64,000 nt of DNA, from assembly GCA_000996245.1 (NCBI GenBank), contig LBYP01000001.1, positions 17,197 to 81,196 on the forward strand, read 5' to 3'. This DNA comes from Parcubacteria group bacterium GW2011_GWA2_40_23 (GTDB lineage Bacteria > Patescibacteriota > Patescibacteriia > UBA11705 > JABHMO01). Positions 1 to 64,000 of this stretch are shown here, piece by piece; within the stretch, counting starts at the first letter, position 1, and each line of letters begins with the position of its first letter. The position numbers and the translations under genes were made by a program. Under the pieces are notes generated by a model, which did not search any database, had not been told where the DNA came from, and saw only the letters and a list, made by a program, of their open reading frames with translations.

Positions 1-543
1 CCCCAAAAGGAAGCCAAAAAAAGCATATGAAATTAAACGTCCGATATTAAACGTGAGGTATGGCGCTAAGCCTTTTTGCGTTTTGGCGGCATTCCATTGT
101 TTTGTCATGGACAAGATTAACCCGCCGACTAATGCGGCACAACTAGAGAGGCCAGCGATAATGCCAAAGATAAAAAATAAAGGGAGGGAAGAATCTTCAT
201 TGACATTAACGATACTCGTCAGGCCAAGTTTGTTTAAGCCTAAAAATAATATGATGATACCGAGAGCAACACCAATGACTCCAAAAATATTTTTTGTTTC
301 CATCCCTTTTTGAACAAAAGGTTTTTCAGAGAACTGATAGCCGTCGCCGTTAAATTTATGGTTAAGTTGCTCGGCTGATGGGAATTCTCCGTTGTAATCG
401 ATCACGACAGTTTCGGTTTTAAGCGAAGCTTCAACTTTCTGAATGTTTTTGTTCTCCAAGAGCTCTCGTTCAATTAATATTTCGCACGATGGACAGTGCA
501 AACCTTTAACAAAGTAAGTTTTAGTTTTTAAATTTTCTGACAT
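1..543 (-). CDS. Heavy-metal-associated (HMA) domain fused to a multi-pass membrane protein. Partial: the C-terminus runs off the window start.
   Basis: Reverse-strand ORF starts with ATG at 543 (MSENLKTKTYFVKGLHCPSCEILIE...). GLHCPSC matches the CopZ-type MxCxxC metal-binding motif. Hydrophobic helices follow (GVIGVALGIIILFLG, LFFIFGIIAGLSSCAALVGG). It sits directly downstream of the csoR-like gene on the same strand. Confidence 0.6.
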   Translation of the reverse strand, partial: MSENLKTKTYFVKGLHCPSCEILIERELLENKNIQKVEASLKTETVVIDYNGEFPSAEQLNHKFNGDGYQFSEKPFVQKGMETKNIFGVIGVALGIIILFLGLNKLGLTSIVNVNEDSSLPLFFIFGIIAGLSSCAALVGGLILSMTKQWNAAKTQKGLAPYLTFNIGRLISYAFFGFLLG

Positions 544-550
544 ATTTTTT

Positions 551-823
551 TTATTTGTTAAATAATTTAGTGACTGTTAAAATTTCTTGAGTCATGTCTT
601 GCTTTTGCCTTTCATTTTTGGTGCTCATAGCATTTTTAAAACAGGTTTGCAGGTGGTTCTCCATAAGTAATTGATGGGCTGATTTTAAAAGTCCAATAGC
701 GGCTAAATTTTGCTGCATGACATTGATGCAATATTCATCACCTTCGATCATTTTGATTATCTTGGCTGTTAGACTGTTGGCTTTTTTGAAACTGATGAGA
801 GCCTTAGCTTTTTGCGTAGTCAT
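551..823 (-). CDS. csoR: CsoR/RcnR-family metal-sensing transcriptional repressor
   Basis: 90 aa. DEYCINVMQQNLAAIGLLKSAHQLLMENHLQTCF aligns with the CsoR signature (x-Y-C ... H-x-x-x-C). Gene order csoR then HMA protein resembles csoR-copZ. Confidence 0.75.
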   Translation of the reverse strand: MTTQKAKALISFKKANSLTAKIIKMIEGDEYCINVMQQNLAAIGLLKSAHQLLMENHLQTCFKNAMSTKNERQKQDMTQEILTVTKLFNK

Positions 824-846
824 AATATAAGTTATTATTTATTTTT

Positions 847-867
847 ACCTATACCCAGGGTATAGGT
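847..867. promoter_or_regulatory. Perfect inverted repeat ACCTATACCC-a-GGGTATAGGT, a CsoR-type operator candidate. It overlaps a predicted minus-strand promoter: -35 TTGACA at 892-897, -10 TACACT about 16 nt downstream.
   Basis: Seen directly. Arms of 10 bp, perfect, centred on 857. The TACCC...GGGTA core is characteristic of CsoR operators. It lies 24-44 bp upstream of the csoR start at 823. Confidence 0.6.
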
Positions 868-921
868 ATAGTGTAGCATGTTTAAAAGTATTGTCAAACC
901 AATAGTATTTTGTTCCTCGGC

Positions 922-1002
922 TAATCATGTTAATTATAGTAATAGCGTTTTGTTTCTAAAATAATCATGGTAATCATACAAATCATAGTTAATCATAGTA
1001 AG
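922..1002. repeat. AATCAT-rich degenerate tandem repeat (family member 1)
   Basis: ctaatcatgttaattatagtaat ... ataatcatggtaatcatacaaatcatagttaatcatagtaag. It shares the AATCATAGTAA(G/T) core with the repeats at 6056-6262 and 16716-16890. Confidence 0.6.
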
Positions 1003-1063
1003 CGAAGCGCACTGATGCTTAAAAACAAAAAAGAGCCATCGTCAGCTCTTTTAAAAGCGTTGT

Positions 1064-2320
1064 TTACTCGTGTCCCAAAGCATCAATCGGGTTTTTATGG
1101 GCCGCTTGTTGCGCAGGATAAAGACCAAAAACTAGCCCCACAAAAACTGACATAAAGACTGCGGCCAAGATGCCTTTCCACGAAACGGAAAAATCCCAAT
1201 TGTAGCCAAGTAATTGCGCTATCACTGAAACTAAATACGAAAGTAAAACACCTAGTACAATGCCGACTAGACCGCCGATTGAGGTTACGATAACTGATTC
1301 AGCGAGGAATTGCCACAAAATGTTTTTATTTTTTGCGCCAAGAGATTTACGTAAACCAATCTCGGGCGTGCGTTCAGTTACAGATACATACATAATATTC
1401 ATGATACCGACTCCGCCGACTATGAGGGAGATGGAACCAAGGGCTAAAAGCAAAATTTGGATGCCATAGATAATTGTTCCGAGCATGTCCATGGCTTGTT
1501 CCATAGTAGTGATAGCAAAATCATCTTTGTCTGGGTCGGTTATTTTATGACGTTCACGCAAAGTTAAGGTGATGTCTTCGGCCGTACTTGAAGAAAGGCT
1601 GGTGTCATAGACTTGAGCCAAGATAAAGCTGACGTAATCAATGCCGAGAAGTCTTTTTTGGATGGTTTGTACTGGGATAAAAGCCATGCCATCCATATCT
1701 AGGGCAAAGCTAGCGCCTTTTTCTTTTAAAATACCAATTACCTGAAATTTTTCTGAACCAATTTTTATGGATTCACCAACTGCAGGGGAGTCACCAAAAA
1801 GATTGTTTTTAAGTTTTGAGCCTAAAACAACCACTTTGCTTAAAGTGCGATCTTCTTCGTTAGTAAAAAACCGTCCAAATTCTACTTCGCTGGTATCGAT
1901 ATCAATAAAACCAGCACCGCAGCCAAAAAGATTCGCTTTTTTAAATTCATTTTCATAACTCAAAATTTCTTGGCCCATGACAGCGGCATAATAGTTTTTG
2001 ACGTTGGGTAATTTGGCAATAGCTTCAGCATCAGTTAATTTTAAAGTTGTAATTACGGAGCCCCCCACCATGCTAAAAGAATTTTCGCTGGAAGTGTGTG
2101 ATGTTTGGGGAGTTTTTACTTCCACTTGAATATAATCTGTTCCAAAAGCCTGTACTTCACCAACAATAAATTGTTTAATGGCTTGTCCAATCGATAAAAC
2201 AGAAATAACTGCGGTAATACCAATGGCTATGCCTAAAATTGTTAATAAAGTGCGTCCCTTGTTTTTGTTTAGGGCGTTTTGTGCAATTTTAACTGAATTG
2301 ATGAGTAATTCTTTATTCAT
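1064..2320 (-). CDS. ABC transporter permease, FtsX/MacB family
   Basis: 418 aa. N-terminal TM helix, large extracytoplasmic domain, then three C-terminal TM helices with the conserved FtsX region (GIMNIMYVSVTERTPEIGLRKSLGA). Confidence 0.8.
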   Translation of the reverse strand: MNKELLINSVKIAQNALNKNKGRTLLTILGIAIGITAVISVLSIGQAIKQFIVGEVQAFGTDYIQVEVKTPQTSHTSSENSFSMVGGSVITTLKLTDAEAIAKLPNVKNYYAAVMGQEILSYENEFKKANLFGCGAGFIDIDTSEVEFGRFFTNEEDRTLSKVVVLGSKLKNNLFGDSPAVGESIKIGSEKFQVIGILKEKGASFALDMDGMAFIPVQTIQKRLLGIDYVSFILAQVYDTSLSSSTAEDITLTLRERHKITDPDKDDFAITTMEQAMDMLGTIIYGIQILLLALGSISLIVGGVGIMNIMYVSVTERTPEIGLRKSLGAKNKNILWQFLAESVIVTSIGGLVGIVLGVLLSYLVSVIAQLLGYNWDFSVSWKGILAAVFMSVFVGLVFGLYPAQQAAHKNPIDALGHE

Positions 2321-3548
2321 AATGAAGAGCTGAAATAGGATCTAATTTGGCGGCTTTTCTGGCTGGATATAAGCCAAAAATTAAACCAACAAGGGAAGAC
2401 ATAAAACAGGCGAGGATGATTGAACTTAACGTAATAACAAAGGTCCAATCATAGCCGAGCTTATTAACGACGATTGAGATGAGATAGGAAAGGAGAACGC
2501 CAATAACAATGCCAATGATTGCTCCGAGAGTAGTAATAACTAAAGTTTCCAATAAAAATTGATAAATAATTTGTTTAGCTTTAGCGCCGACGGCCTTGCG
2601 CAAACCAATTTCTTTAATTCTTTGAGTAACCGCTGCCAACATGATGTTCATAATTCCAATACCACCAACAATTAAAGATATTGAAACAATGGCCAGAAGA
2701 AAAAACTGGAGAGAGTTTGTGATGGTGCCTAACATCACTTGAGCATCATTGGTGTTGCGAACAGAAAAATCATCCTTGCCTGGGTCTTTAATATTGTGTC
2801 TTGTTCTTAATATGTTTTCAACTTCAGAGACAACATAGTCAGTATTATCTTCGCTATCAACTTTGATGCGCATAAATCCAATGTGCTTGATGCCCAAGAT
2901 TCTTGTTTGTGCCGTTGTCACTGGAACAAAAACCATGTTATCAACATTTTGGAAACCAGAAGTGCCTTGTGGAGCCATAATGCCAACGATTGTAAAGCTA
3001 TTTTGTTTGATGTTAATTTTTTGACCGAGCGGATCAGCGCCTTTAAATAAATCATCTTTTATTTGCGAGCCAATAACGGCCACGGTGGCGTTAGTTTTTT
3101 TATCTTCTTCTGTAAAAAAATCACCCGATTCTAATTTGGAATCAGCTATGAGAGGGTAGTCAGACGAAACTCCATAAATTGGTGTAACTGTTTTTTGATC
3201 TTCCCAAGTTGCGGTCTCAGTTGCACTAACATAAGAGCAAGCTGCCACGACGCTTGGTAGTTCTTTTTTAATCGCTTCAGTATCAGAATCTTTTAATGAT
3301 GTAATAACAACGCCAAAAACAGCGGCTGGAGGACCGTTTTCATCTGATTTTCCAGGAAGAACACCGATGACGTTTGAGCCGATGCCACGGATTTGGTTGG
3401 TAATTAAACTTTCAGCCCCAGCCACAACAGAGGTAATGGTAATAACCGAAGAAATGCCGATGATAATTCCCAGCATTGTCAAAAACGAACGCATTTTATA
3501 GCTGCGTAAGTTGGTAAATGATTGTTTGACTGTGGCGCGTATGAGCAT
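2313..3548 (-). CDS. ABC transporter permease, FtsX/MacB family (second copy)
   Basis: 411 aa with the same architecture (GIMNIMLAAVTQRIKEIGLRKAVGA). Overlaps the downstream permease by 8 nt. Confidence 0.8.
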   Translation of the reverse strand: MLIRATVKQSFTNLRSYKMRSFLTMLGIIIGISSVITITSVVAGAESLITNQIRGIGSNVIGVLPGKSDENGPPAAVFGVVITSLKDSDTEAIKKELPSVVAACSYVSATETATWEDQKTVTPIYGVSSDYPLIADSKLESGDFFTEEDKKTNATVAVIGSQIKDDLFKGADPLGQKINIKQNSFTIVGIMAPQGTSGFQNVDNMVFVPVTTAQTRILGIKHIGFMRIKVDSEDNTDYVVSEVENILRTRHNIKDPGKDDFSVRNTNDAQVMLGTITNSLQFFLLAIVSISLIVGGIGIMNIMLAAVTQRIKEIGLRKAVGAKAKQIIYQFLLETLVITTLGAIIGIVIGVLLSYLISIVVNKLGYDWTFVITLSSIILACFMSSLVGLIFGLYPARKAAKLDPISALHYE

Positions 3549-3549
3549 G

Positions 3550-4272
3550 TTATTTTTTTAATTCATCAGTAGCCGAGGCGATCTTGCGGCCTTGAACAAA
3601 TTGGTCAGAAACAATTTCGCCATCTTTAATTTTGATGATTCTTTTGGCATGGTCAGCTGTATCGCTTTCGTGTGTTACGATGATAATTGTTTTACCCTTG
3701 TCGTTTAATTCTTGGAGTAGATGCATAATTTGTCCACCGGTTTTGGAATCGAGGTTGCCGGTTGGTTCGTCAGCTAAAATAATATCTGGATCATTAACTA
3801 AAGCTCGGGCGATTGCAACTCTTTGTTTTTCGCCACCAGAAAGTTGGTTTGATAAATAGTCTTGGCGATGTTCCAGACCAACCTCTTTAATAGCGATTGA
3901 AGCAAGGGAATTATGCTTGGAAACTGCTTGTTTACTATAAATTAAGGGAAGTTTTACGTTTTCAAAGACAGAGGTACGTGGTAGTAAATTAAATGCTTGG
4001 AAAACAAAACCGATTTCTTTGTTTCTAATGTCAGCCATTTCATCATCAGTTAATTTTTCGATGTTTTGGCCTTTGAAGATATATTGACCACCTGTTGGTT
4101 TCGTTAAAAAGCCAATAATATGCATCAGCGTCGATTTGCCCGAACCTGATGGTCCCATGATAGCCACAAATTCACCCTTCTCAATAGTAAAGCTAGCTTC
4201 TTTTAGGGCTAGAGTTTTGACGTCTTCGTTTTCGTAAACTTTTTGTAGTTTTTTAGCTTCAATTAAAGTCAT
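3550..4272 (-). CDS. ABC transporter ATP-binding protein (MacB/LolD-like)
   Basis: Walker [10 protein letters not shown], signature [15 protein letters not shown], Walker [13 protein letters not shown]. The ORF track extends to 4299. The start at 4272 ([13 protein letters not shown]) avoids a 26-nt overlap with the upstream gene and fits the typical N-terminus. Confidence 0.85.
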
Positions 4273-4273
4273 A

Positions 4274-6031
4274 TTATTTTTGAGTAGTAGTGGAGACAAT
4301 TATGACATCGCCCACATTAATGCCTTCAAGAATTTCTATGTTTCCATTGGTGCCGCGAATTCCAGTTGTGACTTTTACTTCTTGAACTTCGGTGGTATTT
4401 TTTAGAATTCGAACAGTTTTATCTCCGTTGGTTCTGATAATTGCTCGTTGCGGTATAGTCACAATATCATTTTTTTCAGCTGTTAAAATATCAACATTAG
4501 CAGTTAAACCGGATTTAATGTTTTCATTCTCCTCTGTAAATTCAAGCGTGACTTTGTAAGTCGGAACGCCATCAATAATAGTTTCAGCTGGATCAACCAA
4601 AATTATTTTGGCTTCAAATTTGGTGTCGCTGCCAAAAGCATCAAGAGTTACAGCGGCAGTGTCGCCGATTTTTACGTTGGCAATATCAACTTCAGCTACA
4701 TTAGCTTCTATTTGGAAGTTATTATCAGAAATTACTTTAATAACAGTTGTGTTTGATTGGATAATTTCACCAACCTTAGCGTCTTGCATGACGACAATGC
4801 CATCAATTGGGGAAACAATATTGTTTTTAGCGATTTGAGCCGAGATGTTTCCGATATTAGCTTGGGCATATTTAATTTGAGCTTGTTGAGATCTGACATT
4901 GGCTTCAGCTAATTTAACCTGAGATTCTTGAGCATTGATTTGTTCTTGAGTGGAACCTGCGCGTTTGAGTAAGAGTGTGTTTTGTGATGATTGTAAAGTG
5001 TTTTGAGAAGTATTGACCGCGGCTAAGGCTGTAGCAATGGTCGAAGTGTTGGTTGCTTTCTGAGCTTTAATTGCATTTTCATTAGTGGCAATAGAAGTTA
5101 TTTGTGCATCTACATAGCTTTTTTGAGTATTGAGGCTGCTGATGTCGGTTGTGGAAAGTGGAGACAATGAAATCGCATTAAAGGTTTGACGTACTTGTTG
5201 CATGGCAGCTTTCGTTGCCGTTAATGCGACATTAATATTTTCTTCAGTCGGGGTTTGAAAGGCGGTGTTGACTAGTCCCTTGGCTCCGCCATTTAAACTG
5301 TTTAATCCTGAGTTGCTCATTCGTCCGGCATTGTAACCACCGAGTAATGAGACTACGGCAAAACTTTTCGCATCGGCGAGGCGGGTTCCTTCTGGAGTGG
5401 AATCTCCAAAATAAGTATTTTGTATGTCTGTAATTGTAAATAGAGCATAAAGACCAACATTTACGGCATCACTTAATCCGGCGTTGGTAACTTCAAGTTG
5501 TTTTTGTAGATCAGTTATGGCTTTTGTTTTAGAATTTTCATAAGCGATTTGGGCATCAGCTAAACTATTTTGGGCGCCGGTGACAGTTTCTTCGGCAATG
5601 ACCATTTCCTCGGGACGGGTGCCACTTTTAAGTTCATTTAATTTTGACTGTTGAGTCGCTAGCGCTGATTCGTAATTCATTAGTAGGGCACGACTACTCT
5701 CGAGAGAAGCAGCCGCTTGACTGCTTTGTGCAAATAAATCATTGCTAGTTAAACTAGCTAGTAATTGGCCAGATTTTACAACATCACCAACTTTAACATT
5801 GATTTTTGCGACTTTTCCGGGTTTTTCAAAGGCTAACTCAACATTATTGGCAGCTTTGACTGTACCAGTAACACTGACTTCTTGTGTTAAGTTCGATTTC
5901 TCTGCTACAACCGTGGTGTAAATGGGGTCTGTGTTCTTTCTTGATAAAAGGATTCCCCCAATCATAATAATTAAAATGATCCCGATAATGATGTAGAATT
6001 TTTTCAGCTTAAAAATTTTGGGTAGATTCAT
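4274..6031 (-). CDS. HlyD-family periplasmic adaptor / membrane-fusion protein (long form)
   Basis: 585 aa. N-terminal TM anchor (IIIGIILIIMIGGILL), a long Ala/Gln/Ser/Thr-rich coiled-coil segment, and C-terminal beta-barrel/lipoyl-like motifs (VKAANNVELAF...GQLLASL). Same operon as the ABC ATPase and two FtsX permeases. Confidence 0.7.
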   Translation of the reverse strand: MNLPKIFKLKKFYIIIGIILIIMIGGILLSRKNTDPIYTTVVAEKSNLTQEVSVTGTVKAANNVELAFEKPGKVAKINVKVGDVVKSGQLLASLTSNDLFAQSSQAAASLESSRALLMNYESALATQQSKLNELKSGTRPEEMVIAEETVTGAQNSLADAQIAYENSKTKAITDLQKQLEVTNAGLSDAVNVGLYALFTITDIQNTYFGDSTPEGTRLADAKSFAVVSLLGGYNAGRMSNSGLNSLNGGAKGLVNTAFQTPTEENINVALTATKAAMQQVRQTFNAISLSPLSTTDISSLNTQKSYVDAQITSIATNENAIKAQKATNTSTIATALAAVNTSQNTLQSSQNTLLLKRAGSTQEQINAQESQVKLAEANVRSQQAQIKYAQANIGNISAQIAKNNIVSPIDGIVVMQDAKVGEIIQSNTTVIKVISDNNFQIEANVAEVDIANVKIGDTAAVTLDAFGSDTKFEAKIILVDPAETIIDGVPTYKVTLEFTEENENIKSGLTANVDILTAEKNDIVTIPQRAIIRTNGDKTVRILKNTTEVQEVKVTTGIRGTNGNIEILEGINVGDVIIVSTTTQK

Positions 6032-6055
6032 ATAGTTTATTATTTTTGGTAAATG

Positions 6056-6262
6056 TTAGTTGCCATTAATCATATTAATCATGATAATCATTGTAATCAT
6101 AGTAATGTTCGTTGCCACTAATCATATTAATCATAAGAATCAGGGTAATCATAGTAATGTTTGTTGCCGCTGCTAATCATATTAATCATGATAATCATTG
6201 TAATCATAGTAATGTTTGTTGCCACTAATCATATTAATCATGATAATCATTGTAATCATAGT
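6056..6262. repeat. Tandem repeat, about 52-55 bp unit x 4 (GTTGCCACTAATCATATTAATCATGATAATCATTGTAATCATAGTAATGTTT)
   Basis: Seen directly: four consecutive near-identical copies between marR (upstream) and the adaptor gene. Contains the palindromic ATCATGAT core. The last copy overlaps the marR stop. Confidence 0.75.
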
Positions 6263-6687
6263 CTTTCGTAATGCTTAAAAAGTTTTTGATATATATTAAT
6301 TAAATCTTTTTTGTCTTTTTCGTTTAGAGGAGAGAGAAAGTTAATCATTTTACTTTTTATGTTTTTCTGTGTTGTTTCCAGGAATTTTTTGCCCGTTTTT
6401 GTTAATTCTAGATAAACGTTACGACGATCTTGTTTCTCGTGCTTACGGGACAGTAGCTTTTTGTCTTCGAGTTTATTAATGAAACAGGTAATAGAGGGTG
6501 GCGTGATACCAAAAAGACGAGCCAGGTCTTTCATGCGGGTCTTTTCTTGACTGTTGATGAAGGAGAGGGCTTCAAATTGAATCATTTTTTCTGCTGAGAT
6601 TTGAGTGGTTTTTTGCAGTTGTGAGAAAATGAGGCGTTTTAGGTTAAAAATGGTTTCGATTAGTTGTTCTGTGTTTTGTGTAGACAT
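6256..6687 (-). CDS. MarR-family transcriptional regulator
   Basis: 143 aa with a winged-helix region (MKDLARLFGITPPSITCFINKLEDKKLLSRKHEKQDRRNVYLELTKTGKKF). First gene of the minus-strand efflux operon. Confidence 0.8.
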   Translation of the reverse strand: MSTQNTEQLIETIFNLKRLIFSQLQKTTQISAEKMIQFEALSFINSQEKTRMKDLARLFGITPPSITCFINKLEDKKLLSRKHEKQDRRNVYLELTKTGKKFLETTQKNIKSKMINFLSPLNEKDKKDLINIYQKLFKHYERL

Positions 6688-6889
6688 ATTTAGTTTATCT
6701 AACTATTATGTTTTCTAAGTATAACAGGGCGGATAAAAAAAACAATGTTTGGCGTTGCGTGAAGATGCTTGGGTTTGTTTTGAAGTGTTCAATTGAAAAA
6801 GACAATTTGGGTGGTTTTTTGATTGATTTTTTATCACAGATGATGTAAAATTGCATTAGTTTGTAAACAATTTAACTTTATTACTAAAT

Positions 6890-8341
6890 ATGTTCGAACA
6901 ATCCTTTAAAAACATTGATAATATTCTCCATACTGATTCTGGCTGTGGAACTGAGTTGGATTATGTTGAGCAAACGTCCTGGATTCTCTTTTTGAAGTAT
7001 CTTGATGACTTAGAAGAGACCAAGAAAACTGAAGCCGCACTTGCCGGTAAAAAGTATGAGTATATTTTGTCCTCTGAGTATCGTTGGAACTCTTGGGCTT
7101 GCCCGAAAAACGGAGGTGGCAAATTGGATCATAATAAATCATTAGACGGTGACGATTTGAAGGATTTTGTGAATAATAAACTTTTCCCATATTTGAAACG
7201 ATTCAAAGCTGAAGAACCAAATACCATCGAATATAAAATTGGAGAAATTTTTTCTGAATTAAAAAATAAAATCTCTAGCGGCTATAAGTTGCGAGAGATT
7301 TTAAATATTGTTGATGACATGCATTTTCGACTTTACGAAGAAAAACATGAGCTGTCGCATCTTTATGAAGCTAAGATCAAGAACATGGGTAACGCGGGTC
7401 GGAATGGTGGTGAATACTATACGCCCCGCCCTTTAATTAAAACAATTGTAAAAGTTGTTGCACCAAAAATTGGTGACACTATTTATGACGGTGCTTGTGG
7501 GAGTGCAGGGTTTTTGGTGGAAGCATATAAATATTTAACAGAAAATCAGGCCAAGCTTTCTTCTAAACAAATGGAAATATTACAGACAAAAACTTTTTAT
7601 GGAAAAGAAATAAAATCCCTCGCTTACATCATTGGCATTATGAATATGATTTTGCACGGCATTGAAGCGCCGAATATCCGCCACATGAACACATTGGCAG
7701 AAAACATTAATGATATTCAAGAAAAAGATCGGTTTGATATTATTTTGGCCAATCCGCCTTTTGGTGCTGGTATTGGACGAGAGATTCAACAGAACTTTCC
7801 AATTAAGACAGGTGAAACTGCTTTTCTTTTCTTGCAACATTTTATAAAAATTTTGAAAGCTGGTGGGCGAGCCGGTATTGTTATCAAAAATACTTTTCTT
7901 TCTAATACAGATAATGCGAGCGTTTCCCTAAGAAAATTACTTTTGGAAAACTGCAATCTGCACACGGTTTTGGATTTGCCTGGCGGTGCTTTTCAAGGTG
8001 CTGGGGTGAAAACTGTAGTTTTATTCTTTGAAAAGGGCGCGCCAACGAAAAAGGTTTGGTTTTATCAGCTTAATCTTGCTCGCAATCTTGGCAAAGGGAA
8101 TCCTTTGAATGAAAATGATTTGGTGGAATTTGTGGAACTGCAAAAAACTAAAGCAGATAGTGAAAATTCGTGGTCGATTGATGTGACAAAAGTTGATCAA
8201 AATACTTTTGATTTGTCGGTGAAGAATCCAACCAAAAGCAATGAGGTGGCTTTGAGAGAGCCGAAGGAGATTTTGGAGGATATGAAAAGTATTGATGATA
8301 ATGTAAAAAATATTTTGGAACAAATTGGGGAAATAATATAA
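6890..8341 (+). CDS. hsdM: Type I restriction-modification N6-adenine DNA methyltransferase subunit M
   Basis: 483 aa. HsdM N-domain, AdoMet motif DGACGSAGFL, catalytic NPPFG (ILANPPFGAG). Confidence 0.85.
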   Translation: MFEQSFKNIDNILHTDSGCGTELDYVEQTSWILFLKYLDDLEETKKTEAALAGKKYEYILSSEYRWNSWACPKNGGGKLDHNKSLDGDDLKDFVNNKLFPYLKRFKAEEPNTIEYKIGEIFSELKNKISSGYKLREILNIVDDMHFRLYEEKHELSHLYEAKIKNMGNAGRNGGEYYTPRPLIKTIVKVVAPKIGDTIYDGACGSAGFLVEAYKYLTENQAKLSSKQMEILQTKTFYGKEIKSLAYIIGIMNMILHGIEAPNIRHMNTLAENINDIQEKDRFDIILANPPFGAGIGREIQQNFPIKTGETAFLFLQHFIKILKAGGRAGIVIKNTFLSNTDNASVSLRKLLLENCNLHTVLDLPGGAFQGAGVKTVVLFFEKGAPTKKVWFYQLNLARNLGKGNPLNENDLVEFVELQKTKADSENSWSIDVTKVDQNTFDLSVKNPTKSNEVALREPKEILEDMKSIDDNVKNILEQIGEII

Positions 8342-8359
8342 TAAATAATTTTATAAGGT

Positions 8360-9184
8360 ATGATAGATGAAACTATAAAGATTTCTCTTAATAAGGGTTA
8401 TGAAAATATAAAAAAAGTTGACGAAAATGGTGTTGAATATTGGCAGGCGAGGGAGCTGATGCCATTGTTGGGTTATGAGGTATGGCAAAAGGCCGAAGAT
8501 GTGATTGGTAGGGCTGCAAGGGCCTGTGTTAATAGCGGTCAGGCTGTGGATAACCATTTTAACCTTTCCAGTAAAATGGTTGAGATAGGCTCAAATACAG
8601 TCCGCGAAGTGCGTGACTGGAAATTGGATCGTTTTGCATGTTATTTAGTTGCACAAAATGGCGACTCGAATAAGCAGGAGATTGCTTTGGCACAGACCTA
8701 CTTTGCCATTCAAACCAGAAGACAAGAGATGTTCGAGCAGCTTACAGAAGATGATAAACGTTTATTTATAAGGGGTGAAGTATCAGATGAGAATAAGAAA
8801 CTGTTTAGCACAGCAAAAAGTGCGGGTGTTACTAAGTTTGGTTCTTTTAATGATGCTGGTTATAGAGGGCTTTATGGAATGTCACTCGTCGAAGTAGAAG
8901 AAAGAAAGAATGTCAGAAAGGGTGAACTGCTTGATAGAGCAGGAACGACGGAGTTGGCGGCTAATTTGTTTCGGATTACTCAAACAAAAGAAAAGATAAA
9001 AAAGGATAATATCCGTGGTGATTATGATGCGTCGCAGACTCATTTTATGGTCGGTGGCAAAGTTAGGCAAACCATAAAAGATATTGGAGGGACTACGCCA
9101 GAAAATTTGCCAGCGGAAAGACATATCAAAGAATTGAAGAGCAGAAAGAAGAAACTCTTAAAAAGGAATAACAGTGAGAATTAA
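8360..9184 (+). CDS. dinD: DinD-like protein (DNA-damage-inducible protein D family)
   Basis: 274 aa. Colinear with E. coli DinD as recalled from memory: YWQARELMPLLGY, DRFACYLVAQNGD, QTYFAIQTRRQE, GTTELAANLF, HFMVGGKVRQTIKDIGGT. Same length class. Confidence 0.75.
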   Translation: MIDETIKISLNKGYENIKKVDENGVEYWQARELMPLLGYEVWQKAEDVIGRAARACVNSGQAVDNHFNLSSKMVEIGSNTVREVRDWKLDRFACYLVAQNGDSNKQEIALAQTYFAIQTRRQEMFEQLTEDDKRLFIRGEVSDENKKLFSTAKSAGVTKFGSFNDAGYRGLYGMSLVEVEERKNVRKGELLDRAGTTELAANLFRITQTKEKIKKDNIRGDYDASQTHFMVGGKVRQTIKDIGGTTPENLPAERHIKELKSRKKKLLKRNNSEN

Positions 9185-9190
9185 TTTTAT

Positions 9191-9823
9191 ATGAATGAAA
9201 AAATTTTACAAAAATATATTCAACTAATTAACGATGTCGATTCTTCTATCCGAGTCGCGTGCGATGGTTGGCCTGATACAACAGTTGTAAGTAGAGTTGT
9301 AACGGAGGCGATGAATTTAATAAAAAAAACCTGTGGCGAAGCGAGCGATCATTATATCCGTCTAAAAGAAATTACAAAAGGGGATAATTATCACCCCGAT
9401 AATGCAACTCAGTATAAAGGTGTCATAGAAGCTGCCTATAATGATTATAGGGATGGTTTCGCTAATCTTGATTTTTTTGTAAGAGCAGAAATTTTTGAGG
9501 ATTTTTTATCTATGGCTGAATATCTTCTTTCAGAAGGATATTATGTCCCAGCCGCATCTTTGGTTGGTGGTGTACTTGAAGATTTTTTGAGAAAATTGTG
9601 TGATAAAAACGTTGTTTCTTATCAGACGAAAACAAAGATTAATTCTCTGAATGTTGATTTGGCAAAAGCTGGTGTTTATACTGCTTTGGTCTCAAAAGAG
9701 ATTATTGCAAAGGCTGATATTAGGAATAATGCTGATCATGGTAAACCAAATGCATTTAACAAACAGGATGTTGAAGATATGGTAAAATGGGTTCGTAGGT
9801 TTATTGTCGATTTCTCACAATAA
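9191..9823 (+). CDS. Hypothetical protein embedded in the hsd operon
   Basis: 210 aa, no family recognised by eye. Tightly packed between the dinD-like gene and hsdS (gaps of 6 and 12 nt). Confidence 0.5.
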   Translation: MNEKILQKYIQLINDVDSSIRVACDGWPDTTVVSRVVTEAMNLIKKTCGEASDHYIRLKEITKGDNYHPDNATQYKGVIEAAYNDYRDGFANLDFFVRAEIFEDFLSMAEYLLSEGYYVPAASLVGGVLEDFLRKLCDKNVVSYQTKTKINSLNVDLAKAGVYTALVSKEIIAKADIRNNADHGKPNAFNKQDVEDMVKWVRRFIVDFSQ

Positions 9824-9835
9824 AATTTAAAAGAT

Positions 9836-10399
9836 ATGGACTGGCAAACAAAAAAACTTCGTGATGTTTGTGATGTAATTGCTGGCCAATCGCCAGAAGG
9901 TAAATTTTATAATAAGTCTGGAAATGGTGTACCCTTTTATCAGGGCAAAAAAGAATTTGGCGAAAAAATAGTTGGAAAACCAACAACTTGGACAACTAAA
10001 GTTACAAAGGAAGCATTGAGTGGCGATATTCTAATGTCGGTGAGAGCACCGGTTGGACCAACTAATTTTGCTACAGAAAAAATCTGTATCGGTCGTGGTC
10101 TTGCCGCAATTAGGGTTGGTAAAGATATCGATAAGTTTTTTCTATTTAATTTTTTGCAGTTATATGAAAGTAAAATAGTTGGTAATAAAGGTGCTGTGTT
10201 TGATTCAATTAGCAAAACACAGATAGAAAATATTGAGATATTATTGCCACCTCTACCCGAACAGAAATCCATCGTCGCCAAACTCGACGCTCTTTCCACT
10301 GAAACTAAAAAACTGGAAGCAATTTATAAACAAAAACTGGCGGATTTGGAAGAATTGAAAAAGTCAGTGTTGAAGAAGGCGTTTAGTGGGGTGTTATAA
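9836..10399 (+). CDS. hsdS: Type I R-M specificity subunit S, half-size (single target-recognition domain)
   Basis: 187 aa. TRD followed by the conserved C-terminal coiled-coil repeat (LPPLPEQKSIVAKLDALSTETKKLEAIYKQKLADLEELKKSVLKKAF). Confidence 0.7.
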   Translation: MDWQTKKLRDVCDVIAGQSPEGKFYNKSGNGVPFYQGKKEFGEKIVGKPTTWTTKVTKEALSGDILMSVRAPVGPTNFATEKICIGRGLAAIRVGKDIDKFFLFNFLQLYESKIVGNKGAVFDSISKTQIENIEILLPPLPEQKSIVAKLDALSTETKKLEAIYKQKLADLEELKKSVLKKAFSGVL

Positions 10400-10533
10400 T
10401 GCTGGTTCTTGATTTTCGAAAGAATGCTTTAAAGTTATAATTGTAAATCAGATCTTGTAGTTTACTGTTAATTATGTTAAAATTAGCAGTAAGTTAACAG
10501 AAGGGATAAAAATAATAAATTTAGCCAAATAAT

Positions 10534-11856
10534 ATGATTGAAAAACCTCCCAAATGGGAAGAACTATTATCAGGGGAGCTTATTAGGAAAGTTCATGATT
10601 CTAAGGAAACTCAAGAAATTTTGAGTAAGGCACAAAAGGAATATGTTTATTGGGATAAATTTAAGTATTATTTATTTCCTAAAAATGTAACACCCAAAGA
10701 GGCCTGGGCATTCTTAAAAATTTCAAGATCCTCAAATGAAAAAACTCCCATTAAGTCTATTACAGGGAGCACTTTTACTTATAATCTTCCAAAAAGTTTA
10801 TATCAAAAATTAAATTTTATTGACACTCACGGAGCGGGTTTGCTTAAGAGTTTTAAAGACAGACCTTCAAGTACACAGACAGTAAAATATATAATTAGCA
10901 GTTTGGCTGAAGAAGCTATCGCTTCTAGTCAAATTGAGGGCGCTAATACTACACATAAGGTGGCGAAAGAAATGATTTTATCTCAAAGAAAACCACGTAA
11001 CAGAAGTGAACAAATGATCGTAAATAACTATTTGGCTATGCAAAGGGTCTCCGAATGGAAAGACATGGATTTAACAGAACAAATGTTGCTTGATCTGCAA
11101 AAGACCATCACAGACCAAACAATTGATGAGCCTACTAGTGTTGGTAGGTTTAGGAATGATGAGGATCAAATAGTTGTAAGCGATCCAATAACAGGCGAGA
11201 TAGCGCATATTCCGTTTAAACGAGAAAAGATGTTGTCTGAATTAAAGAGGTTGATTGATTATGCTAATAAGCCGGAGGACGATGATGACTTTACTCATCC
11301 TGTTGTAAAAGCGACTATTTTGCATTTTTGGTTTGCCTATTTACACCCTTTTGTAGACGGTAACGGGAGATCCTCAAGAGCTCTTTTTTATTGGTATTTA
11401 TTAAAAAATAATTATTGGCTTATAGAGTATATTTCTGTTTCTAGAACAATTAAACAAAGTAGAAAAGCATATGACAATGCGTTCTTGTATAGCGAAAATG
11501 ATGATAATGACTTGACCTATTTTTTGCTTTATAATGCCGAGATATTCAAAAAATCAATTCTTCAATTTTTGGAATATTTTGCGGAAAAAATGAAAGAGGT
11601 TGATGAATCGAAGAAGACCACTTCGTTGTTGGGTATATTTAATTCCAGACAAGTTATGTTGCTTAAATATTTTCTTTCTCATATTGATGAATACACTGAC
11701 GTTATAACACATCAAAATAAGCACGGAATATCACGTCCTTCCGCTTATAATGATCTTAGCTTTTTGGTGGGAAAAGGATATCTTGCGAAGACAAGAAAAG
11801 GAAAGAGGTTAGTGTATATGCCAAATGCAACAAAAATTAAAGAAATATTTAATTAG
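10534..11856 (+). CDS. fic: Fic/DOC-family protein (AMPylation/filamentation induced by cAMP)
   Basis: 440 aa. Canonical Fic motif HPFVDGNGRSSR (HxFx(D/E)GNGRxxR) and a C-terminal winged-helix-like region. Confidence 0.8.
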   Translation: MIEKPPKWEELLSGELIRKVHDSKETQEILSKAQKEYVYWDKFKYYLFPKNVTPKEAWAFLKISRSSNEKTPIKSITGSTFTYNLPKSLYQKLNFIDTHGAGLLKSFKDRPSSTQTVKYIISSLAEEAIASSQIEGANTTHKVAKEMILSQRKPRNRSEQMIVNNYLAMQRVSEWKDMDLTEQMLLDLQKTITDQTIDEPTSVGRFRNDEDQIVVSDPITGEIAHIPFKREKMLSELKRLIDYANKPEDDDDFTHPVVKATILHFWFAYLHPFVDGNGRSSRALFYWYLLKNNYWLIEYISVSRTIKQSRKAYDNAFLYSENDDNDLTYFLLYNAEIFKKSILQFLEYFAEKMKEVDESKKTTSLLGIFNSRQVMLLKYFLSHIDEYTDVITHQNKHGISRPSAYNDLSFLVGKGYLAKTRKGKRLVYMPNATKIKEIFN

Positions 11857-11858
11857 TT

Positions 11859-14162
11859 ATGAATGAATCAGAAACTAGAGCTGAATATATTGACCCCAAA
11901 CTCAAAGCAAGTGGTTGGGGTGAAGTCGAAGGGTCAAAAGTTCTAAGAGAATTTAGAATTACCGATGGTCGTATCCAAACGGGCGGACTTCGAGGTAAAC
12001 CTGAAATTGCTGATTACATTTTAGTTTATAAAAATTGTAAGATTGGTGTAATTGAAGCCAAGGCTGAAAATTTAGAAGCAACTGAAGGTGCAGCACAAGC
12101 AAAATCTTATGCGCAAAAACTGCAAATAGATTATACCTATGCCACAAATGGCAAAGAGATTTATGAAATATCGATGGGTACGGGTAAAGAAAAAAGTATT
12201 GCTGATTTCCCGACACCTGATGAATTGTGGAATAAAACTTTTTCAAATCAAAATGAATGGAAAGAAAAATTTGCTAATCAACCAAACGAAGGCGAATATG
12301 GGAAACGTTATTATCAAGAAATTGCAATTAATAATGTGTTAAATGCTGTTGCAGAAGACAAAACAAGAATTCTTTTGACCATGGCCACTGGAACTGGGAA
12401 AACAGCGGTGGCATTCCAAATCGCCTGGAAACTTTTTCAAACTCGTTGGAGTTTAAACCCAGACGGTGGTCGACGGCCAAGAATTTTATTTTTAGCAGAT
12501 CGAAATATTTTAGCTGATCAAGCTTTTAATTCATTCTCAGCTTTCGATAAAGACGCACTTGTTCGCATAAATCCGTTAGATATTCGTAAAAAAGGCGCAG
12601 TTCCAAAAAGTGGAAGCGTCTTTTTCACTATTTTTCAAACTTTTATGAGTGGCCCTGATGGGACGCCTTATTTTGGGGATTACCCAGCAGATTTTTTTGA
12701 TTTTATAGTTATTGATGAGTGCCATAGAGGTGGAGCTAACGACGAAAGTAATTGGCGCGGAATATTAGAATATTTCTTTCCAGCCGTACAACTTGGTTTA
12801 ACAGCTACGCCAAAGCGCAAAGATAACGTCGATACATATAAATATTTTGGCGAACCTGTATATACATATTCGCTTAAGGAAGGTGTTAATGATGGTTTTT
12901 TGACTCCATTTAAGGTTAAAAGAATTCAAACTACCTTAGATGATTATGTTTATACTTCGGATGATCAAATAATTGAAGGAGAAGTTGAGGTTGGTAAAGT
13001 TTATACGGAACCAGAGTTCAATAGAACTATTGTAATTGAACAACGAGAAGCAAAACGTGTAAAAGTATTTCTTGATGACATTAATCAAAACGAGAAGTCA
13101 ATCATTTTCTGTGCAACTCAGGGACACGCTCTTTTGATTCGTGATTTAATAAATCAAATGAAAAACAGTAAAGATCCTAATTACTGTGTACGAGTAACAG
13201 CAAATGACGGCGCACGAGGAGATCAATTTTTGAGAGAATTCCAAGATAATGAAAAGACCATCCCAACGATTTTAACTACATCACAAAAACTTTCAACAGG
13301 TGTTGATGCACGCAACATTCGTAATATAGTATTAATGCGTCCAGTAAACTCGATGATTGAATTCAAACAAATTATTGGGCGAGGGACTAGACTTTTTGAT
13401 GGGAAAGAATATTTTACCATCTATGATTTCGTTGATGCATATAAGCATTTTTCTGATCCAGAATGGGATGGTGAACCTGTAGATGAGTCTACCGAGAGAG
13501 AACCGAAGATCAAAAAATTGAAAGCTGTAGTGGAAACATTACCACAGCCTGAACCAATATATGAACCAATGGAAAAGTTGAAAATAAAGTTGCGTGATGG
13601 TAAGGAGCGAGAAATTAAACATATGATTTCTACTTCATTTTGGAGTGCCGACGGGAAACCAATATCCATCCAGGAATTTATGGATAACATGTTTGGTGCT
13701 ATGCCTGAGTTCTTTAAGAGTGAAGAAGAATTACGGAAAATTTGGTCGAATCCAACTACACGTAAAGTGTTTTTAGATAAAATTGCTGAAAAAGGCTATG
13801 GCAAGGATGAATTAGAGACTTTGCAAAAAATGGTTGATGCTGAACAAAGCGATTTATTTGACGTTCTAACTTATATTTCATTTTTAACACAACCTATTTC
13901 AAGAGTGGAAAGAGTTGAACAAACAAAAGATAAAATTTTCAAAGGACTTGATGCAAAACAAAAGGAATTTTTAGATTTCGTTTTGACAAAATATGAAGAG
14001 AAAGGTGTTGAAGAATTAGATGAGGACAAGTTGCCCATACTGTTAAATTTAAAATATCATGCCATAGCTGATGCTGAACAATTGCTCGGAAGCGTCGATG
14101 ACATCCGATCAATTTTCTTCAATTTTCAGAAGAATTTATATGCTAAACTAAGTAATAAATAA
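11859..14162 (+). CDS. hsdR: Type I restriction enzyme R subunit (helicase/endonuclease)
   Basis: 767 aa. N-terminal nuclease region, Walker A TMATGTGKT, DEAD-like VIDECHRG, helicase C motifs (QIIGRGTR). Confidence 0.85.
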   Translation: MNESETRAEYIDPKLKASGWGEVEGSKVLREFRITDGRIQTGGLRGKPEIADYILVYKNCKIGVIEAKAENLEATEGAAQAKSYAQKLQIDYTYATNGKEIYEISMGTGKEKSIADFPTPDELWNKTFSNQNEWKEKFANQPNEGEYGKRYYQEIAINNVLNAVAEDKTRILLTMATGTGKTAVAFQIAWKLFQTRWSLNPDGGRRPRILFLADRNILADQAFNSFSAFDKDALVRINPLDIRKKGAVPKSGSVFFTIFQTFMSGPDGTPYFGDYPADFFDFIVIDECHRGGANDESNWRGILEYFFPAVQLGLTATPKRKDNVDTYKYFGEPVYTYSLKEGVNDGFLTPFKVKRIQTTLDDYVYTSDDQIIEGEVEVGKVYTEPEFNRTIVIEQREAKRVKVFLDDINQNEKSIIFCATQGHALLIRDLINQMKNSKDPNYCVRVTANDGARGDQFLREFQDNEKTIPTILTTSQKLSTGVDARNIRNIVLMRPVNSMIEFKQIIGRGTRLFDGKEYFTIYDFVDAYKHFSDPEWDGEPVDESTEREPKIKKLKAVVETLPQPEPIYEPMEKLKIKLRDGKEREIKHMISTSFWSADGKPISIQEFMDNMFGAMPEFFKSEEELRKIWSNPTTRKVFLDKIAEKGYGKDELETLQKMVDAEQSDLFDVLTYISFLTQPISRVERVEQTKDKIFKGLDAKQKEFLDFVLTKYEEKGVEELDEDKLPILLNLKYHAIADAEQLLGSVDDIRSIFFNFQKNLYAKLSNK

Positions 14163-14202
14163 TGTCTGATTAAATTGGTTCACTTAAAAGGAGTAAATTT
14201 TT

Positions 14203-14931
14203 ATGTCGCCTAAATACAACTTAGACAAAATTAAACATGCCACTGATGCACCTACCTTCCAAAAGGCGATTGGTTTGTATGAGGGTGGCAAAGTCATAAA
14301 CTTTCATGAGGATTTTGGTCGTTTTAGTGCGACAGTTTTAGGCACAGAACCGTATATGGTTTATGTTGATGGCAATCATTATGGTCAAGGTGCTTGTGAT
14401 TGTTATCTGGGGCAAAACGATACTCTTTGTAAACACATGGTGGCAGTAGCAATTTACGCTGTTTTGAATGGTCAGGAGTTGAGTTCTACGGATAAAAATA
14501 TAATTACAGAACTTGTTTGTAGTGCTAAGTCGGGAGCATTAAACAAAGAAGATTTAGCGGTGGTTAAAAAAAATATCACTTCTTCTATTAAGTATATTAA
14601 AGCTTATGTCGGTCCGTCGAGGACTTGGTTTGCCTATCAAAACTCCTTGGATGAGGGGTGCTCCCGTTTGTCAGAGATTGTGTGCAGTCTGCCCATTAGT
14701 CTGCAAACTGCAAAATTAATTGTTAATTTGCTTTTACGTCTTGATAAGAAGTTATGCCAGGGTGGAGTTGATGATTCCAACGGTACCGTTGGTGGATTTA
14801 TAGAAGAACTTGTTAAAGTCCTGGAAGACTTTGTAAAAGCTGATGCTTCTTGTTTAGCATCTTTTAATGAATTAAAAAACAGGGAAACATGTTTTGGCTG
14901 GGAAGAGCCTCTTCTTAAATTACTTATCTAG
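14203..14931 (+). CDS. SWIM zinc-finger domain protein
   Basis: 242 aa. CDCYLGQNDTLCKHMVAV has the CxC-x(n)-CxH SWIM pattern. SD AAAGGAG lies upstream. Confidence 0.6.
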   Translation: MSPKYNLDKIKHATDAPTFQKAIGLYEGGKVINFHEDFGRFSATVLGTEPYMVYVDGNHYGQGACDCYLGQNDTLCKHMVAVAIYAVLNGQELSSTDKNIITELVCSAKSGALNKEDLAVVKKNITSSIKYIKAYVGPSRTWFAYQNSLDEGCSRLSEIVCSLPISLQTAKLIVNLLLRLDKKLCQGGVDDSNGTVGGFIEELVKVLEDFVKADASCLASFNELKNRETCFGWEEPLLKLLI

Positions 14932-15028
14932 TTTTTGTGTTTTATGCTCCCTGTTCTATCACGAATCAGGAATTTTGTTTTCTTGTTCTCGAATGCTACG
15001 ATATCATTATAAAACCTAAAAATAAATT

Positions 15029-16675
15029 ATGTTAAAACGTTTTGCGTTCGTGATGATTTTGGCTTTCCTTTTATTACCGCAAATTACTTTGGCCGATGGT
15101 GCTGCTTTTATTCCTGGCCCATACGATGATCGTTGGGATTATAATCAGGAATCCACTCAGTCGGCCATCATTGATTTTAAAAATGGCACGCAAAAAATGC
15201 TTTTGAATGTAGGTTTTGAATCTGCTGAAGTCGACACAGTTTGGCTTTTCCCGGTGCCAGCTCAACCAGAAAAAATAATTATTGATGTAGTCGAAGATGT
15301 TCCAAATCTTCGTGGAGAAGAACTAGGTGATAGTGCCAAATCACAGCTGGATATTTCTAGACGTGGTTTGTTGGCCTTACAAGTGTATGCTATTCCTTTT
15401 GCGTTAAGTCATAGATATTCTGGTTCTGGTGGAACAGGCGTGTCTTTGGGTGGTGCTGGTTTTGGTGCGTCAGATGGCAAGTCCGCAGATGTTCTTGTCT
15501 ATGAAACCATTGAAAAAGAGGGCATTACGTCACAAATAATTACCGCCAAGACTTCTGTTGGACTTTTTAAATATTTAAGAGAAAAGAATCTGAATATTAA
15601 GGGTGGCAGTATTCCTGCACTGGACGAATATGTTGGTAAAGATTTTTCTTTTGTGGTTTCTTGGATTTCAACACAAAATAAGCCGGATAAGAGTCGCCAA
15701 GAGGTAGAAGATAAACTTTTACGCTTTTCTAATAATTATTTTCAAGAGTCTAATGGTATTAAAAAAGATTTTTTGAAAGGAATTCAAACGCAATTTCCTG
15801 ATAATTATCTTGCTTATACGTCAGCCGTTTATCAGGGATCGCATGTCGGAGGTGATTATCTAATTATAAATACTGAGTTTAAGAACAAGTTGGTGGATTT
15901 GTTACTGCAATCGCCAGAATTACTAATAGAAGATACGTATTATGATTATAGGGGGGCTGAGAGTAAGGTCCGTGGCGTTTTCGTTAGTTTCCCTACGGAA
16001 AAAGCTTTTTATCCATTAAAGTTGACGAGTGTCTATGGCAGTGAAATTATTCCTACTGATATTCGTCTTGTTGGGTATGTGGAACCGCAAACTTATAAGG
16101 ATATTGCCCCGTATGTTGAGACAAGTTATTATTTTGAGTCTGATTATTATGATACTTATGGTACTCCTAAGAATTTGTTTGGGTGGGAAAATAATCAGTC
16201 GATACGTTATACAAAAGTTACTTTGAAGGCACCATCTAAATTATTTACACAAGATCTTTGGTTTACCCCGAATAATAGTATCAAGTTGTCTGTTCTTGAA
16301 TTGCTTGGTCGATCTTTCTTTTTCACTTTTATACCGTTATTTCTGATTTGTTCATTTTTAGCTGGTATCTTTGCTGCTTGGATTGCGTTTTGGGGAAGAT
16401 TGGAATCTCGTCGTAAACTATGGAGGTATGGTTTATTAAGTTGGTTTAATTTTTTTAGTATATTTGCAGTCATGTTAGTTGTTTTCTTCTCGAGAACAAG
16501 AAGTTTAGACGAAGCACATAAGGCAACTCTAGTTGGATTAAAGTCCCAGGGTTTATCAACCTGGGCTATTCATTCAAAGGACTATGGTCGAAAATTGTTG
16601 TTCGTGATATTGTTCTCTTTGACTTATGTCGCCCTGGTTTTATTCTTTTGCTGGATTTTGCGTGTAATTCTGTAA
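15029..16675 (+). CDS. Secreted/membrane-anchored hypothetical protein
   Basis: 548 aa. N-terminal signal peptide (MLKRFAFVMILAFLLLPQITLA), a large extracytoplasmic domain with a Gly-rich loop, and three C-terminal TM helices. Confidence 0.55.
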   Translation: MLKRFAFVMILAFLLLPQITLADGAAFIPGPYDDRWDYNQESTQSAIIDFKNGTQKMLLNVGFESAEVDTVWLFPVPAQPEKIIIDVVEDVPNLRGEELGDSAKSQLDISRRGLLALQVYAIPFALSHRYSGSGGTGVSLGGAGFGASDGKSADVLVYETIEKEGITSQIITAKTSVGLFKYLREKNLNIKGGSIPALDEYVGKDFSFVVSWISTQNKPDKSRQEVEDKLLRFSNNYFQESNGIKKDFLKGIQTQFPDNYLAYTSAVYQGSHVGGDYLIINTEFKNKLVDLLLQSPELLIEDTYYDYRGAESKVRGVFVSFPTEKAFYPLKLTSVYGSEIIPTDIRLVGYVEPQTYKDIAPYVETSYYFESDYYDTYGTPKNLFGWENNQSIRYTKVTLKAPSKLFTQDLWFTPNNSIKLSVLELLGRSFFFTFIPLFLICSFLAGIFAAWIAFWGRLESRRKLWRYGLLSWFNFFSIFAVMLVVFFSRTRSLDEAHKATLVGLKSQGLSTWAIHSKDYGRKLLFVILFSLTYVALVLFFCWILRVIL

Positions 16676-16715
16676 TCATTTAATCATGGTAATCATTTAA
16701 TCATAGAAATCATAG

Positions 16716-16890
16716 TAATGGTGCTGTGTCTGAGCTAAATCACAGTCATCATAAAAATCATAGTTAATCATAGTAATGGTGCTGTGTCGAGCTAAATCAC
16801 AGTCATCATAAAAATCATAGTTAATCATAGTAATGGTGCTGTGTCTGAGCTAAATCACAGTCATCACAAAAATCATAGTTAATCATAGTA
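16716..16890. repeat. Tandem repeat, about 58 bp unit x 3 (GTAATGGTGCTGTGTCTGAGCTAAATCACAGTCATCATAAAAATCATAGTTAATCATA)
   Basis: Seen directly: three near-identical copies, preceded by degenerate AATCAT repeats from 16672. It abuts the start of the phosphoesterase gene at 16894. Confidence 0.75.
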
Positions 16891-16893
16891 AGT

Positions 16894-17595
16894 ATGGTCA
16901 GAAAGTATAACAATGTCTTTGTAACTGGCGACACGCATTTGGGCGATGTTGTTTTTAATTATGAGGACAAGCTTGTTGATGCCATAAAACAAGATAATTT
17001 TGATGCCATTATCTTCGGCGGAGATACTTTTGATTCTTGGCGTGGAGGCTCTATTAAAGATATTCTTGCTAAGTACGATCAGTTGTTTAAGTTTTTACAA
17101 AAATTGAAAAGTAAGGTCGTATTTATCAGAGGGAACCATGATCCGCATATCGATGTGTTGAAAAGATTGGGGTTCTCAGTACGTAAACGATTTAAATATA
17201 TTGGATCATTAGGTGAGCGTGTTAAGGTTGTTCATGGGCATGAGTTTGATGATACTTGTAAGCGTTGGGAGTTTTTTATCAAGAGAATTGCTTATATTGA
17301 GAATAAAATTAATCAATGTCTCACAAAAGTAGACAATGAAACTTTTATTCGTTTTATGAATTTGATTAAACTTAACAAAATTGATTTACAAAGAGTTTTG
17401 AGTAGTTTCCGCGAGCGAGTTAATAATTATCGTAATACCGACGCCTTCCTCTTTGGACACACTCATTTGCCTATGACAGAGGAGCTGGGGAAGGTGAAGT
17501 TTTACAATTGGGGTGGCTGGCAAAAGGATTTTGGATCAAACCCACATTTCATTATCCACAAAGACGGTAAGTTTAGTAATATTGATATAAAATAA
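16894..17595 (+). CDS. Calcineurin-like metallophosphoesterase
   Basis: 233 aa with motifs GDTHLG, GGDTFD, GNHD, HGH, GHTH. Confidence 0.75.
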   Translation: MVRKYNNVFVTGDTHLGDVVFNYEDKLVDAIKQDNFDAIIFGGDTFDSWRGGSIKDILAKYDQLFKFLQKLKSKVVFIRGNHDPHIDVLKRLGFSVRKRFKYIGSLGERVKVVHGHEFDDTCKRWEFFIKRIAYIENKINQCLTKVDNETFIRFMNLIKLNKIDLQRVLSSFRERVNNYRNTDAFLFGHTHLPMTEELGKVKFYNWGGWQKDFGSNPHFIIHKDGKFSNIDIK

Positions 17596-17630
17596 AAATT
17601 CCGTGGCTTATTGGCCGACGGGATTTTTTA
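17594..17630. terminator. Bidirectional rho-independent terminator between convergent genes
   Basis: AAAAATTCCGTGGC-ttattg-GCCGACGGGAT-TTTTTT: an A-run, a bulged stem-loop, then a T-run. Confidence 0.5.
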
Positions 17631-17646
17631 TTCTGTCTACAACGTC

Positions 17647-17820
17647 TTATTTAGTCTTTGCCAAAGTTTTTATGCAACGTGTGCAGGCCTTTGTTCTCTT
17701 GCCATCAATAGTTTTGATTTGAAGATTTGGATATTGTCTTGCTTTGGTGGCAATACGAGAATGACTGCGTGTGGTTGTTGCTTTTGGACCTTTACCGCAA
17801 ATTTCGCAAATTCTTGACAT
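17647..17820 (-). CDS. rpmB: 50S ribosomal protein L28
   Basis: MSRICEICGKGPKATTTRSHSRIATKARQYPNLQ... is a typical L28 N-terminus. The ORF-track start at 17859 is probably an N-terminal over-extension. Confidence 0.8.
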   Translation of the reverse strand: MSRICEICGKGPKATTTRSHSRIATKARQYPNLQIKTIDGKRTKACTRCIKTLAKTK

Positions 17821-17883
17821 ATAATAGGTTAATATCTTTAGATGGTCATATACTAACATGTATGATATAATTTATCAAGTTTT

Positions 17884-18525
17884 ATGATATTAATGAATTT
17901 TTTCGACAATCCCATTATTATCATCCCTTGGCTAGCCGCTATTATTATTGCTTTAACGGTGCACGAATTTTCTCATGCATTGGCAGCGACATTATTGGGC
18001 GATTCAACAGCCAAGGATGAAGGTCGGTTGACTCTAAACCCTCTGGCACATGTCAGTTGGATCGGTTTTTTTATGCTGTTGCTTGTTGGTTTCGGTTGGG
18101 GAAAACCAGTCCCGTTTAACCCCTATAACCTCAAATATCAGCGTTTTGGGCCAGCTTTAGTTGCTGTTGCTGGACCATTTTCTAACCTAATTTTAGCTAT
18201 TATTTCTGGTGTTGCCCTTAAATTAGTTGTTATTTCAGGTTTTGTTTCAGTAAATAATCTTCTTTTTCAGTTTTTATTCACTTTGATTTCGTTAAACATT
18301 GTTTTACTATTATTCAATTTGTTACCTTTTCCTCCTTTAGACGGCTCAAAGATCCTTTTTGCCTTTTTATCTGGACCAAAATATTACGCATTTAGACAAT
18401 TGTTAGAAACTCAAGGACCATTCTTTTTGATGTTATTGCTAATTTTCGACAATTTTTTGAATATTAACATTTTTGGCTCTATTTTTTCAGTTGTGATCAA
18501 TTTCGTTTACAGTATTTTGCTTTAA
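17884..18525 (+). CDS. Membrane zinc metalloprotease, M50 (site-2 protease) family
   Basis: 213 aa multi-pass protein. HExxH within TM1 (LTVHEFSHALAA), and a later LLPFPPLDGSKIL motif typical of M50/SpoIVFB-like proteases. Confidence 0.65.
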   Translation: MILMNFFDNPIIIIPWLAAIIIALTVHEFSHALAATLLGDSTAKDEGRLTLNPLAHVSWIGFFMLLLVGFGWGKPVPFNPYNLKYQRFGPALVAVAGPFSNLILAIISGVALKLVVISGFVSVNNLLFQFLFTLISLNIVLLLFNLLPFPPLDGSKILFAFLSGPKYYAFRQLLETQGPFFLMLLLIFDNFLNINIFGSIFSVVINFVYSILL

Positions 18526-18544
18526 AATCTTCAGGATCAGCTTC

Positions 18545-18573
18545 TTGACGTATATTATTTCATGTGCTATCCT
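18545..18573 (+). promoter_or_regulatory. Candidate sigma70-type promoter of the str operon (TTGACG-17-TATCCT with upstream TG)
   Basis: Seen directly, about 60 nt upstream of rpsL. Confidence 0.4.
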
Positions 18574-18630
18574 GTGGTTAATTATTATAGCCTAAATTAA
18601 GCTAATTTTTATTTTCCGAGAACATAATTT

Positions 18631-19050
18631 ATGCCAACAACTAATCAATTGATTCGAAAAGGACGCCAAAGCACAAGCAAAAAGACAAAGTCTCCTGCCA
18701 TGCAAACTGTTTTGAATACAATCAAGAGAACTCGCAATACGCTACCAAAAGGTGCTGCTTTTAAGCGTGGTGTTTGTGTTAAAGTAACTACAACAACACC
18801 AAAGAAACCTAACTCAGCTCTCCGAAAAATTGCTCGTGTTCGTTTATCAAATGGACAAGAAGTTACCGCCTATATTCCGGGAGAAGGACATAATTTACAA
18901 GAACACTCAATCGTCATGATCCGTGGTGGACGTGTGTCAGATTTACCAGGTGTTCGTTATCATATTGTACGTGGTGTTTACGATACCCATGGAGTAGAGG
19001 GAAGAAAGAATTCTCGTTCACTTTATGGCGCTAAGAAAGCTACTAAATAA
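18631..19050 (+). CDS. rpsL: 30S ribosomal protein S12
   Basis: [13 protein letters not shown]... with the conserved [10 protein letters not shown]. Confidence 0.95.
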
Positions 19051-19061
19051 TTGAATCGCTT

Positions 19062-19556
19062 ATGAGAGGAAAACAAGCTCCAAAAAGAAAAATTAAGCCA
19101 GATAGTAAGTATAATAGTACTTTAGTGGCTAAATTTATTAATTACATCATGGAACGTGGCAAAAAATCAGTCGCTGAACAAATTGTTTACGATTGTTTTA
19201 ATATTATTGATGATCAAATTAAATCAGGTAAGATTGCTAAGGAAAATGAAAATGCTCTTAATGTTTTTGATCTCGCAGTAAAAAACGTTTCACCGCAAAT
19301 TGAAGTTAAAAGTAAACGGGTTGGTGGTGGTAATTATCAAATCCCAATTCCAGTTCGTGGCGAACGCAAATACTATTTAGCTTTTCATTGGTTAATCAAT
19401 GCTGCTACTTCAAAAAAAGGTAGACCAATGGCCAAAAAGTTAGCTGACGAATTAATTGCTGCTTTGAATAATGAAGGTGATGCTATTAAAAAGAAAAATG
19501 ATGTGCATCGTATGGCAGAAGCCAATCGCGCCTTTGCTCATTTCGCACGTGGTTAA
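19062..19556 (+). CDS. rpsG: 30S ribosomal protein S7
   Basis: 164 aa, S7 family. Sits in the position between rpsL and fusA. Confidence 0.9.
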   Translation: MRGKQAPKRKIKPDSKYNSTLVAKFINYIMERGKKSVAEQIVYDCFNIIDDQIKSGKIAKENENALNVFDLAVKNVSPQIEVKSKRVGGGNYQIPIPVRGERKYYLAFHWLINAATSKKGRPMAKKLADELIAALNNEGDAIKKKNDVHRMAEANRAFAHFARG

Positions 19557-19583
19557 ATATTAAATTATTAGTTTTAAAATTGT

Positions 19584-21662
19584 ATGCCTCGTGAATATAG
19601 CCTTGAAAACACCCGTAATATCGGGATTATTGCTCACATTGATGCTGGTAAAACAACAGTTTCAGAACGTATTTTGTTTTATACTGGCAAGAAACATAAA
19701 ATAGGTGAAGTTCATGAAGGCGCAGCTGAAATGGATTGGATGGATCAAGAGCGAGAACGCGGTATTACTATTACTTCAGCCGCTACGACTTGTTTTTGGA
19801 AGGGGATACGCATCAATTTAATTGATACTCCCGGGCACGTTGATTTTACTGCAGAAGTTGAACGTTCACTCCGTGTTTTAGACGGCGGTGTGGTTGTTTT
19901 TGATGGCGTTGCTGGTGTGGAACCACAATCAGAAACTGTGTGGCATCAAGCGGACAAATATCATGTGCCACGCATTGCTTTTATTAACAAAATGGATCGC
20001 ATGGGCGCTGATTTCTACGCTGATTTAGCTTCCATCCACGATCGTTTAACTAAAGATGCTCACCCAATTCAATTGCCAATAGGATCAGCTGAAACCTTTA
20101 AAGGTATTATCGATTTATTAACTCGCGTTGCCTATATTTTTGAAGATGATTTAGGTGTCAAGGTGACCGAAATAGAAATCCCAGCTGATATGAAAGATAA
20201 AGTTGAAGAATATCGCGCCAAGTTGGTTGAGGCGATTGCTGAAAATGATGAAGTGCTGATGGACAAATATTTAAATGGTCAAGAAATTTCAATTGAAGAG
20301 TTAAAGCCAGTTTTGCATAAAGCGATTGTTGATAATAAGATTGTTCCTGTGGCTACAGGTAGCGCTTTAAAGAATAAAGGAATTCAACAATTGTTAGATG
20401 CTGTTGTTGATTACTTGCCAAACCCCTTAGAAATTCCACCACTAGAAGCTATTGATCCCAAGGATCCTGAAAAAACAATCACTATTAAGCCAGATGATAC
20501 TGCATCATTTGCAGGTTTAGCTTTTAAAATTGCGACTGACCCCTTTGTGGGCAAGTTGTGTTTTGTGCGTGTTTATTCTGGTGTTTTAAAATCAGGTTCT
20601 TATATTGTTAATGTTAATACTGGAGAAAAAGAACGTGTCGGACGTTTGGTACGTATGCACGCTAACCACCGCGAAGAAATTACTGAAGTTTATGCTGGTG
20701 AAATTGCAGCTATTATTGGTTTAAAAAATACTTTTACTGGTCACACTCTTTGCGATGAAGATCATAAGGTTCTTTTGGAAATGATTACCTTTCCTGAACC
20801 AGTTATTGATTTGGCTATTGAACCAAAAACAAAGGCTGATCAAGAGAAAATGGGTATTGCATTACAAAAATTGGCTGAAGAAGATCCAACGTTCAGAGTA
20901 CGCACAGACGAAGAAACTATGCAGACTGTTATTGCTGGTATGGGTGAATTACACCTTGAAGTTTTGGTCGAACGAATGAAACGTGAGTTTAAGGTAGAAG
21001 CCAATGTTGGAAAGCCTCAGGTTGCTTTTAAAGAAACAATTAAAAAAGAAGCAGAAGCGGAAGGCAAATATATTAAACAATCTGGAGGCCGTGGACAATA
21101 TGGTCATTGTTGGATTAAAGTTGCACCGCTAGAACGTGGTGGTGGCTTTCAATTTGTGGATGAAGTTAAAGGTGGTTCTATTCCACGTGAATATATCCCT
21201 GCTATTGAAAAAGGTATTAAAGAAGCTTTAAGCCGTGGTATTTTAGCTGGTTATCCTGTTTTAGATATTAAGGCTACTGTTTTTGATGGTTCCTTCCATG
21301 AAGTTGACTCTTCTGAAGCTGCTTTCAAAATCGCTGGTTCAATGGCTTTCCAAGAAGCTGCCCGTAAGGCTGAGCCAGTTGTATTAGAGCCGATTATGAA
21401 GATTGAAGTTGTTGTGGCTGAAAAATATTTGGGGGATGTTGTGGGAGATCTAAATTCTCGCCGCGCCCAAATTAGTGAAATGAAAGACAGAGGAAATACC
21501 AAAGTTATCGATGCTACAGCACCTCTTTCTGAAATGTTTGGATACGCTACACAATTACGTTCAATTACACAGGGTCGCGGTAGTTATTCAATGGAATTTA
21601 AGCATTATGCTGATGTCCCAGGTAATGTTCTTAAGGAAATGCTAGAAGCTAAAAAGAAATAG
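19584..21662 (+). CDS. fusA: Elongation factor G
   Basis: 692 aa. G-domain motifs [21 protein letters not shown]. Confidence 0.95.
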
Positions 21663-21685
21663 AAGCTAAAAGAGAAAGAAATATT

Positions 21686-22000
21686 ATGTTGATAGATAAA
21701 TGGACAAAAATATTTTCTTTAGTGAAAAAAACAGGGGATAAAGTCATCATCTTTGATGAAAAAGGTATTGATACGTTAGTGGTTATGCCCTTTGATCAGT
21801 ATGAGCGACTTATTTCTCAATCTACGCAGGTAAAAGGGTTGACAGAAGATGAAATGTTAGATAGAATAAACCAGGATATTGCGCGCTGGCAGGCGACGCA
21901 AAAAGAAACACAACCAGTAGTTGAAAATTTAGAAAAAGAATCTGTTTCTGATGATAAAGATGAAGAAGACGAACGTTATTATGTCGAACCGTTAGAATAG
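21686..22000 (+). CDS. Hypothetical acidic protein inserted between fusA and tuf
   Basis: 104 aa ORF with an acidic C-terminus (DDKDEEDERYYVEPLE). No recognised family. Confidence 0.45.
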   Translation: MLIDKWTKIFSLVKKTGDKVIIFDEKGIDTLVVMPFDQYERLISQSTQVKGLTEDEMLDRINQDIARWQATQKETQPVVENLEKESVSDDKDEEDERYYVEPLE

Positions 22001-22002
22001 CC

Positions 22003-22030
22003 TTGCCAAAAAGAGAAATTGTGATATAAT
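22003..22030 (+). promoter_or_regulatory. Candidate promoter for tuf (TTGCCA-16-TGaTATAAT, extended -10)
   Basis: Seen directly. A 5'-UTR hairpin AGCGAC...GTCGCT follows, at about 22067-22108. Confidence 0.45.
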
Positions 22031-22118
22031 TTATATACGTAAAAATTTTAAATAATTAATTTTAAGCGACTGGATGAAACCCTACTTTAGGTGGGGGTCG
22101 CTGACGGAGAAATATACA

Positions 22119-23309
22119 ATGGTCGCAACATTTGAACGAACTAAACCGCATGTAAACATCGGAACAATTGGTCACGTTGACCACGGTAAGACAACATTAA
22201 CTGCCGCTATTTTGAAGTACTTACGAGGCAAGGGTGGAGTAGCACAAGACAAGGGTATTGATGACTTGGATAAAGCTCCAGAATCAAAGGCTCGTGGTAT
22301 TACTATTGCTACAGCTCACGTTGAGTATGAGACAGAAAAAAGACACTATGCACACGTAGATTGTCCGGGGCATGCTGATTATGTAAAAAACATGATTACT
22401 GGTGCTGCTCAGATGGATGGTGCTATCGTTGTTGTAGCTGCTACTGATGGTCCTATGCCTCAAACTCGCGAACACATTTTGTTAGCTCGCCAAGTAGGTG
22501 TGCCATCAATCGTCGTTTTCTTAAACAAAGTTGATTTAGTTGAAGATAAAGAATTAATTGACCTAGTTGAAGAAGAAGTTCGTGATTTATTAAAGAAATA
22601 TGAATTCCCAGGAGATGAAACACCAATTATTCGTGGTTCAGCTCTAAAAGCTTTAGAAAATCCAACAGATCCAGAAGCTACAAAGTGTATCCAGGAATTG
22701 CTTGATGCTGTTGATTCATTTATCCCGGAACCAGTTCGTGAAATCGATAAACCTTTCTTGATGCCTATTGAAGACATCTTCTCAATTGAAGGTCGTGGTA
22801 CAGTTGTTACTGGACGTGTCGAACGTGGTATGGTAAAGGTTAATGAAGACATTGAAATTATCGGTTTAAAAGCAACCGCTAAGAGCGTGGTAACTGGTAT
22901 CGAAATGTTCAATAAACAATTACAAGAAGGCCGTGCTGGAGATAATGCTGGTATCCTTTTACGCGGCATCAAAAAGGAAGACGTTGAGCGTGGTCAAGTT
23001 ATTGCTAAACCAGGTTCAGTTACTCCTCATTCAGAGTTTGAAGGTAAAGTCTATGTTTTATCAAAAGACGAAGGTGGTCGTCATAAACCATTCTTCAAAG
23101 GATATAAGCCACAATTCTATATTAGAACAACAGATGTTACGGGTGAGGTAGAATTACCAGCAGGAACTGAAATGGTTATGCCTGGTGATACTGTTGTTTT
23201 GAATATTAAATTGATTTCACCTGTTGCGCTCGAAGAACAACAACGTTTTGCTATCCGCGAAGGTGGAAAGACTATTGGTGCTGGTGTTGTTAATAAGATT
23301 ATTAAATAA
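22119..23309 (+). CDS. tuf: Elongation factor Tu
   Basis: [38 protein letters not shown]. Start chosen at 22119, with GGAG 9 nt upstream. The ORF track extends to 22074. Confidence 0.95.
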
Positions 23310-23315
23310 ACAGAC

Positions 23316-23645
23316 ATGGCAGACGAGAAGATAGACAAGAATATCCAGCGTGTTAGGATCAAAATCAAAGCCTATGATCACAAGGTTATTGATCAATCGA
23401 CACAGAAAATTATGGAAGCTTGTGAGCGTACTGGGGCAGAGATTCGAGGCCCCATACCTTTGCCAGTAGCGAAAAAACGCTATACTGTAAACCGTTCTAC
23501 CTTTGTTCATAAGGATGCTCGGGATCAGTATGAAATGCGTGTCCATAAGCGTCTTATTGATATCCTTAACCCAACAGCGAAAACGATAGATTCTCTTATG
23601 AATTTGAATTTACCAGCTGGGGTTGACATAGAAATAAAAATGTAA
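23316..23645 (+). CDS. rpsJ: 30S ribosomal protein S10
   Basis: [20 protein letters not shown] is typical S10. It lies only 6 nt after the tuf stop. Confidence 0.9.
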
Positions 23646-23801
23646 TAGAATACATTCGAAATCCCCTGGGCTAGCGGCGCAATAACCGTTTACACGAAGT
23701 GTTGTGTTGCCGACCAGAGAGGAGCGGAGAATAGCAACTTGAAACGCGACATAAAAATTTAAGACAAGCGACTTATAAAACCGGGGGTTATAGAACCCAT
23801 T

Positions 23802-23826
23802 GACCGGACTTAAGTCCGGTCTTTTG
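23802..23826 (+). terminator. Intrinsic-terminator-like hairpin inside the S10 operon (GACCGGACT-taa-AGTCCGGTC-TTTTgatt)
   Basis: Perfect 9-bp stem plus a T-run, at the 3' end of an unusually long (about 190 nt), relatively GC-rich rpsJ-rplC spacer. Confidence 0.5.
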
Positions 23827-23839
23827 ATTATAAAGTAGT

Positions 23840-24556
23840 ATGAAATTCCTTATTGGCAAAAAACAAGAGATGCAGCAGGTCTTTGCTGAAGATGGAACAG
23901 CTCAAACAGTTACTTCTGTTATAGCTGGTCCCTGTTTTGTTACTGCCAAGAAAAGTATTGAAAAAGACGGTTATTCTGCTGTTCAATTCGCTTGGGAAGA
24001 ACTTCCAGCTAAAAAAGCCAATAAACCCTTATTGGGTTTTTTGAAAAAGATTTTTAATAAAGATATTGCTTACCGTCACATCAGAGAATGCCGTTTCCCA
24101 GAAGGAGACAAAATGATTAATGAGTTAACACCAGGGCAAAAGGTGGACGTTAGTATGTTTAATGTTGGAGATTTGGTTGATGTTGTAGGTACTTCAAAGG
24201 GTCGTGGGTTTCAAGGTGTAGTTAAACGTCATGGATTTCATGGTATGCCTAAATCACACGGACATAAAGATCAAGAGAGAATGCCTGGTTCTATTGGTGC
24301 GGGTGGTGTTCAACGTGTGTTTAAAGGAAAGCGTATGGGTGGTCACATGGGGGATCAATCTGTAACTGTAAAAAATCTTAAAGTAGTAGCTATTGATTTA
24401 GATACAAATAAATTACTTCTTGGTGGCTCTATCCCGGGTTGTCGCAATGGTCTTTTATTCATGCGCACTAAAGGTGATTTTGAAATTAATAAACCTGCCG
24501 CACCGGTTGTTGAACCTGTAGTTGAGGTAGAAAAGAAAGAAGAAACCAACATTTAA
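23840..24556 (+). CDS. rplC: 50S ribosomal protein L3
   Basis: 238 aa, L3 family (GKGFQGVVKRHGF). Confidence 0.9.
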   Translation: MKFLIGKKQEMQQVFAEDGTAQTVTSVIAGPCFVTAKKSIEKDGYSAVQFAWEELPAKKANKPLLGFLKKIFNKDIAYRHIRECRFPEGDKMINELTPGQKVDVSMFNVGDLVDVVGTSKGRGFQGVVKRHGFHGMPKSHGHKDQERMPGSIGAGGVQRVFKGKRMGGHMGDQSVTVKNLKVVAIDLDTNKLLLGGSIPGCRNGLLFMRTKGDFEINKPAAPVVEPVVEVEKKEETNI

Positions 24557-24563
24557 TAAAAGT

Positions 24564-25193
24564 ATGGTCAAAGCCAAATTATACAATAAAGAAGGGCAGG
24601 AAAAGGGTGAGGTTCAATTGAACCCAAAGATTTTTGAAATTGAAGCTAACGAAATCTTGGTTAAGCAAGCTATTGAGGCTGTTTTGGCAAATCGTCGTTT
24701 AGTTATAGCAGACACAAAAAATCGTGGCGAAGTTCGAGGTGGTGGGAAAAAACCATGGAATCAAAAGGGTACTGGGCGCGCTCGTCATGGTTCTATACGT
24801 TCTCCTCTTTGGAGAGGCGGTGGTGTTACCTTCGGTCCAAATACAGATAGAAATTTCACCAAGAAAATAAACAAGAAGGTTCGTACTACGGCTTTGTTAA
24901 TGGCATTATCAGATAAGGTGAAAAATGAAAAAACAATAGTTATTGACGAGTTGAATGCAGCAACTGGTAAGACCAAGGAATTATCACAGGCTTTGAAAGG
25001 AATGAAATTTAACCGTGGTTTAATTGTTTTGCCTAAGATGGAGAAAAATTTAGTGCGAGCATTGAATAATTTGCCACGCATTGAACTCATCGCCGCTAAT
25101 AGTTTAAATGTTTATGATGTCGTGAAGGCCTATCGAGTATTGTTTGTGGAGGCTGCCTTAAAAGAAACTGAAAAAACATTTTTGAGTAAATAA
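24564..25193 (+). CDS. rplD: 50S ribosomal protein L4
   Basis: 209 aa, L4 family (RGGGKKPWNQKGTGRARHGS). Confidence 0.9.
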   Translation: MVKAKLYNKEGQEKGEVQLNPKIFEIEANEILVKQAIEAVLANRRLVIADTKNRGEVRGGGKKPWNQKGTGRARHGSIRSPLWRGGGVTFGPNTDRNFTKKINKKVRTTALLMALSDKVKNEKTIVIDELNAATGKTKELSQALKGMKFNRGLIVLPKMEKNLVRALNNLPRIELIAANSLNVYDVVKAYRVLFVEAALKETEKTFLSK

Positions 25194-25195
25194 GT

Positions 25196-25627
25196 ATGAG
25201 TTTTTTAAATAAAATATTAAAGAAGACTGATGACGAAACTCTAGAGAAGAAAGAGCCTGTAGTTAAAGTTGCAAAGAAAGATGAAGAAAAAAAAGAAGAG
25301 GTTTTGTTAACTCATCAGAACAAAACAAAGAAACATGACGATCCATTGGCTTATCGTGTTATCTTGAAGCCTCTGATAACGGAAAAATCAACAGATTTAG
25401 CACAGTTGAATAAATATGTCTTTGTTGTCCCTGTGACAGCAAACAAGAACTCTGTTGCTGAAAGAATCTTCGGTATTTATGGAGTTAAACCAGTTAAAGT
25501 TAATATAATCAGACGCCCAGGCAAAGTGGTTCGCTCTGGACGCAAATCCGGCACCACTAAGAGCTATAAAAAAGCAATTGTTACCTTAGCTCCGGGTGAA
25601 AAAATTGAAGTCTACGAAGGAGTTTAG
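25196..25627 (+). CDS. rplW: 50S ribosomal protein L23, with an N-terminal Lys/Glu-rich extension of about 50 aa
   Basis: L23 core YRVILKPLITEKS...YVFVVPVTANK. 143 aa, against about 95 aa typical. Confidence 0.85.
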   Translation: MSFLNKILKKTDDETLEKKEPVVKVAKKDEEKKEEVLLTHQNKTKKHDDPLAYRVILKPLITEKSTDLAQLNKYVFVVPVTANKNSVAERIFGIYGVKPVKVNIIRRPGKVVRSGRKSGTTKSYKKAIVTLAPGEKIEVYEGV

Positions 25628-25636
25628 AATTAATAT

Positions 25637-26485
25637 ATGGCGATAAAAATTTACAAACCAACCGGAAATGCACGACGCCAAATGAGCGTGGTAGATTCTT
25701 CTAATCTTTCCAAAGCTCGTCCAGTAAAGAGATTGATTTCGATTATCAAAAAAACGGGTGGTCGTAATTCTCAAGGCAAGATTACTATTCGTCATCATGG
25801 TGGTGGCGCCAAGCAGTTTTATCGCATGGTTGATTTTAAGCGAGATAAATTTAATATTCCGGCTACTGTTAAGGCTTTGGAATATGATCCAAATCGTACT
25901 GCACACATCGCTCTATTACAATATGCTGATGGTGAAAAAAGATATATTATTGCCCCAGCAGGTATTCAAGTTGGCGATTCATTAATATCATCAAAAGAAA
26001 GCGTAAAGATACAAGTTGGTAATTGTACAAGATTAGAAAATATTTCAGTTGGCTCTTTAATTCATAATGTTGAATTATCAGCCGGTATGGGAGCAAAAAT
26101 GGTGCGTACAGCAGGTGCCTGGGCTAAGCTCATGGCGATTGAAGGAAAGTATGCCCAAATAAAAATGCCTTCTTCTGAAGTCCGCCTAATCGATAAGAAT
26201 TGTATGGCAACGCTAGGTGAAGTTGGTAATGCCGAGAAAATGCATGTTAAAATAGGTAAGGCCGGCCGTAATCGCCATCTGGGTATTCGTCCAACCGTTC
26301 GTGGTAAGGCTATGAACCCAGTAGATCACCCACATGGTGGTGGTGAGGGGCACAACCCGATTGGTCTGAAGCACCCAAAGACGCCTTGGGGCAAGCCAGC
26401 GCTTGGTGTGTTAACACGAAAGCGAAAGAAACAATCAAGCAAGTTCATTGTTCGTAAACGACAGAATAAGAGACTCAAGAAATAA
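25637..26485 (+). CDS. rplB: 50S ribosomal protein L2
   Basis: 282 aa ([22 protein letters not shown]). Confidence 0.95.
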
Positions 26486-26502
26486 TCACGAAAATATTAC
26501 AT

Positions 26503-26832
26503 ATGTCACGAAGTCTTAAAAAAGGACCATATATAGATCCTAAGTTGATAAAGAAGATCTTGAACCTGAAACCAGGAGAAAAGAAAACTATCAAGACTTG
26601 GGCTCGAAGATCAACAATCACTCCAGAAATGGTCGGACATACTTTTGGTGTGCATAATGGTAAGGATTTTCTTGATGTTTACGTTGTTGAGAATATGGTT
26701 GGCCATAAGTTGGGAGAATTTTCATTAACGAGAAAGTTTATTGGTCATGGTGGTAAGATGGCGAAAGAACAAGCTAAAGGACCAGCACCCGTTGTTAGTA
26801 AGCCTGCAGCTAAACCAGCTACTAAAAAATAA
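26503..26832 (+). CDS. rpsS: 30S ribosomal protein S19 (C-terminal extension)
   Basis: [15 protein letters not shown]...GHKLGEF, plus a C-terminal tail of about 20 aa rich in Ala/Lys/Pro. Confidence 0.9.
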
Positions 26833-26840
26833 TCAATGAT

Positions 26841-27365
26841 ATGCAAGTAAAGGCAAAAGCAAAATACATCCACATCGCACCAAGAAAAGTTCGCCTCGTC
26901 GCTGGGGTAGTGCGTGGTCTTGATGTTGACTTGGCTTTACAAAAGTTATCTGTCATGGACAAACGTTCTGTGGCTCCGGTTCAGAAGTTATTAGATTCAG
27001 CCATTGCTAGTGCTGAGCACAATTATGAATTAACAAAAAACAATTTATTTATAGAAAGAATTATAGTTAATGATGGCCCAACAAATTTTCGGTGGATGCA
27101 AAAAGCTTTTGGTCGTGCGACTCCACTTAGACATCGTACTTCCATAATTGATATTATATTGGCTGAAAAGAATCCGGAAAGTAAGTCGAAAGCAAAGAAG
27201 AAAAAAGGAAAAGAGCAAATTGCTACAGAAGTAATTGCAGACGAGGTTAAGGAAACAAAGGACATTAAGAAAGATGATCATAAGGTTGCGAAACATCCAG
27301 GTTTGCGGAAGGGAAGTGAAAAAAGTTTAATAAAGAAAGTTTTTCGCAGAAAAACCGGAATGTAA
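26841..27365 (+). CDS. rplV: 50S ribosomal protein L22 (Lys-rich C-terminal extension)
   Basis: 174 aa. L22 core followed by a basic tail of about 60 aa. Confidence 0.9.
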   Translation: MQVKAKAKYIHIAPRKVRLVAGVVRGLDVDLALQKLSVMDKRSVAPVQKLLDSAIASAEHNYELTKNNLFIERIIVNDGPTNFRWMQKAFGRATPLRHRTSIIDIILAEKNPESKSKAKKKKGKEQIATEVIADEVKETKDIKKDDHKVAKHPGLRKGSEKSLIKKVFRRKTGM

Positions 27366-27376
27366 AAATATTTAAT

Positions 27377-28042
27377 ATGGGTAAAAAAATAAATCCAAAA
27401 GTATTCCGACTAGGGCAAACGAGAACTTGGGACTCGCGCTGGTTTTCTAGTAAAAATTTTAGCAATCTTTTGCAACAAGATATTTTAATCAAAAAGTTTT
27501 TAAATAAAAAGTTAGAAGGTGCTTTTGTTTCAAGAATTGAAATCGAAAGAACCGCTAAAGAAGTTAATGTTATTGTTACTTCTGCTCGTCCTGGTGTCAT
27601 CATCGGTCGTGGCGGGGTAGGAGTAGAAGATCTAAAGAAGGAAATCAAAAGACAATATTTGAAAGATAGAAAAATTGCTGTAAATATTAATATTAAGGAA
27701 GTAGAGAATGTTAATACTGATGCCACAATTGTTGGTTTGGGTATTAAGGCAGATATTGAAAAGCGTATCCCTTTCCGTCGCGCCATGAAGCAAGCTATTA
27801 ATAAGGTAGAGAAGGCTGGCGCCAAGGGGGTTAAGGTTCAAATATCTGGACGTTTAAATGGAGTAGAAATTGCGCGTTCAGAAAAATTATTATCAGGTAA
27901 AGTTCCATTACATACTATCCGTGCTGATGTAGATTATGCGCAGATAGAAGCCTTCACTCTTTATGGAGTTATCGGTATAAAAGTGTGGATTTACCGCGGT
28001 GACATTTTTAATGTAAAAAAAGTAGAAACTACAAAAGAATAA
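27377..28042 (+). CDS. rpsC: 30S ribosomal protein S3
   Basis: KH domain followed by the S3 C-terminal domain (GRLNGVEIARSE). Confidence 0.95.
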   Translation: MGKKINPKVFRLGQTRTWDSRWFSSKNFSNLLQQDILIKKFLNKKLEGAFVSRIEIERTAKEVNVIVTSARPGVIIGRGGVGVEDLKKEIKRQYLKDRKIAVNINIKEVENVNTDATIVGLGIKADIEKRIPFRRAMKQAINKVEKAGAKGVKVQISGRLNGVEIARSEKLLSGKVPLHTIRADVDYAQIEAFTLYGVIGIKVWIYRGDIFNVKKVETTKE

Positions 28043-28053
28043 GATATTAAGAT

Positions 28054-28467
28054 ATGTTAACGCCAAAAAAAGTAAAACATCGTAAATGGCAGAAGGGTCG
28101 TGGACGCGATAGAGAATCGGTCGCTACCCGCATGGTTGATATTTCTTTTGGGCAATATGGTTTAAAGGCTATAACAGCTGGTTGGATTGATTCTAGACAA
28201 ATCGAGGCTTCTCGCCGAGCGATTACACGTCATATTAAACGTGGTGGTAAGGTCTGGATTCGTATTTTCCCAGATAGACCAGTTAGCTCTAAGGGATCAC
28301 AAACAACTATGGGTGGCGGTAAAGGCAACCCTGACAAATATGTTGCCGTTGTAAAACCAGGAACAATTATGTTTGAAATGGATGGTGTTGCAGAGGATAT
28401 TGCTAAAGAAGCCTTAAGATTGGCATCACATAAGTTGCCAGTAAAGACAAGATTCATTGCTAAGTAA
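28054..28467 (+). CDS. rplP: 50S ribosomal protein L16
   Basis: [16 protein letters not shown]... Confidence 0.95.
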
Positions 28468-28475
28468 TTTATTAT

Positions 28476-28670
28476 ATGAAGCTGCGCGAATTAAAAGATA
28501 AAACAACAGACGAATTACAGAAACTCTATAAAGAGCTTTGTGTTAAAAGACAAGAGTTTAATTTTAAAGTTGCCAGCAAGCAAATGAAGAATGTTCGTGA
28601 TATGCGCAAGCTAAAGATTAATACAGCTCAAATCTTAACGATTTTAAAGATAAGAAAAGAAGTAAAATAA
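28476..28670 (+). CDS. rpmC: 50S ribosomal protein L29
   Basis: 64 aa, MKLRELKDKTTDELQK... Confidence 0.85.
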   Translation: MKLRELKDKTTDELQKLYKELCVKRQEFNFKVASKQMKNVRDMRKLKINTAQILTILKIRKEVK

Positions 28671-28674
28671 TTAT

Positions 28675-28929
28675 ATGGAACAAGCAGCAAAAAAAATCAG
28701 CCGCCGTTTTGAAGGCGAAGTGGTAAGTACCAAAATGGATAAAACAGCTGTAGTTTTAGTTGCTCGAACTGTTAGACACAAAAAGTATTTAAAACAATAT
28801 ATCGTGAGCCGTAAATATAAGGCTCATGATGAGAAAAATGAATGTAAAGTTGGTGAAAAAGTTGAAATCCGTGAATGTTGTCCTATGAGTAAAGATAAAA
28901 AATGGATTATTGTTAGAAAAGTTAAGTAA
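28675..28929 (+). CDS. rpsQ: 30S ribosomal protein S17
   Basis: 84 aa, [20 protein letters not shown]... Confidence 0.9.
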
Positions 28930-28937
28930 TATTTTAT

Positions 28938-29309
28938 ATGATACAACACAGAACTATGTTAAAATCCGCGGATAATACAGGAGCTAAAATTCTCCAATGT
29001 ATTAGAGTTCTTGGTGGATATAAAAAGCGCTATGCGCGTATTGGTGATGTTGTTAATATTACTATTAAAGTAGCTAAGCCACATAGTATGGTTAAAAAAG
29101 GTGAGGTTCATCATGCTGTGGTTGTCAGAACTGCCAAGGAAGTCCGTCGTCATGATGGGTCATATATACGTTTTGATGAAAATGCTGTTGTGCTTATCGA
29201 TAATAAAACCAAGGAACCAAAAGGCACACGTATTTTTGGACCAGTAGCTAGAGAATTAAGACAATTCGGATTTAATAAAATTATTTCATTAGCACCCGAG
29301 GTGCTTTAA
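28938..29309 (+). CDS. rplN: 50S ribosomal protein L14
   Basis: [17 protein letters not shown]... Confidence 0.95.
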
Positions 29310-29312
29310 ATA

Positions 29313-29678
29313 TTGGATATGAAGTTAAGAAAAGGCGATAAAGTACAAATTATTAAAGGTAAAGACCGCGTCCGCAAGACAAAAGCGGGCGAAAAAATGA
29401 CCAAGGGTAACCAAGGTAAAGTTATTGCGGTTTTGCCAGAGAAAGCACGCCTAGTAATTGAAGGTTTGAATTTACGTTATAAACATATTCGTCCAAAACG
29501 TGAAGGTGAAAAAGGCCAAAGAGTTGAATTACCAACTTCAATTTCAATATCTAACGTAATGTTGGTTTGTCCTAAGTGTAGTAAAGCTACACGCGTTGGT
29601 TACCGTCTTTTGGACTCAGATATTAAGGGTAAGAAAAAGGTACGTATTTGTAAAAAATGTGGAGAAGCAATTGATTAG
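29313..29678 (+). CDS. rplX: 50S ribosomal protein L24 with a C-terminal Cys4 zinc ribbon
   Basis: KOW motif (KGDKVQIIKGKDR) plus CPKC...CKKC. Confidence 0.85.
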   Translation: MDMKLRKGDKVQIIKGKDRVRKTKAGEKMTKGNQGKVIAVLPEKARLVIEGLNLRYKHIRPKREGEKGQRVELPTSISISNVMLVCPKCSKATRVGYRLLDSDIKGKKKVRICKKCGEAID

Positions 29679-29689
29679 TATATAAATTT

Positions 29690-30241
29690 ATGAATAATTT
29701 GTTAAAACAATATCGAGAGACAATTGCCCCAGCATTGATGGCCAAGTTTAGTTATAAAAACAAAATGGCTGTGCCAAACCTAAATAAGGTTGTGCTTAAT
29801 GTTGGTATGGGACAATCATTGAAAGACAAAGAATTCATTGAAGCTGTGGTGAAAACCTTAGAAAGAATCACAGGGCAAAGACCAGTAAAAACAATAGCAA
29901 AAAAAGCTATTTCAAACTTTAAGATTCGCGAAGGACAAGTTATTGGTGCTATGGTAACGTTACGTGGAAACATGATGTGGGATTTTATAGAAAAACTAAT
30001 TAAGGTCACATTACCACGTGTACGCGACTTTAGAGGTATTTCAACCACTGGTTTTGATAAAAAGGGTAGTTATTCATTAGGATTAAAAGAATATATTTGT
30101 TTCCCAGAAATACAGCAGGATGAAGTTGAACGTTTGCATGGTTTGCAAGTAAACGTAGTCACTACAGCACAAACAGCAGCTGAAGGCAGAGAATTATTGA
30201 CATATCTTGGATTTCCATTTAAAACAGAAGAGAATAAATAA
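29690..30241 (+). CDS. rplE: 50S ribosomal protein L5
   Basis: 183 aa, L5 family. Confidence 0.95.
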   Translation: MNNLLKQYRETIAPALMAKFSYKNKMAVPNLNKVVLNVGMGQSLKDKEFIEAVVKTLERITGQRPVKTIAKKAISNFKIREGQVIGAMVTLRGNMMWDFIEKLIKVTLPRVRDFRGISTTGFDKKGSYSLGLKEYICFPEIQQDEVERLHGLQVNVVTTAQTAAEGRELLTYLGFPFKTEENK

Positions 30242-30246
30242 TATAT

Positions 30247-30432
30247 ATGGCAACAGAAGCACAAATCGCAAAATCAAAAGGAAAGCAGAAATTTCCAACA
30301 CGAAAAGTTAATCGTTGCTGGAAGTGCGGTCGCCGACATGGTTATATGCGAGACTTTGATTTATGCCGTATTTGTTTTCGTGAATTAGCTGACCGTGGTG
30401 AGATCCCGGGCATAACAAGAAGTAGTTGGTAA
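30247..30432 (+). CDS. rpsZ: 30S ribosomal protein S14, zinc-binding type Z
   Basis: 61 aa, CWKCGRRHGYMRDFDLCRICFRELA. Confidence 0.9.
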   Translation: MATEAQIAKSKGKQKFPTRKVNRCWKCGRRHGYMRDFDLCRICFRELADRGEIPGITRSSW

Positions 30433-30468
30433 TTATTAATGATAAATTAAGTGACTAAGTAAAACACT

Positions 30469-30855
30469 ATGATGGATCCTATTGCTGACATGTTAACTAG
30501 AATTCGCAACGCAGCGATGGCGAAAAAGAAAGAAGTTTTGGTTCCATATTCCAGAATAAAGTTTGAAATTGCAAAAATTTTAGAAAAAGAAAGATATGTG
30601 GCTAGTGTCGGAATAAGTGAAGAAGGAGCTAAAATGTTAATATTGGGATTAAAATATACCGATTCAAAGTCTGTTATTTCTAGTATTAAAAGAATCAGCA
30701 CTGTGGGACGAAGAATGTATATTAAGTATGGTGATATTAAACCAGTTTTAAATGGATTTGGTATCATGATTATATCAACCTCAAGTGGTATTATGACTGG
30801 TAGGGAAGCGAAACGTGCGAAGATGGGTGGTGAGGTGCTTTGCGAGATTTACTAA
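30469..30855 (+). CDS. rpsH: 30S ribosomal protein S8
   Basis: MMDPIADMLTRIRNA... Confidence 0.9.
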   Translation: MMDPIADMLTRIRNAAMAKKKEVLVPYSRIKFEIAKILEKERYVASVGISEEGAKMLILGLKYTDSKSVISSIKRISTVGRRMYIKYGDIKPVLNGFGIMIISTSSGIMTGREAKRAKMGGEVLCEIY

Positions 30856-30872
30856 AAAGTTAGAAAGAATAT

Positions 30873-31421
30873 ATGTCAAGAATCGGAAAAAAACCAATTG
30901 AACTTACAGACAAAGTCGAAGTAAAAATCGAGGGTGATTTAATTACTGTTAAAGGACCTAAGGGAACTTTAACTCAAAAAATTCATCCCTTAGTTAAGGT
31001 TGCTGTTCAAGACGGTCAGATCCTTGTATCAGTTGATAAGCCAGAAGATTGTAATGAAAATGCTCTCTGGGGTTTGTTCCGAAGTTTGATCAATAATATG
31101 GTTGTTGGTGTTACTAATGGCTTTGAAAAGAAATTGGAAATTAATGGTGTCGGTTATAAAGCAAGAGTTGAAGGATCAAAGAAATTAATTTTGAATGTCG
31201 GGTATTCTCATCCAGTTGATTTTGAATTAGCACCTGGTATTTTTTGCCAAGTAGAAAACAATGTTATTACAATTACCGGAATCGACAAGCAATTAGTAGG
31301 TGAAACTGCTGCTAATATTAGAAAAGTAAGAAAACCAGAACCATATAAAGGTAAAGGTATTAAGTATGCTGATGAAGTTCTACGTCGAAAAGCAGGTAAA
31401 ACTGCAGCCAAGTCAGCCTAA
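30873..31421 (+). CDS. rplF: 50S ribosomal protein L6
   Basis: MSRIGKKPIEL... Confidence 0.9.
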   Translation: MSRIGKKPIELTDKVEVKIEGDLITVKGPKGTLTQKIHPLVKVAVQDGQILVSVDKPEDCNENALWGLFRSLINNMVVGVTNGFEKKLEINGVGYKARVEGSKKLILNVGYSHPVDFELAPGIFCQVENNVITITGIDKQLVGETAANIRKVRKPEPYKGKGIKYADEVLRRKAGKTAAKSA

Positions 31422-31431
31422 AGATTAATAT

Positions 31432-31794
31432 ATGCCACAAAGAGAACAACAAAAAAGACAGTTGAATGTAATTTTACGAAAGAACCGTACCAGAAAACAA
31501 ATTATTGGTAAGACTGAACAACCACGTCTCTCTGTTTTTCGCAGCTTAAAACATTTTTATTTACAAATTATTGATGATAATAAAGGTATTACTCTTTGTG
31601 CTGCTAGCGACAAAGATGTTGCAGCTAAGGGGAAGACTGGTATGGAAATAGCTATTGCGGTGGGAACTGAAATTGCTAAACGCGCAGTAGAAAAAAAGAT
31701 TAATCAGGTCGTTTTTGATCGAGGTGCTTATAGATATCATGGTTGCGTCAAGGCAGCAGCTGATGCTGCTCGAGCTGGCGGCTTAAAATTTTAA
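31432..31794 (+). CDS. rplR: 50S ribosomal protein L18
   Basis: 120 aa, [19 protein letters not shown]... Confidence 0.9.
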
Positions 31795-31817
31795 ACATTG
31801 AATAGATAAGATACAAT

Positions 31818-32390
31818 ATGGAAGATCAAAAAACACGTGGAAAAGAAGGTGGACGAGACAAATTCCGACGTACAGCTTCAAAGGAACCACAAGAGTTTGA
31901 ACAAAAAATTGTGGATTTAGCACGTGTCACACGTGTTATGGCTGGCGGCAAGAGAATGCGTTTCCGCGCCTGTGTTGCTTTAGGCGACAAAAAGGGTCGT
32001 GTGGGTTTTGGTTTGGCTAAGGGTGCTGATGTAACTATCGCTGTAACAAAAGCCGTCAACAAAGCAAAAAAAGACTTAATTCAAATTCCGATTATTAATG
32101 AAACAATCCCACATCAAATCGTTTTTAAAAAAGGTGCTGCTTTAATTTTATTGAAACCCGCACCTAAAGGAACTGGTATTAAGGCGGGTGGTGCTATGCG
32201 TATTGTTTTAGAATTAGCCGGTGTGCCAAATGTGGTTGGTAAAATTCTTGGAACAAATAACAAAGTAAGTAATGTTAAAGCTTTGATTGAAGCGTTAACG
32301 TCATTTAAGACACGTCCTGTAAAGAGATCAGCTGTGGCTAGGATAGAGAAGACAGTTGAAAAGACTCCAATAAAGAAGGAGACAAAATAA
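31818..32390 (+). CDS. rpsE: 30S ribosomal protein S5
   Basis: 190 aa, RVTRVMAGGKRMRFRACVALGD... Confidence 0.9.
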   Translation: MEDQKTRGKEGGRDKFRRTASKEPQEFEQKIVDLARVTRVMAGGKRMRFRACVALGDKKGRVGFGLAKGADVTIAVTKAVNKAKKDLIQIPIINETIPHQIVFKKGAALILLKPAPKGTGIKAGGAMRIVLELAGVPNVVGKILGTNNKVSNVKALIEALTSFKTRPVKRSAVARIEKTVEKTPIKKETK

Positions 32391-32391
32391 T

Positions 32392-32862
32392 ATGGAAATT
32401 ACATTACATACTCTAGGCCATAAACATAAAACCCGAAAAAACCTTGGTCGTGGCAATGCCTCTGGTCATGGTACTACTGCTGGTCGTGGTAGCAAGGGAC
32501 AAAGATCACGTTCTGGTGGAAAAAAGGGGTTAAAGTTAAAAGGCTTCAGACAAAATTTACTTAATTTACCAAAATTCAAGGGCATGAAGAGCCCACGTTC
32601 TAAGAATCAGATTGTTAAATTAAGTGATTTAGTCAAAAAGTTTACTTCTGAGAAGCTAGTAAACCCAGGAACATTATTGGAAAAAGGATTAATACGAAAT
32701 ACAGTTGATCCTGTTAAGGTGTTGCTTGATGTAAAAGAGATTAAATTAGAACAACAATTTGAAATTTCTTCAATATTGGTCTCAAAAACAGTTCGTGAAA
32801 TTTTAGAAAAGGCTGGTGCTAAGTTTTTAGACCCAGAAGAAGACAAAGCAGAAGTCGTGTAA
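32392..32862 (+). CDS. rplO: 50S ribosomal protein L15. It directly follows rpsE, with no rpmD/L30 in between.
   Basis: 156 aa, Gly/Arg-rich N-terminus (GRGNASGHGTTAGRGSKGQ). The gap between rpsE and rplO is 1 nt. Confidence 0.9.
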   Translation: MEITLHTLGHKHKTRKNLGRGNASGHGTTAGRGSKGQRSRSGGKKGLKLKGFRQNLLNLPKFKGMKSPRSKNQIVKLSDLVKKFTSEKLVNPGTLLEKGLIRNTVDPVKVLLDVKEIKLEQQFEISSILVSKTVREILEKAGAKFLDPEEDKAEVV

Positions 32863-32875
32863 AAAATAGAAATTT

Positions 32876-34147
32876 ATGCTAGAAAAACTAACACAAATCT
32901 GGAAGCTGAAAGAATTGCGCAACAAGATTTTATTTGTTTTGGCCATGTTATTGGTTTTTCGTTTTACAGCACATATACCGATTCCAGGAGTGAACTTGGA
33001 AAATTTAAAAGACTTTTTTTCTTCAAATCAGATTTTAGGTTTAATGAACATCTTCTCTGGTGGTGGGATGCAGAACTTTTCCATTGTTATGATGGGGGTA
33101 GCGCCATATATTACAGCTTCAATTATTTTTCAATTGTTAGCCATGATTATCCCTAAATTGGAAGAATGGATGAAAGAACCAGCTGGTCGTCAAAAAGTTA
33201 ATTTGTATACTCGTATTGCAACCGTACCTTTGTCAATATTGCAGGCCTATAGCATGATTTCTTTGCTTAGAAATTCGCCCAAACCAATTATTGAAAATTT
33301 AGATTGGTTCAATCTAAGCGCCATGTTAATTACTATCACTGCCGGTACGATGCTTTTGATGTGGATTGGAGAATTGATAACAGAAAAAAAGATCGGGAAT
33401 GGAATTTCATTATTGATTTTTGCTGGTATCGTAGCTCGAGTGCCTCAGGCGATATCTGAAGTCGTCTTGAATTTTAATCAACAACAAGTTACTAACTTTG
33501 TAATTTTTGGCATTATTGCCTTAATTACTATTATCGGTGTTGTGATTATAACTGAAGGGCAGAGAAACATTCCAGTATCTTATGCTAAGCGTGTTCGTGG
33601 AATGAAAATGTATGGCGGAATGAATACCCATTTACCAATTCGTGTTAATACAGCCGGTGTTATCCCAATTATTTTTGCAATTTCAATTATTCTTTTTCCG
33701 CCGATGATTGCACAATTTTTGATGAGGGTGCAGAATGCTATTGTTCATAATGTTGCCCAGACAATCATTAATGTGTTTAATAATCAATTGTTCTACGGTA
33801 TTCTATACTTTATTTTAGTTTTTGGATTTACATATTTTTATACCGCGGTTATTTTTCATCCATATCAAATTGCAGAAAATTTGCAGAAGAATGGGGGTTT
33901 CATCCCAGGTATACGTCCAGGAACACATACTGCACAATATTTACAAAATACTATTAGCCGAATTACATTAACAGGAGCTTTGTTTCTAGGTATTATTTCT
34001 GTTTTACCGCTTCTTATGCAAAATGCAACAGGCATGCAATCTATGGTGATTGGCGGGACAAGTTTATTGATCGTTGTAAGTGTGGTCATTGAAATGATTA
34101 AACAAGTCGAAGCGCAAATGACCATGCGCGATTATGAAGGATTCTAG
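32876..34147 (+). CDS. secY: Preprotein translocase subunit SecY
   Basis: 423 aa with 10 TM helices, conserved after rplO. Confidence 0.95.
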   Translation: MLEKLTQIWKLKELRNKILFVLAMLLVFRFTAHIPIPGVNLENLKDFFSSNQILGLMNIFSGGGMQNFSIVMMGVAPYITASIIFQLLAMIIPKLEEWMKEPAGRQKVNLYTRIATVPLSILQAYSMISLLRNSPKPIIENLDWFNLSAMLITITAGTMLLMWIGELITEKKIGNGISLLIFAGIVARVPQAISEVVLNFNQQQVTNFVIFGIIALITIIGVVIITEGQRNIPVSYAKRVRGMKMYGGMNTHLPIRVNTAGVIPIIFAISIILFPPMIAQFLMRVQNAIVHNVAQTIINVFNNQLFYGILYFILVFGFTYFYTAVIFHPYQIAENLQKNGGFIPGIRPGTHTAQYLQNTISRITLTGALFLGIISVLPLLMQNATGMQSMVIGGTSLLIVVSVVIEMIKQVEAQMTMRDYEGF

Positions 34148-34162
34148 TCAATTAAATAAAAA

Positions 34163-34188
34163 GAGCTGGTCAGGTACCAGCTTTTTTG
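34163..34188 (+). terminator. Rho-independent terminator after secY (GAGCTGGT-cagGT-ACCAGCT-TTTTTT)
   Basis: Seen directly. Confidence 0.6.
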
Positions 34189-34216
34189 TTAAACTTAAAA
34201 TAGTTAAATTAACACT

Positions 34217-34876
34217 ATGAAACAAAAAAGGAAATTGTTCATTTTTATTGGTCCTCCTGGGTCAGGTAAGGGGACACAAGCTGAATTACTAACTCGTGAA
34301 TATAACATTAATTATTTTTCTGTGGGTGAAATTTTGCGTACCGAGGTTAGGAATAAAACAAAACTCGGACGTGAAGTAGCGGCCTATTTACGCTCAGGAC
34401 AATTAGCTCCAGATGAGGTTGTATCTAAAATTATGTTTGGTAAGCTAAAAAGAAGTCGTAAAGATATTATTTTTGATGGATTCCCTCGTAATGTAGATCA
34501 GGCAGTTTCTTTGGATATGGAACTTGATAAGATGAAGATTCAGCGTGTTGTCTTTGAGATAACCTTACCAACAAAAAAAATCGTTGAAAGAATTATGGGA
34601 CGTCGCTATTGTGTCTGCGGAAAGACTTACCATATAAAACATAATCCACCCGTGAGAAACAATGTTTGTGATAGCTGCGGCCGACGTTTAAAAACTAGGG
34701 CTGATGCTAAATCAGATGTTATTGTCAAGAGACAAGAAATTTATTTATTACAAACAGCAAAAGTTCTGCATTTTTATAAAGCGGATGGAGGCTATTTGTT
34801 GAAGAAGATTAATGGGGATAGAACGATACCAGTTATAAATCAGGAAATAAATAATATTATTAAAGAGTTAAAATGA
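34217..34876 (+). CDS. adk: Adenylate kinase (zinc-finger lid)
   Basis: P-loop GPPGSGKGTQ. Lid CVCGKTYH...CDSCG. Confidence 0.9.
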   Translation: MKQKRKLFIFIGPPGSGKGTQAELLTREYNINYFSVGEILRTEVRNKTKLGREVAAYLRSGQLAPDEVVSKIMFGKLKRSRKDIIFDGFPRNVDQAVSLDMELDKMKIQRVVFEITLPTKKIVERIMGRRYCVCGKTYHIKHNPPVRNNVCDSCGRRLKTRADAKSDVIVKRQEIYLLQTAKVLHFYKADGGYLLKKINGDRTIPVINQEINNIIKELK

Positions 34877-35637
34877 TCCGTTTAAAAAGTCCAGATGAAA
34901 TTAGTTTATTAAGACAGGGCGGTAAAATATTAGCCTCAGTTTTGCGTCAAGTTGTAGCTGAAACAAAAGCTGGAAAAACAACAGCAGAACTGGACGCTCT
35001 GGCTGAACGTCTTATATTGGAGGCCGGAGGGGAACCTTCATTTAAAGGCTATGGAGGGCCTAAAAACCCCTTTCCAGCGACTCTTTGTACCTCTGTTAAC
35101 TCAGAGTTAGTTCATGGGATCCCTAATGATTATATCTTACGCGATGGGGACATAGTTAGTCTTGATGTAGGAATGCGTTATCCTAAAAAAACAGGTTTAT
35201 ACACTGATATGGCTACCACGGTTATAATCGGTAAAGTAAGCCCTGCAGTTGAAAAGCTAGTTAAGGTTACAAAGAAGGCTCTTCAATTATGGATTAAATT
35301 AATAAAACCAGGAGAACAGTTAAATTATATTGGTGGCAAAGTTCAAGATTATATTGAAAATGAGGGTTTTGGTGTAGTGCGTGATTTGGTTGGTCATGGA
35401 GTTGGTCATGAGGTACATGAGGACCCACCAATTCCAAATTATTTTACAAATGGTTTAAAAGTAGAGTTAAAAGAAGGTATGGTTTTAGCCTTGGAGCCAA
35501 TGGTTAGCCTTGGCGATTATCGAATCAGAACATTAAACGATGAGTGGACAGTTGTTATGCGAGACAATAGTTTATGCTCCCACGAGGAACATACAATTGT
35601 TGTTACAAAACGTGGCTGTGAAGTTTTAACCGAGTAA
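34873..35637 (+). CDS. map: Methionine aminopeptidase type I
   Basis: 254 aa. Pita-bread-fold motifs (DGDIVSLDVG, GHGVGHEVHE). Confidence 0.9.
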   Translation: MIRLKSPDEISLLRQGGKILASVLRQVVAETKAGKTTAELDALAERLILEAGGEPSFKGYGGPKNPFPATLCTSVNSELVHGIPNDYILRDGDIVSLDVGMRYPKKTGLYTDMATTVIIGKVSPAVEKLVKVTKKALQLWIKLIKPGEQLNYIGGKVQDYIENEGFGVVRDLVGHGVGHEVHEDPPIPNYFTNGLKVELKEGMVLALEPMVSLGDYRIRTLNDEWTVVMRDNSLCSHEEHTIVVTKRGCEVLTE

Positions 35638-35639
35638 AT

Positions 35640-35900
35640 ATGCGTATTGAAAAGAAAATTTTACCAGAATATTTCAAGAAAGTGGCTTGTGGTGATAAAA
35701 ATTTTGAATTGCGTTTAGCAGATTGGGAGTGCCACCCCGGAGATGTTCTTATCCTTCGTGAGTGGGATTTAAAAACAAAGCAATATACTGGTTCATCAAT
35801 TGAAAAAGAAGTTACCTGTGTGCTCAAAACAAAGGATCAAACTTTTTTTAGCGATGAAGATGTTAACAAATACGGTTTTCAAGTAATTGGTTTTAAATAA
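35640..35900 (+). CDS. Small hypothetical protein (possibly an ASCH-like beta-barrel fold)
   Basis: 86 aa ORF occupying the slot where infA/rpmJ usually follow map. Confidence 0.4.
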   Translation: MRIEKKILPEYFKKVACGDKNFELRLADWECHPGDVLILREWDLKTKQYTGSSIEKEVTCVLKTKDQTFFSDEDVNKYGFQVIGFK

Positions 35901-35901
35901 T

Positions 35902-36294
35902 ATGAATTGTTTAGGTCTTGATTGGGGTAAAAGTAAATTGGGCGTCGCACTAGGTGACGATGGGATCAAAATTTCCACACCTTTTAAAATTATTAAGTTC
36001 AAAACATACTCCGAGGCAATTCAAGACCTCAAAAAACTTATTTTAGAAGAGCAGGCAGGGCGCTTGGTAATTGGTCGACCAAAAAATTTGGCTGGATTGG
36101 AGTTTGTATCAAATGATTTTGAGAATTTTTTAACAGAATTAAAAAAGCTGAATCTTCCAATCAGCTTCGAAGATGAACGTCTTTCAACAAAAGTGGCAGT
36201 CAAAAAGAATATCGAAAGACGTAATCATAGAAATCAAGATGATGATGACTTAGCCGCTTCAGAAATTTTGCAATCTTACTTTGATAAATTGTAA
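35902..36294 (+). CDS. ruvX: Holliday-junction resolvase-like nuclease RuvX/YqgF
   Basis: MNCLGLDWGKSKLGVALGD... (RNase H-like YqgF N-terminus). The ORF-track start at 35887 is probably extended. Confidence 0.8.
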   Translation: MNCLGLDWGKSKLGVALGDDGIKISTPFKIIKFKTYSEAIQDLKKLILEEQAGRLVIGRPKNLAGLEFVSNDFENFLTELKKLNLPISFEDERLSTKVAVKKNIERRNHRNQDDDDLAASEILQSYFDKL

Positions 36295-36296
36295 TT

Positions 36297-37016
36297 ATGG
36301 ATAAAGCCTTTAAAACAGAGGCGATAGTCCTCACTAAAAAAAACTGGAGGGAAAATGATCTCCTTTTTTCTTTCTATACAAAAGATTTTGGTAAAATTGA
36401 AGCAGTTGTTACGGGTGCCAGAAGATCCAAGAGTAAGTTGATCGGTCCACTTTCTAGCGTTGGCTTGATTGAAATACTTTTTGTTAAAGGAAAGGTTCAA
36501 AATAAAATTACGCATACTTATTTATTGTCGCCGTGGCCATTCAAAACCCTAGAAGAATTCCATTTTTTGTTAGCTGTGCGTGAAATTATCGCTCGTTTTG
36601 TTCAGGTTGGAGTTCCCAGTAAACCATTGTGGCAACTTTTGAAATGGTTTTCGGAAAAGTTAGTTGCATCTGAGAATAATGAGACAAAAAGATTACTGCT
36701 TAATATTTTCATGATTAGGTCTTTGCAGATTTTAGGTTATGATTTAAAAACAGACAACTGTGTCCAATGTGAATTACCAATTAATTCAGTCAGAAGATTT
36801 AGTTTTAATCACAAAGGTTTTGTGTGTACGAAATGTCACGGTGGGGATATGAACACTTCACAAAAAATGTTTGAAACAATAAAAAAAATCCAGAATCAGG
36901 ATTTTATTAAGGAATTAAGTATCGATAAATCTTCTAACAAAGAACTGTTTATTTTTTTAAAGAAGTATCTGCAGTATTTTCTAGAAAGGGAAGTGCGAAG
37001 TTTGTCTCTAATTTAA
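36297..37016 (+). CDS. recO: DNA repair protein RecO
   Basis: 239 aa. N-terminal OB fold and a C-terminal zinc finger CVQC...CTKCHG. Confidence 0.7.
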   Translation: MDKAFKTEAIVLTKKNWRENDLLFSFYTKDFGKIEAVVTGARRSKSKLIGPLSSVGLIEILFVKGKVQNKITHTYLLSPWPFKTLEEFHFLLAVREIIARFVQVGVPSKPLWQLLKWFSEKLVASENNETKRLLLNIFMIRSLQILGYDLKTDNCVQCELPINSVRRFSFNHKGFVCTKCHGGDMNTSQKMFETIKKIQNQDFIKELSIDKSSNKELFIFLKKYLQYFLEREVRSLSLI

Positions 37017-37799
37017 TTTTGTTAGTCCGTTGGCAATATCCAGGCAGGCCTGGGTATATTTTTTTAGGTTTGTTTTCTGTTTCTCGGTAATTTTATCACA
37101 AGCCCAGCCCCAATGATAAGAAATATTATCTCCAATCGTTGGATTTTGTAAAAAACTTTTGTGTAAAAGTTTAAAAGATATGTTTTTATCAATTGTCTCT
37201 GACAGTTTTAGCCTATTATTTTCGTAAACTAAGCGTTGTGTTTCAACGATTAAATCGTTCTCGGAAATTTTTTTAACTTTACCCCAACCAATGCGGCAAC
37301 TATCCATTGATTCAAGCGTATGGGGAACTGCTAAATGACCAGTCCTAAAATATATATTCAAAACATGAAAACAGTGATGGGGGATGGCACCTCGAGGGAT
37401 TTTACCCATGAGCAACTCTAAGTCTTTTGGTTGGAGTTTTTTCTTAAGATGGAGGCCATCAACAAAGTGCGAGTATAAACGTTTCATCGAAACATTCTCA
37501 AGCAATTCATTCCCGAGCCAATAAGCTTCGACTATACGTGCGTCAAAAACATCCTTTATTTTATTCGATTCAGCAATCAATTTTAAATAGGGAAAGAGTG
37601 TTTGAAATTCTTTTAATAACGCAGATAAGCCAGGATCACTGACATTCTCGGTATTATAAGCAAAAAGTTCCTCATTGTTTGGGCCACCACAATATTGCAG
37701 CCGGTTGGGCATGAAAGCATAACGGGCACAGGTGAGGAGCCCATTAGATTGTGGCTGGTTCTGTTTTATGAAGTCGGTTAAAGACATAAGTGAAAGCAA
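37008..37799 (-). CDS. Hypothetical protein
   Basis: 263 aa, no family recognised. The 5' end overlaps the upstream transporter ORF by up to 56 nt, so the true start may be internal (for example the Met at 37712). Confidence 0.5.
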   Translation of the reverse strand: MLSLMSLTDFIKQNQPQSNGLLTCARYAFMPNRLQYCGGPNNEELFAYNTENVSDPGLSALLKEFQTLFPYLKLIAESNKIKDVFDARIVEAYWLGNELLENVSMKRLYSHFVDGLHLKKKLQPKDLELLMGKIPRGAIPHHCFHVLNIYFRTGHLAVPHTLESMDSCRIGWGKVKKISENDLIVETQRLVYENNRLKLSETIDKNISFKLLHKSFLQNPTIGDNISYHWGWACDKITEKQKTNLKKYTQACLDIANGLTKLN

Positions 37800-38649
37800 T
37801 GGCTGCGATAATTAGAATAACTGAACTGCTGAGCTGTTGAAGATTGTATTTGTGAGTGACAAAAATTGAGTTCAAGGCGGTCGTTATGGGTGAGGCAATA
37901 ACTAAAACACTGGTAACAACTGTTGCTGGGAGTTTTTGTAGCGCTTGATACCAAGTAAGAACGTACCCAAGTAAAAAGGCTGAACTAATTGTCAGCCATA
38001 ACCATTGGGTTGAATTTAAGGCGATGAGTCCCGCGGTTTGATTCGTCAAAACCAAATAACTGAGAAGGAAAAGTGCACCAAAAAACATTCTGCCCCAGCT
38101 GACAATTTTAGCATCAACATTCTGTAAAATCTTTTTCGCTATGACAAATTCAATTGCCCAAAGCAAGGTTGCTCCAAGTATTAAAAAGTCAGCGTACGAA
38201 AATTTCCAGGTTTTTACCCCCACTAAAAAATAATTTCCCAGTAAAAGAACAGCTAAGGCAAACCATTGAACTTTACTAAGTTTTTCTTTCAAAAAAGGAA
38301 TGGCTAATAATGTGACCCAAATAAAAAGTGTTTTGTGAATGAAGCCAGCATTAACTGCAGAAGTTAAACTTAAACCTTTGAAGAACATTAGGAAAGGGAT
38401 ACTTCCTCCGATTAGTCCAATCAAAACGAGCTTTAACCAATCATTTCTTTGTAGAAGTTTTAGTTTTTTGAAAACAAAGGGAGTGAGAATAAAAAGAGAA
38501 AGTACCAATGCGACTAAAATGTTCTTGGCAGTTGTTAGAACGCTTGGGTTTGTGATAACTTTGGTGGCAAAACTATTGAAGAATACTGAGCAGCCGCTGA
38601 TAATGGCGGTGCCAAAGACGAGAAGTAGAGCTTTTTGTTTTGAGGTCAT
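37744..38649 (-). CDS. EamA/DMT-superfamily transporter
   Basis: 301 aa, about 10 TM helices, two EamA-like repeats. Confidence 0.75.
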   Translation of the reverse strand: MTSKQKALLLVFGTAIISGCSVFFNSFATKVITNPSVLTTAKNILVALVLSLFILTPFVFKKLKLLQRNDWLKLVLIGLIGGSIPFLMFFKGLSLTSAVNAGFIHKTLFIWVTLLAIPFLKEKLSKVQWFALAVLLLGNYFLVGVKTWKFSYADFLILGATLLWAIEFVIAKKILQNVDAKIVSWGRMFFGALFLLSYLVLTNQTAGLIALNSTQWLWLTISSAFLLGYVLTWYQALQKLPATVVTSVLVIASPITTALNSIFVTHKYNLQQLSSSVILIIAAIAFTYVFNRLHKTEPATI

Positions 38650-38650
38650 T

Positions 38651-38854
38651 TTATTTTAAAATATTTATTAATTCTTGAGCTTCTTCGTTGGATATTTTTT
38701 GTATTGCTAGATTACCATTAATCATAATCCAATCATTGATTTGTGGATTTTTTATGGTGCTAATCAAAATATTCTGCTCTTGGTTGTTATGTGTTTTAAC
38801 AAGCGCAGTTTGTCCATCTATTTTTATGATTTGAGCAGGAAGAGTTAGGCACAT
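38651..38854 (-). CDS. hypC: HypC/HupF-family protein (hydrogenase maturation chaperone-like)
   Basis: 67 aa starting MCLTLPAQIIKIDG, which matches the invariant MCL(A/G)(I/V)P N-terminus. No hydrogenase genes are in the window. Confidence 0.55.
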   Translation of the reverse strand: MCLTLPAQIIKIDGQTALVKTHNNQEQNILISTIKNPQINDWIMINGNLAIQKISNEEAQELINILK

Positions 38855-38884
38855 AAGTATCTTAATAGTACAAGAAATTTAGGT

Positions 38885-38923
38885 AAAAAAGAAGTCCCCA
38901 CACCGATGCCGATGTGAGGACTT
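38885..38923 (-). terminator. Rho-independent terminator of the GC-rich island-1 gene
   Basis: On the minus strand: AAGTCC-(20 nt loop)-GGACTT-c-TTTTTT. A second hairpin GTCCC...GGGAC lies at 38924-38939. Confidence 0.55.
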
Positions 38924-38949
38924 GTCCCGTGAGAGGGACGGGGGACAGG

Positions 38950-40026
38950 CTACGCCTTGGCGCCGTCGCGGATGGCGCGGCAGCGGGCGAAGCCGAAGGG
39001 GAACAGGGGGCAGGACGAGCCGGCGCAGATGCCCATGAGGCACATGGCGGCGTGCTCTGCCGCGTAGTAGCGGGGGTCGAGCGCGATCTTCACGATCTGG
39101 ATCAGCCGCTCGAACGGGATCTTGGTCGGGTCGATGCCCTTGGCAGAGTGCGACCCGTTCAGGATGCTGTGACCGTGTGCGAAGTGCCACACGCTTTCTT
39201 CGTCGTCGCCGCGCAGCTTCTTCTCTTCTACCTCGATGGCGTTGGCGAGGTCGCTCAGGTCCAGTCCCAGGCGCTGGTCGGTCTGGATCGCCACGTTCCC
39301 GCGGGAGTCGATCTTGACGACGACCGCGGCGTTGGCACCATGCTGGCTACGAGCGTAGCGCATGATCGCCATCGAGTCGCTCCGCACCGAGCACAGGGTG
39401 ATGTCCCCCTTGCTGCTGCGGATGGTCTCGATCTTGGAGTTGGCCTCGAAGTCCTTCTTGGAGGTCTCCACGAAGTCGAAGTGATCGAACACCTTCGCCT
39501 CCATCCCCAGCTCCAGCCATTTTTTCCAGTTCCTCTTGTCCTGGGCCAGCAGCATTGCGATGAGCTGAAGGCTGTAGTCGTTCGACGGGTTCAGCTCGCC
39601 GATCTTGACGTCGAAGGCCGCGTAGGCCCACTCCAGCATGTCGACGGCAGGGACGTTCTGCATCCCCATGAAGGTGAGGATCCTGCAGAGGTTGAAGGGT
39701 TGGTCGCCGGAGTTCGTGTCGTTCTTGTGCACGTAGTTCAGCAACCCCGCGATCTGCGGGGTGTGCTCGACGTGCAAAGCGTTGGCCAGCAACATGGCGC
39801 TGCTGGTTTCGCCAGACTTCATCAGGTGGTCGTTGAAGCGACCCTTGCCCACGCCGAACTCCAGGATGCCTTCGGGCGAGGCGTACTCGCGCAAGAAGGC
39901 GGGCGTGCCCCAATTTTCGGCGATGTAGCAGCACAGAAACTCGTCCGGGTGAGGGTTGGTATGCGTCACCACGATGATTTTGCGTCCCGCCACTTTGACG
40001 GGAATGCGGATCGTCTCTCTGGCCAT
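38950..40026 (-). CDS. GC-rich island-1 gene: putative UPF0160/MYG1-like metal-dependent hydrolase
   Basis: 358 aa with normal amino-acid composition and strong G/C third-position bias. VVTHTNPHPDEFLCCYIA resembles the MYG1 THxGxFHxDEALAC motif. GVGKGRFNDH and HFAHGHSILNGSH resemble later MYG1 metal-site segments. Consensus SD GGAGG lies 7 nt upstream. Confidence 0.6.
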   Translation of the reverse strand: MARETIRIPVKVAGRKIIVVTHTNPHPDEFLCCYIAENWGTPAFLREYASPEGILEFGVGKGRFNDHLMKSGETSSAMLLANALHVEHTPQIAGLLNYVHKNDTNSGDQPFNLCRILTFMGMQNVPAVDMLEWAYAAFDVKIGELNPSNDYSLQLIAMLLAQDKRNWKKWLELGMEAKVFDHFDFVETSKKDFEANSKIETIRSSKGDITLCSVRSDSMAIMRYARSQHGANAAVVVKIDSRGNVAIQTDQRLGLDLSDLANAIEVEEKKLRGDDEESVWHFAHGHSILNGSHSAKGIDPTKIPFERLIQIVKIALDPRYYAAEHAAMCLMGICAGSSCPLFPFGFARCRAIRDGAKA

Positions 40027-40085
40027 GAAAGCACCTCCAGTAAATGGTTTTTGTTGACTCTTAACTGTGTCCTTTTGAACTAGCC

Positions 40086-40127
40086 ATTATAGCATACTTT
40101 TATCTTTTTGTCAACTCTTTTTGTCAA
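40086..40127 (-). promoter_or_regulatory. Perfect-consensus sigma70 promoter driving island-1 gene (TTGACA-17-TATAAT), with a second TTGACA 13 nt upstream
   Basis: Seen directly on the minus strand: -35 at 40109-40114, -10 at 40086-40091, extra TTGACA at 40122-40127. Confidence 0.6.
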
Positions 40128-40294
40128 CTGTGAGTATAAGGGTTTTCTTTAACTGCACAGCAAGTCCATTTAAAGGAATGATAAATATTTTTATCTAAAT
40201 TTAAACGTTTTTTGTCTTTAACAAAACAAAAAAAAGACAATTTTTGTCTTTTTTTAAAAGGTTTACCATGAAGTCACACTTCGTGTGTACTTCA

Positions 40295-40373
40295 TGGTGG
40301 ACGCTAGTGGGGTCGAACCACTGACCTCCTCGACGTCAACGAGGCGCTCTAGCCAACTGAGCTAAGCGTCCAC
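40295..40373 (-). tRNA. tRNA-Val (anticodon GAC)
   Basis: GTGGACGCTTAGCTCAGTTGGCTAGAGCGCCTCGTTGACGTCGAGGAGGTCAGTGGTTCGACCCCACTAGCGTCCACCA. 7-bp acceptor stem, anticodon loop TTGACGT, encoded CCA. Confidence 0.85.
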
Positions 40374-40616
40374 AAAGTACAGACTTTGCCTGACTTTATG
40401 GCAAGCCCCTAGTCGGCAAAGCTGTTTTTGATGGACAATAGATTTGTTTTTTATTAACGTGGCTTGTCACGTACTGACGTATGGTTCACCAGGAAGTACA
40501 CACGAAGTGTGACTTCATGGCAAGCCAGGCAGTATAAACAGAGTTTAACTTCATAGCAAGCCTAAAGCTATGCTGTCGTATGGTTCACCATAAAGTCACG
40601 CGTAGCGTGTACTTTA

Positions 40617-40693
40617 TGGTGGGCCTGATGGGACTCGGACCCATGACCCCCACTTTATAAGAGTGGTGCTCTAACCAGCTGAGCTACAGGCCC
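40617..40693 (-). tRNA. tRNA-Ile (anticodon UAU)
   Basis: GGGCCTGTAGCTCAGCTGGTTAGAGCACCACTCTTATAAAGTGGGGGTCATGGGTCCGAGTCCCATCAGGCCCACCA. Ile-type body (resembles tRNA-Ile GAU) but the anticodon loop is CTTATAA. The T-loop is TCCGAGT (C at position 55). Confidence 0.7.
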
Positions 40694-40851
40694 TGAACTA
40701 CTCGTTCCTCGAGTTCAGGGCAAGCCCGAATCGAGGATGCGGAAAAATAGTGTGCTTCGCTCGGGTTTCGGGCAAGCCCTTCATCGAGGAAAGCGATCAA
40801 ACGTGATTGAATAATATCAAATATCAAACTATTTGTCGAGGTAAGAAGCAG

Positions 40852-42006
40852 CTAAAGTATTATTTGGGCAGCGGTTTCTAGAATGCTTTGCTTATTGGTA
40901 TTGAAAGGGAATTTAATCAAAGTCTTTTGACCTTGTGGGTTATAAATACTAAAGTAATTCCTTAAATCAACACCTTTTTCTGATTTAATAATGGAATAGG
41001 TTTGATTTCCTTTTTGAAAGAAAATTATTGAAAGTTCCACTGTCGGTATGTTGCTGATTAACTCCTCAAGAACACCTGAGAGGTCTTTTTCATCTGTCCT
41101 AGTATCAAAAAAGTCTTGTTCTGTAATTTCGGTCCAAGCAATCTTTTGTCTAACATCCGTCTCAAGTTTTAAAAGTGTTTTACCCCACAAGCGAAGAGTA
41201 TTTACTGATCTTGTCTGATAAAGGTTTTTGATAATAGAATCTCGTTCGGCCCCTGCAGCCATAAGTTGGCTGGCGATATTTAAGCTTTTGGGAGTAATTG
41301 TTGGAATTTTAAAACTCTTGGTTCTTTCTATCATGCCGGTTAAAAGATGCGTGGCCATTTGCTCATCCATAAGGCTAGGATCGAGCGAATCAATTAAATC
41401 ATAAAGGATTTCGGAAACTGAGGTTGCAGTTATATTAATCAAATTGATATGGCCATAATGTTCGTTTTCTGGTGAATAATCAATGTTGATAATGGGTACA
41501 TTGAAGAAAAATTCAGTATTGTCTTCGTAAAATTTTTCTAGTGATGAAAGATCTGGTGTATTCAAGGTAATAATCAGATCATGTTTATAGCTGGTTTCAG
41601 AAATTTTAATATTTTCTTTGGTAAAATCAGCTTGATCTGAGTTAATGTGAATATGTAACTGATTGTCTCGTTCTTCATGCTCTAGATGATGGCTTCTAAT
41701 GGCTGGGTGATCAAGCGAGATCGTGACCCGTTTAAGGTTAGTACTTTGTCTTTTAATCTTTTCAACCCCTTCTAAAAATTTAAAATTGTCCGGCAATTCG
41801 TATTGCGGCGCAATGATATCACAAGAGCGATTCCATTTTTTAAGTAAGCGACCAAGAGCTAGGCTGCTGGCAACCACATCACCGGTTGCTTCTTTGTGGA
41901 AGGTGATGAGTGGGTACTGACTTTTCTGGATCGTTTCGTAGAGTTGTTGTTGCTGTGTTAAAGACATAAATGAAAGTGACGGGGTAGCTACCTTAAAGCC
42001 ACACAA
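40852..42006 (-). CDS. DHH-family phosphoesterase (NrnA-like nanoRNase/pAp phosphatase)
   Basis: HKEATGDVVASSLAL resembles the NrnA HxxPDGDAxGSxxAL motif. The C-terminal DHHA1-like region is present. The true start may be the internal Met (MSLTQQQQ, about 41964). Confidence 0.65.
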   Translation of the reverse strand: MCGFKVATPSLSFMSLTQQQQLYETIQKSQYPLITFHKEATGDVVASSLALGRLLKKWNRSCDIIAPQYELPDNFKFLEGVEKIKRQSTNLKRVTISLDHPAIRSHHLEHEERDNQLHIHINSDQADFTKENIKISETSYKHDLIITLNTPDLSSLEKFYEDNTEFFFNVPIINIDYSPENEHYGHINLINITATSVSEILYDLIDSLDPSLMDEQMATHLLTGMIERTKSFKIPTITPKSLNIASQLMAAGAERDSIIKNLYQTRSVNTLRLWGKTLLKLETDVRQKIAWTEITEQDFFDTRTDEKDLSGVLEELISNIPTVELSIIFFQKGNQTYSIIKSEKGVDLRNYFSIYNPQGQKTLIKFPFNTNKQSILETAAQIIL

Positions 42007-42156
42007 TCAAGATATTGTATAGAAAACAGTAACTACTGTCAAGGTATGAGTGGGGGTAAACCATAACTGCTTTATTGTGTCAATTTTGTTGTAATTTTGG
42101 GGGTTATATGGTATTATTTAGGCAGTTAGTTTGTGGTAAATTAATATTTTTTTAGT

Positions 42157-45100
42157 ATGGAAATTGATAAAGCTTATAGCCCCCAGGAAAAAGAAGAAAA
42201 AATTTATACTGATTGGCAAAAAAAAGGACTTTTTAATCCAGATACTTTAAATAGAAAAGGCGCCAAGGCTTTCTCAATTGTTTTACCGCCGCCAAATGTT
42301 ACCGGCACTTTGCATTTGGGGCATGCTTCGATGTTGGCTATTGAAGATTTAATGATCCGCTATAAACGCATGCAAGGTTTCGATACTCTATGGGTACCAG
42401 GGACAGACCATGCGGCTATTGCCACTCAAAATGTGGTTGAGAAAAAAATTTATAATGAAGCCAAAAAGACTCGTCACGATTTTGAGCGTGATGATTTTTT
42501 ATCTTTAGTGGCTGATTTTGCTGAAAAATCAAAAGAGACAATCCGCAATCAAGTGCGAAAAATGGGTTCAAGCTTAGATTGGAGTCGCGAAGCTTATACG
42601 TTGGATGAGGTTAGAAGTAAGGCTGTCAAAAAAGTTTTCAAAATGATGTCTGACGATGGTTTGGTTTATCGTGGATACCGTATCGTCAATTGGTGCCCGC
42701 GATGTCACACAACTTTAGCTGACGATGAAATTGTATACAAGGAAACAAAGAGTAAATTATATTGGATAAAATATGGTCCGTTTGTTTTAGCTACAACTAG
42801 GCCTGAAACAAAGCTGGGAGATACGGCTGTAGCTGTAAATCCAGGCGACGAACGTTATAAAGACATGGTCGGAAAGAAATATATGATCCCAGGGGTTTTG
42901 GGAGAGTTTGAAATTACTGTTATTGCTGATGAAGCAGTTGATCCTGTCTTTGGTTCTGGCGCAGTTAAAGTTACGCCAGGACATAGTGTAGTTGATTATG
43001 ACATGGCTATGCGTCATCACATTAAAGTTAAAAAGATTATCGACGAAGATGGTCGCATGATGGCAAATTGTGGAAAGTATGCCGGCATGACAACGTTCGA
43101 AGCGCGCGAAGCGATTGTCAAAGATATGCAAGCTATGGGTTTGATCGAAAAGATTGATGAAGATTATGATAATAAATTGTCAGTTTGTTATCGTTGCAAA
43201 ACAATCGTGGAACCATTGCCATCGTCTCAATGGTTTATTGATGTTAATAAAAAAATTATTAAGAAAGATAATAAGTATTTTAAAAATGGAGCTTCGCTTA
43301 AAGAAGTATCGCTCAAAGTTGTGCGTGATGGAGAAATTAAAATTATTCCTGAGAGATTTGAAAAAACATATTTTCAATGGATGGAAAATTTGCGTCCTTG
43401 GTGTATTTCACGTCAAATATGGTTTGGCCATCGCATTCCTGTTTGGTATAAAAAACAAAAATCTTTTTTGGTTATGGCTTCACGTCACGGAGAAGCTAAA
43501 AATAATCACGAAAAGCTTTTAAATTCAGATATAAACTATCGTTCATATACGTTAACTGAAAAAGGCAGAGCCGATATTGCCGCTGATGCTGAAAGATTGA
43601 AACGAGAAGGACATAAATTCGATATAATTTTTACTTCAGACTTTGAAAGAACAATGCAAACTGCAAAAGTTTTTGCAGAAGCTTTTAAGGCTGAAATTAT
43701 TCCAGAAAAACGTTTACGTGAAGTCGGTATGGGTGAGTTTGATGGGCAAGAAGATGTGCCCGAAGGACCATTTGACCAATTGCGTAATAATTTTGAGGGC
43801 TGGCATCACAATAGTCCAAAGGGAATTGAATCTTTTGATAGTTTAAAGATACGGGTCGAATCCTTTCTTAATGAAATTAAAGCTAAATATCCAGATAAGA
43901 AAGTTATGATTGTAACTCATGGTGACCCACTGAGAATTATAAATGGATACGGCACAGATTTTTCTGACGAAGAAATATTTAATTTGGGTTTTCCTGGAGT
44001 CGGTGAACAGATTTGGATTGATTTAGCTCGTAAAAAAGAACGAGTTGTGACAGAAGAGGTTTTGGATTCTAGTGAATGGGAACAAGATTCAGACACCCTT
44101 GATACTTGGTTCTCGGCCGGACTTTGGTCATTTACAACTTTGTTGCCAAAGGATTGGGACGGCAAAGACTTCAAGTCCGCTGACATGAAACGATTTCACC
44201 CCACAACAGTTTTAGAAACAGGTTATGATATTATTTTCTTTTGGGTAGCGCGTATGATTCTTATGACCACTTATGTTTTGGGTGAAGTGCCATTTGAAAA
44301 TGTTTATTTACATGGTTTGATCCGGGATATAGACGGCGAAAAAATGTCAAAATCAAAACCGGAGACATCCATCGATCCATTAGACGCGGGGAACAAATAT
44401 GGTTTTGATGCGGTTCGTCTCAGCCTCTTGATTGGCAACTCTGCTGGCAATGATATTCGTTTATACGATGAAAAAATTGAAAGCTATCGTAATTTCGTTA
44501 ATAAACTTTGGAATGTGGCTCGTTTCATTTTAACTTCGGTTTCAGATATCTCAGTTGACACCAAGAATCTTGTGGGAGACACTTTAGCTGATAAGTGGAT
44601 TCTGTCCCGATTCAACACTTTGAAACGCGAAGTTACTAGATTATTAGATGAATACAATTTTTCTTTGGCTGGTGAAATGCTACGAGATTTTACTTGGTAC
44701 GAACTCGCTGATTGGTATTTGGAAATTGCTAAAGTCGAAAAAAATAAAGATGCTATTTTGATGAGTATACTTAAAGAGGTTTTGGCTATGTGGCATCCAT
44801 TCGTTCCATTCGTTACAGAAGCGATTTGGAGTAATCTTAATCAACCAGAACAATTGATCGTCAGCGCTTGGCCGGAGACACAGAAAGATTTTATCGACGA
44901 AAAGATCGAAAAACAATTTGAAGTTATTAAACAGATCACAGTCGGAATCCGAAACGTCAGAGCTGAATATAATATTCCATATTCAAAAGACATTGAAGCG
45001 ATCGTCGCTGTAAATTCAGATGCCGAAATGATTGAATCAAATCAAGATGTTGTGAAAAGAATTACACGATTAACAGAATTCAAAGTTGTCGAAGTCGCTA

Positions 45101-45390
45101 AGGGCACAGAATATCCTCAACCAGAAGGTTATGTTTCTGGCGGAACATTTAGTCTCGGGACAGTTTTTGTTAATCTTTCCGGTGCAGTAGATTTGAGTAA
45201 AGAAAGGGAACGCTTACAAAAAGAATTAGATAGTTTAGAAAAATATCTTTCTGGATTAGAAAAGAAATTGTCGAACGATGAGTATGTTAAAAATGCTCCG
45301 GCGAATATTGTGGAAGCAGATAAGGCTCGTCAACTTGAGTCTCAGGAGAAAGTCACGAGCTTGAAAGCACAAATTGCAGAATTAAAATAA
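42157..45390 (+). CDS. valS: Valyl-tRNA synthetase with an inserted histidine-phosphatase (PGAM-like) domain
   Basis: HIGH-type PPNVTGTLHLGHA, KMSKS, and the C-terminal coiled coil. Between WFGHRIPVWY and DSDTLDTWFS lies an in-frame segment of about 210 aa (nt about 43450-44086). Within it, SRHGEAKNN ... IIFTSDFERTMQTA ... VMIVTHGDPLR match the histidine-phosphatase branch-1 signature. Confidence 0.9.
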   Translation: MEIDKAYSPQEKEEKIYTDWQKKGLFNPDTLNRKGAKAFSIVLPPPNVTGTLHLGHASMLAIEDLMIRYKRMQGFDTLWVPGTDHAAIATQNVVEKKIYNEAKKTRHDFERDDFLSLVADFAEKSKETIRNQVRKMGSSLDWSREAYTLDEVRSKAVKKVFKMMSDDGLVYRGYRIVNWCPRCHTTLADDEIVYKETKSKLYWIKYGPFVLATTRPETKLGDTAVAVNPGDERYKDMVGKKYMIPGVLGEFEITVIADEAVDPVFGSGAVKVTPGHSVVDYDMAMRHHIKVKKIIDEDGRMMANCGKYAGMTTFEAREAIVKDMQAMGLIEKIDEDYDNKLSVCYRCKTIVEPLPSSQWFIDVNKKIIKKDNKYFKNGASLKEVSLKVVRDGEIKIIPERFEKTYFQWMENLRPWCISRQIWFGHRIPVWYKKQKSFLVMASRHGEAKNNHEKLLNSDINYRSYTLTEKGRADIAADAERLKREGHKFDIIFTSDFERTMQTAKVFAEAFKAEIIPEKRLREVGMGEFDGQEDVPEGPFDQLRNNFEGWHHNSPKGIESFDSLKIRVESFLNEIKAKYPDKKVMIVTHGDPLRIINGYGTDFSDEEIFNLGFPGVGEQIWIDLARKKERVVTEEVLDSSEWEQDSDTLDTWFSAGLWSFTTLLPKDWDGKDFKSADMKRFHPTTVLETGYDIIFFWVARMILMTTYVLGEVPFENVYLHGLIRDIDGEKMSKSKPETSIDPLDAGNKYGFDAVRLSLLIGNSAGNDIRLYDEKIESYRNFVNKLWNVARFILTSVSDISVDTKNLVGDTLADKWILSRFNTLKREVTRLLDEYNFSLAGEMLRDFTWYELADWYLEIAKVEKNKDAILMSILKEVLAMWHPFVPFVTEAIWSNLNQPEQLIVSAWPETQKDFIDEKIEKQFEVIKQITVGIRNVRAEYNIPYSKDIEAIVAVNSDAEMIESNQDVVKRITRLTEFKVVEVAKGTEYPQPEGYVSGGTFSLGTVFVNLSGAVDLSKERERLQKELDSLEKYLSGLEKKLSNDEYVKNAPANIVEADKARQLESQEKVTSLKAQIAELK

Positions 45391-45425
45391 CCCACGCCTT
45401 TCTCGAAAGGCGGGATACAAATTAT

Positions 45426-46610
45426 ATGCCAACTGACACTGATTCTAAAAAAATTGAAGAATTATTAACGCGTGGTGTTGAGGAAGTTATCGATCGTGAA
45501 AGTTTAAAGAAAAAACTTCAAAGTGGAAAAAAATTACGCATTAAGTTCGGAGTTGATCCAACTTCTCCTGATTTACATGTTGGGCATGCTGTTCCATTAC
45601 GAAAGCTGAGACAATTTCAAGACGCGGGGCATCAAGTTATTCTGCTCATTGGTGATTATACAGCAATGGTCGGAGATCCAAGTGGGAGGAATGAAACTCG
45701 TCCAATGTTGGCACGGGAAGATGTTGAGAAGAACATGAAAACGTATATAGAACAAGCAACTCGTATTTTGAAAATGGATGATGTTGAGTTGCGTTATAAT
45801 AGTGAGTGGTATGAAGATAAGGGCTGGAACTTTATTATGTCTCTAACGGGGAAAATTACTGTTGCTCGTGTTTTAGATAGAGATGATTTTCAAAAGAGAT
45901 TAAAAGAGGGTTCAGATATTCAAATGCAGGAAATATTGTATCCTCTTATGCAGGGGTATGATTCTGTCGAATTGAAGGCGGATGTTGAAATTGGTGGTAC
46001 TGATCAGAAATTTAATATGTTGATGGGAAGAAAGCTACAAAAAAAATATAATGAACCCGAACAGGATGTGATAACAATTCCATTGCTTGTGGGTCTTGAT
46101 GGTGAAAAAAAGATGAGTAAAAGCTATGGTAATTACATTGCTCTTACGGATTCGGTTGAGGAAATGTTTGGGAAAATTATGTCTATTCCTGATCATCTGA
46201 TTATAAAATATTTTGAGTTAGCCACGGCAACATCAATGGAGAAGATTGAAGAGATTAAACATAGAATGGAGAACGGAGAAAATCCACGCGACTTAAAGTT
46301 AGAGTTGGCTGGAGCTGTCGTCGAAATATATTATGGCGTTAAAGCTGCCACTGAAGCCAAGGAAAACTTTTTACAAATGTTTCAAAAGAAAGAAGTGCCA
46401 GATGATATTGCAGAATTGAAATTAGCAGGTGCTTCCATCATCGATGTTTTGGTTGAAGCAAAGTTTGTGACTTCAAAAACCGATGCTCGTCGTAACATTG
46501 AACAAAAAGGCGTCAAGTTGAATGGGGCTGTCGTCTCGGATCTTGCTCAAACTGTAAAAAGCGGGGACATAATTCAAAAAGGTAAAAGGTTTTTCATCAA
46601 AATAAAATAA
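45426..46610 (+). CDS. tyrS: Tyrosyl-tRNA synthetase
   Basis: HVGH, KMSKS, and a C-terminal S4-like domain. Confidence 0.9.
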   Translation: MPTDTDSKKIEELLTRGVEEVIDRESLKKKLQSGKKLRIKFGVDPTSPDLHVGHAVPLRKLRQFQDAGHQVILLIGDYTAMVGDPSGRNETRPMLAREDVEKNMKTYIEQATRILKMDDVELRYNSEWYEDKGWNFIMSLTGKITVARVLDRDDFQKRLKEGSDIQMQEILYPLMQGYDSVELKADVEIGGTDQKFNMLMGRKLQKKYNEPEQDVITIPLLVGLDGEKKMSKSYGNYIALTDSVEEMFGKIMSIPDHLIIKYFELATATSMEKIEEIKHRMENGENPRDLKLELAGAVVEIYYGVKAATEAKENFLQMFQKKEVPDDIAELKLAGASIIDVLVEAKFVTSKTDARRNIEQKGVKLNGAVVSDLAQTVKSGDIIQKGKRFFIKIK

Positions 46611-46614
46611 AAGT

Positions 46615-47055
46615 ATGAAAATTTTGGTCTTGCTCGAAAATTTAGTTCTAAACCCAGACGCAGATTATGCTGTCATCGAATCATCAATGAATAAAATCCA
46701 TAAATGGTTAGACGCTGGTGCTGAGGTAGAATATTTAACAGGTATCAATAAGTTTTTAGAACTTAAAAAGATTGATGATCGTTTTCATGACCTTGATTTA
46801 CCAGATGCCAAGGTTCATAAAAAACAGGAAACAGAAAAATTTAAAGAAGTTTTAGAAATGGTTTCCCCCAGTTTCTTTATTGATTTAAAAGGAAGTTTGG
46901 ATGGCGAAAAAGACATCTCTTCTCAACTAAATGGTGAAAATAAAATTGCAGCTATTGTTTTAGCTGATTTGGCCGAAATGACAAAACTGCCGGATTATCT
47001 CGAAGAACTGAAAGATTATTTAGAGGAAGAAGAAGTTGTTGAAGAAGTAGAATAA
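46615..47055 (+). CDS. Hypothetical acidic protein
   Basis: 146 aa, Glu-rich C-terminus, no family recognised. Confidence 0.45.
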   Translation: MKILVLLENLVLNPDADYAVIESSMNKIHKWLDAGAEVEYLTGINKFLELKKIDDRFHDLDLPDAKVHKKQETEKFKEVLEMVSPSFFIDLKGSLDGEKDISSQLNGENKIAAIVLADLAEMTKLPDYLEELKDYLEEEEVVEEVE

Positions 47056-47056
47056 T

Positions 47057-48751
47057 ATGATTGATATTAAAACACAACTCAGCCGCGAAATCGGGAAGAT
47101 AGTCAATCTCGCGGTTAGTGCTATGGATTTCGCGGCACCGCCAAATGTGAATTTGGGCGATTTAGCATTTCCATGTTTTAATTTGGCTAAGGAATTAAAG
47201 ACAAATCCAAATGAAGTAGCTAATAATATTGCCGAAAAATTAAGTTCCAGTAAGATTGTCTCAAGTTGTAAGGCCGCTGGACCTTATGTCAATATTATTG
47301 TTAAAGACGAAGCTTTAATAAATTTACTCAGCGAAAATATTTTAGCTAATGAACAATTCGGAGTCGGCCAAGACAAGAAAACGAAATTGATGGTTGAGTT
47401 TGCTCATCCAAATACTTTAAAATCTTTTCATATTGGTCATCTTCGCAATATTGTGACGGGTGAAAGCATCGCTCGTATTTTGCAAAATGATGGTTATGAA
47501 GTAGTTAGAGCCAATTATCAAGGTGATGTGGGCTTGCATATTCCAAAAGCTCTTTGGGGGATCAAACAACTTTGGGGTGAATATGAGTCAATTAAAAAAG
47601 CTTCGGTAGAAAAGCGAGTAGCCTTTTTAGGTAAGGCCTATGCTTTTGGTTCTCAGAATTTCGAAAAAGATGAAGCGGTTAAAACTCAAGTATATGAGTT
47701 AAATGAAAAAATTTATAAGTTAAGTCCAGATATTGAAGAACTCTATCAAGAAACCAGAACTTGGAGTTTAGAATATTTTGATCATATCTATGCCAGAGTT
47801 GATACCAAATTTGATCGTCTGTATTTTGAATCAGAAACTTTCAAACGCGGGAAAGAAATAGTCGAAAAATTTATTAAAAAGGGAATTTTTGAAAAAAGCG
47901 AAGGTGCCATAATTTTCCCAGGCGAGAAATTCGGATTACACAATCGAGTTTTTATTAGTAGTAAGGGCGCGCCAATGTACGAAGCCAAGGATATTGCTTT
48001 AGCTGAAATGCAGTTTAAAGAATTTAATCCGAAAAAAATTATTCACGTTGTCGGCAAAGAACAAACAGAATATTTTAAAGTTATTTTTGAAGCTTTGAGT
48101 CAGGTTTTCCCAAAGTTAAAAGGGCGCGAGTTCCATTTAGCATATGGATGGGTTTCTTTAAAGCATGGTAAAATGAGTTCACGTACTGGCCAAGTTGTTT
48201 TGGGTGAATGGCTTTTGGATGAAGTAGAAAAACAAGTTCAAGAGATCATGAAGGATTCAGATATCAAGAAAAAGGATGCGACGATCAGCGCCGTATCTTT
48301 AGCGGCTGTTAAATATGCTTTACTAAAAGTCGGAGTAAAAATTGATTTGGCTTTCGACATAAACGAATCTGTTAGTCTTTCTGGCGACAGCGGACCATAT
48401 TTACTTTATATTAATGCCCGTATTAATAGTATTCTAGCCAAAGCATCAGGTAAAATAGTAGGGCGTAAATTGGGAATTGATACAATCCATTCAAGCGAGA
48501 AAAAAATAATAATGAGTTTGTCCAATTTTGCTGAAGCCACCGAGAAGGCCGCGGACGAACTTGATCCCTCAGTCATTGCTCGATATTTATTTAATTTAGC
48601 GCAAGATTTTAATACTTTTTACGCTGAATGCCCAGTTTTGCAAGCCGAAGAGAAGATTAAAATATGGAGACTTCAAATAATTACAGCCGTACGTGATGTG
48701 ATGAATAGCGGTTTAAACCTGTTGGGCATCCCTGTTGTCGAGAAAATGTAG
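47057..48751 (+). CDS. argS: Arginyl-tRNA synthetase
   Basis: 564 aa. HIGH variant HIGHLRN and the C-terminal DALR anticodon-binding region. Confidence 0.9.
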   Translation: MIDIKTQLSREIGKIVNLAVSAMDFAAPPNVNLGDLAFPCFNLAKELKTNPNEVANNIAEKLSSSKIVSSCKAAGPYVNIIVKDEALINLLSENILANEQFGVGQDKKTKLMVEFAHPNTLKSFHIGHLRNIVTGESIARILQNDGYEVVRANYQGDVGLHIPKALWGIKQLWGEYESIKKASVEKRVAFLGKAYAFGSQNFEKDEAVKTQVYELNEKIYKLSPDIEELYQETRTWSLEYFDHIYARVDTKFDRLYFESETFKRGKEIVEKFIKKGIFEKSEGAIIFPGEKFGLHNRVFISSKGAPMYEAKDIALAEMQFKEFNPKKIIHVVGKEQTEYFKVIFEALSQVFPKLKGREFHLAYGWVSLKHGKMSSRTGQVVLGEWLLDEVEKQVQEIMKDSDIKKKDATISAVSLAAVKYALLKVGVKIDLAFDINESVSLSGDSGPYLLYINARINSILAKASGKIVGRKLGIDTIHSSEKKIIMSLSNFAEATEKAADELDPSVIARYLFNLAQDFNTFYAECPVLQAEEKIKIWRLQIITAVRDVMNSGLNLLGIPVVEKM

Positions 48752-48810
48752 TTTTTGACTTAAGAGGGGCAATATATTAAGATAGCTTTTAATGGAGGGG
48801 TTTATAAATA

Positions 48811-49233
48811 ATGTCAAAGCGTATGTTTAAAAACAATGAGGATGAGGGTTATGGTCCTGAAACCAATGGGGTAGAGGATACTTTGATTGGTAGTTCAATA
48901 AAAATTGAAGGTGATTTGGTTAGTAATGGCAGTATCAACGTTGAAGGTGAAGTTGTAGGAAGTTTGAAAACTGAAAAACGCTTACGTGTGGGAGAAAAGG
49001 CCAAGGTTGTAGCTGATGTTAAAGCTCAAGAAGCTTTTATTTCTGGCACAATTCAAGGCAATATTACGGTTGGTGGACGCTTGGAATTATCAAGCACGGC
49101 TAGAGTTACAGGGGACATTCAATCTGCGACACTTTCAATTGCTGCTGGTGCTATTTTTAATGGCAAATCAACAATGCAAGAAATTTCAAGTATTAAAGTT
49201 GAGAAGAAACAAGAAGAAGTTGATGAAGAATAG
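48811..49233 (+). CDS. Bactofilin-family cytoskeletal protein
   Basis: 140 aa. Repetitive beta-helix motifs (GSINVEGEVVGSL..., GTIQGNITVGGRLEL..., VTGDIQSATLSIAAGA). Confidence 0.75.
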   Translation: MSKRMFKNNEDEGYGPETNGVEDTLIGSSIKIEGDLVSNGSINVEGEVVGSLKTEKRLRVGEKAKVVADVKAQEAFISGTIQGNITVGGRLELSSTARVTGDIQSATLSIAAGAIFNGKSTMQEISSIKVEKKQEEVDEE

Positions 49234-49241
49234 ATTTAGCT

Positions 49242-50030
49242 ATGTACTATTATGTTTATGATACTTTTTTGAGTGATAAAAAATACGAAAAAGTTTTGGA
49301 TAAAATAAAAGTGGCGTTGCTTGATTTGGACATTCAGGGCAAGCATGAGCGTTTAACTTTACTCAAAAGTATCGATGAATTAATTAAAGACGAAGTCAAA
49401 CGAGGTATTAATACCTTGATTGTTTTGGGTAATGATAAGACTTTGTTGCGTGTAATCGATACGGTTGGACGTCACAATATTACATTGGGGATGATTCCTA
49501 TCGGTCCTGACAATAAAATTGCAGAATGCTTAGGTATTCCACCTGAAGAAGCTGCCTGTGAAATTATCGCCGCACGAAAAATTATTCAGCTCGATTTAGG
49601 CAAGGCTAATGATCAATATTTTTTCTCAAGTTTAAAAGTTGAAAAAAATATCAATCGCGTTAGTATTCATAAAGATAATTATAGAATAGTGCCTCAACCG
49701 AATTGTGTGGAATTTGATATTTATAATTTTTATTATCCTGCAGTGGCCGAAAATTATGAAAAAGAGATGAAGAAATTTTCGCCTCAAGACGAAAAATTGG
49801 AATTGGTAATACGCAAGCAAGGCAAACGACAAGGCTGGTTTAAAAAGAAAGACGTTCTAAAACCAATTGATAGTATTATTCAAAGTAAAGTTTTTAAAAT
49901 AAAGAGTTTTGAATATCTCCCCGTAGTTTTAGATGGTTATAAAGTAATTAAGACTCCGGTCATAGTTGAATTAGCTCCATGTAAACTGAAAATGATAGTG
50001 GGTAAAGATCGCTTAAAACATATTCAATAA
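49242..50030 (+). CDS. DAGK_cat-like (YegS/BmrU lipid-kinase-like) protein with a degenerate glycine motif
   Basis: LIVLGNDKTLLRVID...LGMIPIGPDNKIAECLGIP parallels GGDGT...PxGTGNDFAR. The GGDGT box is replaced by GNDKT. Confidence 0.5.
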   Translation: MYYYVYDTFLSDKKYEKVLDKIKVALLDLDIQGKHERLTLLKSIDELIKDEVKRGINTLIVLGNDKTLLRVIDTVGRHNITLGMIPIGPDNKIAECLGIPPEEAACEIIAARKIIQLDLGKANDQYFFSSLKVEKNINRVSIHKDNYRIVPQPNCVEFDIYNFYYPAVAENYEKEMKKFSPQDEKLELVIRKQGKRQGWFKKKDVLKPIDSIIQSKVFKIKSFEYLPVVLDGYKVIKTPVIVELAPCKLKMIVGKDRLKHIQ

Positions 50031-50048
50031 AAAATAAAATATAAGTCT

Positions 50049-50237
50049 ATGACACCAAAAGTAAACAAAGAAGCTTGCATTGGTTGCGGCACATGCGTTT
50101 CTCTTGCTGGTGATATTTTTCAAATGGGATCAGATGGCAAAGCAGAAGTTATCCCAGGCTGTGATTGTGCTGGTAAGGAAGAATTAGTCAATCAATCTAA
50201 GGATGCTTGCCCGGTTCAGGCAATTAGCGTAGAATAG
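50049..50237 (+). CDS. Small 4Fe-4S ferredoxin
   Basis: 62 aa, CIGCGTC...C...CP. Confidence 0.8.
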   Translation: MTPKVNKEACIGCGTCVSLAGDIFQMGSDGKAEVIPGCDCAGKEELVNQSKDACPVQAISVE

Positions 50238-50251
50238 TTTTATCGTTTGGT

Positions 50252-50279
50252 GTAGGGACAAGTCCCGACCTGTCCCTAC
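50252..50279 (+). terminator. Hairpin after the ferredoxin gene (GTAGGGACA-agtcccgacc-TGTCCCTAC)
   Basis: 9-bp perfect stem, followed by an A/T tract and then tRNA-Leu. Confidence 0.4.
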
Positions 50280-50290
50280 ATTAAAAATTT

Positions 50291-50377
50291 GCTCAGGTGG
50301 CGAAATTGGTACACGCACTACCTTGAGGTGGTAGCGGCCGCAAGGCCATGGAGGTTCAAGTCCTCTCCTGAGCACCA
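50291..50377 (+). tRNA. tRNA-Leu (anticodon GAG), with a long variable arm
   Basis: GCTCAGGTGGCGAAATTGGTACACGCACTACCTTGAGGTGGTAGCGGCCGCAAGGCCATGGAGGTTCAAGTCCTCTCCTGAGCACCA. Encoded CCA. Confidence 0.85.
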
Positions 50378-50522
50378 TAAAGTACACGATTCTCGTGACT
50401 TTATGGCTGGTCATGGAGTTAACTTCTGGTATACTTCAGGGTGAACCATGGTTTTAAATAGATGAATTTAATAGTCCTTAAGTGTTATTTTTTTGACATG
50501 CCATGTCCCAGTTGACGAAACA

Positions 50523-50552
50523 GATTTTTGGTGTTAAAGTAATGAGTCCATT
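50523..50552 (+). promoter_or_regulatory. Candidate promoter for island-2 (TTGACG-17-TAAAGT), followed by the SD GGAAGGGAGAG
   Basis: Seen directly in the AT-rich leader immediately before the GC-rich block. Confidence 0.4.
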
Positions 50553-50597
50553 GAACAGTGCAAAACCTGATTCCGCGGGAGGCGGAAGGGAGAGAAA

Positions 50598-51324
50598 AAT
50601 GCGTCCTATACCTTTACCCGATCGCCTGGACCTAAAACTCCAAGAGATCAACACGAAGCTACGAGGCTTCGGTGTTCCGTTCGACCTGTCTCGTTTGGGG
50701 AATTTCCGCAAGGGAGATTGGCAGATTGACGATGTCATTTCTGTCTTTGCTCATCGGGAGTTCAAGATCGCGGTCTGTTTCATCCTTTTGAAGCCGTGGA
50801 CTGGTGAGCGAACTGAGTATTGGTGCCAGTTCAATAGCACCTACTCGAGCGAAGCTCTGTCCGGCCACATCGTGATTCCCGTGGTGAACGGAACGCACTT
50901 TTTGATGATCAAGTCGTACGGGACTTTCATCGGAGTAGCGCCGCTCCTTTTTCCCCGAGGATTCATCCCGAAGTCGAAAGAGGATTTGCCGGCCGTGGTA
51001 GTTGCGCAGAGTTTGATCGAGCGCAAGCTCGGGGATTGCCTTACGGCTGTCCAGGGTGAAGTTCAAGGTCAAGCTCAGCTTCTGCGTGGTGAGCGCGGCA
51101 CCTTGCGTCTGGCCGAAGATCAGAGCACCAGCGGAAACTGGGTTACAGTCTCGGTCGTCCAGATCAAACTGGATATGGCCAAGTTCGAAGAACGACCCAA
51201 GGATTTCCGTGCGTTCAAGTTGGTTGCCATCAGCGATTTCCTTCAGCGAGTTGTCGCAGGCGAGATCGTTGATATGCACTCTCTTTCCGCATACGTGATG
51301 TACACGGCGGCGAGCAAAGGCTAG
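50598..51324 (+). CDS. GC-rich island-2 gene A: degenerate Nudix-fold-like protein
   Basis: Start chosen at MRPIPLPD, with SD GGAAGGGAGAG 5 nt upstream. The track's 50503 start lies in the AT-rich promoter. LFPRGFIPKSKEDLPAVVVAQSLIERKLG occupies the Nudix-box position but lacks the canonical REx2EE. Confidence 0.5.
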
Positions 51325-51399
51325 CGGGAGGCTAGTCTGGACAATTCTGTTTTCTGACTGTTTAGACGGGAGGTCTGACAGTGAGAAGGCAAGGTTGCT

Positions 51400-52077
51400 A
51401 TGATTCGAGATCTGTTGAAGGCACTCGCTCAGGGTGCCACGGCGGGTTGGAAGCTCCGTGTCAACGGAGTGGAAGTCCCGGCGAACGAAGTCGAGCTCGA
51501 GAACCTCAAGTTCGGGATGATCCGTTGGGGTTCCCTCGGGAGCTACGACTCCTGGGGCTTCCAGGAGGTGGGCGGTGGTGGTGCGGTCCTCGTGCCGTAC
51601 TTCGTCCACCCCGAGCGTGGCATCGTGGTCGGCCTGGTGCAGCAGCCCCGGCCGTTCATGTCCGAGAAGCCGGTGTGGAACCTGCCGCGCGGCTTCATGA
51701 ACCCGGGCCAGACGCACTTCAAGTCGGCCACGGGTGAAGCCCTCGAGGAGATCGGCTCCACCGACGGCAATCGCATCTTCCTGCTGAACGGTGAGCCGGC
51801 CAACCCCAACTCGACCTTCTTCGTCACTCGTGGCAACAACGCCGACGGCAGCCCCAAGGGCATCCGCTTCTACGGCGTCGGCTTCCTGCCCAGCGAGTTC
51901 GAGCCCGAGGGCAACGGCTTCAAGTTCAAGCCTGGCGTGGTCGTTCCGGCCACCAAGGACGCCGAGAAGATCATGGGCTGCCGGTTCGTCGACTGGATGG
52001 AAGCGACGCAGCTCGGCTGCATGATGACCATCTCGGGCGTCGCTCGTCTCGTCGTGTACAAGTACACGGATCTCTGA
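51400..52077 (+). CDS. GC-rich island-2 gene B: Nudix-hydrolase-like (ADP-ribose pyrophosphatase-like) with a variant Nudix box
   Basis: GGGAVLVPYFVHPERGIVVGLVQQ...WNLPRGFMNPGQTHFKSATGEALEEIG = G-x5-Q-x7-GE-x2-EE-xG. The canonical Nudix box is G-x5-E-x7-RE-x2-EE-xG. Confidence 0.55.
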   Translation: MIRDLLKALAQGATAGWKLRVNGVEVPANEVELENLKFGMIRWGSLGSYDSWGFQEVGGGGAVLVPYFVHPERGIVVGLVQQPRPFMSEKPVWNLPRGFMNPGQTHFKSATGEALEEIGSTDGNRIFLLNGEPANPNSTFFVTRGNNADGSPKGIRFYGVGFLPSEFEPEGNGFKFKPGVVVPATKDAEKIMGCRFVDWMEATQLGCMMTISGVARLVVYKYTDL

Positions 52078-52084
52078 TCCACAA

Positions 52085-52120
52085 CCCCCATTCGATGCAA
52101 GGTCGAGTGGGGGCATTTTT
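52085..52120 (+). terminator. Terminator of island-2 (CCCCCA-t-TCGA-tgcaagg-TCGA-g-TGGGGG-catTTTTT)
   Basis: Seen directly. Confidence 0.55.
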
Positions 52121-52139
52121 GTTGCGAGGAACGATAGTG

Positions 52140-52495
52140 ACGAAGCAATCTGTTGTTACGAATAACTTCATAAAGTTGAAGGTTACGAATTATTTCTTAC
52201 GAATAGAATATTCTAATTGGAAGTTTCGAATTATTGTTAACATCTAATTGTTAAGCAGGCAGGTAACATCAAAATAGATGGTTCTATTCGTGAAACGGGA
52301 GCAGTAATTAGTAACATCAATATAGAATGTCTTATTCGTAACCATTTTGTCGAACCTCGTGGTTCATGCTATAATTTTAGTGAAAATATAATAACAAATA
52401 CAAGCTCATAGCTTATAGCAAGTTAGCTTATAGGTGCTAAGCCTTTGGATCATAAGTACCTAGAAGCTATAAGCTAGATTGCTAAAAGCTATATA
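52140..52495. promoter_or_regulatory. Repeat-dense intergenic region: six or more copies of TTACGAATA/TATTCGTAA, plus AGCTTATAG/CTATAAGCT direct and inverted repeats
   Basis: TTACGAATA-type copies at about 52155, 52183, 52199, 52227 (direct) and about 52285, 52330 (inverted). GTAACATCAA(A/T)ATAG occurs twice. AGCTTATAG occurs twice, with CTATAAGCT once, at 52410-52480. Confidence 0.4.
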
Positions 52496-52501
52496 AAAAA
52501 T

Positions 52502-52738
52502 ATGCTTGGACGTATCATCCTTGGTCTGATTTTGTGTGTGGTGGGTTACTTCTTTGTCTGGAAACCCTTAACCTTTCTTGATCTCATCGGCCCGATACCC
52601 TTTGCTGAAAAATGGTTTGGCAATAGTGTGTCTTTTTATAAATTCGTGGGCGTTTTTATTATTATGATTGGTTTTTTAGCCATTACTAACCTTCACGGAC
52701 GTGTACTTGAGTGGTTAGTTGGTTTTATAGCAAGATAA
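52502..52738 (+). CDS. Small membrane protein
   Basis: 78 aa with two TM helices. Confidence 0.45.
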   Translation: MLGRIILGLILCVVGYFFVWKPLTFLDLIGPIPFAEKWFGNSVSFYKFVGVFIIMIGFLAITNLHGRVLEWLVGFIAR

Positions 52739-53103
52739 TGTTGGGTCAAAACAAAAAAATTGGAAAATGGGGTGAACAATTAGCCAAAGATTTTTTAATT
52801 AAGGCCGGCTATCAAGTTATTGCTGATAATTGGACCAGGAAAATAGGGGAGATTGATCTTGTTGCCATTAAAGATAATGATATAGTCTTCGTGGAGGTTA
52901 AAACGCGTTCAACTCCATTTTGCGGTTGGGGCGAGGAGGCGGTTAATCATGCTAAGAAGAAAAAAATTAGTTTGCTCATCGATCGTTATCTTTTGGAAGA
53001 AAAGAAGTACCAGGATTTTTTTCCACGTTTTGATATTATCATTGTTGAACTTATTTCTCTCACGCCAAAATTTATTCATTATGAAAATGTATTATTAACT
53101 TAA
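52738..53103 (+). CDS. YraN-family (UPF0102) endonuclease-like protein
   Basis: KIGEIDLVAIKDNDIVFVEVKTR is a PD-(D/E)xK-like signature. The start at MLGQNKK overlaps the upstream stop by 1 nt. Confidence 0.7.
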   Translation: MLGQNKKIGKWGEQLAKDFLIKAGYQVIADNWTRKIGEIDLVAIKDNDIVFVEVKTRSTPFCGWGEEAVNHAKKKKISLLIDRYLLEEKKYQDFFPRFDIIIVELISLTPKFIHYENVLLT

Positions 53104-53107
53104 TTTT

Positions 53108-53455
53108 ATGGAAACTCCAAATAAAAAAGAAACGCCTCGCGATCCTCATGTTGCTGACAATAATAAAATTCTCGCAGCTATGAGTTATTTAGGTTTTTTG
53201 TGTTTCGTCCCTTTGTTTCTAAAAAAATCTAGTCCCTTTGTGCAATTTCATGCCAAGCAGGGTTTGGTTTTATTTATAGCTGAAGTTATTATTTCTTTTA
53301 TTAATATCATTCCATTTTTGGGACAATTGGTTTGGTTCTTGGCCATTGTTGTGTTTTGTATAGTTTCAATTAAGGGCATGATTAAAGCCTGGGACGGAGT
53401 TTATTGGAAAATACCGGTGTTATCTGACTATGCCAAAAAAATTAATTTAGATTAA
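53108..53455 (+). CDS. Small multi-pass membrane protein (DUF4870/TM2-like)
   Basis: 115 aa with three hydrophobic helices. Confidence 0.45.
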   Translation: METPNKKETPRDPHVADNNKILAAMSYLGFLCFVPLFLKKSSPFVQFHAKQGLVLFIAEVIISFINIIPFLGQLVWFLAIVVFCIVSIKGMIKAWDGVYWKIPVLSDYAKKINLD

Positions 53456-53457
53456 AT

Positions 53458-54867
53458 ATGAAAAGAACGAAAATTGTTTGTACTATAGGTCCGGCTTCAG
53501 ATAAACCAGAGACGCTCAAGAAATTAATCAAGGCCGGCATGAATGTGGCGCGACTTAATTTTTCGCATAATGTGTTGGCCTATCATGCTAAAGTTATTAA
53601 AAATATTCGACAATTAGCACAAGAGTCTAACCAGCCAATAGCTATTATTCAAGATCTGCAAGGGCCACGTATCCGTTTAGGTGATTTACCATTAGTGGGG
53701 ATTGAATTAAAAAAGAACACTGAAGTGATTTTGACGACAGGAAAAAGGAACGCGAAAAAAATAAGCGTGACTTATAAAAACATGCATTTGGATGTTAAAC
53801 CCAAGCAAAGAGTTTTAATTGCTGATGGAACCATTGAGTTGCTGGTTGAAAAAGTGAAGGGGCAGGATGTTATTTGTCGCGTTGTTGTTGAAGGAACAAT
53901 TTTTTCACACAAAGGAATAAATTTGCCTGACACGAATGTCCGTATTCAATTATTTTCTGACAAAGACAAGAAGGATTTGATTTTTGGTGTTAAACAAGAG
54001 GTTGATTATGTGGCTTTGTCATTTGTCCGAACAGCTCAAGATGTTTTGACTTTAAAGAAAATGATAAAAGCAGCCTCTATTAAACTAAAAAAGACCAAAC
54101 TTGATATCAAAGTAATCGTTAAAATAGAAAAACCTGAAGCCATCAAAAATTTTGATGCGATTTTAGCGGTAACTGATGCAGTTATGATTGCTCGAGGTGA
54201 TTTGGGTATAGAAATGTCGGCTGAAGATATTCCTGTTATTCAGAAAATGATTATCAACAAATGTTTGCATGCATCAAAGCCAGTTATTGTAGCGACACAA
54301 ATGCTCGACTCAATGATAAATAATCCAAGACCAACACGAGCTGAAGCGAGCGACGTGGCTAATGCAGTAATTGATCATACAGATGCAGTTATGCTTTCGG
54401 GCGAAACAGCTAGCGGTAAATATCCTGTCGAAGCAGTCGAAACTATGAGTCGCATCATCAATAAAACAGAAAATTCTGTTTACGATAATATGGTTTTAAA
54501 AGAAATTGCACGTTTTGCTACCGCCACGGACGATGTTATGGCGAATGTGGTTAAAAAGATTTCCACTAAAGTTAGACCACGGGCAATAATCGTCGCCACA
54601 CGTTCGGGTTATTCCGCTCGGATTGTTAGCCGCTATAGACCGGAGGTTTCTATGTGGGTTGTTTCTGAAAATCGTAAAACAGCTCAGCAACTAAATCTGT
54701 GTTGGGGCATAACTTCTTTCGTCTTGCCTCGAGTAAAAGATTATGAAGAGTTGCTTAATCAGGCCATCCAATATTTAAAAGAGAATAAAAAGATTAAAGC
54801 CGGTGATAAACTGGTAGTTATTGCCGGTCTTTTAGAATTAAATAGAGTTGAAATTAGAGTTGCTTAA
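53458..54867 (+). CDS. pyk: Pyruvate kinase
   Basis: MKRTKIVCTIGPAS...NFSH...MIARGDLGIE. Confidence 0.95.
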   Translation: MKRTKIVCTIGPASDKPETLKKLIKAGMNVARLNFSHNVLAYHAKVIKNIRQLAQESNQPIAIIQDLQGPRIRLGDLPLVGIELKKNTEVILTTGKRNAKKISVTYKNMHLDVKPKQRVLIADGTIELLVEKVKGQDVICRVVVEGTIFSHKGINLPDTNVRIQLFSDKDKKDLIFGVKQEVDYVALSFVRTAQDVLTLKKMIKAASIKLKKTKLDIKVIVKIEKPEAIKNFDAILAVTDAVMIARGDLGIEMSAEDIPVIQKMIINKCLHASKPVIVATQMLDSMINNPRPTRAEASDVANAVIDHTDAVMLSGETASGKYPVEAVETMSRIINKTENSVYDNMVLKEIARFATATDDVMANVVKKISTKVRPRAIIVATRSGYSARIVSRYRPEVSMWVVSENRKTAQQLNLCWGITSFVLPRVKDYEELLNQAIQYLKENKKIKAGDKLVVIAGLLELNRVEIRVA

Positions 54868-54868
54868 T

Positions 54869-55993
54869 ATGAAACTGGGTTTTTGGGAAGCTATTGCAGC
54901 TATGGTCGGCACCATGATTGGTGCTGGTGTTTTGGGTTTGCCTTATGTCATAAGTAAAGTTGGTCTGTCTATTGGTTTGGTCATGTTATTGCTTTTAGGC
55001 GTCGCGGCCTTAATCCTCAACCTTATGCTGACCGAGGTTGTCTTGCGTACAACAGCCTCACATCAACTTGCTGGTTATGCAAAAAAATATTTAGGGGTAA
55101 TCCCGTATCGTTTCGAAACCTTAGCTGTTATTATTGGAACTTATGGTGGTTTAACAGCTTATCTCATCGGAGAAGGAAAAGTTTTATCGATTTTATTGGG
55201 AGGTAAGGAATTAACTTATAGTTTATTTTTTTTCGTAATCATTAGTTTTTTGTTACTATTTGAAATTAAAACTATTAAAATTTTTGGATTGATAATTGTT
55301 TGCTGCTTGTTGGTCGTTGTTTTTGCCATAGTTCTTCTTGGGGGAGGCTCACTTAAGATTGAAAACATGAACTACTCTGATTTTTCTAATATTTTTATTC
55401 CCTATGGTGTTATTTTGTTCGCTTATGGCGGTGCGGCTGCGGTAGTGACAGTGCGACAAATTTTACGCAGGAATGAGAAAAAAATATTGCCTGCAGTTTT
55501 GATTGGCACATTAATTCCAATAGTCATTTATGTAATTTTTACTTTAGTTATTGTTGGCGTTACGGGAAGGGCTACGACAGAAATTGCAACCGTGGGATTA
55601 GGACAAGCTTTGGGACCATGGATGTTGCTTTTTGGTAATTTATTCGCATTTTTTGCTATGGGTTCGGTTTTTTTAAATGGGGGACTCATTTTACGCGAGT
55701 TTTATCAATACGATTTTCATATACATAAAATTTGGGCCTGGCTTTTGGTTATTTCTGTACCGTTAGTTCTGTTTTTGTTTGTGGCTCATGATTTTGTTAA
55801 GACTATGGGCGTAGCCGGTGGTCTGGCTTATGGTATTACCGGAATTACAATTGTCTCTTTATTTTGGAAAGCCAAGCAAAAAGGAGATCGTCAGCCGGAA
55901 TTTTCATTACCACGGTTTAGGATAATCGGCAGTGTTTTAATACTAACTTTTATACTCGGAATGATTTATACTCTAGTCACATTTAAACTTTAA
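54869..55993 (+). CDS. Amino-acid permease-family membrane transporter
   Basis: About 11 TM helices. N-terminal GTMIGAGVLGLPYV is typical of amino-acid/aromatic amino-acid permeases. Confidence 0.6.
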   Translation: MKLGFWEAIAAMVGTMIGAGVLGLPYVISKVGLSIGLVMLLLLGVAALILNLMLTEVVLRTTASHQLAGYAKKYLGVIPYRFETLAVIIGTYGGLTAYLIGEGKVLSILLGGKELTYSLFFFVIISFLLLFEIKTIKIFGLIIVCCLLVVVFAIVLLGGGSLKIENMNYSDFSNIFIPYGVILFAYGGAAAVVTVRQILRRNEKKILPAVLIGTLIPIVIYVIFTLVIVGVTGRATTEIATVGLGQALGPWMLLFGNLFAFFAMGSVFLNGGLILREFYQYDFHIHKIWAWLLVISVPLVLFLFVAHDFVKTMGVAGGLAYGITGITIVSLFWKAKQKGDRQPEFSLPRFRIIGSVLILTFILGMIYTLVTFKL

Positions 55994-56063
55994 AAGCACT
56001 TCGCCGTCTGCGGACGGAAGGCTTGATTTTTCTCTAAATTTATGGTATATTCTCTAAGCTAAT

Positions 56064-57551
56064 ATGAAGCCAGAAACCAAATATTATAGGCTCTTAGAGA
56101 TGATCCCAGGTGCTCTTATCTGGACAACTTTGTTGTTGTCCGTCATCGTATCTTTTTGGCAGCCCCTCTGGGTAATTTTCTTTATCATTGCTTTTGATCT
56201 TTTTTGGCTTTTTCGTATTGCACACTTTATCTTCTTTGTAAGTTTATCATTCTTCAAGTATAAACAAGTGGTACAAGTCAACTGGTTTGAAAAAGTTAAA
56301 CAAATTGATAATTGGGAACGTCTTTTTCATATAATTTATTTGCCGACTGCTGGCGAACCAGTAGAAGTTTTACGTAGTACTTTTCGAAGCTTATTAAATA
56401 GTGAATATCCTGCGCAAAAAATGATTGTGGTTTTGGGTGGGGAGGGTAGAATGGAAAATGATTTTTTACCAAAAGCCGAGGCGATAAAAAGAGAATTTAC
56501 TTCTAAATTTTTTCGTGTTTTTATAACATTACACCCAGGGGACCTGCCAGACGAAATGAAAGGCAAGGGTGCTAATGCTAATTGGATGGGACACGAGTCC
56601 AAAAAGAAGATTGATGAACTTAATATTCCTTACGAAGACTTGATCGTCTCGTATTTTGATAGTGATACTTGTGTGCATCCTCAATACTTTTCGTATTTGA
56701 CGTACAAATATTTAACGCACCCTACACCGATGCGAGTTTCTTATCAACCAGCTGTTTTGTACAATAATAATATCTGGGATGCACCGGCGGCCATGCGTGT
56801 AACGGCTTTTGGTACTATCTTTTGGCTATTAACAGAATTGATGCGTCCAGAACGTATGTATACTTTTTCTTCTCATAGTATGAGTTATAAAGCACTGATT
56901 GATGTTGATTTTTGGCAAAAAGATATTGTCACTGATGATTCACGCATATTTTTACAATGTTTTTTTAAGTATCATGGGGAGTATGCTGTAGAGCCAATGT
57001 ATATTCCAGTTTCTATGGATACAGTTATGGATAAAAGTTATTGGAGAAGTTTTCGTAATTTGTATAAGCAACAACGACGTTGGGCCTGGGGAGTGGAACA
57101 TTTCCCTTATATGATGTGGAACTTTAAAAAAGATAAATTAATACCTTGGTATAAAAAAGTAAAATATACTTGGAATTTAGTTGAGGGGATGTATTCTTGG
57201 GCCACAGCGCCAATTCTTATTTTTATTCTTGGTCGTTTGCCACTTTGGGTGGCTGGACGTGGAGCTGAATCAACTTCAGTGATTGTCCAAAATGCACCTT
57301 TTGTCTTGGAATGTTTAATGCAGATATCGATGCTTGGTATTACAGTTTCCGCAATTATCAGTGTCTTGCTTTTGCCGGCACGACCAAAAGGGCACTCGAA
57401 ATGGAAGTATCCTGTTATGTTATTGCAATGGATATTGCTGCCGGTAACTTTAATTCTTTTTGGATCTATCCCCGCCATAGAAGCGCAAACGCGTTTGATG
57501 TTGGGTAAAAAATTTCATTTAGGTTTCTTTGTAACTCCAAAATCACGTTAA
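56064..57551 (+). CDS. Integral-membrane family-2 glycosyltransferase (processive, cellulose/chitin-synthase-like)
   Basis: N- and C-terminal TM helices, DxD-type FDSDT, and the Q(Q/R)xRW motif YKQQRRWAWG. Confidence 0.75.
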   Translation: MKPETKYYRLLEMIPGALIWTTLLLSVIVSFWQPLWVIFFIIAFDLFWLFRIAHFIFFVSLSFFKYKQVVQVNWFEKVKQIDNWERLFHIIYLPTAGEPVEVLRSTFRSLLNSEYPAQKMIVVLGGEGRMENDFLPKAEAIKREFTSKFFRVFITLHPGDLPDEMKGKGANANWMGHESKKKIDELNIPYEDLIVSYFDSDTCVHPQYFSYLTYKYLTHPTPMRVSYQPAVLYNNNIWDAPAAMRVTAFGTIFWLLTELMRPERMYTFSSHSMSYKALIDVDFWQKDIVTDDSRIFLQCFFKYHGEYAVEPMYIPVSMDTVMDKSYWRSFRNLYKQQRRWAWGVEHFPYMMWNFKKDKLIPWYKKVKYTWNLVEGMYSWATAPILIFILGRLPLWVAGRGAESTSVIVQNAPFVLECLMQISMLGITVSAIISVLLLPARPKGHSKWKYPVMLLQWILLPVTLILFGSIPAIEAQTRLMLGKKFHLGFFVTPKSR

Positions 57552-57552
57552 T

Positions 57553-58530
57553 ATGAGTAAAGTTTCAATCAATCTAGTTACTTGGAACGGAGCCAAATAT
57601 ATAGACAATTGTTTGCGCTCTGTTTTTGCTCAGACGTTTAAAGATTATTCCATTCTAATAATTGACAATGGTTCTTCCGATGAGACTTTGGCGATTATAA
57701 AAGAGCAATATCCGCAACTTAAAGTTATCGAGCATAAAAAAAATATCGGGTTTGCTAAAGCGCACAATCAAGCTATTCATTGGAGCAAGTCTGATTATGT
57801 TTTGCTCTTAAATCAGGATGTGGTTTTAGCATCGGGATATTTAAATGATTTAGTTAATTTTTTGGATAATAATTCCATGGCCGGTTCTGTCGCAGGAAAA
57901 ATTTTGCGTCTTCAAGACGAAGAAAAAACTAATTATATTGATTCTGTTGGTTTGCGTATTTATAAAAATTATCGAGTCGTGGATATGGGGGCGGGGGAAG
58001 TTGATGAAGGGCAATATGACGCTATTACGGAAATTTTTGGTGTTTCTGGCGCTTTGCCAGTTTATCGACGTAAAGCTTTGGAAGAAATAATGTACCAACA
58101 AGAATATTTAGATGAATCATTTTTTAGTTATAAGGAAGATGTTGATTTAGCGCATCGGTTGATCACTGCCGGTTGGCAATCCTGGAGAGTGCCGACAGCG
58201 GTTGCCTATCATGACCGGACGGTAAGTTCTCCATATGAAAAAATGACCGCAGTGAAGGTGGCTCAAAACCGTCAAAAAAAATCAAAATTTGCTAAATTCT
58301 ATTCTTACCGTAATCATCTATATTTTTTGAAAAAGAATTTATCTCGTTTGACCTTGGCAGTATTTTTTTATGAGTTAGTAAAGGCAGTATATGTGTTGTT
58401 GTTTGAACCACGTAATTTGAGAGCGTGGAAAGACTATTTTCATGTCCGCAAGGAATTAAAAGCCAAAAGGGATTTAATTCAAAAACGACGTAAAATTTCT
58501 GAAGAAAAATTAAGCTCTTGGCTCAGTTGA
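57553..58530 (+). CDS. Glycosyltransferase family 2
   Basis: VSINLVTWNGAKYIDNCLRSV...IIDNGSSDET, with a DxD motif. Confidence 0.8.
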   Translation: MSKVSINLVTWNGAKYIDNCLRSVFAQTFKDYSILIIDNGSSDETLAIIKEQYPQLKVIEHKKNIGFAKAHNQAIHWSKSDYVLLLNQDVVLASGYLNDLVNFLDNNSMAGSVAGKILRLQDEEKTNYIDSVGLRIYKNYRVVDMGAGEVDEGQYDAITEIFGVSGALPVYRRKALEEIMYQQEYLDESFFSYKEDVDLAHRLITAGWQSWRVPTAVAYHDRTVSSPYEKMTAVKVAQNRQKKSKFAKFYSYRNHLYFLKKNLSRLTLAVFFYELVKAVYVLLFEPRNLRAWKDYFHVRKELKAKRDLIQKRRKISEEKLSSWLS

Positions 58531-58531
58531 T

Positions 58532-59329
58532 ATGGAGATTTCAATTGTTATTCTAAATTATAAAATGAAGGGCCTGGTTAAAAATTGTTTACAGGCTATT
58601 TTTGAATCACAAATTTCTGTTCCGTACGAAATTATTGTGGTTGATAATGACTCGCATGATGGAGTTGAGCAACTGATTAAAGAAAAATTTCCTACAGTTC
58701 GTTTTATTCAAACTGGTCAAAACCTGGGTATGGGTGGGGGAAATAACGTGGGGATCAAGGCTGCTGTTGGTAAATTTATTTTGATCATGAATCCGGATAT
58801 CTTTGTCTATCCTAATTCTATTCAACAAATGTATGATTATATCAAAGCTAGGTCTGATGTTGGCTTGGTGGCACCGCGTTTGTTAAATCCGGATAAAAGT
58901 TTACAGTATTCTTGTTATCGCTGGTACAACTATCTGACCCCATTATATCGCCGTACAGTTTTAGGCAAATTAAAATTTGCACAGAAAGAAGTTGATCGTT
59001 TTTTAATGACTGATTGGGACCATGCGACTACGAGAGAAGTAGATTGGATACAGGGTTCTTGTTGGTTGGTTCCCAAAAAGGTTTTTGACGAAGTCGGTGT
59101 GTTCGATGAAAAGTTTTTTATGTATTTTGAGGACACAGATTTGTGTCGTCGAATTCATAATGCAAAATATAAAATAATGTATTTAGCTCAGAGCGAAGTT
59201 TTGCATCTTCACCGGCGGCAATCTGCTGACAGTCAATTTTGGGGTGTAGTTTTAAATAAATTAACACGGATACATATTGTGAGTTGGCTGAGATATTTGT
59301 GGAAGTGGCGGGAGAAAAATGTTTTATAG
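58532..59329 (+). CDS. Glycosyltransferase family 2
   Basis: ISIVILNYKMKGLVKNCLQAI...VVDNDSHDG. Confidence 0.8.
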   Translation: MEISIVILNYKMKGLVKNCLQAIFESQISVPYEIIVVDNDSHDGVEQLIKEKFPTVRFIQTGQNLGMGGGNNVGIKAAVGKFILIMNPDIFVYPNSIQQMYDYIKARSDVGLVAPRLLNPDKSLQYSCYRWYNYLTPLYRRTVLGKLKFAQKEVDRFLMTDWDHATTREVDWIQGSCWLVPKKVFDEVGVFDEKFFMYFEDTDLCRRIHNAKYKIMYLAQSEVLHLHRRQSADSQFWGVVLNKLTRIHIVSWLRYLWKWREKNVL

Positions 59330-59330
59330 G

Positions 59331-59360
59331 CAGATTCGTTTAGAGGGAATCTGTTTTATT
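59331..59360 (+). terminator. Terminator after the glycosyltransferase operon (CAGATTC-gtttagagg-GAATCTG-TTTTatt)
   Basis: Seen directly. Confidence 0.5.
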
Positions 59361-59446
59361 GATCGTTTTTCTGATACAATTTAGCTAGCTGAGATGTTGT
59401 TTGTTTTGAGTTACGGAAAAGGGTGGTATAAACTTAACTTTATTCA

Positions 59447-60292
59447 ATGCTCAATATGAAGAAATCAAACTCGGTAATATTATTTAACCAAAAGCAAGTT
59501 CGTCGTTTTTACGATGACGGTAAAGAAACTTGGTATTTTTCTATTATTGATGTTATTGAGATTTTGACTGACACTAGTATCCCAAGGAGATATTGGAGTG
59601 ATTTAAAAAATAAGCTGAAAAACGAGGGTAGTGAAGTGTACGAAAAAATCGTACAGTTGAAAATGACTGCTCCTGATGGAAAACAAAGAAAAACAGACTC
59701 TTTTTCTACGGAAGACTTGCTTCGTGTAATCCAATCGATTCCTTCTCCAAAAGCAGAGCCATTTAAATTATGGTTGGCAAAAGTTGGGTACGAACGGATA
59801 GAAGAAACGGAAGATCCTGAACTTGCCATTGATAGGGCAATGAAAACTTATTTGAAAAAAGGTTATTCAAAAGAATGGATAAATCAACGTCTAAAAAGTA
59901 TTGAAGTACGCAAAGAATTAACTGATGAATGGCAAGAGCGCGGAATGAAAGAAGGGCTGGAATATGCGATATTAACTGATGAAATTACCAGAGCGTGGGC
60001 AGATAGAAGCGTGAGAGATTATAAAAAGTTTAAGGGCTTAAAAAAGGGGAATCTGAGAGATAATATGACTAATCTTGAGTTGATATTGAATATGCTCGCT
60101 GAAGCATCAACAGCAGAAATATCAAAGAAGAAAAAGCCCAATGGGTTAGAAAACAATAAACAAGTTGCCAGAAAAGGAGGATTTGCCGCAAAAAAGGCGA
60201 GACTTGAAATAGAAAAGCAAATGGGGGAAAGTATAATAACCGCTAAGCGGGCAAAAAAAATAAAAGTAAAACAAAACTTTTTTTTAGAGTAA
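59447..60292 (+). CDS. Bro-N/KilA-N-like DNA-binding domain protein (phage antirepressor-like)
   Basis: The N-terminal region (VRRFYDDGKETWYFSIIDVIEILTD...RYWSDLK) resembles Bro-N. C-terminal basic helical region. Confidence 0.5.
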   Translation: MLNMKKSNSVILFNQKQVRRFYDDGKETWYFSIIDVIEILTDTSIPRRYWSDLKNKLKNEGSEVYEKIVQLKMTAPDGKQRKTDSFSTEDLLRVIQSIPSPKAEPFKLWLAKVGYERIEETEDPELAIDRAMKTYLKKGYSKEWINQRLKSIEVRKELTDEWQERGMKEGLEYAILTDEITRAWADRSVRDYKKFKGLKKGNLRDNMTNLELILNMLAEASTAEISKKKKPNGLENNKQVARKGGFAAKKARLEIEKQMGESIITAKRAKKIKVKQNFFLE

Positions 60293-60327
60293 CGTTCTGC
60301 TAGAAATTAGATATAGTAAACGTCATT

Positions 60328-62352
60328 ATGCACAGTCACAAACAAAACTTCATCTTTAAACCCCCAAAAAGAAAGTTGCCTGAACATCTTAGTTTTTTAG
60401 GTAATGTTTTGGTTGTCAGTCTGCGTTTATTACCATATTTGTTCATATTATTTATTTGTTTAATTGTTTGCTTGTTGATTATTGTCGCCGCAGGGGTAGT
60501 GCCACATTATGCTTCTTTGAAAAATGTTTATGTGGAAGCACAGCTCGGTCAGCAGCACATGTTAACAGCAGAAGCCCAGGTACGTGAGTATGAATTCGCC
60601 AAAGCTGAGACGGAGTTGCAACTAGCCAAAGAAAGTTTTGTCGAGGCGCAAAAAAGTTTAGCTGTTGTCGATGATTCATTTCTCATGAAGAGTAGCTATT
60701 TACGTAATCAATATGATGTTGCTAGCGATGTTTTGTTTATCGGTGAAGAATTAGCCAATTCAGTCAATGGTTTGTGTGTCATAGGCGCTCGGGCCATGGA
60801 CGCGGTTTCAGATAAGAATATGAGTTTTGAAAAGATTGATGCTACGACTAAGGGCGAACTCTTGGCGGTTCTCATATCTTCAATGAATGAACTCAAAGAC
60901 GTGCGTCGTAATATCGGTATAGTGGGAGAAAAGCTCCGAGAAATTAACACTAAACAACCACTATTCATTTTTGATAAAGTCGTAGATCCATTACAAGCAA
61001 AAATCCCACAAATCGAAAAAGCTTTTGATGCTTCACTGTCATTTTTACGTGCCTTGCCTTGGCTTACAGGTTACCCAGAAGAAAAAACATATTTGTTTAT
61101 ACTCGAGAATAACAGAGAAATGCGTCCGGCCGGTGGTTTTATTGGCACATACGGAATTTTTCAAGTTGCCAATGCTGAAATTAAAAATTTTTATACAGAT
61201 AATAGTTATAATTTAGATGTCAAAGTTAAAGATACTCAAAAGATTCCGGCGCCAAAACCAATGGAAAAGTATATGGCGCAACCAAATTGGTTTTTTCGTG
61301 ATTCTAACTGGTGGCCAGATTGGCCAACTTCAGCCGAAAAGATTGCTTGGTTTTATGATCAAGAGGGCGGCACGGAAAAACTTGATGGGGTAATTGCTAT
61401 TACTCCGACAGTTATTGAACAGTTACTGGGATTCCTCGGTGAATTTGAAATTGGTGGTTTAAAATTCAACCAACAAAATTTTTGGGAACAATTACAATAC
61501 CAAGTTGAGTACGGTTATTATAAACAGGGAATAGATGCAGCAGACCGCAAAGATATTATCGGTGACCTCAGTCGCGAAATGATTAAACGTCTTTATTCGT
61601 ATCCGATTTCGCAGTGGCCAGCTTTGATTGATACTATTTCTAAATCAGTCAAAGAAAAACATATTCTGATTTATTTCTTCGATCCATTAGCTCAGTCAGT
61701 GTCAGTGGAAAATGGTTGGGCTGGGGAAGTGAAGCCAAATCCAGGTGATTATGTGATGCTTGTCGATGCGAATCTAGCAGCTCTCAAAACTGATTCTGTT
61801 ATGGCGCGCACGATGGTTTATAATTTACATGAGAACAAAGATGGAGCAGTGCTCGCTGAAACTCGCGTCAATTATCAAAACATGGGGACCTTTACTTGGA
61901 AAACAACTCGTTATCGATCTTATACTCGTTTATATGTTCCAGAAGGCAGTCAACTGATTTCTGTCGAAGCTGGTGGTAAAGTTTATAAACCAGAGGATGT
62001 TGATACTGTTAATGAATTTGGTAAAACTTCATACGCAGTTTTCTTTGAGGTAGAACCGCAGACATCCAAAGAAGTTGTGTGGAAATATCAATTACCAAAT
62101 TCTATTGTCGAACAAATTAAAAACGGAGAATATCAACTTTTAGTTCAAAAACAACCTGGGATTGAGAAAATGAATTTACAACTTAATCTTAATTTTTCGA
62201 CTGAAGTTCGTGATCTTGGTGTTGAGGAACAATTAAATGCTTTAGATATCAGCAAAAAAGCAAAAAAGCAAGAAAGCAAACAGATTGTGAAACAAGCTAC
62301 TGTCTTGCGACAAGATCAGGAATATTCTGTGTGGTTTAATGCAAAAAAATAA
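60328..62352 (+). CDS. Membrane-anchored extracytoplasmic protein, DUF4012-like
   Basis: 674 aa. N-terminal TM helix, a coiled-coil segment, and ENNREMRPAGGFIGTYG resembling the DUF4012 core (NNAE(I/L)RATGGFIGS). Confidence 0.55.
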   Translation: MHSHKQNFIFKPPKRKLPEHLSFLGNVLVVSLRLLPYLFILFICLIVCLLIIVAAGVVPHYASLKNVYVEAQLGQQHMLTAEAQVREYEFAKAETELQLAKESFVEAQKSLAVVDDSFLMKSSYLRNQYDVASDVLFIGEELANSVNGLCVIGARAMDAVSDKNMSFEKIDATTKGELLAVLISSMNELKDVRRNIGIVGEKLREINTKQPLFIFDKVVDPLQAKIPQIEKAFDASLSFLRALPWLTGYPEEKTYLFILENNREMRPAGGFIGTYGIFQVANAEIKNFYTDNSYNLDVKVKDTQKIPAPKPMEKYMAQPNWFFRDSNWWPDWPTSAEKIAWFYDQEGGTEKLDGVIAITPTVIEQLLGFLGEFEIGGLKFNQQNFWEQLQYQVEYGYYKQGIDAADRKDIIGDLSREMIKRLYSYPISQWPALIDTISKSVKEKHILIYFFDPLAQSVSVENGWAGEVKPNPGDYVMLVDANLAALKTDSVMARTMVYNLHENKDGAVLAETRVNYQNMGTFTWKTTRYRSYTRLYVPEGSQLISVEAGGKVYKPEDVDTVNEFGKTSYAVFFEVEPQTSKEVVWKYQLPNSIVEQIKNGEYQLLVQKQPGIEKMNLQLNLNFSTEVRDLGVEEQLNALDISKKAKKQESKQIVKQATVLRQDQEYSVWFNAKK

Positions 62353-62388
62353 CCCTTTGAAGCTTTAGCGGAGAAGGATACAAAGTTA

Positions 62389-62419
62389 AGAGCCGGAACG
62401 ATGAGATCGTTCCGGCTCT
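62389..62419. terminator. Bidirectional terminator: a perfect 14-bp stem (AGAGCCGGAACGAT-gag-ATCGTTCCGGCTCT)
   Basis: Seen directly between convergent genes. It marks the left edge of GC-rich island-3. Confidence 0.65.
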
Positions 62420-62426
62420 TGTTGTC

Positions 62427-62714
62427 TTAGCTTCGTGATTTGATCTGCTCGGCACGATCCCACGCAGCCTGGATCGTAGCGGAGGTCGGGCCAAGATCCG
62501 GGTTCTCGTACGGATATTGGCGTCCTGGAAAGAGGGTCGGATTTTCTTGGCCACAGGAACAGAACCACCCCGTAGCGTCGCTATTCAAGACATTGGCTGT
62601 TTTGTGGCATTTGCCACAAGTGGCGCCTGTCATGCCTGGATAAGCAGCCCAAGTGGTCATGGCCTCGACCAGCTCGTCTTCGGTGTAGCTGTGGAAACGG
62701 TCCTTCGCCATCAT
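62427..62714 (-). CDS. GC-rich island-3 gene: small Cys-rich zinc-ribbon-like protein
   Basis: 95 aa, with CGKCHK...CSCGQE. Confidence 0.5.
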   Translation of the reverse strand: MMAKDRFHSYTEDELVEAMTTWAAYPGMTGATCGKCHKTANVLNSDATGWFCSCGQENPTLFPGRQYPYENPDLGPTSATIQAAWDRAEQIKSRS

Positions 62715-62722
62715 AGCCTCCT

Positions 62723-63319
62723 TTACACGGTCGCTTGCGCGACCGGTTGCGCAAATTGGTGTCGTTGCTTCTTGAGCGGTTCGCGCAGATAGATGACGAC
62801 GAGCTGGAAGTCGTTATAACTGCGCTTACGCCATTGACGCCATGACCCACAGGAGGCACCGAGGTTCGTTCCCTTGAGGACGAACCAGGGAGCCAAGTGT
62901 CCGTACGGATTGGGGATGATCTCGAGTTCATGGTAGCCGGGTGCGAGAGCGATGGGGTCCTTGCATTTGGGCTGGTTGCTATCATAGACCGTGTGCTGTG
63001 ATCCTCGAACCAGCGCGTAGATGTGCTTGGTCTTGCGGTAGTGGAGGGTCACGCCGCTCTCGGGGTCGGCGGACTTGGCCTGCCAGGCGTCGCTGGCGAT
63101 GCCGGTCATGGTGCCGGTGAGGACGTACCACGGCGAGCCGTGATCGAAGCCGTACGGATTTTCCACTTCTTCGAGCTGGTAGTAGCCAGGCTCGAGAGTG
63201 TAGTCCGCGAAATCAGGATCACGGTCGAGATCGCGGTCTGCCTCGGTCTGAGGAACGTGCTCGAACAGCCGAATTGGCTTGCGCACCAGGGCGAAGATGA
63301 ACTGTTTTCTTTCGATCAT
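62723..63319 (-). CDS. GC-rich island-3 gene: protein built from two copies of an unrecognised ~90-aa domain
   Basis: Repeat 1 is FIFALVRK...PGYYQLEEVENPYGFDHGSPWYVLTGTMTGIASDAW. Repeat 2 is HIYALVRG...PGYHELEIIPNPYGHLAPWFVLKGTNLGASCGSW. Confidence 0.55.
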   Translation of the reverse strand: MIERKQFIFALVRKPIRLFEHVPQTEADRDLDRDPDFADYTLEPGYYQLEEVENPYGFDHGSPWYVLTGTMTGIASDAWQAKSADPESGVTLHYRKTKHIYALVRGSQHTVYDSNQPKCKDPIALAPGYHELEIIPNPYGHLAPWFVLKGTNLGASCGSWRQWRKRSYNDFQLVVIYLREPLKKQRHQFAQPVAQATV

Positions 63320-63331
63320 CGCCGTTACTCC

Positions 63332-63622
63332 TTACGCTGTTACGATGAGGGTGGGCGGCGGGGTCAACTTGATGTTGAGCGGCGTGTCCTGGATGATTAC
63401 CGTCGGCCAGTAGTTCTTGCAGGCGCCGATCTTGCTGCCCTTGATCACGTACCAGGGAATTTCGTGTCCCAGCGGGTTCTTGATCTCTTCCAGTTCGTAG
63501 TCGCCGGCCGCGAGCTCCAACTTGGCGTGGTAGTATTCCGGCTTTCCAGCGAGGTTACCTTGGAAGACTGTGAATCCGGGGAGCTTGAGGTGGACGTAGA
63601 TGAACTTTTCTTGCGTAGCCAT
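63332..63622 (-). CDS. GC-rich island-3 gene: single-domain paralog of the same ~90-aa domain
   Basis: FIYVHLKL...AGDYELEEIKNPLGHEIPWYVIKGSKIGACKNYW. SD AAGGG lies upstream. Confidence 0.55.
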   Translation of the reverse strand: MATQEKFIYVHLKLPGFTVFQGNLAGKPEYYHAKLELAAGDYELEEIKNPLGHEIPWYVIKGSKIGACKNYWPTVIIQDTPLNIKLTPPPTLIVTA

Positions 63623-63661
63623 CTCGTGGCCCTTTCAGGTTGTTACTCAAAGCAACTTGGA

Positions 63662-63690
63662 ATATTATCAGAAAGTGCAAAATTTGTCAA
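63662..63690 (-). promoter_or_regulatory. Near-consensus promoter for the island-3 operon (TTGACA-17-TAATAT)
   Basis: Seen directly on the minus strand: -35 at 63685-63690, -10 at 63662-63667. It shares the intergenic region with the divergent dnaE. Confidence 0.5.
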
Positions 63691-63781
63691 TATTAGTAAT
63701 AAAATTAGTGAAAAACACGAAATTCCACCCTGGCAATTTTATCTATCTATGATAAAATAATGACACATTAAAGAAATATTT

Positions 63782-64000
63782 ATGGCTTTTGTCCCACTCC
63801 ACGTACATACTCATTACAGCTTGCTAGATGGTCTAGCCAAGGTTGATGATATAGTCCAAAAAGCCAAAACTGACGGCATGACCGCGGTGGCTATTACTGA
63901 CCATGGGGTTATGTATGGCGTGATTGAGTTTTACAAAAAATGTCGCGCGGCTGGTATCAAACCAATTATTGGAGTGGAAGCTTATATCGTCAATGATAGA
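63782..64000 (+). CDS. dnaE: DNA polymerase III alpha subunit, N-terminal PHP domain (partial; continues beyond the window)
   Basis: MAFVPLHVHTHYSLLDGLAKVDDIVQKAKTDGMTAVAITDHGVMYG... Confidence 0.8.
   Translation, partial: MAFVPLHVHTHYSLLDGLAKVDDIVQKAKTDGMTAVAITDHGVMYGVIEFYKKCRAAGIKPIIGVEAYIVNDR

Follow-up and report, generated by a model that had tools for sequence, protein, structure and literature searches.

A four-unit repeat between marR and an ABC exporter operon is one of several copy-variable 9-bp motif arrays in a groundwater Parcubacteria lineage

Between a marR-family gene and the HlyD/MFP adaptor gene of a MacB-type ABC exporter, the 64-kb window (the whole stretch of DNA analysed) carries a short tandem repeat, and the question arises whether this repeat serves the adjacent regulator, expands locally without consequence or belongs to something more widespread. 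An earlier note on this DNA described a ~52-bp repeat in four copies, and Tandem Repeats Finder detects the same structure at 6052-6262 (period 52, 4.0 copies, 88% matches, 3% indels), with a score of 339 that places the head-to-tail repetition beyond chance. As the note also stated, this repeat, termed array B, fills almost all of the 224-nt spacer between marR and the adaptor ORF, which starts at 6031, and its last unit overlaps the marR stop, the TGA (- strand, 6256-6258) lying inside the last TAATCAT of the array (Table 1). The units had further been called perfectly phased and near-identical, which proved too strong: they measure 52/52/55/52 bp and differ from each other, unit 2 with five substitutions as read from the sequence. 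The 8-bp palindrome ATCATGAT, ascribed to every unit, occurs in three of the four and is missing from unit 2.

Table 1. Coordinates of the three arrays, the units of array B and its flanking genes in the window.
Feature	Position	Strand	Length	Description
Array A	922..1012	+		~6 TAATCAT-type iterons; ends in AGTAAGCGAAGCGCAC (997-1012)
HlyD/MFP adaptor gene of MacB-type ABC exporter	4274..6031	-		downstream neighbour of array B
Array B unit 1	6052..6103	+	52 bp	AATGTTAGTTGCCAT followed by 4 x TAATCATNN
Array B unit 2	6104..6155	+	52 bp	most diverged; third iteron GAATCAG; lacks the ATCATGAT palindrome
Array B unit 3	6156..6210	+	55 bp	3-bp insertion GCT
Array B unit 4	6211..6262	+	52 bp	last TAATCAT 6253-6259
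marR-family gene	6256..6687	-	143 aa	upstream neighbour of array B; context, outside the repeat family
Array C	16673..16891	+		5 iterons, then 3.4 copies of a 58-bp higher-order unit (2 iterons + hairpin)

Within the 52-bp units, Tandem Repeats Finder resolves a nested 9-bp period (consensus TAATCATAG), each unit consisting of approximately four TAATCATNN 9-mers. The array contains 15 exact copies of TAATCAT at 9-bp spacing (9, 9, 9 from core to core within units; mode 9 and range 8-10 among the iterons of the family overall), and the window as a whole contains 48, against 15.8 +/- 3.7 expected and a maximum of 30 in any shuffle. Array B holds at least three AATCAY cores at 8-10 bp spacing, one of the features by which the proposed iteron/GxxExxY family is defined, and inside a single unit the heptamer is kept exact between 2-nt spacers that vary. 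A coding repeat was rejected, as the 52-bp period shifts the frame and no ORF of at least 40 aa besides marR is present, the remaining ORFs being short (~25 codons, read by eye). A structured RNA was likewise discarded: shuffled versions of array B fold into more stable RNA than the array itself (z +1.15), and none of the arrays matched Rfam at the gathering threshold or at E <= 1.

Further copies of the core form arrays A and C. All three arrays lie inside the first 17 kb of the window and share core and orientation, A and C being located at gene junctions unrelated to MarR; no further array was detected in the 10 kb beyond the left end of the window. Array A, with four iterons at 9-10 bp spacing (963-996), is placed between the exporter terminator (1029-1052) and a csoR-like promoter (870-897), adjoins the csoR-like copper operon and is identical across six assemblies. 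The first TAATCAT of array C contains the TAA stop of a 548-aa ORF, the array ends 2 nt ahead of the ATG of a metallophosphoesterase gene, and the hairpin of its unit scores z -3.6 in RNA folding against shuffles. The window arrays end in AGTAAG / AGTAATG. Several other candidates were dismissed. The product of the 548-aa ORF looks secreted or membrane-bound and has no Pfam hit, which disfavours a DNA-binding role, and a link to the neighbouring type I restriction-modification island is contradicted by relatives that have arrays and no island. DnaA boxes, DnaA-trios or an origin find little match, the core agreeing with TTATCCACA at 7/9 at best (read by eye) and three arrays occurring within 16 kb; GC skew shows no sign change anywhere in the window. 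Sites of the IHF, sigma-54, CtrA and PhoB types, as commonly known, also fit the iterons poorly.

Outside the window, homologous arrays are found in other contigs (comparison loci are given as L numbers). Locus L153 (Parcubacteria GW2011_GWC2_39_14) has at least four in 5.4 kb, none of them adjoining a MarR gene, and L151 carries more, again with no MarR nearby. By blastn, L153 matches array C at 88% over 210 bp (E 2e-67), array A at 80-88% over ~80 bp (E 1e-13) and array B at 74% over 210 bp (E 1e-19, a match that low-complexity sequence can inflate); all three window arrays are thereby similar to lineage arrays that flank a GxxExxY gene. L153 and the window very probably derive from the same organism, since the nucleotide distance of L153 to L154/L158 equals that of the window to L124/L127, and since its exact GxxExxY protein (P0121) and the exact MarR of the window share one set of three samples. 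On sequence grounds, the TAATCAT arrays appear to be a dispersed family rather than a local operator. At orthologous positions, each of the three sites is occupied by a short homologous array in a relative with 83% adaptor identity. Another at 93% retains marR and the exporter with neither array nor spacer at site B, and one at 74% retains both genes with no spacer and no arrays at sites B and C; marR-exporter relatives that lack array B include L124 and L130. In relatives the adaptor ATG overlaps or abuts the marR stop. The presence of arrays at orthologous sites down to 83% adaptor identity indicates long persistence rather than frequent movement.

Copy number varies between strains, as the comparison suggested by the earlier note makes apparent. 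Array B occurs with 4 or 1 units and array C with 3, 2 or 1, in each case with flanks that are 100% identical between assemblies; the alleles correspond to 224 or 65 nt for B and to 218, 161 or 103 nt for C. These alleles come from short-read assemblies, the 1-unit forms all from one MEGAHIT k141 assembly family; the k141 assembly in which the 1-unit alleles occur retains two other 3-unit 58-bp arrays intact. The suggestion of a lineage-specific minisatellite of variable copy number is supported; what had been missed is that the repeat belongs to a dispersed family linked to GxxExxY cassettes.

In many phyla, the same motif makes up the inverted ends of small cassettes that carry a GxxExxY-nuclease gene (TIGR04256 GxxExxY / PF13366 PDDEXK_3). 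Such ends take the form TGTCTGAAC-(ATGATTnn)n ... (nnAATCAT)n-GTTCAGACA on either side of the gene. Iteron-bearing ends were recognised at 15 GxxExxY loci in all: eight fetched by the DNA motif, where the gene lies 6-126 bp from the array, and seven by protein alone, where every one of the distinct loci (L158, L160, L162/163, L164, L166, L172 and L173) is flanked by iterons or bears terminal inverted repeats (TIRs). The motif is 5.8-fold denser within 200 bp of a GxxExxY gene, and an iteron variant, GGATT as against ATGATT, is seen in L170. The cassettes are frequently found as clean insertions within type I restriction-modification operons, between hsd genes, and both L164 and L172 are delimited in this setting by TGTC(T)TGAAC-TATGATT ... 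AATCAAGGTTCAGACA. In the window lineage the cassette is an insertion polymorphism: the site between a YgjP-like gene and the gene that follows it is empty in L154 and holds ~760 bp (gene plus array) in L153, while in L158 the GxxExxY gene sits one gene further along. No target-site duplication is visible when the empty and filled sites are compared. The GxxExxY protein looks like an active nuclease, judging from its residues and a predicted fold: D71, E81 and K83 are invariant among 30 homologues, and its AlphaFold model (pLDDT 77) matches Cas4, lambda exonuclease and resolvase folds. It has neither a separate DNA-binding domain nor a solved relative. In the inverted arms, as read from L098, whose full palindromic element spans 3511-3610, the cores match and the spacers, which would be unpaired, do not. 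Together with the folding of array B RNA, which does not surpass that of shuffles, this makes the arms look more like sites for a protein than like a hairpin.

The 64-kb window itself contains no GxxExxY gene or remnant, so that its arrays would be orphans. They occur in one orientation only, and the terminus TGTCTGAAC/GTTCAGACA is absent from A and B; the unit of array C holds TGTCTGAGC, an 8/9 match to the terminal motif. The GxxExxY family is abundant (all 8000 of 8000 scored candidates were significant), with 75-85% identity between homologues from Parcubacteria, cyanobacteria and Bacteroidota, and two loci only were found on viral contigs. Persicobacter sp. JZB09, Microcystis and Edaphocola are among the cultured carriers. 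With respect to breadth, the genome-collection scan for TAATCAT arrays samples taxonomic range among the matches listed and is no estimate of commonness, and the metagenome scan, which used one lineage-specific 21-mer, samples close relatives only. Acidic DDY-coding repeats account for many of the TAATCAT x 3 matches in other genomes, and do not account for the window arrays. The literature searched gave incidental matches to the motifs only and held no description of repeats flanking GxxExxY genes, which points to a repeat and mobile-cassette family with no earlier description found.

Taken together, the reading that we somewhat favour is that array B represents a dispersed 9-bp iteron family (core TAATCAT, spacing 8-10 bp) as an orphan with a single arm that has been amplified locally. 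Complete members would comprise two inverted iteron arms ending in TGTCTGAAC / GTTCAGACA, which either abut each other in a MITE-like manner or enclose a ~130-aa GxxExxY PD-(D/E)XK nuclease gene. The copy between marR and the adaptor gene may already have existed in the ancestor shared by the window lineage and the relative with 83% adaptor identity, its insertion having opened a junction where stop and start overlapped in ATGA, to leave a spacer of 65 nt. A 52-bp block would then have been duplicated in tandem, by unequal recombination or by slipped-strand mispairing between iterons, until this spacer reached 224 nt, and the number of blocks at the junction still varies among strains. The iterons could serve as platforms on which a protein of the element binds at several sites, the GxxExxY nuclease being the candidate, and this nuclease may spread or maintain the repeats in analogy to REP/RAYT systems. 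For the exporter operon, we infer that the array is selfish or neutral, and that its main effect would be to uncouple the translation of marR and adaptor through an unstructured, AUG-rich spacer.

Two explanations dispense with any element. That short-read assembly created the four units, or the 1-unit alleles, is the least credible of all the readings: one contig (L003) does break inside the repeat, and the 1-unit forms share a single series of MEGAHIT k141 assemblies, but the four-unit array is base for base the same in an independent assembly (L002/L132), the full array C is recovered in five assemblies from at least three pipelines alongside an intermediate 2-unit allele, other 3-unit arrays survive in the same k141 assembly, and the units differ from each other and can thus be ordered by reads. 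A neutral minisatellite is to be taken more seriously, although it too is unlikely. Here, a chance AT-rich 9-mer at gene junctions would expand and contract by replication slippage, with no protein bound and no mobile element, and the association with GxxExxY genes would be coincidental, both occupying junctions that tolerate insertions. The tandem structure, the alleles that differ in copy number, an array with neither RNA structure nor Rfam match, the invariance of array A, the absence of an obvious function for any array and the simple 9-bp TAATCATNN tandems seen in many unrelated genomes among the matches listed are all compatible with such slippage. Neutral decay would not be expected, however, to leave an exact heptamer core beside differing 2-nt spacers, to repeat the same core and end motifs (AATCATAGTAAGCGAAGCGCAC; AGTAATGGTGCTG...) at non-homologous sites or to place iterons or related TIRs at 7/7 of the protein-selected GxxExxY loci.

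The remaining explanations assign the array a regulatory task. The earlier note saw an operator array for the adjacent MarR, a reading that comparison of sequences has largely refuted and that is now highly improbable. MarR proteins bind AT-rich pseudo-palindromes; the array does adjoin marR and three of its units contain ATCATGAT. This palindrome spans 8 bp, and the pseudo-palindromic site of a MarR dimer ~16-20 bp. Against the operator reading, the array lies 3' of marR, between the marR stop at 6256 and the adaptor start at 6031, rather than in the promoter region, it consists of direct repeats with a 9-bp period, the same iterons occur at arrays A and C and at L153 and L151 with no MarR neighbour, and marR persists beside the exporter with no array in relatives, among them those at 93% and 74% adaptor identity and the loci L124 and L130. 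A MarR operator was also sought upstream of marR, where weak inverted repeats and no strong palindrome were seen. It is very improbable, too, that the units serve as boxes for a repressor of the Fur/Zur/PerR kind acting on the exporter. The classical Fur box GATAATGATAATCATTATC has TAATCAT at its centre. Among the B units, three of four agree with this 19-mer at 15/19 and with the 7-1-7 box at 12/14, more closely than anything else in the window, and array A is next to the csoR-like copper operon. Yet arrays A and C have no match of at least 14/19, so that the resemblance is confined to array B, where it depends on one spacer pair (GA, TG); a Fur box is inverted, in a 6-6-6 or 7-1-7 arrangement, and these repeats are direct with a 9-bp period; E. 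coli Fur as a tblastn query retrieved no homologue in the window, and GxxExxY genes of many phyla have these iterons on their flanks with no metal context. Improbable to a lesser degree is an expression-tuning module, in which promoter-like hexamers in each unit act as tandem internal promoters, either in sense for the exporter independently of marR or antisense into marR, and the unit number sets expression in a contingency-like manner. On the + strand, each unit offers TTGCCA-17-GATAAT or AAGAAT, which agrees with the consensus at 10/12 or 9/12 and points antisense into marR; 9/12 matches, GTGGCA-17-TACAAT among them, are seen on the - strand. Promoter-like sites number 34 in 500-7000 versus 19.3 +/- 4.6 in shuffles, copy number varies, and the array sets apart two genes whose translation is coupled in relatives. 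The sites in the units are nevertheless consensus matches in AT-rich repeats only; array C has no comparable + strand match and array A lies upstream of an ordinary promoter.

Placing array B in the iteron family removes a tempting but probably wrong regulatory model from the exporter operon and indicates that a variable AUG-rich spacer has come between two genes that relatives couple in translation. A broader proposal, less likely than not, is that GxxExxY (TIGR04256 / PDDEXK_3) proteins are the nucleases of previously unrecognised compact mobile cassettes with 9-bp iteron-array inverted ends, which would give rise to orphan arrays of REP type and palindromes of MITE type in many bacterial phyla, CPR included, the marR-adaptor repeat being one orphan that is still being remodelled. 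GxxExxY genes would thereby gain a concrete hypothesis, that of a nuclease-driven mobile cassette with REP-like progeny. All GxxExxY loci examined here share an iteron-bearing inverted-repeat structure. The hypothesis may help to explain why these genes tend to sit on short, broken contigs, and a documented repeat family would be added for small CPR genomes.

Known systems resemble these arrays to different extents. The Fur box shares TAATCAT at its centre and the 15/19 agreement of three B units, and differs in the restriction of the match to array B, in the direct 9-bp repeats and in the lack of a Fur gene in the window. Integron attC cassettes likewise pair a small ORF with an imperfect palindromic element in series between genes (L151), with ends in AAC...GTT; the ends TCTGAAC / GTTCAGA, however, match RYYYAAC/GTTRRRY at only 5/7, on which account this candidate was rejected, and iteron arms take the place of R/L boxes. 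Iteron and heptad arrays, such as plasmid iterons, the WATCACW heptads of omega proteins in inc18 plasmids and ParR/ParG centromeres, are bound by small repressor or centromere proteins. As these arrays are generally known, they have in common with the present ones close direct and inverted repeats, a short core (AATCAY resembles WATCACW) and variable spacers, a pattern expected of co-operative protein binding; unlike them, the window sites have a period of 9 bp instead of 7 or 11 and are chromosomal, at gene junctions, with no RHH, Rep or Par gene nearby.

Ordinary VNTRs or minisatellites share with array B the tandem layout, with head-to-tail units of 52-58 bp in the arrays and a number that differs between close strains while the flanks are conserved. 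They are locus-specific, though, whereas the present unit is built of conserved 9-bp iterons common to non-homologous loci and to other phyla. MITEs, such as the Correia elements of Neisseria, are approached by family members of 100-170 bp with inverted ends TGTCTGAAC...GTTCAGACA (L098, L107, L151 and L160; TIRs are also present in L164), which lie between genes in multiple copies. In contrast to MITEs, the window copies are one-armed and devoid of TIRs, no target-site duplication was seen (L154 versus L153), no DDE transposase is associated, and the family has an expandable subterminal array of 3-10 or more iterons (25 copies in L112). REP/BIME repeats with their RAYT genes (REPIN-RAYT) differ in that REPs are hairpin-forming palindromes handled single-stranded by a Y1 (HUH) transposase of the IS200/IS605-like type, while the iteron arms are direct 9-bp arrays with unpaired spacers and the flanked gene encodes a PD-(D/E)XK protein (GxxExxY) of putative activity; array B has no hairpin unit (z +1.15), and the unit of array C has one (z -3.6). 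Both systems nonetheless feature short, intergenic, dispersed repeats that are often at gene ends, clustered and copy-variable, and a small nuclease-type gene that is itself flanked by the repeats. Most REP copies are orphans far from that gene, as the three arrays of the window would be, and at least four arrays likewise occur in 5.4 kb of L153.

Tandem Repeats Finder resolves the repeat between marR and the adaptor gene (array B; coordinates of all window features are collected in the table below) as 4.0 copies of period 52, with 88% matches and a score of 339, and confirms the four-copy tandem repeat of ~52 bp described in the earlier note. A 9-bp period with the consensus TAATCATAG is nested within it. 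Each unit comprises a ~16-bp spacer, AATGTTTGTTGCCAC, and then four TAATCATNN 9-mers that share an exact heptamer but vary in their two spacer bases (AT, GA, TG, AG). Array B occupies the 224-nt marR-adaptor spacer and overlaps the end of marR, both as had been described, the TGA stop lying inside its final TAATCAT. The units were called perfectly phased, but one is longer than the rest, and the palindrome ascribed to each is present in three of the four. TAATCAT is found 48 times in the window (15.8 +/- 3.7 expected), 15 of these inside array B.

Positions of the arrays and of neighbouring or otherwise observed features in the window
Feature	Position	Strand	Remarks
CsoR-like gene	551-823	-	
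CsoR-type operator palindrome TACCTATACCCAGGGTATAGGTA	846-868		upstream of csoR-like copper operon; kept in relatives L124 and L127
Promoter-like TTGACA-16-TACACT site (with TG)	870-897	-	csoR-like gene; TACCTATACCCAGGGTATAGGTA directly downstream
Array A	922-1012	+	between exporter terminator and promoter-like site
Exporter terminator	1029-1052		
MacB/FtsX permease genes (two)	1064-2320, 2313-3548	-	
ABC ATPase gene	3550-4299	-	
HlyD/MFP adaptor gene	4274-6031	-	
Array B	6052-6262	+	
Array B, unit 1	6052-6103		52 bp, read directly
Array B, unit 2	6104-6155		52 bp, most divergent unit, read directly
Array B, unit 3	6156-6210		55 bp, 3-bp insertion, read directly
Array B, unit 4	6211-6262		52 bp, read directly
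marR-family gene	6256-6687	-	
Type I restriction-modification island	6727-15027		hsdM, PDC-S13/Bro-N-like, 210-aa ORF, half-size hsdS, SoFic-like Fic, hsdR, PDC-S62-like ORF
Array C	16673-16891	+	between 548-aa secreted/membrane ORF and metallophosphoesterase gene, both +
GC-rich islands	38900-40000, 50400-52200, 62300-64000		sharply bounded
tRNA-Ile, anticodon TAT	40617-40693		ARAGORN
Weak group I intron match	63679-63876		E 0.009, in GC-rich island

The motif recurs in arrays A and C, and no further array was found in the remaining window or 10 kb past its left end. Array C consists of five iterons, as the 9-bp repeats are termed here, and then of a 58-bp higher-order unit repeated 3.4 times; the TAA with which the 548-aa ORF ends is part of the array's first TAATCAT. 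Since the three arrays are oriented alike beside genes of either strand, array orientation is fixed on the chromosome regardless of gene strand. Elsewhere in the window, the GC-rich islands (52-57% overall and up to ~70% per 100 bp, in a 36% GC genome) bear long ORFs on both strands, are mutually dissimilar, match neither Pfam nor, at the gathering threshold, Rfam, and lack rRNA primer sites. The anticodon TAT of the tRNA-Ile is unusual in bacteria.

A metagenome scan with the single 21-mer common to arrays A and C returned three informative loci. One, the 78-kb contig L153, was assigned to Parcubacteria GW2011_GWC2_39_14 through its protein P0121. Within 5.4 kb it carries at least four arrays, which are built of the 58-bp unit of array C and match arrays C, B and A at E 2e-67, 1e-19 and 1e-13, respectively (blastn); some have an inverted arm, GTGATT-AT-ATGATT-NCC-ATGATT, ahead of them. 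This contig and the window very probably derive from one organism, since its distance to contigs L154 and L158 equals that of the window to L124 and L127, and the exact GxxExxY protein of L153 comes from the three samples that also yielded the exact window MarR. A GC-rich island is also present at L153 7800-8700. The CPR-like contig L151 carries four palindromic elements, TTGAACTATGATT...AATCATAGTTCAA, some beginning with TGTCTGAACTATGATT, and its terminal motif was also met in a scan of a genome collection. Among the matches listed from that scan, (TAATCATNN)n-AATCAYAGTTCAGACA, often with an inverted TGTCTGAAC-(rTGATTnn)n arm, occurs in several phyla, its carriers being Ignavibacteria, Bacteroidota, Fibrobacterota, Chloroherpeton, Desulfobacteraceae, Synergistia and Planctomycetes; many other listed matches were unrelated coding DDY repeats or simple 9-mers. 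Judged by sequence similarity, array B is homologous to this dispersed iteron family, and its place there, as a new member, is very probable. The array end motif AGTAAGCGAAGCGCAC is common to non-homologous sites (window 997-1012, L153 ~1115-1135 and L154) and includes GCGAAGC, which forms a very stable DNA mini-hairpin.

Complete family members are inverted-arm elements flanking or beside genes for ~130-aa proteins of the GxxExxY family (TIGR04256; PF13366, PDDEXK_3), which they abut in L098, L151 and L153. Among loci fetched by DNA motif, tblastn placed such a gene 6-126 bp from an array in eight. A selection independent of the motif combined five homologues chosen by protein alone (Parcubacteria GWC2_38_7, Microcystaceae, Edaphocola and two metagenome contigs) with two viral-contig loci, and iterons or a terminal inverted repeat lay beside the gene in all seven of these distinct loci, motif density within 200 bp of the gene being 5.8-fold higher than in the rest of these loci. 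The two cleanest cases are L164, hsdS-GGTCTGAACTATGATT..ATGATT..gene..AATCAT..AATCAAAGTTCAGACA-ATG hsdR, and L172, hsdM-cassette-hsdS. More distant homologues are accompanied by variant iterons, GGATT/AATCC (Persicobacter), or a plain inverted repeat (Treponema). The association of the family with GxxExxY genes is probable. In cassettes within type I restriction-modification operons (L098 ~3505-3530, L164 ~1960-2000, L172 ~1150-1200), the left motif TGTCTGrAC gives the upstream hsd gene its final codons (..SGL, ..GGLNYDFKND and ..NVLNYDL) and stop, and on the right the cassette runs directly up to the start codon (ATG) of the following hsd gene. Extreme expansions adjoining GxxExxY genes were also seen in the Desulfobacteraceae MAG L107 (3700-5300 and reverse strand), with 15 iteron arms ending in GTTCAGACA and organised as ~150-bp palindromic elements in tandem, and in the Ignavibacteria locus L112, where AATCATGTT is repeated at least 25 times in a row.

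Comparison of sequences further indicates that the cassette is gained and lost among close relatives, being an insertion polymorphism in the window lineage: at the empty site in L154 a few bases separate the stop of a YgjP-like gene from the ATG of the gene after it, L153 has ~760 bp with gene and array there, and in L158 the GxxExxY gene lies one gene further along. The 64-kb window itself contains no GxxExxY gene. A D...ExK signature (D71, E81, K83) is invariant in 30 homologues, and a structural model (pLDDT 77) is nearest to Cas4, lambda exonuclease and resolvase folds (TM ~0.5); neither a solved structure related by sequence nor a PADLOC match was found for the protein. The homologues listed (P0121-P0240) share 75-85% identity between Parcubacteria, Microcystaceae and Bacteroidota, and most come from very short contigs (0.5-5 kb), which would fit a breaking of assemblies by surrounding repeats. 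The literature searched yielded only five papers that mention the family, with no description of repeats flanking its genes.

The earlier note had proposed that array B is either an operator array for MarR or a copy-variable minisatellite. Arrays A and C carry the motif away from marR, to which it is therefore not specific. By its adaptor protein the window organism belongs among groundwater Parcubacteria (CPR), and orthologous loci of relatives were compared. L124 (adaptor 93% identical) has no array at site B, where marR and the start of the adaptor gene share 4 nt (ATGA), a single TAATCAT at site C and 3-4 ATGATT at site A. L127/L128 (83%, as for a GW2011_GWC2_38-type genome) have at site B a spacer of 46 nt that contains two ATGATT and is clearly homologous to the single-unit form of the window, six iterons at site C and ~25 iterons with higher-order repeats of their own at site A. 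L130 (74%) lacks all three arrays, with spacers of 1 nt at B and 4 nt at C and a short one with one AATCAT at A. Arrays are accordingly gained, lost and resized across a clade of genus rank in which marR and the exporter keep their positions, which argues against the operator role and leaves it highly improbable. The arrays are also unrelated to the restriction-modification island, which separates marR from the 548-aa ORF and is missing in L124, L127 and L130, where these two genes are divergent neighbours. In L127 (6037-6069), four phased 9-bp repeats, ATGATTATT / GTGATTATC, encode MIIVIIMIIVI in the N-terminal transmembrane helix of the adaptor, so that the periodic motif is also met inside a coding region. 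Two other regulatory readings rest on consensus matches: tandem promoters, mainly TTGCCA-17-GATAAT antisense into marR, are improbable, such matches being missing from array C, and Fur boxes (15/19 matches) still more so, being limited to three array B units.

The copy-variable character, in contrast to the operator, is borne out by comparison across assemblies. Among contigs encoding exactly the window's proteins, with 100% identical flanks, array B has four units in the window and L002/L132 and one in L001/L131 and L004, the forms differing by a clean 159-bp deletion (52+55+52), and one contig terminates within the repeat. Array C has three units in the window, L139, L140, L145 and L146, two in L141 and one in L138, L142 and L144; array A, without higher-order duplication, is identical across six assemblies. 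Assembly collapse is a concern, since all 1-unit forms come from a single series of MEGAHIT k141 assemblies. However, the same assembly, ERZ27254739, shows two further arrays of three 58-bp units with no base changed (L167 = L153), and array C also has a 2-unit allele of intermediate length, so the polymorphism is probably real and an artefact is the least credible of the alternatives. The higher-order blocks of 52-58 bp therefore vary in number. A purely neutral minisatellite would account for this variation, but it leaves the exact cores, the end motifs common to non-homologous sites and the GxxExxY association unexplained, and is considered unlikely.

The dispersed-family reading, taken as a whole, is somewhat favoured. 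Iterons would be protein-binding sites: cores are conserved and spacers free, cores but not spacers pair in the inverted arms of L098, and array B as RNA is unstructured (z +1.15), although the array C unit holds a hairpin (z -3.6). On the model of REP/RAYT systems, the GxxExxY nuclease is tentatively proposed to bind or mobilise them. The window arrays may be orphan arms that grew through unequal recombination or slippage between iterons. Within the operon, array B has likely cost marR and the adaptor their translational coupling and introduced a spacer with 15 AUG (ATGATT cores); no evidence of an adaptive value for either was found. The locus on its own is modest, and its value lies in a hypothesis, open to testing, on the role of the abundant GxxExxY proteins. 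Although the iteron family differs from REP/RAYT systems in having no Y1 transposase and, in array B, no hairpin unit, and from MITEs in that window copies have no terminal inverted repeat and no target-site duplication was found, it behaves like both.

Follow-up and report, generated by a model that had tools for sequence, protein, structure and literature searches.

Seven open reading frames lie on the plus strand between positions 6890 and 14931 of the window, the 64-kb stretch of DNA analysed here, in the order hsdM, dinD, hepn, hsdS, fic, hsdR, and a SWIM zinc-finger gene, with gaps of 18, 6, 12, 134, 2, and 40 nt between consecutive frames (Table 1). These coordinates and gaps bear out the gene order, single strand, and tight spacing described in a sequence-only reading of the same DNA. 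Domain and profile matches of the frames are far above chance level, catalytic motifs are intact in all proteins of the cluster, and the same seven-gene arrangement recurs, identical, on independently assembled contigs from several samples.

Table 1 Coordinates of the genes and the main spacer, numbered from the first letter of the window.
Feature	Description	Position	Strand	Basis or hallmark
hsdM	Type I N6-adenine DNA methyltransferase subunit, 483 aa	6890..8341	+	PADLOC MTase_I, Pfam N6_Mtase and HsdM_N
dinD	DinD-family protein, 274 aa, N-terminal Bro-N	8360..9184	+	NCBIfam PRK11525, PADLOC PDC-S13, Pfam Bro-N
hepn	Solitary two-domain HEPN protein, 210 aa, predicted RNase	9191..9823	+	Rx4H motif
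hsdS	Half-size specificity subunit, 187 aa	9836..10399	+	One TRD and one conserved coiled-coil helix
Spacer hsdS/fic	134 nt	10400..10533	+	Sole sizeable gap in the cluster
fic	Fic-family AMP-transferase, 440 aa	10534..11856	+	N-terminal inhibitory motif; C-terminal domain aligning with that of a solved Fic protein
hsdR	Type IB restriction/translocase subunit, 767 aa	11859..14162	+	NCBIfam EcoAI/FtnUII R subunit, Pfam
SWIM gene	SWIM zinc-finger protein, 242 aa	14203..14931	+	SWIM motif, PADLOC PDC-S62

HsdM matches the PADLOC model MTase_I across its full length (1.7e-160) together with Pfam N6_Mtase (6.2e-65) and HsdM_N, and scores 88 bits with the TIGR00497 hsdM model, below the 243-bit cutoff of that model. 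It contains the SAM-binding and NPPF motifs of gamma-class N6-adenine methyltransferases (DGACGSAGF at residue 200 and NPPF at residue 288). HsdR aligns with positions 1–768 of the NCBIfam model for R subunits of the EcoAI/FtnUII family (NF046051; 1.2e-246, 821 bits against a cutoff of 550) and contains the Pfam domains ResIII, Helicase_C, and EcoEI_R_C. Its motifs (nuclease D52...E66-x-K68, Walker A ATGTGKT, DECH, and QIIGRGTR) accompany the PD-(D/E)xK nuclease, SF2 motor, and EcoEI_R_C tail that define type IB subunits. These matches identify the backbone as an intact R-M system of type IB (the EcoAI/EcoEI family), located in the chromosome of a tiny groundwater bacterium of the Parcubacteria (CPR). 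Classically, this family was delimited by subunit complementation, antibody cross-reaction, and DNA hybridisation. The cluster shares with EcoAI/EcoEI systems the HsdR family, the matching HsdM and HsdS types, and the placement of hsdM-hsdS upstream of hsdR on one strand, but differs from them in its half-size S subunit, in the three foreign genes interrupting the operon, and in its CPR host.

The S subunit contains a single Methylase_S domain (residues 2–162, 1.3e-21), and its residues 3–186 align with residues 214–397 of the T. tengcongensis S subunit 5ybb_D (398 aa; 5.7e-50), a region encompassing TRD2 and the C-terminal conserved region. Both results agree with the earlier description of a half-size protein with one TRD. 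Where the family is defined by two TRDs and two conserved regions that read an asymmetric bipartite site, this protein has one TRD and one conserved helix; it is a half-size variant, which does not count against the family membership of M and R. Other half-HsdS variants include truncated EcoDXXI and EcoR124I S subunits. The half-S engineered from CC398, which likewise consists of one TRD and one conserved helix, dimerises and methylates the palindromic bipartite site ACCN5GGT (Bower et al. 2018, PMC6158711); unlike that engineered protein, the subunit described here is a natural form, widely conserved in a type IB lineage. By analogy, it should pair as a dimer on a symmetric, palindromic bipartite site.

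The first of the three embedded genes encodes a member of the DinD family with ~50% identity to E. coli DinD. The protein matches the NCBIfam model PRK11525/NF008573 (“DNA damage-inducible protein D”; residues 6–271 on model positions 5–281 of 288, 7e-97, 324 bits against a cutoff of 242), PADLOC PDC-S13 (PDLC04919; residues 8–270 on model positions 7–273 of 281, 6.3e-103), and Pfam Bro-N (3.8e-8). PDC-S13 is defined by an HMM match along with embedding in a defence system, and dinD combines such a match with a position between hsdM and hsdS. DinD is characterised by an SOS (LexA)-controlled promoter of its own and by inhibition of RecA filaments; the gene in this cluster starts 18 nt past the hsdM stop, and the spacer ATAAATAATTTTATAAGGT is too short to hold a separate operator and promoter. 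Homologues occur on plasmids, in phage satellites, and on the E. coli chromosome. In addition, the N-terminal 270 of the 717 positions of the PADLOC “Specificity_I” model PDLC03083 are DinD-like; DinD-HsdS fusion proteins therefore exist, which, at the level of sequence, hints at a physical link between DinD and the S subunit. To our knowledge, E. coli DinD is not known as a toxin or defence protein, and PDC-S13 is only a candidate family.

The second embedded gene had been labelled a 210-aa unknown, a label that gives way to identification as a HEPN-domain protein. Its RNNADH motif (Rx4H), invariant in the family, opens the last core helix of a four-helix up-down fold, as is characteristic of the HEPN superfamily (Rx4-6H). 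The N-terminal ~90 residues form a helical bundle for which no match was identified, and a profile of the family retrieved no solved relative by sequence at E<0.5. The family is large (~1100 clusters at E<=1e-30 and ~3600 at E<=1e-10), and Pfam, NCBIfam, and PADLOC contain no model specific to it. Homologues lie outside hsd operons in 27 of 29 genome loci; their contexts are unrelated and often mobile, such as small plasmids or the vicinity of a serine recombinase accompanied by type III R-M and OLD genes.

Identity with PrrC or RloC was rejected, as the protein contains no P-loop domain and has no Pfam, NCBIfam, or PADLOC match to either; in contrast with those effectors it has no ABC-ATPase domain, and it shows no sequence similarity to them. 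A HEPN-MNT (HepT/MntA) toxin-antitoxin system was also rejected because no minimal nucleotidyltransferase gene is adjacent, and no NTP_transf_2 gene was found in the cluster. The neighbours of the gene are dinD and hsdS, with no antitoxin, MNT partner, or ATPase sensor adjoining it. The protein differs from HepT/MNT toxins (5yep, 7ae8), AbiV, and HepS of the Gifsy-1 prophage in having no MNT partner, no solved relative by sequence at the threshold given above, and an N-terminal helical domain for which no counterpart was found. A true HepT/MNT pair occupies the equivalent slot in one related locus (L132).

The third embedded gene encodes a Fic protein (Pfam Fic, 4.4e-17, 63 bits against a cutoff of 24) with its core at residues 180–289. 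The active-site motif HPFVDGNGRSSR at residue 271 is intact and conforms to HxFx(D/E)GNGRxxR, and an inhibitory (S/T)xxxE(G/N) motif, SSQIEG, is found at residue 131 of the same polypeptide, N-terminal to the core; we take this layout to place the protein in class II. It matches PADLOC SoFic (2.6e-42) as well as PDC-S04/S23/S24, and among solved chains 8cil_A is the closest, with an alignment spanning residues 203–428. Assignment as a SoFic equivalog was rejected (NCBIfam NF046030, 45 bits against a cutoff of 550), and by these scores the protein is a relative of SoFic rather than an equivalog. The two have in common the canonical Fic motif, the N-terminal inhibitory motif, and the C-terminal domain, whereas the protein described here has ~118 extra N-terminal residues and no AS1-type downstream gene. 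In E. coli Sofic, a small antitoxin gene (AS1) lies downstream; no such gene follows fic here, because hsdR comes immediately after it, 2 nt past the fic stop. Sofic, a single-gene anti-phage system, acts by abortive infection through AMPylation (PMC12249575).

The sole sizeable gap in the cluster, between hsdS and fic, contains a promoter-like sequence, TTAACA-16-TAAATT, at positions 10494–10521, which is a consensus match only (9 of 12 positions). Type I operons have a two-promoter layout, and the spacer may therefore hold a putative internal promoter for fic-hsdR. The cluster is laid out in two units, hsdM-dinD-hepn-hsdS with gaps of 6–18 nt, and, past the spacer, fic-hsdR with a gap of 2 nt. 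Of the earlier designation as an R-M island, the intact R-M operon with cargo stands. Recent acquisition is not demonstrated, because the cluster matches the host in GC and GC3, and neither an integrase nor a tRNA nor att-like repeats were detected at its flanks.

Related loci were surveyed in metagenomes, using a simple ORF heuristic, over 80 loci encoding hsdM relatives with 71–90% identity; slot counts refer to the 49 loci, not de-replicated, having both hsdM and hsdR. Compact M-S-R operons account for 19 of the 49, while 30 contain extra same-strand ORFs, located in the hsdM-to-hsdS interval in 18 loci, in the hsdS-to-hsdR interval in 24, and in both in 12. The encoded proteins fall into ~50 unrelated sequence clusters, including the Pfam families Fic (five proteins), DUF3800 (four), RhuM (three), AAA_21/AAA_15, Schlafen-AlbA_2, YhcG, KAP NTPase, RelA_SpoT, PIN_12, and RES, and their PADLOC matches include SoFic and PDC-S04/S05/S23/S24. 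Examples are hsdM-HEPN-253 aa-half S-DUF3800-hsdR (L039) and hsdM-AAA_15/21-HEPN-195 aa-full S-Fic-hsdR (L003), and between close relatives the cargo is swapped while the hsd backbone is kept. The two intervals hold nothing in 19 loci and highly diverse same-strand toxin- or defence-type genes in the other 30, a pattern that marks them as cargo slots, in line with the earlier proposal that such genes hitchhike between hsd genes. That proposal would have fallen had the cargo consisted of conserved housekeeping genes in relatives lacking hsd, which is not what the homologues show: those of HEPN are not in conserved housekeeping synteny. The DinD, HEPN, and Fic families occur mostly outside hsd loci, and their unrelated mobile contexts mark HEPN and DinD as accessory rather than housekeeping.

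We know of no demonstration of phage protection for any of the PDC families matched here (PDC-S13, S04/S23/S24, and S62). The PDC models were built from genes nested within type I R-M, BREX, and DISARM systems; these are mostly defence genes, and 96.7% of them are co-oriented (Payne et al. 2024, bioRxiv 10.1101/2024.01.29.577857). [quoted passage not shown] In V. cholerae, TgvAB works as an active defence system from within a type I R-M system. Links to R-M exist for at least 16 HEPN clades, and a “three-level defence” of R-M, HEPN, and DOC has been proposed explicitly (Anantharaman et al. 2013, PMC3710099). Like PrrC-EcoprrI and the R-M/HEPN/DOC neighbourhoods of that study, the cluster places a HEPN Rx4H gene in an hsd operon with a gene of the Fic/Doc superfamily; its R-M host is type IB, whereas PrrC is an anticodon nuclease kept latent by a type IC system (EcoprrI), and RhuM fills an equivalent slot in relatives of the cluster.

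In this type IB operon, two slots have probably been taken over by three accessory genes that are independently mobile and that most likely serve as extra defence layers of the abortive-infection type. Homology in sequence and structure shows that M and S form the methyltransferase. Each S has a single TRD and a single coiled-coil helix, so two copies would have to pair; the core would then be M2S2 and the restriction complex R2M2S2, which, by precedent, would recognise a palindromic bipartite site. Co-expression of the cargo with the hsd genes is expected, since the genes are co-oriented and tightly spaced. Each embedded gene has its effector hallmarks intact: DinD belongs to a DNA-binding, RecA-modulating family, HEPN is a solitary protein of the Rx4H RNase type that begins with a helical domain, and Fic is an AMP-transferase that contains an inhibitory helix motif. 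The R-M enzyme would target incoming DNA first, and if it failed or was inhibited, HEPN could cut RNA and Fic could AMPylate a protein of the host or of the phage (for instance, a translation factor), so that the infected cell would come to a halt. Because the cargo turns over rapidly on a conserved hsd backbone, we favour autonomous modules sharing regulation and mobility over coupling of the PrrC/EcoprrI type.

It is unlikely that the embedded genes instead regulate the R-M enzyme or contain the damage it does, with DinD limiting self-restriction or acting in restriction alleviation, and Fic serving as a transcriptional regulator via its C-terminal domain or AMPylating HsdR or HsdM. In E. 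coli, DinD is an inhibitor of RecA filaments (Uranga 2011, cited by PMC10602874), and the first SoFic entry in the PDB, 3eqx, bears the name “FIC domain containing transcriptional regulator”; the DinD-like N-terminus of PDLC03083 and the tight hsdM-dinD and fic-hsdR spacing also fit such a role. However, none of the genes is needed for type IB function, as 19 of 49 systems contain no embedded genes and others contain unrelated ones. DinD is found in only 1 of the 80 related loci (L045), and all three families occur mostly elsewhere. We likewise give little credence to cargo made up of selfish addiction modules or passengers, sheltered from loss in a selected operon with no benefit in phage defence. 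Cargo of the relatives does include RES, PIN, RelA_SpoT, the HepT/MNT pair, and an IS200 transposase, HEPN relatives adjoin RelE/HTH pairs on small plasmids, and a Zymomonas plasmid has DinD relatives beside YafQ/DinJ and RelE pairs. Yet a classical addiction module needs an antitoxin, and no recognisable antitoxin partner was found for any of the three genes; their ORFs and catalytic motifs are intact in an arrangement identical across samples, and experiments have often shown phage defence by genes nested within type I R-M, Hma, and BREX systems.

The half-size S subunit raises a further alternative, in which hsdS is a truncated remnant, produced for example by insertion of fic, in a decaying or methylase-only locus, or in which it combines with a different half-S encoded elsewhere to recognise an asymmetric site. 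Most characterised S subunits have two TRDs, S genes of most surveyed relatives encode 370–420 aa, and the short hsdS is followed directly by fic; no second hsdS-like sequence was found in the search, which covered the 64-kb window. Against truncation, the conserved helix at the end of the ORF is complete and, in the alignment, reaches the extreme C-terminus of a solved full-length S subunit, and all motifs of hsdM and hsdR are intact. Of the 120 closest HsdS homologue clusters, 64 are half-size (170–215 aa; 55–78% identity), and natural half-S genes are found in intact operons (L131, L132, L039, L079/L080, and L110), several of them compact, overlapping, and cargo-free (L131, which reads hsdM-S197-hsdR, along with L079/L080 and L110). 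We therefore consider a remnant or heterodimeric S highly improbable. Conservation of length across divergence argues for selection on the half-size form, which, judging from these homologues, is a widespread natural class and a stable form.

Embedded genes and half-size S subunits are both already documented, and the locus is a clear but ordinary example of them. One 8-kb operon exemplifies three published ideas, namely nested defence genes, layered R-M/HEPN/Fic-Doc systems, and half-length S, and extends them to Patescibacteria (CPR), whose tiny genomes still give space to stacked defences. Its practical value lies in candidates, that is, the DinD family (PDC-S13) and the solitary HEPN family, which is large and missing from current defence-finder models. 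More tentatively, this uncharacterised HEPN family, which combines an N-terminal helical sensor-like domain with a C-terminal Rx4H HEPN domain, might represent a new single-gene abortive-infection RNase. In this CPR lineage it would perhaps be wired to type IB R-M as a PrrC-like second line, with DinD and Fic adding DNA-repair- and protein-directed layers in a four-layer operon.

The gene downstream of hsdR encodes a protein with the SWIM motif CDCYLGQNDTLCKH, C65-x-C67-x8-C76-x-H78 (CxCxnCxH), whose cysteines and histidine are invariant in 29 homologues. The protein scores 19.2 bits with Pfam SWIM, just under the cutoff of 19.6, and its match to PADLOC PDC-S62 (2e-15) spans the N-terminal 96 positions only. 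The sequence-only reading had listed this gene last in the gene order of the cluster; membership of the hsd operon finds no parallel in the related loci, where a SWIM gene lies next to hsdR in none of the 80. Homologues with 62–68% identity are located among other defence genes in three unrelated contexts, and the gene is probably an independent gene of defence neighbourhoods rather than an hsd component. The cluster directly adjoins the ribosomal-protein superoperon.

[quoted passage not shown] Because HsdR passes the EcoAI/FtnUII equivalog model and carries an EcoEI_R_C tail, the system is type IB. By homology, M and S form the methyltransferase, to which R adds an ATP-driven translocase and a nuclease. 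Separate assemblies of several samples contain contigs with the identical seven-gene order. A divergent MarR/MacB-type efflux unit flanks the cluster on one side and the S12-S7-EF-G ribosomal superoperon lies ~3.7 kb downstream; Rfam searches found no RNA element within the cluster.

Positions and assignments of the genes, repeats and comparison loci discussed in the text
Feature	Sequence	Positions	Assignment or content
hsdM	window	6890-8341 (+)	PADLOC MTase_I, 1.7e-160; Pfam N6_Mtase and HsdM_N; motifs DGACGSAGF and NPPF intact
dinD	window	8360-9184 (+)	DinD equivalog NCBIfam PRK11525, 324 bits vs cutoff 242; Pfam Bro-N
hepn	window	9191-9823 (+)	210 aa; Pfam HEPN match, sub-threshold only; RNNADH motif intact
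hsdS	window	9836-10399 (+)	187 aa; one Methylase_S domain
fic	window	10534-11856 (+)	Fic profile match; active-site motif HPFVDGNGRSSR intact, plus inhibitory SSQIEG
hsdR	window	11859-14162 (+)	EcoAI/FtnUII equivalog model over full length, 821 bits vs cutoff 550; EcoEI_R_C tail; motifs D..ExK, ATGTGKT, DECH and QxxGRxxR intact
SWIM gene	window	14203-14931 (+)	signature CxCx8CxH intact
AATCATNNN tandem arrays	window	920-990; 6040-6262; 16680-16900	intergenic, 9-nt unit
tRNA-Val(GAC)	window	40295-40371	absent from the Rfam results at gathering threshold
tRNA-Ile(UAU)	window	40617-40693	ARAGORN; Rfam confirms tRNA
HepT-MNT pair	L132	7244-8001	half-S type IB operon, hsdM-hsdS slot; NTase_sub_bind and NTP_transf_2
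small ORF and HEPN-family gene	L133, Acinetobacter baumannii plasmid NZ_CP133710.1	3548-4675	ORF of 133 aa
small ORF and HEPN-family gene	L001	9693-10633	ORF of 100 aa
dinD plasmid region	L126, Thiothrix subterranea plasmid NZ_CP133216.1	7001-14653	dinD, 1057-aa DEAD/DEAH helicase, SWIM, radC, Fic; adjoins parAB
SWIM context 1			type I R-M; cargo NYN, PemK and Bro-N
SWIM context 2			AAA_21 and RloB, type III R-M
SWIM context 3			type ISP enzyme and AbiEii

The S subunit is half-size with a single TRD, as had been proposed. HsdS residues 3-186 align end to end with TRD2 and the C-terminal conserved helix of the 398-aa Thermoanaerobacter tengcongensis S subunit (5ybb_D and 3okg_A, E ~6e-50) and, judged from this alignment, the protein is a complete TRD-plus-helix module rather than a fragment. 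Lengths of 170-215 aa are found in 64 of the 120 closest HsdS homologue clusters (55-78% identity). Comparable half-size subunits are found in intact operons both with cargo, that is, genes embedded between the hsd genes (loci L039 and L132), and without it (L079/L080, L110, and L131, where hsdM, a 197-aa S gene and hsdR overlap), and other loci have full-length S genes in which the same TRD type serves as TRD1. No second hsdS-like sequence was detected within the 64-kb window. Experiments have established that an engineered half-HsdS forms a dimer and methylates the palindrome ACCN5GGT (PMC6158711). A homodimeric S is the best-supported reading; it implies a predicted (S)2 core, and the target would therefore be symmetric and bipartite.

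The 210-aa protein, previously listed as unknown, could be assigned by domain search to HEPN: its own Pfam match is sub-threshold, and among 29 family members 25 match HEPN, 5 DUF4145 and 2 RiboL-PSP-HEPN. The N-terminal ~90 residues form a helical domain for which a match was not identified. A family profile search across 1.84 billion representatives recovered 5195, 3571 and 1144 proteins at E<=1e-3, 1e-10 and 1e-30, respectively, and nearly all of the best 150 matches are full-length (215-230 aa). Searches of the protein against PADLOC and NCBIfam matched no model, and a sequence search of solved structures returned none related to the family. This HEPN family is large, standalone and uncharacterised.

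Two readings of the embedded genes were weighed, as defence cargo or as conserved housekeeping genes. HEPN relatives lie inside an hsd locus in only one or two of 29 genome loci, and their contexts elsewhere are unrelated to one another: beside a serine recombinase, a type III-like R-M system and an OLD nuclease; after lepA; between ppx and a hydrolase gene in Permianibacter; and adjoining a RelE/HTH pair on small Acinetobacter plasmids. Even relatives sharing 73-80% identity with the window protein occur both inside hsd loci (L039, L003) and outside. DinD relatives (~50% identity) include the E. coli chromosomal dinD, genes adjoining toxin-antitoxin pairs on Zymomonas plasmids, genes beside integrases, and many in Streptococcus phage satellites. 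Since the HEPN and DinD contexts lack conserved housekeeping synteny, the cargo interpretation survives. Outside hsd, a small same-strand ORF often precedes the HEPN gene and could encode a partner or antitoxin; it is missing in the window, where dinD holds that position.

The backbone was surveyed through a metagenome scan with HsdM (80 loci, 71-90% identity), from which 46 loci with both hsdM and hsdR were retained, with three more added: L003, L039 and L034, the contig of the window itself. In this set of 49, which was not de-replicated and was annotated with a simple ORF heuristic, 19 loci have a compact hsdM-hsdS-hsdR arrangement and 30 carry extra same-strand ORFs (18 between hsdM and hsdS, 24 between hsdS and hsdR, 12 in both slots). 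The cargo proteins 100 aa or longer (n = 64), whose annotation was pooled across proteins, fall into ~50 unrelated clusters. Their Pfam matches comprise Fic (5), DUF3800 (4), RhuM (3), AAA_21/AAA_15, 23S_rRNA_IVP, Schlafen-AlbA_2, Bro-N, DUF2130, YhcG/DUF1016, KAP NTPase, ORF6N, AntA, UvrD, RelA_SpoT, PIN_12, RES and one IS200 transposase, while PADLOC identified SoFic and the defence candidates PDC-S04, S05, S23 and S24. Fic always occupies the hsdS-hsdR slot and HEPN the hsdM-hsdS slot in the surveyed loci, as in the window. The first slot is filled in all relatives whose HsdM is at least 78% identical, and a shared backbone can carry swapped genes: L039 retains HsdM (86% identity), HEPN (80%), half-S (73%) and HsdR (80%), but where the window has dinD and fic it carries an unknown of 253 aa and a gene of the DUF3800 family. 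Cargo turnover therefore greatly exceeds backbone divergence. In L132, a true HepT and MNT toxin-antitoxin pair sits in the first slot, and a TPR protein and a Schlafen/AlbA_2 ATPase precede hsdR.

DinD is the least clear of the three embedded proteins. It corresponds to full-length PDC-S13; the supplements of Payne et al. contain no text on PDC-S13 or PDC-S62. The first 270 of 717 positions of the PADLOC "Type I specificity subunit" model PDLC03083 match the window DinD (6e-66), so there must be DinD-HsdS fusion proteins, a hint that DinD-like domains and S subunits are functionally linked. E. coli DinD inhibits RecA filaments (Uranga 2011, as cited in PMC10602874); given this and the fusions, DinD may have a role connected with damage sensing or with the R-M complex. 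The dinD region of the Thiothrix plasmid was considered as a recurring gene set and dismissed as coincidence, its SWIM and Fic proteins having no specific kinship to those of the window.

Every element of the locus has clear precedent. Embedded co-oriented (96.7%) genes are frequent in type I R-M, BREX, DISARM and Hma systems; many are defence systems, and they are the source of the PADLOC PDC models (Payne et al., bioRxiv 10.1101/2024.01.29.577857). Ties to R-M operons have been reported for at least 16 HEPN clades, and a three-level strategy of R-M (DNA), HEPN (RNA) and DOC/Fic (protein) has been proposed, with RhuM in an equivalent slot (Anantharaman et al., PMC3710099). TgvAB, embedded in a Vibrio cholerae type I system, is active by experiment. 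Modestly new are the example from a CPR genome, the half-S as a conserved natural lineage within the type IB family, and a HEPN family missing from current defence catalogues.

The three embedded proteins would most plausibly add defence layers, with HEPN targeting RNA and Fic targeting proteins. Sofic acts by abortive infection via AMPylation (PMC12249575), and EF-Tu is a reported AMPylation target of SoFic (bioRxiv 10.64898/2026.07.09.737422). Coupling of cargo to the R-M complex in the manner of PrrC is speculative; the window HEPN has neither an ATPase domain nor an MNT partner. Because spacing is tight within each group, the genes likely form two units, hsdM-dinD-hepn-hsdS and fic-hsdR, the latter perhaps with the SWIM gene, separated by the 134-nt spacer, which contains a weak promoter-like match. 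The usual type I layout has two promoters, and the two-unit arrangement mirrors it.

The SWIM gene follows hsdR on the same strand and had been listed in the gene order of the cluster; across the 80 loci no relative of it adjoins hsdR, which argues against its being an hsd component. Its family is very large in Patescibacteria (>1500 matches), with 61-68% identity in each of the top 120 clusters. All three contexts examined are defence neighbourhoods, each of a different kind.

The term "island" holds in the sense of a defence gene cluster and was not borne out in that of a recently acquired mobile element. No tRNA gene was found near the cluster, no recombinase among the proteins scanned around it (6256-16675), and no break in GC or GC3 at it. 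Flanking direct repeats were not convincing, the AATCAT arrays on both sides occurring also elsewhere in the window. An empty-site relative was not found: each contig with an identical MarR or HsdS also holds the full cluster. With no empty site found, and with neither composition nor repeats pointing to recent acquisition, we regard the locus as a defence gene cluster rather than a demonstrated mobile element.

The AATCATNNN arrays (21 matches vs 1.3 expected by chance) form higher-order units of ~52-58 nt. A Met-Ile-X leader ORF was ruled out, as no frame is open. The array-bearing spacer between MarR and the efflux operon varies between samples: it is 66 nt in L127 and 225 nt in L128 and the window. 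MarR, the hsd cluster, the SWIM gene and a 548-aa membrane protein lie between two arrays; a third is located outside, so the array is probably a genome-wide intergenic repeat. Elsewhere in the window, a tRNA-Val(GAC) adjoins a tRNA-Ile with anticodon UAU, a minor oddity, since in most bacteria a lysidine-modified CAU tRNA reads AUA.

Follow-up and report, generated by a model that had tools for sequence, protein, structure and literature searches.

A GC-rich coding island beside hypC in Patescibacteria: probably a resident gene whose composition is maintained

Organization and base composition of the locus

The window (the whole 64,000-nucleotide stretch of DNA that was analyzed) contains an island of about 62% GC, which lies with sharp bounds at 38.9–40.1 kb within DNA of 38% GC. 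Local GC rises from 0.33–0.35 to 0.58–0.66 at about 38.85–40.1 kb and then returns to the lower level. The original prediction of a block of about 1.2 kb at about twice the local GC, wedged between hypC and the tRNA-Val/Ile cluster and encoding one protein of 358 residues with strongly GC-biased codons, was borne out by these values and by the identification of hypC and both tRNAs. The features of the locus are listed in Table 1.

Table 1. Features of the island and its neighborhood (positions in the window)
Feature	Position	Strand	Remarks
DUF6390 gene	37008-37799	minus	downstream of island gene
EamA transporter gene	37744-38649	minus	downstream of island gene
hypC-like gene	38651..38854	minus	67 aa; PF01455; GC3 0.235
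GC-rich 3' UTR	38885..38949	minus	contains small hairpin and intrinsic terminator
Intrinsic terminator	38892-38923; T6 at 38885-38890	minus	14-bp stem
Small hairpin in 3' UTR	38924-38939	minus
Antisense ORF	38914..40083	plus	389 codons; not a gene; open in 100% of synonymous-codon permutations
Island gene (CDS)	38950..40026	minus	358 aa; sole gene of the island; GC 0.62, GC3 0.90
AT-rich 5' leader	40027..40085	minus	conserved block GTTCGAAAG.ACA..GTT.A
Shine-Dalgarno GGAGG	40034-40038	minus	7 nt ahead of ATG
Sigma-70 promoter TTGACA-17-TATAAT	40086..40114	minus	12/12 match, extended -10 TG; conserved in orthologous loci
Exact 13-nt tandem duplication, GTTGACAAAAAGA x2	40103-40115 and 40116-40128	minus	duplicates -35 box
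tRNA-Val(GAC)	40295-40371	minus	upstream boundary of locus
tRNA-Ile(UAU)	40617-40693	minus	upstream boundary of locus

GC and codon statistics along the window were far from uniform. GC1/GC2/GC3 of the island gene were 0.565/0.398/0.903; 60 native ORFs of the window showed a GC3 of 0.295 ± 0.041 (range 0.21–0.38), corresponding to z = 15.0 for the island gene. Its GC3 is much higher than GC1 and GC2, which indicates coding periodicity; furthermore, GC1 and GC2 are also raised as compared to a homolog of native composition in L007 (0.47/0.35/0.36). The codon usage resembles that of a typical high-GC genome. The GC edges are sharp, within 40–70 nt: the 100 nt upstream of the gene have a GC of 0.31–0.42, DNA more than 70 nt downstream has 0.29–0.40, and the AT-rich spacer 100–250 nt upstream is not raised in GC. 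Dual coding by the antisense frame was rejected, since the frame remained open in every synonymous-codon permutation; it therefore arises automatically from GC3-rich coding. In L017 and L018, public annotations wrongly place the gene on this strand.

A textbook promoter with a duplicated TTGACA, a GGAGG Shine-Dalgarno sequence, and a hairpin followed by T6 had been predicted, and each of them was located in the sequence. The promoter is the sole perfect TTGACA-17-TATAAT in the 64 kb; three other sites have one mismatch, and 0.73 matches at ≤1 mismatch are expected by chance. The 13-nt duplication occurs only in the window; in its place relatives have a GCTAAATTTAGC palindrome, with a tRNA-Val(CAC) further upstream. 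Promoter and leader are common to eight of nine related loci, and the 3' UTR sequence GTGTGGGGACTTCTTTTTT is kept in relatives. Comparison of leader and 3' UTR with Rfam matched no family. Compared with synonymous-permuted controls, the mRNA had only a slight excess of structure (z = −2.7, −2.1, and −0.8), by which a specific selected mRNA structure is little favored.

The hypC-like gene starts about 35 nt past the island terminator on the same strand; it is a conserved neighbor, and in the distant relative L013 it is fused to a radical-SAM enzyme. Judged from this spacing, the terminator would be leaky and probably passes transcription into hypC-EamA-DUF6390; read-through may place EamA and DUF6390 in one operon with the island gene. 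The two tRNA genes are bracketed by long repeats and lie 270–670 bp upstream of the island gene. The region from 36.5 to 42.5 kb contains no integrase or transposase ORF, and no direct repeats bracket the island. The tRNAs for G/C-ending codons (Val-GAC, Val-CAC, and Leu-GAG) adjoin GC-rich islands. A second island of the window, a NUDIX island beside tRNA-Leu(GAG), behaves like the island described here (island 1); it is accessory, being present in L014 and L016 and absent from L017. The proteins of islands 1, 2, and 3, hypC, and DUF6390 gave no match to PADLOC defense models at E ≤ 0.01.

The encoded protein and its family

A structure model based on a 70-sequence alignment (pLDDT 96), which superseded a poor model from two sequences (pLDDT 60), predicts a two-domain DHH + DHHA1 phosphoesterase fold. 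The protein carries MYG1-like motifs (H22, H26, D28, E29; G58, G62, D65/66, H67; D103; N290), of which the H..H.DE and GG..DHH residues are invariant or nearly so in the family, and a conserved C-terminal module of four cysteines (C329, C334, C339, and C349).

Database profiles were compared with the protein and its family. The island protein matched no Pfam entry at E ≤ 1, including PF03690, PF01368, and PF02272, and none in NCBIfam, PHROG, or PADLOC. None of 60 family members matched PF03690 at E ≤ 0.1; the validated human MYG1 sequence, used as a control, reached 458.7 bits on the same model. Using hhalign, the two N-terminal motifs were aligned exactly with those of MYG1, but at a probability of 2.8% and E = 0.016 over 50 columns. 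A Pfam DHH match was obtained for only one of the 60 members (E = 0.084), a sequence-profile search of the PDB with the family returned nothing, and the family profile did not resemble the NrnA-like DHH protein encoded in this genome (40852-42006). The ChrB C-terminal domain (PF09828) was rejected as a candidate: 11 of the 60 members match it and the window protein does not. The four members whose bit scores were examined reached 16–23.5 at a cut-off of 25, within the N-terminal approximately 100 residues only.

The predicted resemblance to MYG1/UPF0160, a family of metal-dependent 3'-5' RNA exonucleases (PF03690), is at best seen in the His/Asp motifs and fails for the PF03690 profile. In the low-probability alignment, the layout T-H-x3/4-H-x-D-E followed by G-G-G/E ... 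D-H(H) agrees position for position, and the size is similar (about 350–380 aa), but the C-x4-C-x4-7-C-x9-C module and an LLNGS motif of the island family are not found in the human MYG1 sequence used. Identity to DHH/DHHA1 proteins (RecJ/Cdc45, NrnA, PggH, PAP phosphatase, family II pyrophosphatase, and AlaRS C-Ala) amounts to 8–13%. Their canonical motifs (DxD, D, DHH, D; GGGH) are absent, whereas the island family has HxxxHxDE and GGGxFDEH; relative to these phosphoesterases, too, the four-cysteine module is an addition. From fold and motifs, the gene product is predicted to belong to the DHH/DHHA1 superfamily as a metal-dependent phosphoesterase or nuclease, acting most likely on nucleotides, short RNAs, or RNA 3' ends. 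The four cysteines may form an extra metal or Fe-S module, and the HypC-like protein encoded next to it is a probable functional partner.

Clustered at 50%, the family has 1109 representatives, and every member with a name is a hypothetical protein from Patescibacteria; the expectation that such proteins are uncommon in bacteria was hence not borne out. An exhaustive HMMER search was needed to recover the family. A word-indexed homolog search gave one match, in part since the antisense ORF is the one annotated in public gene calls.

Conservation of the locus and persistence of high GC3

The gene was found in nine related loci (it is carried by L001, L002, L003/L004, L005, L006, L012, L013, and L017/L018), and in all seven with visible flanking genes it stands beside hypC and/or RecO. 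The order in L002 and L017 is tRNA cluster, gene, hypC, EamA, DUF6390, RecO; in L017 and L013 it runs on into RuvX-Map-Adk-SecY. The copies reach down to 28% protein identity, and a family member in L007 has an ordinary composition. Contigs often end near the locus (L001, L003, and L005). The same island junctions were found in independent assemblies from Logan, JGI, ENA, and GTDB, which excludes a chimeric assembly. ValRS relatives are Patescibacteria and L30 is absent; the label "Gammaproteobacteria" of L002 was dismissed as a binning or naming error. No relatives were detected in viral contigs searched with a two-sequence profile or in phage and plasmid collections searched by tblastn, and no description of the island was found in the literature on GC-rich islands in Patescibacteria and on DUF6390.

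GC3 of nine copies was 0.61, 0.66, 0.86, 0.86, 0.90, 0.93, 0.95, 0.96, and 0.96, as compared to 0.18–0.42 for neighboring genes. Codon identity at identical residues equaled the expectation from codon usage (window and L003, 0.648 observed and 0.639 expected; window and L012, 0.553 and 0.564); synonymous sites are therefore saturated among the copies, and this was seen among copies which all have a GC3 of at least 0.86. For the window and its closest relative L017, dS was 0.59 for the island gene and 0.64–1.03 for the flanks. The island value being about that of the flanks, both copies were co-inherited and not recently exchanged; dS of a gene with pinned GC3 is unreliable, however, and the finding that 58% of the fourfold-site differences are C<->G could mean that the alleles coalesce earlier than the flanks. 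A two-state model derived from fourfold sites of the flanks (lambda*T = 1.37) predicted a decay of GC3 from 0.95 to 0.64; the observed values were 0.90 and 0.93. A GC3 of 0.86–0.96 is thus a maintained equilibrium.

Furthermore, evolution of the island protein is rapid, and alleles have occasionally been exchanged between related lineages through recombination. Between window and L017, dN was 0.17 for the island gene and 0.007–0.063 for flanking genes (apart from hypC with 0.106 and the outlier TyrRS), and the protein evolves about 4–20 times as fast as its neighbors. Window and L006 share 83% identity in RecO and RuvX and 38% in the island protein; between L001 and L002, the island protein is 77% identical and hypC 60%. 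The tree of the island protein conflicts with those of its neighbors.

Origin of the GC-rich coding sequence

An artefact, be it an assembly chimera or a structured non-coding RNA of high GC taken for a gene, has a negligible probability. In AT-rich genomes, a GC-rich island is often a structural RNA, and contig breaks are frequent near the locus, but the junctions are identical in assemblies from four sources, protein conservation is strong over the 1109 homologs and the model reaches a pLDDT of 96, GC3 far exceeds GC1 and GC2 with coding periodicity, and no Rfam family was matched. Very improbable, too, is the event originally proposed, in which a foreign GC-rich gene was inserted once and recently at a tRNA hotspot by horizontal transfer and received host-type signals later. 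The locus does resemble tRNA-associated genomic islands and phage "morons" in its atypical composition (z = 15), its adjoining tRNA genes, and its self-contained cassette of promoter, gene, and terminator, and the neighboring island 2 is likewise truly accessory. Unlike such elements, however, island 1 is without integrase, transposase, or flanking direct repeats and shows no amelioration. All nine relatives examined carry the gene, in synteny where flanks are visible and down to 28% identity, and its GC-richness has outlasted the saturation of synonymous sites between copies; moreover, the family is native to Patescibacteria, with the ordinary composition of the L007 member. The locus is conserved in relatives, where hypC is not directly next to the tRNA cluster, and a single recent insertion is refuted by this conservation. 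Since the odd composition is kept at the same spot across many relatives, it is no scar of a recent insertion.

Repeated import from a GC-rich reservoir that has escaped sampling (such as a mobile element or a host organism), with replacement of the coding sequence in place, is improbable. In such a reservoir the family would have a native GC3 of about 0.95, and the gradient from 0.96 to 0.61 would reflect the time since the last import; codon usage like that of a typical high-GC genome, conflicting phylogenies, GC3 graded across lineages, and the accessory nature of the nearby island 2 are in line with this. However, the eight closest homologs whose DNA was examined all lie in AT-rich flanks, at the same locus where flanking genes are visible, and no copy in a GC-rich genome, phage, or plasmid was found; DNA of about 12 family members was looked at. 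The donor would have to be without the AT-rich promoter, leader, and terminator common to the copies, and the flank-like dS of window and L017 shows no amelioration. True genomes of 65–70% GC have higher GC1 and GC2 than the 0.57/0.40 of the island. GC-biased gene conversion, by which a recombination hotspot exchanged via the tRNA and hypC flanks would gain GC through biased mismatch repair without any benefit of GC, is unlikely but has several observations in its favor. Lassalle et al. 2015 (PMC4450053) reported it in bacteria and describe, as here, higher GC3 together with signs of recombination, an effect that is most pronounced at third codon positions, and an increased dN/dS; in Patescibacteria, frequent gene transfer has been reported (PMC12455944). 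The gene tree of the island conflicts with those of the flanks, dN/dS is elevated and GC1 and GC2 are raised as expected, and the C<->G excess fits a rapid S-to-W-to-S turnover. Lassalle et al. 2015 reportedly found that gene conversion moves bacterial GC3 by a few percent, and the shift from 0.30 to 0.95 in a single gene (+0.6 GC3) is far above this. Unlike in bacterial gene conversion, the edges of the island track the extent of the coding sequence; they are sharp (<40–70 nt), and the unconstrained AT-rich spacer 100–250 nt upstream is unaffected. Window and L017 have flank-like dS and hence no recent exchange, yet both keep a GC3 of at least 0.90.

We consider it probable that the island is a resident, fast-evolving gene of Patescibacteria (CPR) and no recent import, and that its GC-rich coding sequence is under active maintenance. 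The conserved near-perfect sigma-70 promoter and the conserved leader would drive this gene, and a fixation bias for G/C, limited to the coding region and the 3' hairpins, would counter the AT-biased mutation of the genome. The cause is most likely selection on the transcript or on codon usage, possible gains being a more stable mRNA, protection from AU-directed RNases, or control of translation through tRNAs; selection and GC-biased gene conversion predict mostly the same patterns. Tentatively, the lineage may keep a small class of "GC-recoded" genes (the phosphoesterase, the NUDIX island, and perhaps island 3) as a privileged expression class, whose transcripts would resist AU-directed RNA decay or need the adjacent tRNAs for G/C-ending codons. 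Codon-dependent regulation is known from bldA/TTA in Streptomyces, which is analogous in that few genes carry codons rare in the genome; there, a single rare codon is concerned, whereas in island 1 the whole gene is recoded.

Atypical GC is routinely taken as evidence of recent horizontal transfer, and for the island gene this default reading is wrong: GC3 is 0.86–0.96 in seven of nine relatives and 0.2–0.4 in neighboring genes, beyond synonymous saturation. If caused by selection, this would rank among the strongest bacterial examples known of selection acting on the base composition or codon choice of a particular gene, and with a true GC-recoded class selection would hold GC3 above 0.9 over saturated divergence; biased gene conversion of such strength, if it is the cause, would have no precedent in prokaryotes. 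The locus, spread over many lineages at graded GC3, is a natural, replicated test bed for what sets bacterial GC content. Finally, the island gene defines an uncharacterized family of predicted enzymes of the DHH superfamily in Patescibacteria, which has over 1000 representatives and a link to a HypC-like protein; this family is hidden from protein databases because gene callers choose the wrong strand at islands of this kind.

Composition and expression signals of the island gene

From about 38.85 to 40.1 kb, the GC content of the window is raised to 0.58-0.66 as compared to 0.33-0.35 before this stretch, and it drops again beyond. This block, island 1, harbors a single real gene with GC1/GC2/GC3 values of 0.565/0.398/0.903. 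GC3 of 60 native ORFs of the window was 0.295 ± 0.041 (maximum 0.38), which places the island gene 15 SD away. The GC and codon anomaly of the original prediction was thus borne out by computation, and the sequence also holds all expression signals that it had listed. The promoter TTGACA-17-TATAAT matches at 12/12 positions with an extended -10 TG and is the sole perfect match within 64 kb; an exact 13-nt tandem duplication contains the -35 box, GGAGG is located 7 nt upstream of the ATG, and a 14-bp hairpin followed by T6 forms the terminator.

An ORF of 389 codons antisense to the island gene stayed open in 100% of synonymous permutations and therefore arises automatically from the codon usage. 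Public gene calls at L017 and L018, two of the related loci from other assemblies (L001-L018), take this antisense ORF and omit the real gene; hence, the family is hidden from protein-based searches.

Two additional GC-rich islands were found in the window. The site syntenic to island 2 is GC-rich in L014 (NUDIX GC3 0.64) and L016 (0.93); the island is missing from the closest relative L017. A repeated domain of ~90 aa (YELEEI.NP.G..PW.V.KG) is common to the 198-aa and 96-aa proteins of island 3, and the island 3 proteins gave no matches in Pfam and PADLOC. Judged from these sequences, GC-rich islands are a lineage-wide pattern.

Positions of features in the window and in related loci
Feature	Sequence	Position	Strand	Remarks
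Island gene	Window	38950-40026	-	358 aa
Upstream region	Window	40130-40295		Without tRNA-Val(CAC) and GCTAAATTTAGC palindrome
tRNA-Val(CAC) and GCTAAATTTAGC	L017	7830-8262		Between tRNA-Val(GAC) and island promoter
tRNA-Val(CAC) and GCTAAATTTAGC	L002	8802-9277		Between tRNA-Val(GAC) and island promoter
Repeats around tRNA genes	Window	40260-40800, 50380-50450		Long, inverted and direct
Repeats around tRNA genes	L001	1-60		Long, inverted and direct
tRNA-Ile(UAU)	Window	40617-40693		Kept at the locus in L002 and L017
ValRS	Window	42157-45390		Inserted histidine-phosphatase domain (PF00300)
TyrRS	Window	45426-46610		63% identical to L017 orthologue, dN 0.32
Island 2	Window	50201-52100		Adjoins tRNA-Leu(GAG); orphan ORF (273 aa, GC3 0.61), NUDIX-like ORF (225 aa, weak match, GC3 0.87)
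Island 3	Window	62401-63622	-	Three small orphan ORFs (95, 198, 96 aa; GC3 0.63-0.80)
Antisense gene call	L017, L018	6846-7826		Same coordinates in both
hypC region	L006	1380-1910		hypC apparently truncated, EamA missing, DUF6390 almost directly next

The locus, its surroundings and the encoded protein

The gene had been taken for foreign DNA inserted at a tRNA hotspot, which relatives might lack. Instead, it is resident in nine related loci (L001, L002, L003/L004, L005, L006, L012, L013, L017/L018; L003 and L004 carry one allele, likewise L017 and L018), with DNA context covering about 12 of ~1100 family members. At the seven loci with visible flanking genes it is located beside hypC and/or RecO (7/7); the order tRNA cluster, gene, hypC, EamA, DUF6390, RecO is complete in both L002 and L017, and runs on to RuvX-Map-Adk-SecY in L017 and L013. 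Neither integrase nor flanking repeats are present at island 1, and a viral-contig profile scan and tblastn of phage and plasmid collections revealed no copies of the gene. With the locus conserved in relatives, a recent insertion was rejected; an assembly artefact was also rejected.

In L013 (28% identity in the island protein), HypC forms one domain of a fusion with a radical-SAM enzyme, and a radical-SAM/BATS gene comes next, an arrangement that points to a functional link between the island gene and HypC. The spacing suggests read-through from the island gene into hypC, as one operon. Across loci, nucleotide-level conservation extends to the AT-rich promoter, leader and SD as well as to the GC-rich terminator. 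In most relatives a GCTAAATTTAGC palindrome is located upstream of the -35 box; in the window it is replaced by the duplicated -35 box.

The repeats around tRNA genes contain recurring ACTTCATGGCAAGCC and TATGGTTCACCA motifs and include a 43-nt inverted repeat (91% complementarity) flanking tRNA-Val. Similar motifs adjoin tRNA-Leu and occur in relatives, contigs frequently end at these repeats, and they may serve in processing or recombination. The locus also carries tRNA-Ile with anticodon UAU, which is rare in bacteria. The PF00300 insertion is kept in many Patescibacteria ValRS proteins, not in others.

The host is a CPR bacterium, since L30 is missing from the ribosomal operon (L18-S5-L15), ValRS relatives belong to Patescibacteria, Falkowbacteria, Komeilibacteria and Magasanikbacteria, and those of the island 2 NUDIX protein carry the names Parcubacteria and Azambacteria. 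The title 'uncultured Gammaproteobacteria bacterium' of L002 (CAZMEQ010000016.1), which stands in the GTDB/NCBI record, is a mislabel; gene content and synteny are plainly those of Patescibacteria.

The protein had been assigned to the MYG1/UPF0160 type. Alignment of the family profile by hhalign with human MYG1, a sequence checked on PF03690 (458.7 bits), was not significant (probability 2.8%, E = 0.016); nevertheless, the only aligned stretch matches both metal-binding motifs exactly. By this profile comparison it is no UPF0160 protein; the predicted DHH/DHHA1 fold comes with a motif set resembling that of MYG1. Fold and motifs suggest a putative metal-dependent phosphoesterase or nuclease with an extra Cys4 site, putatively for metal or Fe-S. 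Some family members show sub-threshold ChrB_C matches, in the N-terminal domain only. The eight relatives whose gene is complete, a set without the truncated L004, have a 15-residue loop that is missing from the window protein.

Rapid evolution and maintained GC content

Comparison of window and L017 (ValRS 93% identical) gave a dS of 0.59 for the island gene, an estimate that is unreliable with pinned GC3, and of 0.64-1.03 for flank genes, which indicates inheritance together with the flanks since the two lineages split. The island gene showed a dN of 0.170 and, with the same reservation on dS, a dN/dS of 0.29, as compared to 0.007-0.063 and 0.01-0.09 for flank genes except hypC (dN 0.106) and the outlier TyrRS. 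The neighbors of TyrRS are 93-99% identical; TyrRS was probably replaced by recombination.

L006 is the second-closest relative by RecO and RuvX (83% identity each), and its island protein is only 38% identical to that of the window. L001 and L002 share 77% identity in the island protein and only 60% in hypC; hypC of window and L001 is 76% identical. These conflicts imply that alleles were replaced at least twice among related lineages, in agreement with the finding that most detected gene transfers in Patescibacteria stay inside the phylum (PMC12455944). L006, whose island allele diverges most when measured against its own flanks, has an altered hypC region, which suggests a local rearrangement.

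The island gene is GC-enriched relative to its neighbors (GC3 0.18-0.42) at every locus, with GC3 of 0.61 in L013, 0.66 in L005, 0.86 in L006 and L012, 0.93 in L017 and 0.95-0.96 in L001-L003. In another AT-rich genome (L007), a family member that lies outside this locus is of ordinary composition (GC3 0.36); thus, the anomaly is a property of the syntenic clade, not of the whole family.

Four lines of comparative evidence indicate that the GC content is actively held. Codon identity at identical residues between the window and L001 (observed/expected 0.647/0.610), L002 (0.653/0.619), L003 (0.648/0.639), L012 (0.553/0.564) and L013 (0.429/0.401) equals the expectation for independent draws from the codon usage of each gene, so synonymous sites are saturated; GC3 of these copies is nevertheless ≥0.86 except in L013. 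When a two-state model was fitted to the flanks of window and L017 (1462 4-fold sites, lambda*T = 1.37), a neutral gene with an initial GC3 of 0.95 was predicted to have decayed to ~0.64 by now, a value well below those of both copies. The composition edges are sharp at every locus, with 0.31-0.42 GC in the 100 nt upstream and 0.29-0.40 GC beyond 70 nt downstream. Finally, GC1 and GC2 are raised too, which argues for GC pressure on nucleotides generally, beyond synonymous choice. The last 30 codons are somewhat richer in GC3 than the first 30, and C<->G changes make up 58% of 4-fold differences between window and L017 in the island gene and 6% in the flanks.

Explanations for the GC content

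An unsampled GC-rich reservoir would supply such alleles if they were imported repeatedly, but this explanation is weakened: the 8/8 nearest homologs with DNA examined have AT-rich surroundings and, in all cases with visible neighbors, occupy the one conserved locus, and AT-rich expression signals are shared by 8/9 related loci. A further candidate is GC-biased gene conversion, a process reported from bacteria (PMC4450053), acting on a gene that recombines readily. The bias persists without recent exchange and is limited to the coding sequence and 3' hairpins. The GC shift of the island gene is also far larger than the effects of such conversion reported for bacteria.

For these reasons selection on the coding transcript or codon usage is favored, although the folding energy of the island mRNA is only weakly below that of synonymous-permuted controls, which counts against it. 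Such selection would keep the island gene GC-rich: a GC-rich transcript may resist RNases, or the adjacent tRNAs for G/C codons may matter to the gene.
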